Source: Candidatus Cryosericum sp.
Lineage (GTDB): Bacteria > Caldisericota > Caldisericia > Cryosericales > Cryosericaceae
Assembly (NCBI GenBank): GCA_049699855.1
Contig: JBNAWM010000002.1
Coordinates: 30,458-60,004, forward strand
Length of the DNA stretch: 29,547 nucleotides
Direction of reading: 5' to 3'
The notes beneath the pieces were generated by a model that was not told the origin of the DNA, ran no database searches, and was given only the letters and a program-made list of their open reading frames with translations. The position numbers and the translations under genes were made by a program. Below are positions 1 through 29,547 of the stretch, one piece after another (position 1 is the stretch's first letter; the number at the start of each line of letters is the position of its first letter).

Positions 1-671
1 ATCTTGGCGATAATCGGGACATGGGCTCCGTGCTGTTCCATCAATGTTCGAAGTTCGCGGACGTCATCTGCCGTGCGGACGAACGACAGGGCTACATAGT
101 CGACAGCGTTCTGGAGGCCAATGACAAGATCATGCTTATCCTTGTCGGTAATCGATGGGACGTGCAGGTCTGACTGAGGGAAGTTCACACCCTTATGGTC
201 CGATAGCACCCCTCCCTTCAGGACATCGGTGATGATAGTGTCACCTTGGATTTCACGCGCTTTCAGCCGAATCAATCCATCGTTAATAAAGATGAGTTCT
301 CCAGGTCGGACTTCACTAGTGAGGGCCGAGTAGTCTATGCTTGCAAGTTCGCTCGTTCCGTCAACACTGCGAGTGGTGAGTCCAAACACTCCTCCGGTGG
401 CAAGTTCCGTTGGTCCTTTACTGAATGTTCCAAGGCGGATCTTTGGTCCCTGCAGGTCCTGAAGGATTGCCAGGGGCAAGTCGAGTTCGGATTGGACTTT
501 CTTGACAGCAGCGATGGTTGCCACATGTTCTTCATCGCTGCCATGCGAAAAGTTGATGCGGAAAACGTTCACTCCATGCCTGGCAAGGCTGCGGATCATC
601 TCTTCCGAACCCGTTGCGGGGCCGAGTGTTGCTACAATCTTGGTGCGCTTGAACTCCATCGTACCATCCAT
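1..671 (-). CDS. pyk: Pyruvate kinase, N-terminal ~223 aa (runs off the left edge; absent from the ORF track)
   Basis: Manual translation: MDGTMEFKRTKIVATLGPAT...FRINFSHGS...ILQDLQGPKIRLG...INDGLI...SDHKGVNFP...VDYVALSFVR...IIAK, the canonical PK motifs. GGAGG lies 5 nt before the ATG at 671. Confidence 0.97.
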   Translation of the reverse strand, partial: MDGTMEFKRTKIVATLGPATGSEEMIRSLARHGVNVFRINFSHGSDEEHVATIAAVKKVQSELDLPLAILQDLQGPKIRLGTFSKGPTELATGGVFGLTTRSVDGTSELASIDYSALTSEVRPGELIFINDGLIRLKAREIQGDTIITDVLKGGVLSDHKGVNFPQSDLHVPSITDKDKHDLVIGLQNAVDYVALSFVRTADDVRELRTLMEQHGAHVPIIAK

Positions 672-740
672 ATGTTCCTCCGGTTTCGGTTCTGAGCAAT
701 GACTATTTCCTTTACATCATAGCGCAAGTGGGTTTGAGAC

Positions 741-772
741 AAATGAATAAGCCCCGGATGAATATCCGGGGC
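741..772 (-). terminator. Probable intrinsic terminator of hsp20
   Basis: Perfect 9-bp stem GCCCCGGAT-N4-ATCCGGGGC (751-772), 25 nt after the hsp20 stop, followed on the minus strand by an imperfect tail TTATTCATTT. Confidence 0.75.
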
Positions 773-797
773 AAAAAAGGTACGAGCTGATTCCAGC

Positions 798-1289
798 TTA
801 CTTGATTGCAATCTCCTTGCTGGAGGCCTCAGGCTGGGCTTTCTTCGGCAGTTCAAGCGTCAGAACTCCGTTTTCATGCTTTGCGTCGATGTGCTCGTCG
901 TCAACGTTGGATCCCAGCGGAATCTCTCGGTAGTAGCGTCCGTAGTAGCGCTCCGAGTAGTAGTTGCCGGACTTCTTGTCACCCTTCTCAGTCTCCGTCT
1001 TGGTCTCTGCTGAAATGGCCAGTACATTGTCCTTGACCTTGACGTGGATGTCCTTCTTGTCGATTCCCGGCAGATCCACTTTCACTGTATACTTGTTTGC
1101 TTCCTCCTGGACTTCAATGGCGGGAGCATAGAACTCGCCCATGGGTGCCAGATCCGAGCTGGACTTGGCTGCAGTGGCGGGCAGCGCTGAGAAACGCCGA
1201 CGAGGCTCACCCCAGATGCTTCCAAAAATCCTGTCCATCTGCTCTTCAACCCTCTTCAACTCTTCAAACGGATCGTAACGAATCATCAT
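798..1289 (-). CDS. Hsp20/alpha-crystallin small heat-shock protein (163 aa)
   Basis: N-terminal YDPFEEL, then VDLPGIDKKDIHV, ERYYGRYYREIPL, AKHENGVLTLELPK and a C-terminal IXI motif (IAI). Start moved to the ATG at 1289 because AGGAGGTG (1296-1303) is 6 nt upstream. Confidence 0.96.
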   Translation of the reverse strand: MMIRYDPFEELKRVEEQMDRIFGSIWGEPRRRFSALPATAAKSSSDLAPMGEFYAPAIEVQEEANKYTVKVDLPGIDKKDIHVKVKDNVLAISAETKTETEKGDKKSGNYYSERYYGRYYREIPLGSNVDDEHIDAKHENGVLTLELPKKAQPEASSKEIAIK

Positions 1290-1358
1290 ACTGCACACCT
1301 CCTTTTGGTTTAAGCCGCTTCACAGGATCAAACACCGATCCTTTTTAGGTACACTGGC

Positions 1359-1364
1359 ATTATA
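1359..1364 (-). promoter_or_regulatory. -10 box of the hsp20 promoter
   Basis: Perfect TATAAT ~70 nt upstream of the start, 3 nt downstream of the CIRCE. The -35 position (TCCACA at 17 bp) falls inside the CIRCE. Confidence 0.7.
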
Positions 1365-1367
1365 CAA

Positions 1368-1394
1368 TTGGCACTCACTTTTGTGGAGTGCTAA
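1368..1394. promoter_or_regulatory. CIRCE element (HrcA operator)
   Basis: TTGGCACTC-ACTTTTGTG-GAGTGCTAA: 17/18 match to TTAGCACTC-N9-GAGTGCTAA with the exact 9-bp spacer, upstream of a chaperone gene. Confidence 0.95.
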
Positions 1395-1562
1395 AGTGTG
1401 AAAGAGTTATGAAACAGAACGAGCAGTGCGTGTGTACTTCGTCAGGTCAGAGTCATATGATGCAATGCCAATTTTCAGACATCGAGCAATGCAGTCACAA
1501 GTCTCCAGGGTCGGTACGGATGCTGCAGGGTGACCGGCGTGCGAGACTTGCCAGAGGGGGCT

Positions 1563-2288
1563 CTAGCTCAAGGATGCTATGATGGCCAGCACTCCTGCAA
1601 CAAGGGCAAGCAGACTGAGGAAGGACCAAATGAAACTGCCGCGGCCCATACCCCCTCGAACTTGTTGCTCGTTCTTCCAGGTCAGGACACTGTACTCCTT
1701 CGACTGGGGTGGCCGTGCCACCCAGAATCCGTTCACCGCTTCCACAGGACCGATGAAGAAGACATGGTCGCCGGGAGCGAAAGACGTCTCGACGGCATGA
1801 AAATTCGGTTTGGACAACCGGCCCAGGACTCCGCGGCCAGCAGGCGCATAGCTGGCGATGATAGGGTTCGAGGCGTCGCGAATGTACTGGTCAAATGTCT
1901 TGGGCGCATTCATGGAAGGCAATCCTCCGCGCTCGTCAAACCAGAGCTCTCCAGTGCCGCTGATGTGAAAGGGCGTGGCCGCCGACTTCGACCAAACCGT
2001 ATCCCAATTGGTGGTTGTACCGTCTTCGTCAGATTCCTCCGTTCCTTTCTCCAGACGTGCGCTCCAGACAACAGACGGGCGGCCTGAGTACGGAGCTGTG
2101 AGAGAAGTCTCGGCGACGATGGTACCCTGGAATTTGCCGTATATCCTGCCCTGAGCAGGCCGCCGCAGATCCAGCGTTTGCGCACGGGAGAGCTGCGTGC
2201 CATGTAGCTTGCGGGATCTGGCGGCAAAGAAGAATCCGATGGAAAGGACAATCAGCAGCAAACCGGTGAAGAACTGGGCTGTATGCAT
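1563..2288 (-). CDS. Membrane protein with N- and C-terminal TM helices and a GIDE/BAM-like soluble domain (241 aa)
   Basis: Hydrophobic ends and the pattern LTAPYSGRPSVVW...WDTVWSKSAATPFHISGTGELWFD...FAPGDHVFFIG resemble bacterial GIDE-family proteins. RBS AGAGGAG. The CDS is secure; the family call is by eye. Confidence 0.65.
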   Translation of the reverse strand: MHTAQFFTGLLLIVLSIGFFFAARSRKLHGTQLSRAQTLDLRRPAQGRIYGKFQGTIVAETSLTAPYSGRPSVVWSARLEKGTEESDEDGTTTNWDTVWSKSAATPFHISGTGELWFDERGGLPSMNAPKTFDQYIRDASNPIIASYAPAGRGVLGRLSKPNFHAVETSFAPGDHVFFIGPVEAVNGFWVARPPQSKEYSVLTWKNEQQVRGGMGRGSFIWSFLSLLALVAGVLAIIASLS

Positions 2289-2320
2289 GGGTCACTCCTC
2301 TGGTATCACGAGATGGCGAT

Positions 2321-2350
2321 ACTATAGCAGAAGAGCACGAGTTTGTGCAA
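2321..2350 (-). promoter_or_regulatory. Putative sigma70 promoter of the GIDE-like gene
   Basis: TTGCAC-N18-TATAGT with an extended -10 TGn, 32 nt upstream of the ATG. Confidence 0.55.
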
Positions 2351-2620
2351 GAGGGAGCGTCCTCTTACTGCTCAACTCGTCGGTGCACTGTCTCTGAAGT
2401 CATCAAGGCGTTGCCTCCGGAAGAAGTGCAAACAGAGGATGACTCCAGGTGTGAGGCAGTGATGTCAGGTCTTCTGTATGAGCAGGCAGTTCTCAGGACG
2501 CGCTCGATGATCCGAAACACAGAGGAGCAGAAACGTGCTGACTGCGGACCAGATTGGCCCCAGGGCATGCTCCCAACCATTCCAGTCAGCAGCATGCCGT
2601 TTTACACTGCGAACTTATGA

Positions 2621-3847
2621 TTACGAGGCTGGCGTTGCTTTTTTCGCTGGCTTTAGAAACTGAGGATCGACTTCCCTGGCACCGAAGAGGGCATACTTGG
2701 CACCAACCGGTCCGATCATGGTAAAGATGATGACAATCGCCAGGACGATCGTCGACAGGTAGGACAGCTCCGGAAAAATGGAGCGGGCTATGACGGCAAA
2801 TCCGATAGCGACGCCAGCCTGAGGCAGCATTGCCCATCCCAGGTACTTGGCGACAGCCGCTGGGGCCTTGACCATCCGGGCGCCCGCCCACGAGCCAAAG
2901 ACCTTGCCAAAACCGCGGAAAGCAAGATAGAAGAGCGCAACGACAGCGAATTTTGGAATCAGTGCCAGGTTGATGTCCGCTCCAGAGAAGACAAAGAACA
3001 TGAGCAGCAAGGGCACTGTCCAGGCATCTACATTCTCAAAAGTGGCGGACGGTTCGGGCGTAATGTTGGTGAACAGAGCTCCGGTGACCATGCATGCGAG
3101 AAGCGAGGAAACGCCAAGTGTTTGACTGACGCCAACTGTCGTCAGAACGATCATGATGGCAAGCAGCAGACGTTCGGACTTGGAGCGAAACCACCGTGCC
3201 ATGACTGTCATGAGAAGTCCTGTCACGGCCCCGATCGCGAGAGACAAGGCGATCTCACGCAGTGGCGCGAGGACCATGGCCGAAACACTGAGGGTGCCCC
3301 CACGCAGGAGAATGCGCATGATCACGATGCTGATGTCGAACAGGATTATGCCAACTGCGTCGTCAAAGGTGACCGCCATCAGCAGATAATTCGTGAGTGG
3401 CCCCCTGGCCTTGTACTCCTTGACCACCATGAATGTTGGAGCAGGAGCCGTGGCGGCTGCTGTTGAAGCTAGGAAGAGGGCTACGGGCATGGGATCGGGC
3501 ATGTGGGTCAGATGGAGCGCCTCGGTGGCAAGAAATCCCAGCAAGACAACTGCATAGCAGAAGACCGCTTGTACCACTGAGAGTATCAGGCCTTTTGAAC
3601 CAACTTCGCGCACGTTTTTCAGTCGAAAGGTGTCGCCGATTTCGAAGGCGATGAACCCCAGAGCAATCGTACCAACAGTGTCTCCAGCGGTGATGAATCC
3701 CTTGGGCAGGAGCTTTGAGAGGAAGACCGAAATCAACAGACCCCCTAGGATGTAGCTGAGCACCTCCGGAGAGCCAAATCTTTTCAGAACACGCGCGAGC
3801 ACCATTCCTATGACGAGAAACACAGCGATCGCGAGAACGATGTTCAT
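2621..3847 (-). CDS. Cation:proton antiporter (CPA2/NapA-like, 408 aa)
   Basis: About 12-13 hydrophobic segments; unwound-helix motif AAATAPA, FDDA acidic pair, RGFGK, and MLPQAGVAIG. ATGA overlap with the upstream gene. Confidence 0.92.
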   Translation of the reverse strand: MNIVLAIAVFLVIGMVLARVLKRFGSPEVLSYILGGLLISVFLSKLLPKGFITAGDTVGTIALGFIAFEIGDTFRLKNVREVGSKGLILSVVQAVFCYAVVLLGFLATEALHLTHMPDPMPVALFLASTAAATAPAPTFMVVKEYKARGPLTNYLLMAVTFDDAVGIILFDISIVIMRILLRGGTLSVSAMVLAPLREIALSLAIGAVTGLLMTVMARWFRSKSERLLLAIMIVLTTVGVSQTLGVSSLLACMVTGALFTNITPEPSATFENVDAWTVPLLLMFFVFSGADINLALIPKFAVVALFYLAFRGFGKVFGSWAGARMVKAPAAVAKYLGWAMLPQAGVAIGFAVIARSIFPELSYLSTIVLAIVIIFTMIGPVGAKYALFGAREVDPQFLKPAKKATPAS

Positions 3848-4227
3848 GAATGGTGCTCCCGATCAAGTTCTACGCCGTCTGCAGAAAGAGGCGCAGCAAG
3901 TCCCTCGATCCTTGTAACGGGAACGACAAACAGAATGCCGCTGTTTGGCTTGCCCAGGTCACCAGTGATCTCGTGGACAAGAGCAATGGCTTTTTCCAGC
4001 GTCTCCTCCGTCCTGATCACGGAGAAGATGGTGTGATTTTCTACACGGCTGTCGGCACCCGACAGGAGTCTCGTAAGCGTCGAGAAGATAGGTATGTCGG
4101 CAGCAAGCAGTTGCCCCATACCACTGCTGTTGATGACGGTTGCGCCGCGCACATCGATTTCAGGAAACCTCTCAAGCAGCATGCGAACGTGTTCCTCATT
4201 GTTCAGAACGACGACTAGTACATTCAT
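3844..4227 (-). CDS. PII-like (GlnB superfamily) signalling protein (127 aa)
   Basis: GATVINSSGMG (T-loop base) and GDLGKPNSGILFVVPV (B-loop/beta-4 pattern); size fits. GGAGGTG immediately upstream of the ATG at 4227. Confidence 0.8.
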   Translation of the reverse strand: MNVLVVVLNNEEHVRMLLERFPEIDVRGATVINSSGMGQLLAADIPIFSTLTRLLSGADSRVENHTIFSVIRTEETLEKAIALVHEITGDLGKPNSGILFVVPVTRIEGLAAPLSADGVELDREHHS

Positions 4228-4346
4228 AAACACCTCCGCTTCCATCGTACATCCAGGAATCTCAAAATCAGTAAGAGTCGTTCACAGTGTTCGCCATCTT
4301 CATCAGCTGGTGCAGCATGGTCTCCGTTCAGTTGAGGCAGTAAAGA

Positions 4347-5642
4347 TCACTGGAGCGACACCTCATCCGAGTCTTCATCAAAAGCCAGCAGGTTGCCGAA
4401 TCGAGCCCAGTTGATGAAGGTCGCAAAAGTGAACTCCGGATTCTCATTGGGCAGCAGTTGAGCCAGCAGATCCTGGACCTCATCATCGAGCATTACTCCA
4501 GTACGTGACGACTGAATCTCGGTGTAAACGGTCTTGAAGATGCTGAGTGTCAGAATTTGCTGTTTCCATACGACTTTCTGGTCCTCGGTGTCCATGTCTG
4601 CGAATCGGTGCCCCAGAGGGGTGAGTACTGTACGCTGTTTTGGCGTGTCGATGAAGTCAAGCATCTCTGCTGCCTTGACGATGTTGATCAAATCGCTGAA
4701 CTCCTTGCCAAATTCGTGAGCAAGGACAAAAACATCACCTTGTCCCCCGTGGGAGTCCAGGTACTCCACGAAGCTGACGACATCGCCTGAGGAGACAGGA
4801 GGGAGCGGCTCGTAGACAGGCTGAGATGGCGTTCCGACCACTGCAGGCGGAACGTCCGGCAGCTCATTGCTGGTAATGATGTCGTGCAGGTAGTCGACGG
4901 TGCTCAGAAACTCCTGGGCGCGATAGTCGCGTGGACGGGCCATCTTGTTGTTGACAATGGTCCGGATACGTCCAGGATTGGCCGAGAAGACGACGATTCG
5001 GTCGGCCATGTACACCACTTCTTTGATGTCGTGGCTGACCATGACGATCGAAGCCGGCTGGCCTTCCGCCTCGTTCCAGATATCGACCAGGTCCGCCCGC
5101 AGCGATTCGGCAGTCAGTGCGTCGATAGCACTGAAGGGTTCGTCCATGAAAAGGAGTTCCGGTTTCACGGCGAGGGCGCGGGCAATGCCGACGCGCTGTT
5201 TCATGCCGCCCGAGATCTCGCGTGGATAGGCCTCTTCAAAACCTTCAAGACCCACCATTTTGATGACTGAGGTCACGCGGTTCTGGACCTCGTCTCCTGG
5301 GAGTGCCAGTGGCACAAGAACCGATTGGATGTTTTCGCTCACCGTCATCCACGGGAACAACGCAAACATCTGGAAAACCATCGCCACACCAGGTGTCAAG
5401 CCGGTCATCTCCTTGCCGCGGGCCAGTACCCTGCCACTCGTCGGCCGTATGAGGCCGGCCAGGATACGCAGCAGGGTGGACTTTCCACAGCCAGAAGGAC
5501 CGAGCAGGCAGACGATCTCCCCTTTTCGTATTTCGAGGCTGATGTTGTCCAGTACGGTTGCCATCTTGCCACCGGGCATGGAAAAACGCTGCGTTATCGC
5601 TTCGCTTGAAAGCAAGATGGGCTGCTGTGCTGGATCTTCCAT
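4347..5642 (-). CDS. NitT/TauT-family ABC ATPase with a C-terminal AAA-associated extension (431 aa)
   Basis: Walker A GPSGCGKS, signature ISGGM, Walker B LLFMDE, H-loop VSHD, plus a ~160-aa C-terminal domain ending INWARFGNLLAFD. RBS AGGAGAG before the ATG at 5642. Confidence 0.93.
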   Translation of the reverse strand: MEDPAQQPILLSSEAITQRFSMPGGKMATVLDNISLEIRKGEIVCLLGPSGCGKSTLLRILAGLIRPTSGRVLARGKEMTGLTPGVAMVFQMFALFPWMTVSENIQSVLVPLALPGDEVQNRVTSVIKMVGLEGFEEAYPREISGGMKQRVGIARALAVKPELLFMDEPFSAIDALTAESLRADLVDIWNEAEGQPASIVMVSHDIKEVVYMADRIVVFSANPGRIRTIVNNKMARPRDYRAQEFLSTVDYLHDIITSNELPDVPPAVVGTPSQPVYEPLPPVSSGDVVSFVEYLDSHGGQGDVFVLAHEFGKEFSDLINIVKAAEMLDFIDTPKQRTVLTPLGHRFADMDTEDQKVVWKQQILTLSIFKTVYTEIQSSRTGVMLDDEVQDLLAQLLPNENPEFTFATFINWARFGNLLAFDEDSDEVSLQ

Positions 5643-5652
5643 AAGGTCTCTC

Positions 5653-7506
5653 CTACTTGCCGAGGTTGTACTGTGTGCTGGCGATGGCATATAGCCTGCG
5701 CCACAGGAAGCGGTTGATGAGAACGACCGTCAGCGACATGATGAGGATAGCTGCCGCCAGCTCTGCGTAATGGGCACCGAATGCGGCTTCGCTGATGACC
5801 GAACCAATACCCTGTGCCTTCAGGGTCTGCCCACGGAACGTGACTATTTCTGCAACTATGCTGGCGTTCCAGGCTCCACCGGTTGCTGTCACCCAGCCCG
5901 TTACGAGATAAGGGAAAATGGCGGGCAGGTAGAGGGACCAGAAGCGTTGTCTGCCAACGAGTCTGTAGCTGGCAGCAGCCTCTCTGAGATCCGAGGGAAT
6001 TGCCTGTGCTCCGGCAATGACGTTGAACAGGATGTACCACTGGGTACCGAGCAGCATAAGGATGACGCTGCCATAGTTGATGTTGACCTTCAGGAGAGCC
6101 AGAAGCAGGATGACCGCGGGAAATAGCATGGGAGCAGGAAACGATGCTGCCACCTGGACAACGGGTTGCATGATCTTCGAAAGTCGAGGGGACAGCCCGA
6201 TCCGCAAACCGGCCGGTAGTGCCCACAGCGTTCCCAGCACAATCGCAGCAGTTACTCTGGCAAGTGTCAGCAGGTCGCTTTTCAAGAGGTGCAGCCATTC
6301 ACGTGCGCTCACGGATGCCATGACGTGCAGGACCTGGACAAGTGCCACTGCGAGTCCCGCTGCCAGAACCAGGAACAGGGTTCGTGACAACATCAGGGAC
6401 AACGAAAGGTGTGTTGCTCTGGTGTCGTGGGTGGCGGGCGGCGTCGTTGACGTGAGACGTGACGTGAAGGAACGGGACTGTGTTTCCGTGGGCGGTCCGG
6501 GGTGGCGAAACCGCTTTCCGACCGCTGAAACCGCGAGTCCGAGCCATCGCAAGACGTGGGAGTGATGAAGAAGATCAAGAAACCAGGAACTCATCGTTTC
6601 CTCCTGGCTGGTGTCCTCGAGGCGAAACTTCTGTGCCCAGACAACCATTGGGCGCCACAGCAGCTGGTCCAGCGCGACGATCATCAAAACCATTGCGACG
6701 ACTGCTCCGATCATCGCCGGCACATTGCCTTTCTCGACAGCGACAGACATGTAGGACCCGATGCCGGGAAGTCTGAAGTCCCTGTTGCCAAGCTGAAAGG
6801 CCTCGGTTACCATCAAGAAGAACCATCCGCCAGCCATGCTCATCATGCTGTTCCAGATAAGGCCGACGGCGCTGTAGGGCAGTTCGACCTGAGTGAGGCG
6901 CTGCCACCAATTGAAGTGATACACGGTACCGGCTTCCTGCAAGTCTCTCGGAACTGACTTGAGCGAGTTGTAGAAGCTGAAGGTCATATTCCAAGCCTGT
7001 CCGGTGAATATCATCAGGATTGCTGCAAGCTCGAGACCGATGTTGCTGCGTGGAAAAAGGCTTACCAACGCCAGGACCACGCCTGGCATGAACCCAAGGA
7101 CGGGGATGCTTTGGAGAATGTCGAGGATCGGGACGAGCAGTTTCTCTGCGATCTGGTCTTTCGCCGCCCAGTAACCATACACGATTGTGAAGAAGAAGGA
7201 GATGCCATAGGCGACAAGCCCTCGGACAAGGGAAAAGAACGTGTACATGGGGAGTGCCCCGAACGAGAGATCGATCTGCACGGTGGGCCTGAGAACGCCT
7301 GTCCATTCACGTCCAACCTGGGCGAAGCCGTAGAACGCGCCAAGGATGCCGACAACAATGACAACATCGGCCAGCAGACCACTGTGGTATACCACCATGA
7401 GGGCACCCGACTGACCCCATACAGACGAAGAGAACAGTGGTGAGCGACGTGAACGCTCTTCGACGAGATCAGGCTCCCCATGGTCAATATCAGGCATTCC
7501 CTGCAC
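5653..7506 (-). CDS. ABC permease with two fused transmembrane domains (NitT/TauT-type, 617 aa)
   Basis: Two EAA-loop repeats (VPRDLQEAG; IPSDLREAA), motifs DILQSIPVLGF, WNSMMSMAGGWFFL and GGAWNASIVAE. RBS AGAGGAG before the GTG. Confidence 0.93.
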   Translation of the reverse strand: MQGMPDIDHGEPDLVEERSRRSPLFSSSVWGQSGALMVVYHSGLLADVVIVVGILGAFYGFAQVGREWTGVLRPTVQIDLSFGALPMYTFFSLVRGLVAYGISFFFTIVYGYWAAKDQIAEKLLVPILDILQSIPVLGFMPGVVLALVSLFPRSNIGLELAAILMIFTGQAWNMTFSFYNSLKSVPRDLQEAGTVYHFNWWQRLTQVELPYSAVGLIWNSMMSMAGGWFFLMVTEAFQLGNRDFRLPGIGSYMSVAVEKGNVPAMIGAVVAMVLMIVALDQLLWRPMVVWAQKFRLEDTSQEETMSSWFLDLLHHSHVLRWLGLAVSAVGKRFRHPGPPTETQSRSFTSRLTSTTPPATHDTRATHLSLSLMLSRTLFLVLAAGLAVALVQVLHVMASVSAREWLHLLKSDLLTLARVTAAIVLGTLWALPAGLRIGLSPRLSKIMQPVVQVAASFPAPMLFPAVILLLALLKVNINYGSVILMLLGTQWYILFNVIAGAQAIPSDLREAAASYRLVGRQRFWSLYLPAIFPYLVTGWVTATGGAWNASIVAEIVTFRGQTLKAQGIGSVISEAAFGAHYAELAAAILIMSLTVVLINRFLWRRLYAIASTQYNLGK

Positions 7507-7540
7507 GGACTCTCCTCTTCATCGCAGTTGAGTATACTTG

Positions 7541-7569
7541 ATGGTAGCACCGTTGCGCACTGCCTGCAA
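7541..7569 (-). promoter_or_regulatory. Putative promoter of the ABC operon
   Basis: TTGCAG-N17-TACCAT with an extended -10 TGn. Confidence 0.5.
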
Positions 7570-7637
7570 CATTGCTGCGGCTCGCCTGATCACTTGACGG
7601 CGGTGGAGGAGCTGCACAATTGATGAGAGATGGTGCC

Positions 7638-7665
7638 TTGACGTGCGAGTGCACTCTCCTATAAT
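7638..7665 (+). promoter_or_regulatory. Putative strong promoter of the trk operon
   Basis: TTGACG-N16-TATAAT, 48 nt upstream of the first trkA ATG. The spacer contains the palindrome GAGTGCACTC. Confidence 0.7.
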
Positions 7666-7713
7666 ACGTCTCTTGTGAATGGTCCCTTGGGGGTCCATGA
7701 GGAGATGTGAGGT

Positions 7714-8370
7714 ATGTATATCATTATCGTTGGATGCGGGCGCCTGGGCTCTCAGCTTGCCACCATGCTGTCTGAAGAAGGGCACGACGTGGCAGTGGTT
7801 GACCGCAATCCTGACAATTTCAATCGCCTGCGCGATGAGTTCACCGGTGCCACGATTGCAGGCGTCGGATTCGATACTGCGGTGCTCCAGTCGGCTGGGA
7901 TCGAACGGGCGGATGGTTTTGCGGCAGTCAGTGACAGCGACAACGTAAACATCATGGCTGCGCAGGTCGCCAAGACGATTTTCAAGGTCCCTATGGTGAT
8001 CGCTCGAGTCTTCGACCCTGTCAAGGGAGACACCTATCGCGCTCTTGGGCTCGAAACGGTCTGTCCCACGACATCCGCGGCCAACATCATTTACGGCAGG
8101 TTTCTCATGCGAAATGAGTCGTCTCATTTCATTCTTCCCGGCGGGGGAATTGAGCTGGTGGAAGTCGTTTTTGGGACAGGTGTTCCTGCGAGAACGGTTG
8201 CTGACCTGGAAATGCTGGATGATTTCAAAGTCATCTCACTCACCCGTCAGGGAGAAACGATGTTTCCGAAGGCGATTGATGTTCTGGAGGCCGGCGACCG
8301 ATTGCTGGTCGCGCTCCATGTTTCTGACCTTGCCAAGGTCAGCGCGATCTTTGATCAGGACAAGAGGTGA
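7714..8370 (+). CDS. trkA: TrkA/KtrA-family RCK gating subunit, copy 1 (218 aa)
   Basis: Rossmann motif IIVGCGRLG, AGIERAD, DNVN, IARV, and a C-terminal RCK_C region (LEAGDRL). Confidence 0.93.
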   Translation: MYIIIVGCGRLGSQLATMLSEEGHDVAVVDRNPDNFNRLRDEFTGATIAGVGFDTAVLQSAGIERADGFAAVSDSDNVNIMAAQVAKTIFKVPMVIARVFDPVKGDTYRALGLETVCPTTSAANIIYGRFLMRNESSHFILPGGGIELVEVVFGTGVPARTVADLEMLDDFKVISLTRQGETMFPKAIDVLEAGDRLLVALHVSDLAKVSAIFDQDKR

Positions 8371-8373
8371 TGC

Positions 8374-9033
8374 ATGTACATTGTCATTGCTGGCGGCGGG
8401 AAAGTCGGTTCCTATCTGGCTCACCTGCTTGTTGACAAAGGATACGACGTTGCCGTCATCGAGCAGGATGCTGCTGCTTGCAAGGTCCTGTCGGACTGGG
8501 GGAAGGCACTGGTCATCAATGGAGACTGCTGCGACCTGAGTACGCTTATCGATGCTGGCATTGAGAAGACTGATCGCTTTGCGGCGGTCACCGGCGATGA
8601 TGCGAACAACCTGGTCGCGTGCCAGCTGGCCAAGGTCAGATTCAATGTGCCCCTGACGACGGCACGGATCAACGACCCTCGAAACGAGGACGTCTTTCAC
8701 AAGTCCGGCGTCGACTTTGCGTTGAACTCCACGAACATCCTTGCGACGGTCATCGAGGAGGGGATCATCGTCAATGACCTGATTCCTCTCGTGTCGCTCG
8801 CCAAGGGGAAAGCAATGCTTGTTGAGTTGATGGTTGCCGATGGGTCTGCGGCTGTGGGCAAGACACTGCGTGAATTGACCTGGCCTCGTGGCTCGGTTGT
8901 TGCATCGATCGTTCACAAGGGTGAGGTGATTTTCCCCAGGGGAGCGACCATGCTGAATGCTGGAGACGTTGTCGTGGGCCTGGTGGCTCCCGAAGCCGAA
9001 GCTCAGTTCAGGCGCGTATTTGGTCAGGAGTAG
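8374..9033 (+). CDS. trkA: TrkA/KtrA-family RCK gating subunit, copy 2 (219 aa)
   Basis: VIAGGGKVG, GDCCD, VTGDDANNLVAC, ARINDPRN, and RCK_C SAAVGKTLREL...IFPRGATMLNAGD. Starts 3 nt after copy 1. Confidence 0.94.
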   Translation: MYIVIAGGGKVGSYLAHLLVDKGYDVAVIEQDAAACKVLSDWGKALVINGDCCDLSTLIDAGIEKTDRFAAVTGDDANNLVACQLAKVRFNVPLTTARINDPRNEDVFHKSGVDFALNSTNILATVIEEGIIVNDLIPLVSLAKGKAMLVELMVADGSAAVGKTLRELTWPRGSVVASIVHKGEVIFPRGATMLNAGDVVVGLVAPEAEAQFRRVFGQE

Positions 9034-9037
9034 CGTC

Positions 9038-9175
9038 ATGACTCTCAGCAGCCGTATTAGCCGCAGAATGGCTCGTCGCAATGAGTTTCTGGGAATGCTC
9101 ACCGAGATTGCCTTTACGTGCGGCCTCATCGGATTGGGTTTCCTTGTTTCCTGGCTGTTTTTTCTGGGACGCTGA
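9038..9175 (+). CDS. Small single-pass membrane protein (45 aa) inside the trk operon
   Basis: MTLSSRISRRMARRNEFLGMLTEIAFTCGLIGLGFLVSWLFFLGR. AGGAG 7 nt before the ATG; fills the trkA-trkH gap exactly (4-nt and 3-nt spacers); basic N-terminus followed by a hydrophobic helix. Confidence 0.75.
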   Translation: MTLSSRISRRMARRNEFLGMLTEIAFTCGLIGLGFLVSWLFFLGR

Positions 9176-9178
9176 CCG

Positions 9179-10702
9179 GTGATTCGCAGAATCTGGCGAG
9201 AGGACTTTCGTATTGTAGGCTACTACACTGGCCGAGTGACCATCGGTGTCGGCTTGCTCATGATCGTACCGATGGTGACCAGTCTGGCGTTTCGCGAATG
9301 GGCCTCCGCTCTCGACTTTGCCATTTCCATTGTGCTCACGCTTCTTGTGGGATATGTGCTCGCGCTGATCTCCCGCACAAGGAACACTCCTGGCCTCACT
9401 CACGCCATGGTGATCGCTGCGGGATCGTGGCTGATTGCCATGGTGCTCTCGGGCGTTCCCTATGTGCTGAGCGGGCATATGGATTCATTCCTCGACGCGT
9501 GTTTCGACACTATGAGCGGTTTCACCACGACGGGCCTGTTCCTCATACAGGACATCGACCACATCTCACAGGGTCTGAACATGTGGCGGCACCTGCTCAC
9601 GTATGTCGGCGGGCAGGGGATCGTCGTGCTTGCCTTGACCTTTCTCATCGGCTCAAGCGGAGGGGCATTCAAGATTATGGTCGGAGAGGGCAAGGAGGAG
9701 AAGCTGGAACCCAACGTACGGCATATCGCGGTGCTCATATGGCGCATCTCGCTCATTTATCTGGGCATCGGTACCGTTGCACTCGGCCTGATTGCGATGG
9801 CGGGTGGCATCAAACCATATCTTGCGTTCTTTCATGGTGCCTACATTTTCATGTCTGCCTGGAGTACCGGAGGTTTTGCACCATACAGCCAAAATATGTT
9901 GTACTACCACAGCGGTGCCATGGAAATCGTCAGCATGATCTTCTTTGTTCTCGGGTCGTACAATTTTGCCCTGCACTATGCCGTCTGGCGTGGAAATCGC
10001 AGAGAGATCCTGCGGAACATCGAGATTGTCTCTTTCACCATCACCGTCCTGACGACGTTCTCGATCGTCTGCCTCGCACTCATTCAGCGTGGCGTGTACC
10101 CGAACGCAATTTCATTGTTTCGGCGCGGATTCTTCCAGCTGATCTCGGGCCATACGACGACCGGCCAGTCCAATATCTACGCGCGGACGTTTGTGCGTGA
10201 GTGGGGCCCTCTGGGCATGCTGGCGACGACTATTGCCATGGCCATCGGCGCAAGCGCCGCTTCGACCGGCGGTGGCTTCAAGGGGCTGCGCATGGGCATT
10301 ATTGTCAAAGGTATCGCGATGGACATCAGGAAGCTGCTTTCGCCAGAGCGTGCGGTTGTCAGTGGGCATTACCATCACTTGCATGACAACTCACTTGCCG
10401 ACGGAGTGGTCAAGTCTGCGGCTGTCATCGTTGTCCTGTACGTGCTGATCTATGCCGTGGGTGCTGTCGTTGGCATGGCCTATGGATATCCCATGGCAGA
10501 TGCGTTTTTCGAATCCGTGTCGGCTGGCAGCAACACCGGACTTTCGTGCGGAATTACGCAGGCCAGCATGCCCACATTGCTCAAGATCGTTTATATGTTC
10601 GAGATGTGGATGGGACGTCTGGAGTTTCTGTCTGTGTTCACACTGTTCGGGTTCATCGCCACAAGTTTCCGGAGCATGAGACTCAGGAAGGCGGCTGTAT
10701 GA
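9179..10702 (+). CDS. trkH: TrkH-family K+ uptake membrane subunit (507 aa)
   Basis: Four pore-loop motifs SGFTTTG, SAWSTGGF, SGHTTTG and SAGSNTG, plus STGGGFK and C-terminal GRLE. Confidence 0.96.
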   Translation: MIRRIWREDFRIVGYYTGRVTIGVGLLMIVPMVTSLAFREWASALDFAISIVLTLLVGYVLALISRTRNTPGLTHAMVIAAGSWLIAMVLSGVPYVLSGHMDSFLDACFDTMSGFTTTGLFLIQDIDHISQGLNMWRHLLTYVGGQGIVVLALTFLIGSSGGAFKIMVGEGKEEKLEPNVRHIAVLIWRISLIYLGIGTVALGLIAMAGGIKPYLAFFHGAYIFMSAWSTGGFAPYSQNMLYYHSGAMEIVSMIFFVLGSYNFALHYAVWRGNRREILRNIEIVSFTITVLTTFSIVCLALIQRGVYPNAISLFRRGFFQLISGHTTTGQSNIYARTFVREWGPLGMLATTIAMAIGASAASTGGGFKGLRMGIIVKGIAMDIRKLLSPERAVVSGHYHHLHDNSLADGVVKSAAVIVVLYVLIYAVGAVVGMAYGYPMADAFFESVSAGSNTGLSCGITQASMPTLLKIVYMFEMWMGRLEFLSVFTLFGFIATSFRSMRLRKAAV

Positions 10703-11217
10703 AGAGGTTGTTGGCTGCCCTGATCGTTATCAGTTTGGCAATGCTGATTGTTCGTCCCGCATCTGCACGTGCTGGACAGCCGCCCCTGCTGTCGACGACG
10801 GACCTTGTCGAAAACTCCTCCAAGTGGGATGGGAAGATGGTATCGTTCAAGGGAGAGGTCCTGCAGGACCTTATGGTTCGCAAGGATGGGACATGGATGA
10901 ACTTGTCGGATGGCGATAACACGGCCATGGGGGTCTTTGTGCCGAAGGGTGTGGCTATGCCGGTCATTTCACACACTGAGACCTACCGTACTGTCGGAGA
11001 CATCGTGCTTATCACGGGGGTCTTTCATCGCGCGTGCGTCCAGCACGAGGGTGAGACCGATATCCATGCAGTGAGCGTGACGGTTGTGCAGATCGGTTCA
11101 ACGAAGGCGAATCCGATCCAGCCCGGCAGGGTTATCGCGCTGGTGATTTTGAGCGTCCTTCTGGGTCTGGTGATGTGGCTGTATTACCGCAAGCCCCTGG
11201 GTGGGGCAAGTCACTGA
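10699..11217 (+). CDS. Exported, C-terminally anchored protein with an OB-fold-like domain (172 aa)
   Basis: ATGA overlap with the trkH stop. Signal peptide MKRLLAALIVISLAMLIVRPASARA, OB-like strands DGKMVSFKGEV and GDIVLITGVF, C-terminal TM followed by YYRK. The fold call is by eye. Confidence 0.75.
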   Translation: MKRLLAALIVISLAMLIVRPASARAGQPPLLSTTDLVENSSKWDGKMVSFKGEVLQDLMVRKDGTWMNLSDGDNTAMGVFVPKGVAMPVISHTETYRTVGDIVLITGVFHRACVQHEGETDIHAVSVTVVQIGSTKANPIQPGRVIALVILSVLLGLVMWLYYRKPLGGASH

Positions 11218-11240
11218 GGGGTGTCCTTGGTTTAGGCTGG

Positions 11241-12836
11241 TCAGGCTTCGAATGCAATACTCCCCGCCACAACAGTCGCAAGAACCTTTGTGGAACGTAT
11301 TGTTTCTGGAACGGCAGCTTGAAGGATGTCGCTTGACAGCACGACAAGATCTGCGTCCTGTCCCTCGACAATGTTCCCTCTCTGACTCTCCAACCCAAGC
11401 GCTCCCTGTGGAGCGGTGGTATATGCCGACAAGGCCTCGGGCAAACTGATGCACTCGTCGGCTTGGTACGGTTGCTCTCCTCGTCTGGTACGAAATGCGG
11501 CAAAAGCAATGCCTTTGAGAGCGTCAGGATCCTCCACGGGAGCGTCAGATCCAAAGACGAGGTCAGCTCCTGATCGCAGCAACGAATTGAAAGCATACGA
11601 GCCCGGATGAGGCTGAATGAACGTTGCTCTCAGTTTGCCGATGTCGAGATCCAGATGCGCCGGCTGAACCGACGCAGTGATACCAAGATCCGCAAACCGT
11701 GGAATGTCTTGTGGCCGCAGGAACTGCGCGTGCTCTATGCGGTGATGGGCGTGCCCTTTGGAAGTGGCGGCGCCAGCCTGCTCGAATGCGTCCAGCACGT
11801 CCCTGTTCGCCTGATCGCCGATGGCGTGGATCCATACCCAGAGGCCGTTTTCATTGGCTTTCCGAAATTGGTCTGACAGCCGTTCCACTGACTCATAGGT
11901 GTGATAGCCATGATTGCCGGGTTCGCCTGGCCAGGCCTGCTGCATGTAGGCAGTGCGCGAGCCGAGTGAACCATCTGCGAAGATCTTGATACCACCGACG
12001 CGCAAAAAATCGGAACCGAATCCCGACCGGAGTCCGACGGCGATGGCGGCATCGAGGTTGCTTGCACCCACCGCCTGCCAGATGCGTATGCGGGGTTCCC
12101 CCTCCATGGCAGAGATCAACGCTTGAAGCTCCGGAAAGATATCGTAGTCCATATTGCAGCAGGAGGCAAAACCGAGAGAGAGCAGTTTCTGGATTGCTCC
12201 GTGGAGGGCCGTAAGCCGTTCTGCAAGATCCGGAGCTGGAATGCGAGACAGGACCCAATTCTGCGCGGCGTCGCGAACGATACCGACAGGGCCGTCACTG
12301 TCCCGGGGTACCAGGTCCGGACCGAATGATTCGGCGGTCCAGAGGCCCGTGGCCTTGAGGGCGGCAGTGTTGAGCCAGAGCGAGTGATAGTCCTTGCGAT
12401 TGAGGACGACTGGAGAATTAACGTACAGGTCGTCGAGTTGGTGTCGAGTCGGGCTGGCAGACCAGAGTTCATCATCCCAGCAGTCGCCCTTGATCCAGGA
12501 ACCATCATCGGGCCGTCCGGCAGTGCGGATCTGCTCCAGCGCTGCATCCAGCGATCTGGCCCCGTTCAGATTGATGCTCAGCAGTGAACTCCCATACAGA
12601 TTCAGATGAAGATGTGAATCGGTGAATGCTGGGTAACAGGTGGCTCCCGGCTGTCCGGCAAAGTCCATGACCCGCGCATTGGTACGCGAGGCCATCGCAG
12701 CGATGTCGGAGGAGCTTCCAATGCGTGCAATGACCCCATTGCTCACGTACAGGGCGTCGCCAGACTGTATCCATCTGCCTTGACGCGACGACATGACGCT
12801 GACATGCAGCAAAGCGATTTCTTCAGATTGTGTCAC
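11241..12836 (-). CDS. Metal-dependent amidohydrolase, YtcJ/NfdA-like (Amidohydro_3; ~531 aa)
   Basis: PAFTDSHLH, KIFADGSLGSRTA, IHAIGD, HRIEHAQ, GSDAPV. AGGAGGA precedes the GTG at 12836. Confidence 0.93.
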   Translation of the reverse strand: MTQSEEIALLHVSVMSSRQGRWIQSGDALYVSNGVIARIGSSSDIAAMASRTNARVMDFAGQPGATCYPAFTDSHLHLNLYGSSLLSINLNGARSLDAALEQIRTAGRPDDGSWIKGDCWDDELWSASPTRHQLDDLYVNSPVVLNRKDYHSLWLNTAALKATGLWTAESFGPDLVPRDSDGPVGIVRDAAQNWVLSRIPAPDLAERLTALHGAIQKLLSLGFASCCNMDYDIFPELQALISAMEGEPRIRIWQAVGASNLDAAIAVGLRSGFGSDFLRVGGIKIFADGSLGSRTAYMQQAWPGEPGNHGYHTYESVERLSDQFRKANENGLWVWIHAIGDQANRDVLDAFEQAGAATSKGHAHHRIEHAQFLRPQDIPRFADLGITASVQPAHLDLDIGKLRATFIQPHPGSYAFNSLLRSGADLVFGSDAPVEDPDALKGIAFAAFRTRRGEQPYQADECISLPEALSAYTTAPQGALGLESQRGNIVEGQDADLVVLSSDILQAAVPETIRSTKVLATVVAGSIAFEA

Positions 12837-12922
12837 TGCATCCTCCTCTGTGGGAAGCAAAAAAAACGAAGCTTCCGAGTCTGTCCGCTGACTATCATCA
12901 TTGTGGCTGTGTCAACTTGCTC

Positions 12923-13576
12923 TCAATCCCCGGGACCGGGCAATGCAAGGATTTCAGGCAGGGCATCGACGAGGTAGGTTGGCTGAAGCACTGCCAAGCC
13001 TTCTCTCCCGGCATAGCCGAACGTACAGCCGCACGAAGCCACACTGGCGTTGCGTGCGACAAGGATGTCATTGCGCGAATCGCCGATCATGAGTGTCTTT
13101 TCAGTTGTTGTCCCGACGTCTCGCACCAGCGAGAGGAGATTTGATGGATTTGGCTTGCGGAGCTCAGCATCGGTTGGACCGACGACGTGTTCGAAATATC
13201 CGAGAACACCTAGACGTCGCAAGATCTCCCTGGAGAGATCTTCAGGCTTGTTTGTCAGCACCGACAGGTGCGCTCCTCCTTGCTGCAGTGCAGCGAGAGT
13301 CCGGTCACAGCCTTCATACAGATGGGAGAAGTCTGTGCAATGCTCCCCGTAAAAAGCGCGGAATTCGGCAACGAGTTGATCAATCAATTCCACATCATCG
13401 GTGTCGAAGGCTTTTGCCATCATGTCATCCAAGCCATCGCCTACCCACGAGATCACGGTGGTGAGTTGGGCTGTCGGCCGTCCGTGCAACTGAAAGACAT
13501 GATTGACGGCTTCTGCGATGTCAACACGCGTATCGACAAGCGTCCCATCGAGGTCAAACAGATAAAGATCAAACAT
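12923..13576 (-). CDS. HAD-IA hydrolase, phosphoglycolate-phosphatase-like (217 aa)
   Basis: Motif I FDLDGTL, motif II LTNK, motif III RKPNP, motif IV IGDSRND. GGGAGGAG before the ATG at 13576. Confidence 0.93.
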   Translation of the reverse strand: MFDLYLFDLDGTLVDTRVDIAEAVNHVFQLHGRPTAQLTTVISWVGDGLDDMMAKAFDTDDVELIDQLVAEFRAFYGEHCTDFSHLYEGCDRTLAALQQGGAHLSVLTNKPEDLSREILRRLGVLGYFEHVVGPTDAELRKPNPSNLLSLVRDVGTTTEKTLMIGDSRNDILVARNASVASCGCTFGYAGREGLAVLQPTYLVDALPEILALPGPGD

Positions 13577-13708
13577 GAAGCTCCTCCCGTTCTGCACCAT
13601 TGTGCTTGTTGTCATGTATACTGTACCGGAGATGGGACATGAGTCCACTCGTGGAACTGTGAACCTGCCGCGTTTTGTTGAGCGGCGTTGGCATGCCAGG
13701 AGGCTCGG

Positions 13709-14770
13709 TTGATTGATGTCGGGATTGTTACTACGATTGCAGAGTTTGCGCTGCTGGAACCGTTCTGGGATGGCATGGTCGAACAGAGCGCCACTGCAAC
13801 CTGTCATTCAACATTTGAATGGCTGTTCACATGGTGGAAGCACTTCGGTACCGGGGAACGGCAGCTGCTGCTTGTGGCTGCCTATGAAGATGACGCGCTG
13901 GTTGGAGTGGGTCCATTTTACGTTGGAGGTGGAGTGGTCGAGCCCAGAAGTCTTCATTTCCTTGGCCAAGGGTTATCCGACTATGCCGATGTCATTGCCC
14001 CATCGAACCGTGTGGACATCATGGAGGCTCTGTGGTCGGCAATTCTTGAATACAAGGGCGCATGGAATAGCCTGGACCTTGAGGAGATCTGCGATCAATC
14101 AATGAGCATCCCTGTTCTGGGCCGCAAACTTGCGTTGGCTCACGTTGCTGCAACCTGGCACCAGACGGTCAGGTGCCCGTATTTGCCGATCCGGACAGGT
14201 TGGCAAGAGTTCTACAGCACCATGGGCAAAGGTTTTCGGCACGAGGTACGGAACAAGCAGAACAGATGGATCAGACTGGCTCAAGAGAGAGGAGGCCTGG
14301 CCGAGCTCACGTACGTTGATCGCCGCGACGCTGACAGCGTACTTGTTGATGAGATCATCGCTTTGTCTGCGAAGCGCCAGTTGGCCGATGGGCATCGAAG
14401 CCCTTTTCTGGTTCATCCTGACGTTGAATTCTTGAGGGAAGTGCTGCCGCTCATGGGCCGCCGGAACCAGCTCCGGATCGGGGAGCTCCGGAGTGGTGCC
14501 ACGTTGCTTGCGTTTGTCCTGAGTTTCTTCTGGAAAGGTATTACGTACACGTGGAACACACAATATGACCCAGACCTGACGGAGTTTTCGCTGGGACGCA
14601 TCGTGCTGGTAAGAGTTGCAGAACAGGCGTTTTCCGAGGGGTGTACGGAGCTCAATTTCATGCGTGGCGAGGAGCCGTACAAATTCGAGTGGACCAGTGC
14701 GTTCAAAACTAATCTGGCGTTGAGATCGTGTGAACTGATTGGGCAGTCTGGCCCTGGAAGGAGTTCCTGA
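13709..14770 (+). CDS. GNAT-family protein, CelD/BcsL (Acetyltransf_6)-like (~353 aa)
   Basis: TFEWLFTWWKHFG, LSDYADVI, YDPDLTEFSLG, NFMRGEEPYKFEWT. AGGAGG 5 nt before the TTG at 13709. Confidence 0.85.
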   Translation: MIDVGIVTTIAEFALLEPFWDGMVEQSATATCHSTFEWLFTWWKHFGTGERQLLLVAAYEDDALVGVGPFYVGGGVVEPRSLHFLGQGLSDYADVIAPSNRVDIMEALWSAILEYKGAWNSLDLEEICDQSMSIPVLGRKLALAHVAATWHQTVRCPYLPIRTGWQEFYSTMGKGFRHEVRNKQNRWIRLAQERGGLAELTYVDRRDADSVLVDEIIALSAKRQLADGHRSPFLVHPDVEFLREVLPLMGRRNQLRIGELRSGATLLAFVLSFFWKGITYTWNTQYDPDLTEFSLGRIVLVRVAEQAFSEGCTELNFMRGEEPYKFEWTSAFKTNLALRSCELIGQSGPGRSS

Positions 14771-14772
14771 TT

Positions 14773-16413
14773 ATGCGACAGAAGGTCATCGTCACTGGGC
14801 ATAAGAACCCCGATACAGATTCTATCTGTTCTGCGCTTGGGTATGCGTTCTATAAGAACCGCACAGACCCATCTCGTGTCTACCTCGCGGTGCGGGGAGG
14901 AGAACTGAACGATGAGACGCGTTTTGTTCTGACGCGCTTTGGGTTTCGGACTCCACCTCTTCTGAGGTCTCTCATGCCTCAGGTCCAGGATATACCACGA
15001 AAACGGCTTGTCACGGTCAGTCCCGGGACGAGGGTAGGCAAGGCTGCAATTCTCATGAAAGAAAATCATATCCATTCTTTGCCAGTGGTGGACAACACGT
15101 CGGGGGTCAAGGGAGTTGTTGATGCTGTCGATATAGCGACTGCCTACGCCGATCAACTGGAGCATGCAGACACGCTGCCCTACGGGGTGGAAGTGGATAC
15201 TCTGGTGCGGCAGTTGGAAGCGAGGATTCTGGTGCAGAAGCGTGAGACTGCGCAGCTGAAGGGCCGGCTGCTGGTCGTCACGGGTTCGGTCGGACGCCTT
15301 TCCTCGGGAGTCGGCGACGTTGCCATAGTCATCTCTGATGGCATTCCGTCTCCAGGGATTCTGGAAGCGTGCTCGGCGGCTTCGACGCTTATCATTACAG
15401 GTGGACCGGTGGTAGCGAAGATCGCGACACTATGGCCACCGCGCCTGGATCTCGTTCTCGAGACAGATATGACAGTCACTCAGGCTCTGCGCATGCTCTG
15501 GTCCGCCATCCCGGTTTCTGCTTTCATGGAGGGAACTGTTCCCCTTCTGAGCATGACAGATACGCTGGAACGGGCAAAAAAGGCTGTCCTTGACTCGTCA
15601 TCCCGTTGCGCGGTCGTTCTCGACAGCCAACATCATCCCGTCAACATTGTCACTCGGTCCGACCTGATACGCTTTGCACGCAAGAAGGTCATTCTTGTGG
15701 ATCACAATGAGACGCTTCAGGCTGTCGACGGCGTCGAGGAAGCAGACATTCTTGAAATCATTGATCATCACCGCGTTGGAGACATTTCGACATTTCGCCC
15801 AATTTATTTCCACAACGAGCCGGTCGGCAGTACATGCACGATCGTTGCTGACCTGTGTACAGAGAATGGGGTGTTTCTGCCGAAGCCGGTGGCTGGCATC
15901 CTCCTTTCGGGCATTCTCTCCGATACCATGAACCTCAATCTCTCAACAACGACGCCAAAGGATGTTCGAGCAGTGAGGCGGCTGGCGGCAGTCATCGGCC
16001 TCGACGCCGAGGTGTATGGCCTTGAGCTTCTGCAGAACGGATCCGTGATGTTCAAAGGACTTCCTGCAAGTGAAGTTCTCATGCGAGACTTCAAGGAGTT
16101 CGATCTGTTCGACACGCGCATTGGCGTTTCCCAGGCGGTCGTGTTCTCGTTCGACCAGATTCGAGAGCGGGAAGCGGAGTTCAAGCAGACGATGCGTGAT
16201 GCGCGTGTTCGCATGGGGTTGGCCATGGTCGCATTTATGGCCACGGATCCGCTGAGCAAGAGATCATATCTGATCGTTTCGGGACCGCCCGACGCTTTCC
16301 AGGAGGCCTTTGGCGTGACGGTGGAAGATGGACATGCCATCCTCGATGGAGTGCTCTCTCGCAAGAAGGACTTCATTCCACCTGTGGCCGAGGTACTGTC
16401 TCGGTATGCGTAG
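14773..16413 (+). CDS. ppaC: Family II Mn-dependent inorganic pyrophosphatase with a CBS-DRTGG-CBS insert (546 aa)
   Basis: GHKNPDTDS, VDHNE, IDHH, ILSDT, DFKEF and SRKK catalytic motifs, with a ~235-aa insert containing two CBS repeats and LIITGG. Confidence 0.93.
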   Translation: MRQKVIVTGHKNPDTDSICSALGYAFYKNRTDPSRVYLAVRGGELNDETRFVLTRFGFRTPPLLRSLMPQVQDIPRKRLVTVSPGTRVGKAAILMKENHIHSLPVVDNTSGVKGVVDAVDIATAYADQLEHADTLPYGVEVDTLVRQLEARILVQKRETAQLKGRLLVVTGSVGRLSSGVGDVAIVISDGIPSPGILEACSAASTLIITGGPVVAKIATLWPPRLDLVLETDMTVTQALRMLWSAIPVSAFMEGTVPLLSMTDTLERAKKAVLDSSSRCAVVLDSQHHPVNIVTRSDLIRFARKKVILVDHNETLQAVDGVEEADILEIIDHHRVGDISTFRPIYFHNEPVGSTCTIVADLCTENGVFLPKPVAGILLSGILSDTMNLNLSTTTPKDVRAVRRLAAVIGLDAEVYGLELLQNGSVMFKGLPASEVLMRDFKEFDLFDTRIGVSQAVVFSFDQIREREAEFKQTMRDARVRMGLAMVAFMATDPLSKRSYLIVSGPPDAFQEAFGVTVEDGHAILDGVLSRKKDFIPPVAEVLSRYA

Positions 16414-16519
16414 ACAGCAGTGAATGGTCTGCAGGGCAGCGGGGGCGTTGCTGAGGATCCCGTTCCCCTGGAGCATCAGCAAAAAAGTGGCATGAGCAGG
16501 CATGAATGGGAGGAACGAG

Positions 16520-18076
16520 TTGGAAAACGGGTACATTCTTTCGATTGACTGTGGCACGCAGAGCGTACGAGGGTTGATATTCGATGATTGTGGTCATCTC
16601 GTGGCCAAGCACAAGGTGGAATTCGAGCCTTATATGTCCCCAGTTCCGGGTTACGCAGAGCACCCGGCAGAGGACTACTGGCGGGACACCTGCCTGGCTC
16701 TGCAGGAACTGAAACGCGAGTCTCCGGGGGCGTGGAGCCGCATATCGGCAGTGGCGGTAACGACCCAGCGCGACACGGTGGTCGCTCTTGATGCGGATGG
16801 CGTTCCGCTTCGACCCGCGATTGTCTGGCTGGATCAGCGCATGGCACGCTGTGAAAAGCCGATGCCTCTTGCGGACCGGCTTCAATTCAGGCTTGTTGGA
16901 ATGACCACAGCCGTCGAGATTACGAGACGTAAGGGCAAAGACAATTGGATGGCCGAAAATGAGCCCGAGTTGTGGGCACGCACAAGAAAATGGCTTCTGC
17001 TGTCCGGGTACTTCTCATTTCGACTTACCGGCAGGTATGTGGACTCCGTTGCGTCTCAGATTGGTCATACGCCGTTTGACTATCATACCCGAACGTGGCC
17101 AAGGAGTGACAGCAGCTGGCGCTGGCACATGTGTAGTGCGCGGCGTGACCAGATGCCGGAGCTCGTTGAAGCGGGAGAACAAATGGGGACAGTTTCGTCC
17201 AGGGCAGCCAGCGAGACCGGCATTCCCGAGGGGACGCCGGTCATTGCTGCCGGTTCCGACAAGGGATGTGAAACACTGGGTGTGGGATGCGTGGATGAGA
17301 CAAGCGTGAGCTTGAGTTTTGGCACGACAGCGACTGCCCAGACGACATCGGCGAGGTACTTCGAACCGATACCATTCATGCCACCATATCCCGCGAGTAT
17401 TAAGAAAAGTTACAATCCGGAGGTCGAGATATTTCGAGGCTACTGGATGGTAAGCTGGTTCAAGAAAGAGTTTGCAGGCCGGGAAGCGTTGGAGGCAGAG
17501 CAGCGCGGTGTTCCTCCGGAAGTCGTGCTTGACGAGCATCTTGAGGATGTGCCTCCAGGAGCGCAAGGCTTGATGCTTCAACCGTACTGGGGGGCCGGTC
17601 TCAAGATGCCTGAGGCGAAAGGCGCGATGATCGGGTTCGGCGACGTTCACACCAGAGCGCACATCTACCGGGCGATTATCGAAGGAATCGGATATGGTCT
17701 GCTTGAGGGAGTCGAGCGCATTGAGCGCAAGAGCGGGAAGAAGGTAAGCAGGATCATGGTCTCAGGAGGGGGCTCCCAGAGCGATGCCATCTGCCAGATC
17801 ACTGCTGATCTCTTCAATCGGCCGGTGGTGCGAAGTGAGACGTATGAGACATCGGGTCTGGGTGCCGCCATCAACGGTTTCGTCGGAATTGGTGTGTATG
17901 CGACACACGAAGAGGCGGTCAAGAAAATGGTTCACTGGGACAGCACATTCCTGCCGCGGCCGGAAGCAGCGCATATCTACCACGAGCTGTACGAGGGGGT
18001 CTACAAGCGTATCTATCAGGCACTGCGCCCGCTGTACCGCGAGATTCAAAGGATAACGGGATATCCCGACATCTGA
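16520..18076 (+). CDS. FGGY-family carbohydrate kinase (~518 aa)
   Basis: SIDCGTQSVR, AIVWLDQR, GSDKG, SFGTTA, RAIIEG, SGGGSQS, GLGAA. GGGAGG before the TTG at 16520. Confidence 0.92.
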   Translation: MENGYILSIDCGTQSVRGLIFDDCGHLVAKHKVEFEPYMSPVPGYAEHPAEDYWRDTCLALQELKRESPGAWSRISAVAVTTQRDTVVALDADGVPLRPAIVWLDQRMARCEKPMPLADRLQFRLVGMTTAVEITRRKGKDNWMAENEPELWARTRKWLLLSGYFSFRLTGRYVDSVASQIGHTPFDYHTRTWPRSDSSWRWHMCSARRDQMPELVEAGEQMGTVSSRAASETGIPEGTPVIAAGSDKGCETLGVGCVDETSVSLSFGTTATAQTTSARYFEPIPFMPPYPASIKKSYNPEVEIFRGYWMVSWFKKEFAGREALEAEQRGVPPEVVLDEHLEDVPPGAQGLMLQPYWGAGLKMPEAKGAMIGFGDVHTRAHIYRAIIEGIGYGLLEGVERIERKSGKKVSRIMVSGGGSQSDAICQITADLFNRPVVRSETYETSGLGAAINGFVGIGVYATHEEAVKKMVHWDSTFLPRPEAAHIYHELYEGVYKRIYQALRPLYREIQRITGYPDI

Positions 18077-18113
18077 GAGCCGCTGCAGCAACCTTTGCAG
18101 AAGAGTCCGTGCC

Positions 18114-21198
<3,085 letters not shown>

Positions 21199-21237
21199 TT
21201 GGAAACTTGGAGTGACATGGTGCGTCTCAGAGGGTTT

Positions 21238-21681
21238 TCAGTGACTTCCGGGCAAGAGATTGCGGAGCCATGTTCCCAGTGCCCTCGCGTCAAGTGGAGG
21301 CAGGAATGCAAAGAGAGGCTCCATCAAGGGATAGATCCGGCTCTTGTTCACCAGTGTGGCCGACCATGAGACCGGGAGAAGATGCACAACAAATCCCAGC
21401 AAGAGCGAGGCAATGAGGATCTTGACCAGTGAAGAGAGGATGATAGCCGGAACTGCGATCAGGACATACAGCAGCAGGTAGGTGAGGATGTAATAGACGA
21501 CTGTCGCCAGACCCTGATTTGGCAGTTTGAGAAAGGTGACGTAGTAAGGAGTGAGTGATGCCGTCAGGAGCGCGGAAAGAGCTATAGCAACAAGCGATAT
21601 TCCTATCCTGCCCTGTTTCGCAAATAGGTCTCGAGCAACAATGACTGCTATGAGAATGGCAAGGAAGGTATCGAACAGCAC
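21238..21681 (-). CDS. Small multi-TM membrane protein, CvpA-like (147 aa)
   Basis: About four hydrophobic segments, N-terminal FD-x-hydrophobic start and a C-terminal KSRIYPL amphipathic tail reminiscent of CvpA. GGAGG before the GTG. It lacks the usual DRxLG motif, so the family call is tentative. Confidence 0.55.
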   Translation of the reverse strand: MLFDTFLAILIAVIVARDLFAKQGRIGISLVAIALSALLTASLTPYYVTFLKLPNQGLATVVYYILTYLLLYVLIAVPAIILSSLVKILIASLLLGFVVHLLPVSWSATLVNKSRIYPLMEPLFAFLPPLDARALGTWLRNLLPGSH

Positions 21682-21723
21682 GGTATGCCTCCAGCAGGGC
21701 TCATTGGATCTCCTGCTGGTACC

Positions 21724-21751
21724 ATCATACAGTGTTGGAGAACTTCAGCAA
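21724..21751 (-). promoter_or_regulatory. Putative promoter of the CvpA-like gene
   Basis: TTGCTG-N16-TATGAT. Confidence 0.45.
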
Positions 21752-21779
21752 GATGTGATACAATCTGTTACGAGAATCA

Positions 21780-21807
21780 TTGGTTGAGGCCGGCTTTCCC
21801 GTATAAT
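21780..21807 (+). promoter_or_regulatory. Putative promoter of the Yip1-like/pcrA unit
   Basis: Perfect TATAAT at 21802-21807 with a weak TTGGTT 16 bp upstream. Confidence 0.5.
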
Positions 21808-21893
21808 ATCATGAAGAGCAAGTTCTTTGACGGCAGTACGCGGTCGTGGGCAGTGCGTTCGGGCCGTGCGCCGGATGTGAAAAGGAGACGAGT

Positions 21894-22490
21894 GTGGGGT
21901 ATTTCATCGATCTGCTGTGGTTGTACGTGACACGTCCCGCCGAGGGCATGCGCCAAATCCGCAAGCGCCCATCCGTACTGGTGGCGATGATCGCGCTGCT
22001 GTTGACGGGTGTCATCGACGCTGTGAGTTTTCGCCTGCTTGACGTTGCAAGCATTCTCAAATCGGCCGGATTTACGAGTCAGATGATTGAGAATGTGGCA
22101 AAGGTTCAGCAGGCGCCAGGAACCTTTTGGACGTTTGTAACGGAGCCATTCCTGTTAGTGATGCTGTCCACTGCGATCATCGATGCTGTTGCGCGGTTGG
22201 TCTGGAAGCGCAGTGCAGTGCCGGCCTTATATACGTCTCTCAGTATCTCAGGATTGGTAGGAGCTGCATTGCGCCTGGCCGGCCTGTTGACAGAGGGAAT
22301 CGCGGGTGGCGTGATCCTTGATGTGTGCGCCTATGGGGCCATGGTCTACGTGTTTGTGATCGGCGTTCTGGCCGTGAAGTCCTTCTACGAAAAGAGCACG
22401 GTACGGGCTGTCGCCCTGTATCTCCTGCCGACGTTGCTCGGGATTGGCCTTCTCGTTCTCCTCACTATTGCGGCAGGCGGAGCAGCCTGA
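21894..22490 (+). CDS. Yip1-like integral membrane protein (~198 aa)
   Basis: N-terminal VTRPAEGMRQIRKRPS pattern, about five TM segments, and a penultimate KSFYEKSTVRAV loop typical of prokaryotic Yip1 domains. AAGGAG 6 nt before the GTG at 21894. Confidence 0.7.
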   Translation: MGYFIDLLWLYVTRPAEGMRQIRKRPSVLVAMIALLLTGVIDAVSFRLLDVASILKSAGFTSQMIENVAKVQQAPGTFWTFVTEPFLLVMLSTAIIDAVARLVWKRSAVPALYTSLSISGLVGAALRLAGLLTEGIAGGVILDVCAYGAMVYVFVIGVLAVKSFYEKSTVRAVALYLLPTLLGIGLLVLLTIAAGGAA

Positions 22491-24613
22491 TGGTTCTGGA
22501 TTTCGAAGGCGATCTCAACCCTGAACAGCTCAGGGCTGTTGAGGCGTGCAAAGGTCCCTGCCTTGTGCTCGCAGGAGCCGGATCGGGGAAGACGCGGGTG
22601 ATCACCTACAAACTCGCATACCTCATTGCCAAGCGTGGCATTGCGCCGTCGCATATCATGGCTGTCACCTTTACCAACAAGGCAGCAGGCGAGATGCGTT
22701 CCAGGGTGGATGCGCTGTTAGGCACTGACTTGGCCCGGAAGGGTCTCTGGATTGGAACCTTTCACTCTCTTTGCGGCCGCATCTTGCGGGAACAGATTGA
22801 AAAGCTTGATCTGGGCTACAACAAGAGGTTCGTCATCATCGATGAGGATGACCGAACTCGTCTGGTAAGGCAGATCCTCAAAGAGCTGAACATGGATCCG
22901 AAGACGTACGAACCCCAGAAGATTGTCTATCGCATCTCGGATGCCAAGTCCAATCTTGTTGGGCCTGAAGAGCTGTCTGACTATGGCTACAGCTACATTG
23001 AAAAGGCAACCGCGACAGTCTATAAGCTGTATCAGAAACGTCTTCAGGAAGGCAACCTGCTGGACTTCGATGATCTTATCGGGTTGGTCATTCAGCTGTT
23101 CAAGGCGCGCCCCGAGGTTCAGGAATACTACGCGTCGAAGTTCGAGCAAATTCTCGTGGACGAGTACCAGGACGTGAACAAGATGCAGTATGAACTGATC
23201 AAGAGGCTGTCGAGGATCCATGGAAACGTTACTGTCGTGGGTGACGACGATCAGAGCATCTATGCATTCCGAGGTGCCAACAGCAAGCTCATTCTTGGAT
23301 TTGAGAAGGACTACCCGGGAGCGGCGGTCATCAAGCTGGAACAGAACTATCGGTCAACGCAGTCCATCCTTGATGCCGCGAATTCGCTGGTTTCGCGCAA
23401 CCGCGCCCGCTACTCCAAGAAACTTTGGACAGACAATGGTCCTGGAGCCCCTGTGCACCTCTTCGAAGCGATGAATCCCGAGGAAGAGGCAAGCTTGGTG
23501 GCTTCTCGCATTGAAGCCTTGGTGCGGGCTGGGACCGAACCTCGTGACGTGGCCGTCATTTATAGGATGAACAGCCAGTCGCGTGTCATCGAGGAGGCTC
23601 TGCTGGCATCGGGCATTCCCTATCAGATTGTTGGGGGATTGAAGTTTTACGAACGGCAGGAAGTCAAGGATGTTCTCGCATATCTGCGGCTTGGCTTCAA
23701 TCCGAGTGACAACCTTGCCTTCGAACGTGCAGTGAGCAGGCCGGTACGCGGCTTTGGCGACAAGAGCCTGGCCGAGGTGAAGCAGCTGGCGGCAGAGAGA
23801 GGAACCGCATGGTTCGCGGCTCTGCAGGAGTGGAGCGGAGAACTGAAGCCGTGCAAGACCAAGGAAAAGCTGGACACATTCTCTGGTTTGATAGCACAGA
23901 TCGGCGCTGCAAGCGAGTCTGCCATCGACGCGGTCAGCCTCGTCTTCAATTCCTCAGGATTGCTCGAGCAGTACAAACAGGAGGACGAGGCGGCTGACTT
24001 TGAGTTGCAGTCGAAGCGCGAGAACCTTGAAGAACTGCTGCGTACGGTCGAGGAATTTCATAGCATGAGTATTGATCATTCGCTGGGAGCATACCTCTCG
24101 CAGGTGGCCCTTCTACAGGATCAGGACAGCTTGAAGCCCGATGCTGGCAGGGGAGTTCTGTTGATCACTGCTCACTCAGCCAAAGGGTTGGAGTTTGGCC
24201 ATGTCTTTGTCGTCGGAGTCGAAGAGGGGGTCTTTCCACACCGTCGTGCCCTGGACAGCAGCGCTGACATCGAAGAAGAGCGGCGGTTGTTCTACGTGGC
24301 TTGTACGCGTGCCCGGAAGGAGCTTTCCATATCGTATTGCACGCAGCGCTCCAGTTACTACGGCTCTGGCTTTCAGGAACCGTCTCGCTTCATCAAGGAG
24401 ATGGAACTGACAAGAGAGAAAGCTGGTGAGGTGCTGACCTCTCGCGAACGCGTTGAACTCATAGATGGCGATACGGTGATGCACAACGTCTTTGGTGTCG
24501 GGAAAGTTCTCGAGGTATTCTATGAAGGGAATGACCAGTACGTTGTCGTCGACTTCAAGAAGGTTGGCATCAAGAAGCTGGTGGCACAGTATGCTCAGCT
24601 GAAGAGGGTGTAG
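22490..24613 (+). CDS. pcrA: ATP-dependent DNA helicase PcrA/UvrD (707 aa)
   Basis: LNPEQ, AGAGSGKT, TFTNKAA, VDEYQD, GDDDQSIYAFRGA, NYRS, HSAKGLEF, EERRLFYVACTRA, and a C-terminal Tudor-like domain (VMHNVFGVGKV). The ATG overlaps the upstream TGA. Confidence 0.97.
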   Translation: MVLDFEGDLNPEQLRAVEACKGPCLVLAGAGSGKTRVITYKLAYLIAKRGIAPSHIMAVTFTNKAAGEMRSRVDALLGTDLARKGLWIGTFHSLCGRILREQIEKLDLGYNKRFVIIDEDDRTRLVRQILKELNMDPKTYEPQKIVYRISDAKSNLVGPEELSDYGYSYIEKATATVYKLYQKRLQEGNLLDFDDLIGLVIQLFKARPEVQEYYASKFEQILVDEYQDVNKMQYELIKRLSRIHGNVTVVGDDDQSIYAFRGANSKLILGFEKDYPGAAVIKLEQNYRSTQSILDAANSLVSRNRARYSKKLWTDNGPGAPVHLFEAMNPEEEASLVASRIEALVRAGTEPRDVAVIYRMNSQSRVIEEALLASGIPYQIVGGLKFYERQEVKDVLAYLRLGFNPSDNLAFERAVSRPVRGFGDKSLAEVKQLAAERGTAWFAALQEWSGELKPCKTKEKLDTFSGLIAQIGAASESAIDAVSLVFNSSGLLEQYKQEDEAADFELQSKRENLEELLRTVEEFHSMSIDHSLGAYLSQVALLQDQDSLKPDAGRGVLLITAHSAKGLEFGHVFVVGVEEGVFPHRRALDSSADIEEERRLFYVACTRARKELSISYCTQRSSYYGSGFQEPSRFIKEMELTREKAGEVLTSRERVELIDGDTVMHNVFGVGKVLEVFYEGNDQYVVVDFKKVGIKKLVAQYAQLKRV

Positions 24614-24657
24614 CGGGTATACCGGTTTGGTTTCGGAGAGCGGGGGATACCTGCGTC

Positions 24658-24685
24658 TTGAAGTGTGCACGCATGCGTCTACAAT
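24658..24685 (+). promoter_or_regulatory. Putative promoter of nfeD-SPFH
   Basis: TTGAAG-N16-TACAAT; the spacer contains the palindrome ACGCATGCGT. Confidence 0.55.
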
Positions 24686-24732
24686 GAGTTTATGCCGCAT
24701 GACAAGCAAGATCCTGATATGGGGAGGTGGTC

Positions 24733-25161
24733 ATGGTTGGTTTCTGGATTACGATGGCAGTTGCCTGTGCCGTAGTAGACGCTTTTCTTCCCTACTATCT
24801 GTTGATCTGGTTTTCAGGTGGAGCGGCGGCTGCGCTGTTATTTGAGTGGGCCGGGTTCAACACCTCGGTGCAGTTCCTGGTGTTTTTCCTGGTATCGTTT
24901 GCGCTCATGGCACTGGTTGGGCGCTACATCAACTCGCGTTTGCTGAGAGGTGGTTCCAAGATGCGAACGAACACGGAGGAAATGATCGGCAAGACTGCCA
25001 GCGTTGTTATGGCTATTCCTGCTGGCGGGGCAGGGCGCGTGGCTCTCAAGGGTACAACGTGGCGGGCCGTCATGACAGACGAGAATGCCAGTGCCGCGGT
25101 TGGTGAGAAAGTTGTTGTCGTCTCGATTGAAGGTGTCACCTTTACCGTGAGAAAGGAATAG
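24733..25161 (+). CDS. Short NfeD-family protein (YbbJ-like, 142 aa)
   Basis: N-terminal TM region, then MIGKTASV...GRVALKGTTWRA...GEKVVVVSIEGVTFTV OB-fold. GGAGGTG before the ATG at 24733. Adjacent to an SPFH gene. Confidence 0.92.
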   Translation: MVGFWITMAVACAVVDAFLPYYLLIWFSGGAAAALLFEWAGFNTSVQFLVFFLVSFALMALVGRYINSRLLRGGSKMRTNTEEMIGKTASVVMAIPAGGAGRVALKGTTWRAVMTDENASAAVGEKVVVVSIEGVTFTVRKE

Positions 25162-25170
25162 GAGGTACTC

Positions 25171-26130
25171 ATGCCATCCACATTCAACTGGTCCATTATC
25201 TGGTGGATCGTTGGCATCGCGGTCGTTCTCATTTTTGCGCTGCGATACATCATCATTGTCCGCCAGAGCACTGCCGTTATTGTCGAACGACTTGGCAAGT
25301 TCAGCAGAGAGTTGAAACCCGGTCTCCATTTCCTGATTCCGATCCTCGACAGCGTGAGAGCAACTGTTGACCTTCGCGAACAGGCATGGGACTATCCACC
25401 TCAGGCGGTCATCACCAAAGACAACGTTCCGACCAGCATCGACATCGTGCTGTACTACTACATCACGGACCCTGTGAAATCTGTCTATGAGGTTCGCAAC
25501 CTCAACGAGGCTATCCTCAAGTTGACGATGACGTCCATTCGCAACATCTCGGGCAGTCTAAACCTTGATGAACTGCTGGTGTCTCGTGAGAGCGTCAACA
25601 ATGAGCTGACACAGATCGTCGACGTAGCCACTGACCCCTGGGGTGTCAAGGTCACTCGGGCAGAGATCAAGGCTGTCAATCCGCCGGCCGAGATTCTTGA
25701 GGCCATGACGAGGCAGATGAAGGCTGAGCGCAGCAAACGTGCCGTCATCCTTGAGGCCGAGGGATTCAAAGAAGCTGAGATCAATAAAGCCGAAGGTGAG
25801 AAGCAGGCGGCGATCCTTCGTGCTGAAGGCGACCGTCAGCAGAGAATCCTGACGGCAGAAGGCGAGGCTCAGGCGCTTGTCACTGTTGCGAACGCCCGAA
25901 AAGAAGCGACGATTGCGTATTTTCAGGGCATCCACGAAGGCGGGGCCTCACAGGACGTCTTGGCCCTGAAGTACATGGAGACCCTTGAAGCTATAAGCGC
26001 GAATCCTTCCAACAAGGTGTTCCTGCCCTATGAAAGCAGTGCTCTCATGGGGAGTCTGGGCACCATCAAGGAACTCTTTAAGGACGCGAATGCTCCAGCT
26101 GTCTCGGTGCCGGAAGTGAAAGGAAAGTAG
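25171..26130 (+). CDS. SPFH/band-7 stomatin-like protein (QmcA-like, 319 aa)
   Basis: IVERLGKF, PGLHFLIP, VITKDNV, WGVKVTRAEIK, QMKAERSKRA and AEG repeats. Confidence 0.96.
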   Translation: MPSTFNWSIIWWIVGIAVVLIFALRYIIIVRQSTAVIVERLGKFSRELKPGLHFLIPILDSVRATVDLREQAWDYPPQAVITKDNVPTSIDIVLYYYITDPVKSVYEVRNLNEAILKLTMTSIRNISGSLNLDELLVSRESVNNELTQIVDVATDPWGVKVTRAEIKAVNPPAEILEAMTRQMKAERSKRAVILEAEGFKEAEINKAEGEKQAAILRAEGDRQQRILTAEGEAQALVTVANARKEATIAYFQGIHEGGASQDVLALKYMETLEAISANPSNKVFLPYESSALMGSLGTIKELFKDANAPAVSVPEVKGK

Positions 26131-26151
26131 TACTCTGCTTGGAGTGTGAAC

Positions 26152-26184
26152 AGCCTCCGGTCGGAAGCGGCCGGGGGCTTTTTT
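26152..26184 (+). terminator. Intrinsic terminator of nfeD-SPFH
   Basis: 12-bp stem AGCCTCCGGTCG/CGGCCGGGGGCT (two G-U pairs), GAAG loop, then a T-run. Confidence 0.88.
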
Positions 26185-26216
26185 CTTCAGGATTCCTTAC
26201 AAAAGCGACTGAGGTG

Positions 26217-26244
26217 TTGCTTTTTTTCTGCTCTTTGTTAGCAT
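26217..26244 (+). promoter_or_regulatory. Putative promoter of the opp operon
   Basis: TTGCTT-N16-TAGCAT with an extended -10 TGn. Confidence 0.45.
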
Positions 26245-26297
26245 GAGTGATAGCCGCACATGCGACAAATCGAGTTTAAACACGGGGAGGTTAGAGT

Positions 26298-28013
26298 ATG
26301 AGGCGAGTTCTGTCGGTTGTTTTGATGGTAGCGCTGATTGCCGCAAGCCTTGTTGGGACAGTTTCGTGCAGCAGCGGTACCGCGAACAAGACGGTTGCTC
26401 AAGAGGTGACGTACAACTTGGCAACCGAGCCTGCAACTATTGATCCGGCCCTTTCGCAGGGTATTCCGGAAGCCAATGTCATCCTTCAGGTTTTTGACGG
26501 GCTCACACGCATTGACCAGAATAACATGCCTCAACCGGCAATTGCGAAGAGCTGGAAGATCTCTGATGATCAGAAGACGTATACGTTCACGCTGCGCGAT
26601 GCCCAGTGGACCAATGGAACCCCGGTCACGGCTTATGACTTCGAGTATGCATGGATTCGCGCTCTTGCGCCGGAGACAGCCGCCGAGTATGCCTATCAGC
26701 TCTACTACGTGAAAGGCGGCGAGGCATTCAACATGTCGGTAAAGGTGGGCGACAAGTACTATGTCCAGGCTGTCGACGCCAAAGGAAACCCCGTTACAAA
26801 GAAAGAGGGGGACAAGGATGTTGCCGTTCCCGACATGACAAAAGAGATCGTACCGAGCAGAGATGTGGGCGTCAAGGCACTGGATGACAAGACGCTGCAG
26901 GTGACGCTTGAATCTCCTACGATCTACTTCCTCAACCTTACGGCGTTTCCAACGCTGATGCCTGTCTGCAAGGCTGTTGTCAGCGCGAACGACAAGTGGG
27001 CCGCTGATGTGACGAACTTCGTCACCGACGGACCGTTCACCCTTACCGAGTGGTCACACAATGACAAGATGACTTTTGTCAAGAACCCGACCTACTGGGA
27101 CAAGGATGCAGTCAAGCTTACCAAGATCACGTACTTGATGGTGACTGATGAGTCAACCGCCCTGTCGATGTTCCAGAACGGGCAGATGGATGTAGGTTCG
27201 ACCGTGCCGCTCTCTGAGCTGCCCAAACTGGTTGCTTCGGGCGACGCCAAGATCTTCCCGTACCTCGGCACCTATTACTACATGTTCAATGTCACCAAGA
27301 AGCCGTTTAATGATGTGCGCGTGCGCAAGGCGTTGACGCTGGCAATCGATCGCAATGCCATCACAACGTCGATAACGCAGGGTGGGGAAGTTCCAGCCCT
27401 GGCGTATGTCCCCTACGGAATTCCAGATGCCACTGCGGGAAGTGATTTCCGCAAGGTTGGAGGAACGTTCTACAAAGACAACGACATTACCGAAGCCAAA
27501 GCATTGCTGGCCGAGGCTGGCTATCCTGATGGAAAGGGATTCCCGGCGTTCACGATCCTGTACAATACCTCGAGCCGCCACAAATCCATCGCTGAGGCGA
27601 TCCAGCAGATGTGGAAGACCAATCTGGGCATCGACTGCACCCTGAAAGTGGAGGAGTGGGGCGTCTATCTGGATGACCGGAACAATCTGAACTATCAGGT
27701 TGCGCGTGCAGGCTGGATCGGTGATTACATGGATCCCAACACATTCCTCGACATGTTCGTGACCAATGGCGGCAACAATGGGACCGGCTGGAGCAACAAG
27801 GCATATGATGCTGACATTGCCAAGGCCAAAACGACGACTGATCCGGCGGCGCGCATGGCAACTCTGCACGATGCCGAGAAGATCCTCATGACGGATATGC
27901 CGATCATGCCCGTGTACTTCTACACGAACCCTGTCCTGATCACGAGTCACGTCAAGAACTTCTATCAGTCGACTCTTGGATTTGTTGACTGGAAGAACGC
28001 CTACATGGAGTAG
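26298..28013 (+). CDS. oppA: Oligopeptide ABC transporter substrate-binding protein (probable lipoprotein, 571 aa)
   Basis: Signal peptide ending TVSC; EPATIDP, YTFTLRDAQWTNGTPVTAYDF, KNPTYWD, VRVRKAL, RAGWIGDY. Confidence 0.96.
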   Translation: MRRVLSVVLMVALIAASLVGTVSCSSGTANKTVAQEVTYNLATEPATIDPALSQGIPEANVILQVFDGLTRIDQNNMPQPAIAKSWKISDDQKTYTFTLRDAQWTNGTPVTAYDFEYAWIRALAPETAAEYAYQLYYVKGGEAFNMSVKVGDKYYVQAVDAKGNPVTKKEGDKDVAVPDMTKEIVPSRDVGVKALDDKTLQVTLESPTIYFLNLTAFPTLMPVCKAVVSANDKWAADVTNFVTDGPFTLTEWSHNDKMTFVKNPTYWDKDAVKLTKITYLMVTDESTALSMFQNGQMDVGSTVPLSELPKLVASGDAKIFPYLGTYYYMFNVTKKPFNDVRVRKALTLAIDRNAITTSITQGGEVPALAYVPYGIPDATAGSDFRKVGGTFYKDNDITEAKALLAEAGYPDGKGFPAFTILYNTSSRHKSIAEAIQQMWKTNLGIDCTLKVEEWGVYLDDRNNLNYQVARAGWIGDYMDPNTFLDMFVTNGGNNGTGWSNKAYDADIAKAKTTTDPAARMATLHDAEKILMTDMPIMPVYFYTNPVLITSHVKNFYQSTLGFVDWKNAYME

Positions 28014-28068
28014 CACTCGGCAGAACCTAATGTCTGAGCGTACGACGTAGGGCAAGAAAAGAAGCGGA

Positions 28069-28098
28069 GCGGCTCTCCCCACAATGTCAGAGAGCCGC
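28069..28098 (+). other. Intercistronic stem-loop between oppA and oppB (mRNA stabiliser or partial terminator)
   Basis: Perfect 9-bp stem GCGGCTCTC/GAGAGCCGC followed by CCTTTAGTTTT. This is the typical position for raising binding-protein expression relative to the permeases. Confidence 0.65.
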
Positions 28099-28130
28099 CC
28101 TTTAGTTTTGGTGTGATCTACGGAGGTACT

Positions 28131-29063
28131 ATGCTCAAGTTCATACTGCAGCGTGTGCTCTCAATGATTCTTGTGGTCCTGATCGTGGCGACAGCCACCT
28201 TCTTTATGATGCGCTTGCTTCCCTCGGGACCATTCTCCCGCGAGAAGAAGCTTCCGGCCCAGATCATCCAGAACCTTGAGGCTCGCTATCATCTGAACGA
28301 TCCGCTCTGGAAGCAGTACGTCGACTACATTGGCAACCTGGCACGGGGAGACCTGGGACCCAGCTTCAAATATACCAATCGGACGGTGAACAACATCATC
28401 GATGATGGCTTTCCTGTATCGGCCACGCTGGGAGCTGTAGCGGTGCTTCTGTCTGTCGCTATCGGCATTCCACTGGGCATCTGGGGGGCTCTCAGACAGA
28501 ATGGCTGGCAGGACAACTTCGTCATGTTCATTGCTCTGCTTGGCGTGTCCGTTCCCAACTTCATCATGGCCGTCCTGCTGATGCTGGTTTTTGGCTTGTG
28601 GTTGCATGTCCTGCCCGTTGCTGGCTGGGGTTCGGTGAGTCAGATCATTCTTCCAGCCTTTACGCTTGCGGGCTACCCCATCGCCTTCATCGCGCGTCTG
28701 GTGCGATCCTCCATGATTGAGGTCTTGCGTCAGGAGTACATTACGACCGCTCGTGCAAAGGGCATCTCGGAACGGCTCGTGATTTTCCGGCACGCTCTGC
28801 GCAACATTCTTATTCCGGTCGTAACGGTTCTAGGTCCGCTTATTGCAGCAGTATTCACTGGCAGTTTCGTTGTGGAGAAAATCTTCGCCATTCCCGGTCT
28901 GGGACGGTACTATGTAACCAGTATCAATGACCGTGACTACACGACCATTCTGGGTGTAACGATCTTCTACAGCGCCCTGCTGGTATTCATGAACTTCCTG
29001 GTGGACCTGACGTATGCCTGGTTGGATCCTCGCATCCGCTACGTTGAAAGGAAGGTGTCCTGA
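28131..29063 (+). CDS. oppB: Oligopeptide ABC permease (310 aa)
   Basis: GDLGPSF, EYITTARAKG, RHALRN, VEKIFAIPGLG, LDPRI. GGAGG before the ATG at 28131. Confidence 0.96.
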   Translation: MLKFILQRVLSMILVVLIVATATFFMMRLLPSGPFSREKKLPAQIIQNLEARYHLNDPLWKQYVDYIGNLARGDLGPSFKYTNRTVNNIIDDGFPVSATLGAVAVLLSVAIGIPLGIWGALRQNGWQDNFVMFIALLGVSVPNFIMAVLLMLVFGLWLHVLPVAGWGSVSQIILPAFTLAGYPIAFIARLVRSSMIEVLRQEYITTARAKGISERLVIFRHALRNILIPVVTVLGPLIAAVFTGSFVVEKIFAIPGLGRYYVTSINDRDYTTILGVTIFYSALLVFMNFLVDLTYAWLDPRIRYVERKVS

Positions 29064-29547
29064 TGGCCACGCAGAGCAGCTGGGAGTTCAAGCAGGGAAC
29101 CATCCCTGGTGAAGGGGCGTTTGCACCGGCGCCAAAGGATTCGGGCGAGCTCCAGCAGATCGCTGGTCCCCCGACGACCTACTGGAACGACGCCATTCGT
29201 CGTCTTCGTCGCAACAAACTGGCCGTCATTGGGTTCTGGATCATTATTGCTTTGTTTCTCATCGCTATCTTTGGTCCCATGTTGTCACCCTACACCTATG
29301 CACAACAGGACCTGACAAATACCTACCAGTCCCCAAGCCTGCGCCATCCGTTTGGCACCGATCAACTGGGACGCGATCAGATGACGCGCGTCCTGTATGG
29401 ATCACGCATTTCGCTCTCGGTGGGCGTCGTGTGCGCGGCACTCAATTTTCTGATCGGTGTGACCTACGGAGGTATTGCCGCGTATTTTGGCGGCAGGATC
29501 GACGACATCATGATGCGCATCGTCGACATCCTGTACGGCATACCGAC
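29063..29547 (+). CDS. oppC: Oligopeptide ABC permease, 5' part (runs off the right edge; absent from the ORF track)
   Basis: Manual translation from the TGATG overlap: MATQSSWEFKQG...YWNDAIRRLRRNKLAVIG...HPFGTDQLGRDQMTRVLYGSRISL. Confidence 0.95.
   Translation, partial: MATQSSWEFKQGTIPGEGAFAPAPKDSGELQQIAGPPTTYWNDAIRRLRRNKLAVIGFWIIIALFLIAIFGPMLSPYTYAQQDLTNTYQSPSLRHPFGTDQLGRDQMTRVLYGSRISLSVGVVCAALNFLIGVTYGGIAAYFGGRIDDIMMRIVDILYGIP

Follow-up and report, generated by a model that had tools for sequence, protein, structure and literature searches.

The TrkH pore protein of Candidatus Cryosericum is encoded in one operon with two TrkA proteins and two further membrane proteins, a single-pass peptide and a predicted OB-fold protein. 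We put at roughly 55% the probability that the five products form a single channel for K+ uptake that has two extra subunits and would work as proposed below. Trk and Ktr are textbook ring-plus-pore systems; if our reading is true, this would be a new architecture, in which a branch of TrkH present in at least three phyla retains two additional membrane proteins more consistently than its gating ring.

A five-gene trk operon

The window, that is, the whole stretch of DNA analysed, comprises 29,547 nt of Candidatus Cryosericum sp. (assembly GCA_049699855.1, contig JBNAWM010000002.1, positions 30,458–60,004 of the forward strand). On its plus strand trkA1, trkA2, the 45-aa ORF, trkH and the 172-aa OB ORF follow one another with intergenic gaps of 3, 4, 3 and −4 nt, up to a convergent amidohydrolase gene whose end lies at 11241 (Table 1). 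The tightly coupled five-ORF unit described in the initial annotation is therefore present in full. The one strong promoter claimed for it stood in part: the candidate site is the sole promoter-like site within 7400–11400, and its consensus match and position do fit a promoter, but the site count alone is within chance, as shuffled sequence yields 1.9 under the loose rule used. Searches found no plus-strand terminator at the operon and no Rfam match across the window, and one RNA run gave a single 235-nt contig, inside trkH and uninformative on the transcript.

Table 1 Features of the trk operon, with positions in the window
Feature	Position	Strand	Basis or remark
Sigma-70-type promoter-like site TTGACG-16-TATAAT (candidate)	7638..7665	+	11/12 consensus; 48 nt 5′ of first ATG
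TrkA1, single-RCK, GCGxxG type, 218 aa	7714..8370	+	Pfam TrkA_N 3.8e-27, TrkA_C
TrkA2, single-RCK, GGGKVG type, 219 aa	8374..9033	+	Pfam TrkA_N 2.4e-26, TrkA_C
Single-pass membrane peptide, 45 aa, G19-x3-E23 face	9038..9175	+	Family conservation, pN/pS, linkage; no known family
TrkH pore subunit, 507 aa, GTG start	9179..10702	+	Pfam TrkH 8.6e-36 (cut-off passed)
OB-fold protein, 172 aa	10699..11217	+	ATGA overlap with trkH stop; predicted fold, linkage
OB protein parts: signal-peptide-like N terminus; OB domain about 27–136; C-terminal membrane helix 142–164
OB protein loop C113-x2-H116-x4-D121-x-H123	within 10699..11217	+	Putative metal loop

A divergent TrkH with a split TrkA ring

TrkH scored below the curated NCBIfam cut-offs (TIGR00933, 212 versus 331; NF008020, 131 versus 866), and we therefore assign it to a divergent subfamily. 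Its model superimposed on Vibrio TrkH with a TM of 0.78 at 23–24% identity, N-terminal helices included, and on KdpA with a TM of 0.57. Its profile aligned with TrkH from position 9, so that the extra N-terminal helices, a trait of TrkH and not of KtrB, are present; with KtrB the alignment starts only at positions 78–88. The four M1-P-M2 repeats were found, with the filter glycines G119, G232, G329 and G454 invariant in 72/72 proteins. The Arg and Glu of the last helix were kept (R480 in 71/72, E482 in 72/72), and the D3 intramembrane loop, GASAASTGGGFK, aligned with that of Vibrio TrkH. Residues specific to the subtype relative to Vibrio TrkH are H128, H138, H244, R315, H325, K377 and K412, among which H128 (72/72), H244 (71/72) and R315 (71/72) lie on predicted outer loops and H325 (66/72) in the third pore helix. 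A quick tree in which long branches meet set the subtype apart across a branch whose support is only 67, so its single origin is not proven.

The Vibrio parahaemolyticus TrkH–TrkA complex (3pjz, 4j9u, 6v4j-l; PMC6987127) shares with this system the TrkH fold, filter glycines, intramembrane loop, GRLE motif and RCK partners; Cryosericum differs in that TrkA is split into two single-RCK genes and two conserved membrane genes are added. TrkA1 and TrkA2 are 32% identical, and the structure database matched TrkA2 to TrkA (4j9u) and TM1088B (3l4b). Of the 42 loci with both motifs read, nearly all have the GCG-type copy in first place, and in some relatives the first copy is short.

Two adjacent single-RCK genes with a TrkH partner also occur in Thermotoga maritima (TM1088A/TM1088B/TM1089; 3l4b), for which the accessible text of PMC4380455 describes a solved mixed hetero-octameric ring; TM1088A has 143 aa versus 218 aa in TrkA1. 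A mixed octameric ring of TrkA1 and TrkA2 may be expected by analogy with this case. The same text mentions no peptide or OB gene for the Thermotoga Trk. As an undescribed variant, the operon thus holds up in its two extra proteins, for which our literature search found no describing paper, and not in its split TrkA ring, which is not new.

Two additional membrane proteins

The 45-aa ORF is a real gene, beyond chance, as shown by the retention of its Glu and by a pN/pS of 0.34. E23 is kept in 70/72 aligned peptides and G19 in 63/72. The Glu is missing from the peptides of three loci (L091, L095 and L133). The pN/pS value comes from 15 close relatives, in which the differences per codon position were 646/383/1236. 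In the same genome, a similar hydrophobic small ORF lies directly upstream of 5 of 1,014 long ORFs, and none has the peptide's Glu pattern. A Pfam search with the 72 peptides gave nothing better than E 0.02, a PDB sequence search gave no match, and an Atlas search gave leads, all below 0.9.

The OB protein was modelled with a pLDDT of 94.6 and matched OB folds with Z 12.0 and an rmsd of 2.8 over 90 aligned residues. Its best fold matches are nucleic-acid-binding OB domains. CcmE and YgiW (BOF), OB folds outside the cytoplasm as is predicted here, were also matched (Z 10.2 each), but at 13–14% identity, with no family match and with scores equal to those of many cytoplasmic OB domains; genes for cytochrome c maturation were not found near the operon. 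The family comprises 1,321 clusters, named 'DNA-binding protein' in the Atlas and also 'hypothetical' in databases, and this family and the peptide now gain a genomic context. Among 72 OB proteins, 71 have the C-terminal hydrophobic helix and 67 a hydrophobic N terminus, with a basic tail, and the protein is likely, by prediction, to lie outside the cytoplasm anchored in the membrane. This topology and the confident fold agree with the earlier proposal of an intramembrane peptide and an outward-facing second protein. Searches found no PDB sequence relative and no copy in viral contigs or plasmids, and a weak test for TrkH–OB fusions or long fused OB forms found none.

Conservation of the peptide–trkH–OB core

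Across the 93 genomes of the Caldisericota set, the OB gene stands behind 48/49 close trkH genes whose C-terminal end is present; in the remaining case the contig breaks off, giving 48/48 readable cases. Behind the distant trkH genes it was found in 0/8. Conversely, 48/51 OB matches lie behind trkH, one lies at a contig start, and two are weak and resemble lipoproteins from a different OB family. We extended the comparison to metagenomes using loci chosen by TrkH patterns alone, with a GC content of 30–71% and Bacillota and Omnitrophota labels. Here the OB gene follows trkH in 64/66 readable loci and the peptide precedes it in 67/69, counts that are not independent because the set is the best 80 of 589 and contains near kin. 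The departures are one locus with the peptide and no adjacent OB gene (L131) and two with the OB gene and no peptide directly upstream (L134, L137). Outside Caldisericota the linkage was followed in the TrkH-to-OB direction, as OB alignments were too variable for an OB-first scan.

The linkage of the extra genes to trkH elsewhere, on which the initial annotation depended, is therefore strong across phyla and tighter than that of trkA. Its five-gene unit did not survive as the conserved system: the trkA pair adjoins trkH in only 41/56 loci, so that the conserved core is peptide–trkH–OB, three genes and not five. Genomes without adjacent trkA carry the pair elsewhere, and the OB gene stays with trkH where trkA and all other neighbours differ. 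The three core genes remain together even where TrkH identity falls to 39% and OB identity to 22%, and the distances of the two proteins are correlated (Spearman 0.66). In a test of covariation between the proteins (MI-APC, effective number 33), the highest z was 7.4 for the peptide and 8.7 for the OB protein against 7.1–9.1 in shuffled pairings, no signal, as the sequences were too few.

Association with Kdp regulators

A KdpD-type kinase was found at 22/80 metagenome loci, and a kdpA remnant at one further locus; among the loci without trkA the kinase is alongside in 13/15. In three lineages the module has KdpD/E-type regulators beside it, which supports a role in K+ transport. In two genomes (G026 and G038, 97% and 95% complete) the sole KdpD found sits behind the module, and no KdpA was found. 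The module as a strict replacement of Kdp was rejected, because, of the 12 Caldisericota genomes in which KdpA occurs, 11 have both. Searches of the Cryosericum genome found neither KdpD nor KdpA, and the copy there is probably constitutive.

The OB protein is held by a C-terminal anchor, in contrast to KdpC, whose anchor is N-terminal. That the OB protein is clostridial KdpX was also considered, an idea for which a search yielded nothing of use. KdpFABC (PMC6255902) otherwise resembles the operon in its SKT-family pore, its single-span peptide (KdpF), its subunit close to the filter that faces outward on a single anchor (KdpC) and, in many loci, the link to kdpDE-type genes. It differs in that the operon has a TrkH-like pore, which did not match the KdpA family, as well as RCK proteins, and no P-type ATPase gene. 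The KdpC and KdpF Pfam families were absent from 15 OB members and 72 peptides, a test that is weak for short peptides, and KdpC was not among the fold matches listed for the OB protein, which are OB domains. The peptide and the OB protein are likely accessory subunits that parallel KdpF and KdpC by analogy, not homology.

Proposed mechanism and alternatives

We suggest that a TrkH dimer, judged by its family, would conduct K+ through the intact four-glycine filter, and that a mixed TrkA1/TrkA2 ring would gate it from the cytoplasm by reading ATP/ADP, on the pattern of Vibrio TrkHA and of TM1088A/B from Thermotoga. The G19/E23 face of the peptide would lie against TrkH, where the buried Glu would form a pair with a basic residue that is specific to the subtype and close to the inner face, for which K377 and K412 are candidates; the peptide might help the pore to assemble or stay stable, the part that KdpF is presumed to play. 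After export, the OB protein would be anchored by its C-terminal helix next to the outer mouth of the filter and would act there as a static cap, increasing affinity or stability, as has been suggested for KdpC. Low K+ may induce the module where kdpD/kdpE flank it.

KtrE is not known to be an OB-fold or a one-helix protein, and neither it nor SapD (TrkE) is similar to the extra proteins of Cryosericum. KtrE and SapD show that Trk/Ktr can need more than ring and pore; SapD, unlike the Cryosericum extras, is an ABC-type ATP-binding protein (accessible text of PMC9898762). Extra Trk/Ktr subunits as such are thus already known, and what would be new is the two that are tied to this TrkH subtype. 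The related pore KdpA carries KdpC and KdpF around it, and KdpC is static between states and thought to be an affinity or stability subunit (PMC6255902). A bolder version, a third and widespread design for K+ uptake in bacteria, in which convergent KdpF/KdpC-like subunits form a five-subunit Trk whose metal-binding OB cap and Glu peptide convert a low-affinity Trk pore to high-affinity or proton-coupled uptake, with KdpD/KdpE control replacing the Kdp ATPase in several anaerobic lineages, seems to us doubtful.

The extra proteins could instead be biogenesis factors that insert, fold or protect TrkH and stay outside the working channel, with no effect on affinity or gating. Linkage and topology suit this explanation equally, and the fold matches include the periplasmic CcmE and YgiW, but the conserved subtype residues on the predicted outer loops suit a lasting interface, and the solved complexes of TrkH and of KtrB do without such factors; we consider it unlikely. 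Distinctly less credible is a sensing or second-gate role on the outside, close to the sensor proposed in the initial annotation, in which the OB loop would bind a metal or respond to pH or redox to open or close the outer mouth, and the peptide Glu would couple protons to K+ entry. The loop residues C113, H116, D121 and H123 do occur in 133, 134, 140 and 135 of 145 family members, and the membrane-buried Glu and H325 of TrkH are both well conserved. Against this, the loop residues are conserved in only 52, 57, 61 and 55 of the 72 locus proteins and are substituted throughout entire lineages in which the operon is retained, and KdpC, for which an outer-gate role had once been suggested, turned out not to move (PMC6255902).

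The divergent scores of TrkH, H325 and the putative metal loop might also suggest a pore for another cation (Na+, NH4+ or metal) with the OB domain as its outer binding protein, and a second SKT-family gene in the Cryosericum genome could then supply K+ uptake; the invariant filter glycines and the kdpD/E-type neighbours make this very improbable. That the extras are co-regulated passengers, a small ORF that only couples trkH translation and an OB protein with its own role such as nucleic-acid binding, is scarcely credible: trkH has no clear Shine–Dalgarno sequence before its start, which is only 3 nt from the peptide stop upstream, and both the top fold matches and the Atlas names point to nucleic acids, but a coupling ORF needs neither a conserved Glu nor a membrane helix, the OB gene remains with trkH through every change of neighbours, and its product is predicted to be extracytoplasmic.

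A five-subunit K+ channel of the kind preferred here would offer a simple system for asking what KdpC- and KdpF-like subunits give an SKT pore without an ATPase. Some members of the module come from groups that can be cultured (labels Clostridiaceae and Butyrivibrio), which makes drop-out tests feasible.

Operon organization

Re-reading of the window bore out the five open reading frames of the initial annotation (trkA1–trkA2–peptide–trkH–OB), their spacing of 3, 4, 3 and −4 nt and the convergent gene at the operon end, which encodes an amidohydrolase; a promoter-like site was also found, in keeping with the promoter that had been claimed. Among named organisms, the nearest relatives are Ca. 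Cryosericum of the phylum Caldisericota. TrkA1 and TrkA2 are single-RCK TrkA paralogues with 32% mutual identity, and the fourth protein is a TrkH that scores above the Pfam cut-off but below the NCBIfam cut-offs. The one-helix membrane peptide and the fifth, OB protein passed no family cut-off in the Pfam and NCBIfam searches. The gene set divergent from the Trk promoter gives the operon an ion-homeostasis neighbourhood.

Coordinates of features in the window
Feature	Position	Strand	Content
Promoter-like site	7638-7665		
Five-gene module	7714-11217	+	trkA1, trkA2, peptide (45 aa), trkH, OB (172 aa)
Genes divergent from the Trk promoter	2621-7506	-	ABC permease with duplicated domain, ATPase with AAA_assoc_C, 133-aa ORF, Na+/H+ exchanger-family gene
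ORF without Pfam match at 1e-6	246-695	+	
ORF without Pfam match at 1e-6	1563-2288	-	
ORF without Pfam match at 1e-6	3844-4245	-	
ORF without Pfam match at 1e-6	21238-21681	-	
Ordinary genes	13688-18076, 18114-21106, 22325-29063	+, -, +	GNAT, CBS-DHH pyrophosphatase-like, FGGY kinase, guaA, guaB, UvrD/PcrA, NfeD + Band 7, peptide ABC transporter

Linkage of peptide, trkH and OB

Across 93 Caldisericota genomes, the window TrkH gave 63 matches and the OB profile 51. OB lies directly behind 48 of the 54 close trkH genes (at least 42% identity), the others comprising five without a C-terminal end and one stopping at a contig end; it follows none of the eight readable among nine distant ones (25–30% identity). 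Conversely, trkH precedes 48 of the 51 OB matches; of the other three, one sits at the beginning of a contig and two, both weak, resemble lipoproteins of another family. A metagenome scan by TrkH patterns alone (best 80 of 589 confirmed matches; GC 30–71%) reached members labelled Clostridiaceae, Omnitrophota and one Butyrivibrio cluster. There, OB directly follows trkH at 64/66 loci (14 left out, downstream DNA too short) and the peptide directly precedes it at 67/69 (11 left out, upstream DNA short or unreadable), counts that, with kin among the surveyed loci, express tightness of linkage and not independent trials. The exceptions are loci L131 and L148 for OB and L134 and L137 for the peptide; the L148 TrkH is 34% identical and clusters with other TrkH. 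The five-gene order of the initial annotation recurs elsewhere in its peptide–trkH–OB part, but trkA adjoins at only 41/56 loci of the same 80. Several Caldisericota loci likewise have peptide–trkH–OB without trkA, and TrkA_N genes occur elsewhere in 5/5 such genomes checked, as a tandem pair in three.

The module is a real and widespread Trk variant, and apparently an undescribed one. In the literature searched, mostly without subscription journals, we found no description of a TrkH accompanied by peptide and OB genes. The earlier claim of a candidate undescribed K+-uptake variant holds for the peptide–trkH–OB core, which is the new part, but not for the split TrkA ring, which is known: PMC4380455 reports that TM1088A/B assemble as an octamer and predicts that two-subunit Trk is a frequent arrangement. 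At five loci (L079, L085, L102, L117, L129) the first TrkA has only ~135 aa, as in Thermotoga TM1088A; a small gene stands ahead of it in L079 and L129, with a TPR in L079.

One locus, L049 (G052:C4), holds the sole module in family f3 (1/26 genomes) and is possibly a transfer. Its TrkH is nearest Cryosericum (57–59%) and has lost R315 and E249; its OB protein has lost C113, D121 and H123. In the high-GC loci L142 and L143, the five-gene module is immediately preceded by an ordinary trkA–trkH pair.

The peptide

The peptide ORF is a genuine gene. Near and remote relatives alike have an upstream ORF of 33–71 aa with a single hydrophobic helix that stops at the trkH start. In a paired set of 72 (the window plus the 71 left from 86 complete loci once near copies were removed), G19 is kept in 63 and E23 in 70, the script preferring the Glu-bearing ORF where a locus had several candidates (most had one). 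As controls, a similar upstream ORF precedes 5 of 1,014 long ORFs in the window's genome, none with the Glu pattern, and 3 of 126 at metagenome loci, one with it. Among 15 close sequences, differences fall mostly at third codon positions and helix pN/pS is 0.34 (uncorrected, pairs pooled). The basic N terminus suggests an N-in orientation, with the Glu towards the inner face.

The OB protein

The fifth protein has an OB fold and is predicted to be exported and membrane-anchored. Its model (pLDDT 94.6) comprises helix 2–17, OB strands 47–131 and helix 142–164; OB domains rank first among its structural matches (Z 12.0, rmsd 2.8, 90 aligned), with CcmE and YgiW also matching (both Z 10.2). A profile search put the family at 1,321 clusters at 50% identity, annotated as hypothetical or, in Atlas clusters mainly from Omnitrophota, Actinomycetota and Bacillota, as 'DNA-binding protein'. 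E53, G100 and G107 are invariant. The loop C113-x2-H116-x4-D121-x-H123 forms a putative metal site; its residues are kept in 133–140 of 145 family members and in only 52–61 of the paired 72, whole lineages having lost them. In L037, L059, L062 and L066 the OB protein has a 60-aa N-terminal insertion and a loop without Cys; L151 and L152 carry lipoproteins of a separate OB family, marked by a CxxGCW motif, to which the profile gave weak matches.

The pore and its link to potassium

The modelled TrkH is closer to Vibrio TrkH (TM 0.78) than to KtrB (0.58–0.71) or KdpA (0.55–0.58). In this subtype neither E482 nor any of the four filter glycines varies, and R480 is kept in 71/72. H128, H138, H244, R315, H325, K377 and K412 are among subtype-conserved residues that differ in Vibrio TrkH. 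Among the best 80 of 589 metagenome loci, a KdpD-type kinase lies ≤4 kb from the module in 22 and a kdpA remnant near it in one further locus; of the loci without trkA, 13/15 have such a kinase. For a subset of neighbouring kinases and response regulators the best model was KdpD/KdpE, with scores below cut-offs, and module loci with KdpD/KdpE-type genes form at least three separate groups on a quick tree. In each of two genomes (G026, G038) the search yielded a single KdpD, located behind the module, and no KdpA. Kdp and module co-occur in 11 of 12 KdpA-bearing Caldisericota genomes. The window's genome yielded neither KdpA nor KdpD; it holds a second, KtrB-like gene of the wider pore family SKT (G000:C22:5076-7073), with a distant RCK gene.

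Building on the genes, conservation, folds and linkage documented here, we infer, with a probability of roughly 0.55, a Trk channel in which a mixed TrkA ring would gate the TrkH dimer, the peptide would pack on TrkH through a G19/E23 face, the OB domain would sit as a static cap beside the outer filter mouth, and low K+ would induce the module where kdpDE-type genes adjoin. KdpC is immobile with a suggested affinity-raising role, and KdpF is a lipid-like single spanner (PMC6255902); TrkHA gating is treated in PMC6987127 and SapD/TrkE in PMC9898762, where KtrE appears in a reference title. We consider it unlikely that the peptide and OB protein are biogenesis factors, and a role for OB as an outer sensor or gate seems rather improbable. 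Conduction of another cation by the pore would be surprising, and that both accessory proteins are passengers is scarcely credible.

Four loci (L093, L096, L111, L128), whose clade adjoins an Omnitrophota-labelled locus, have the order kinase, KdpE-type regulator, then directly peptide–trkH–OB. The ~345-aa shortened KdpD-type kinase, two genes before the peptide, retains the DUF4118 membrane domain, HisKA and HATPase without the KdpD N-terminal domain. At L089:918-2194, a kdpA piece and an apparent kdpB start end just before trkA–trkA–peptide–trkH–OB, an arrangement that looks like entry of the module into a degenerating kdp operon; downstream of the module in L089, and likewise in L098, lies a second trkA pair in the opposite orientation.
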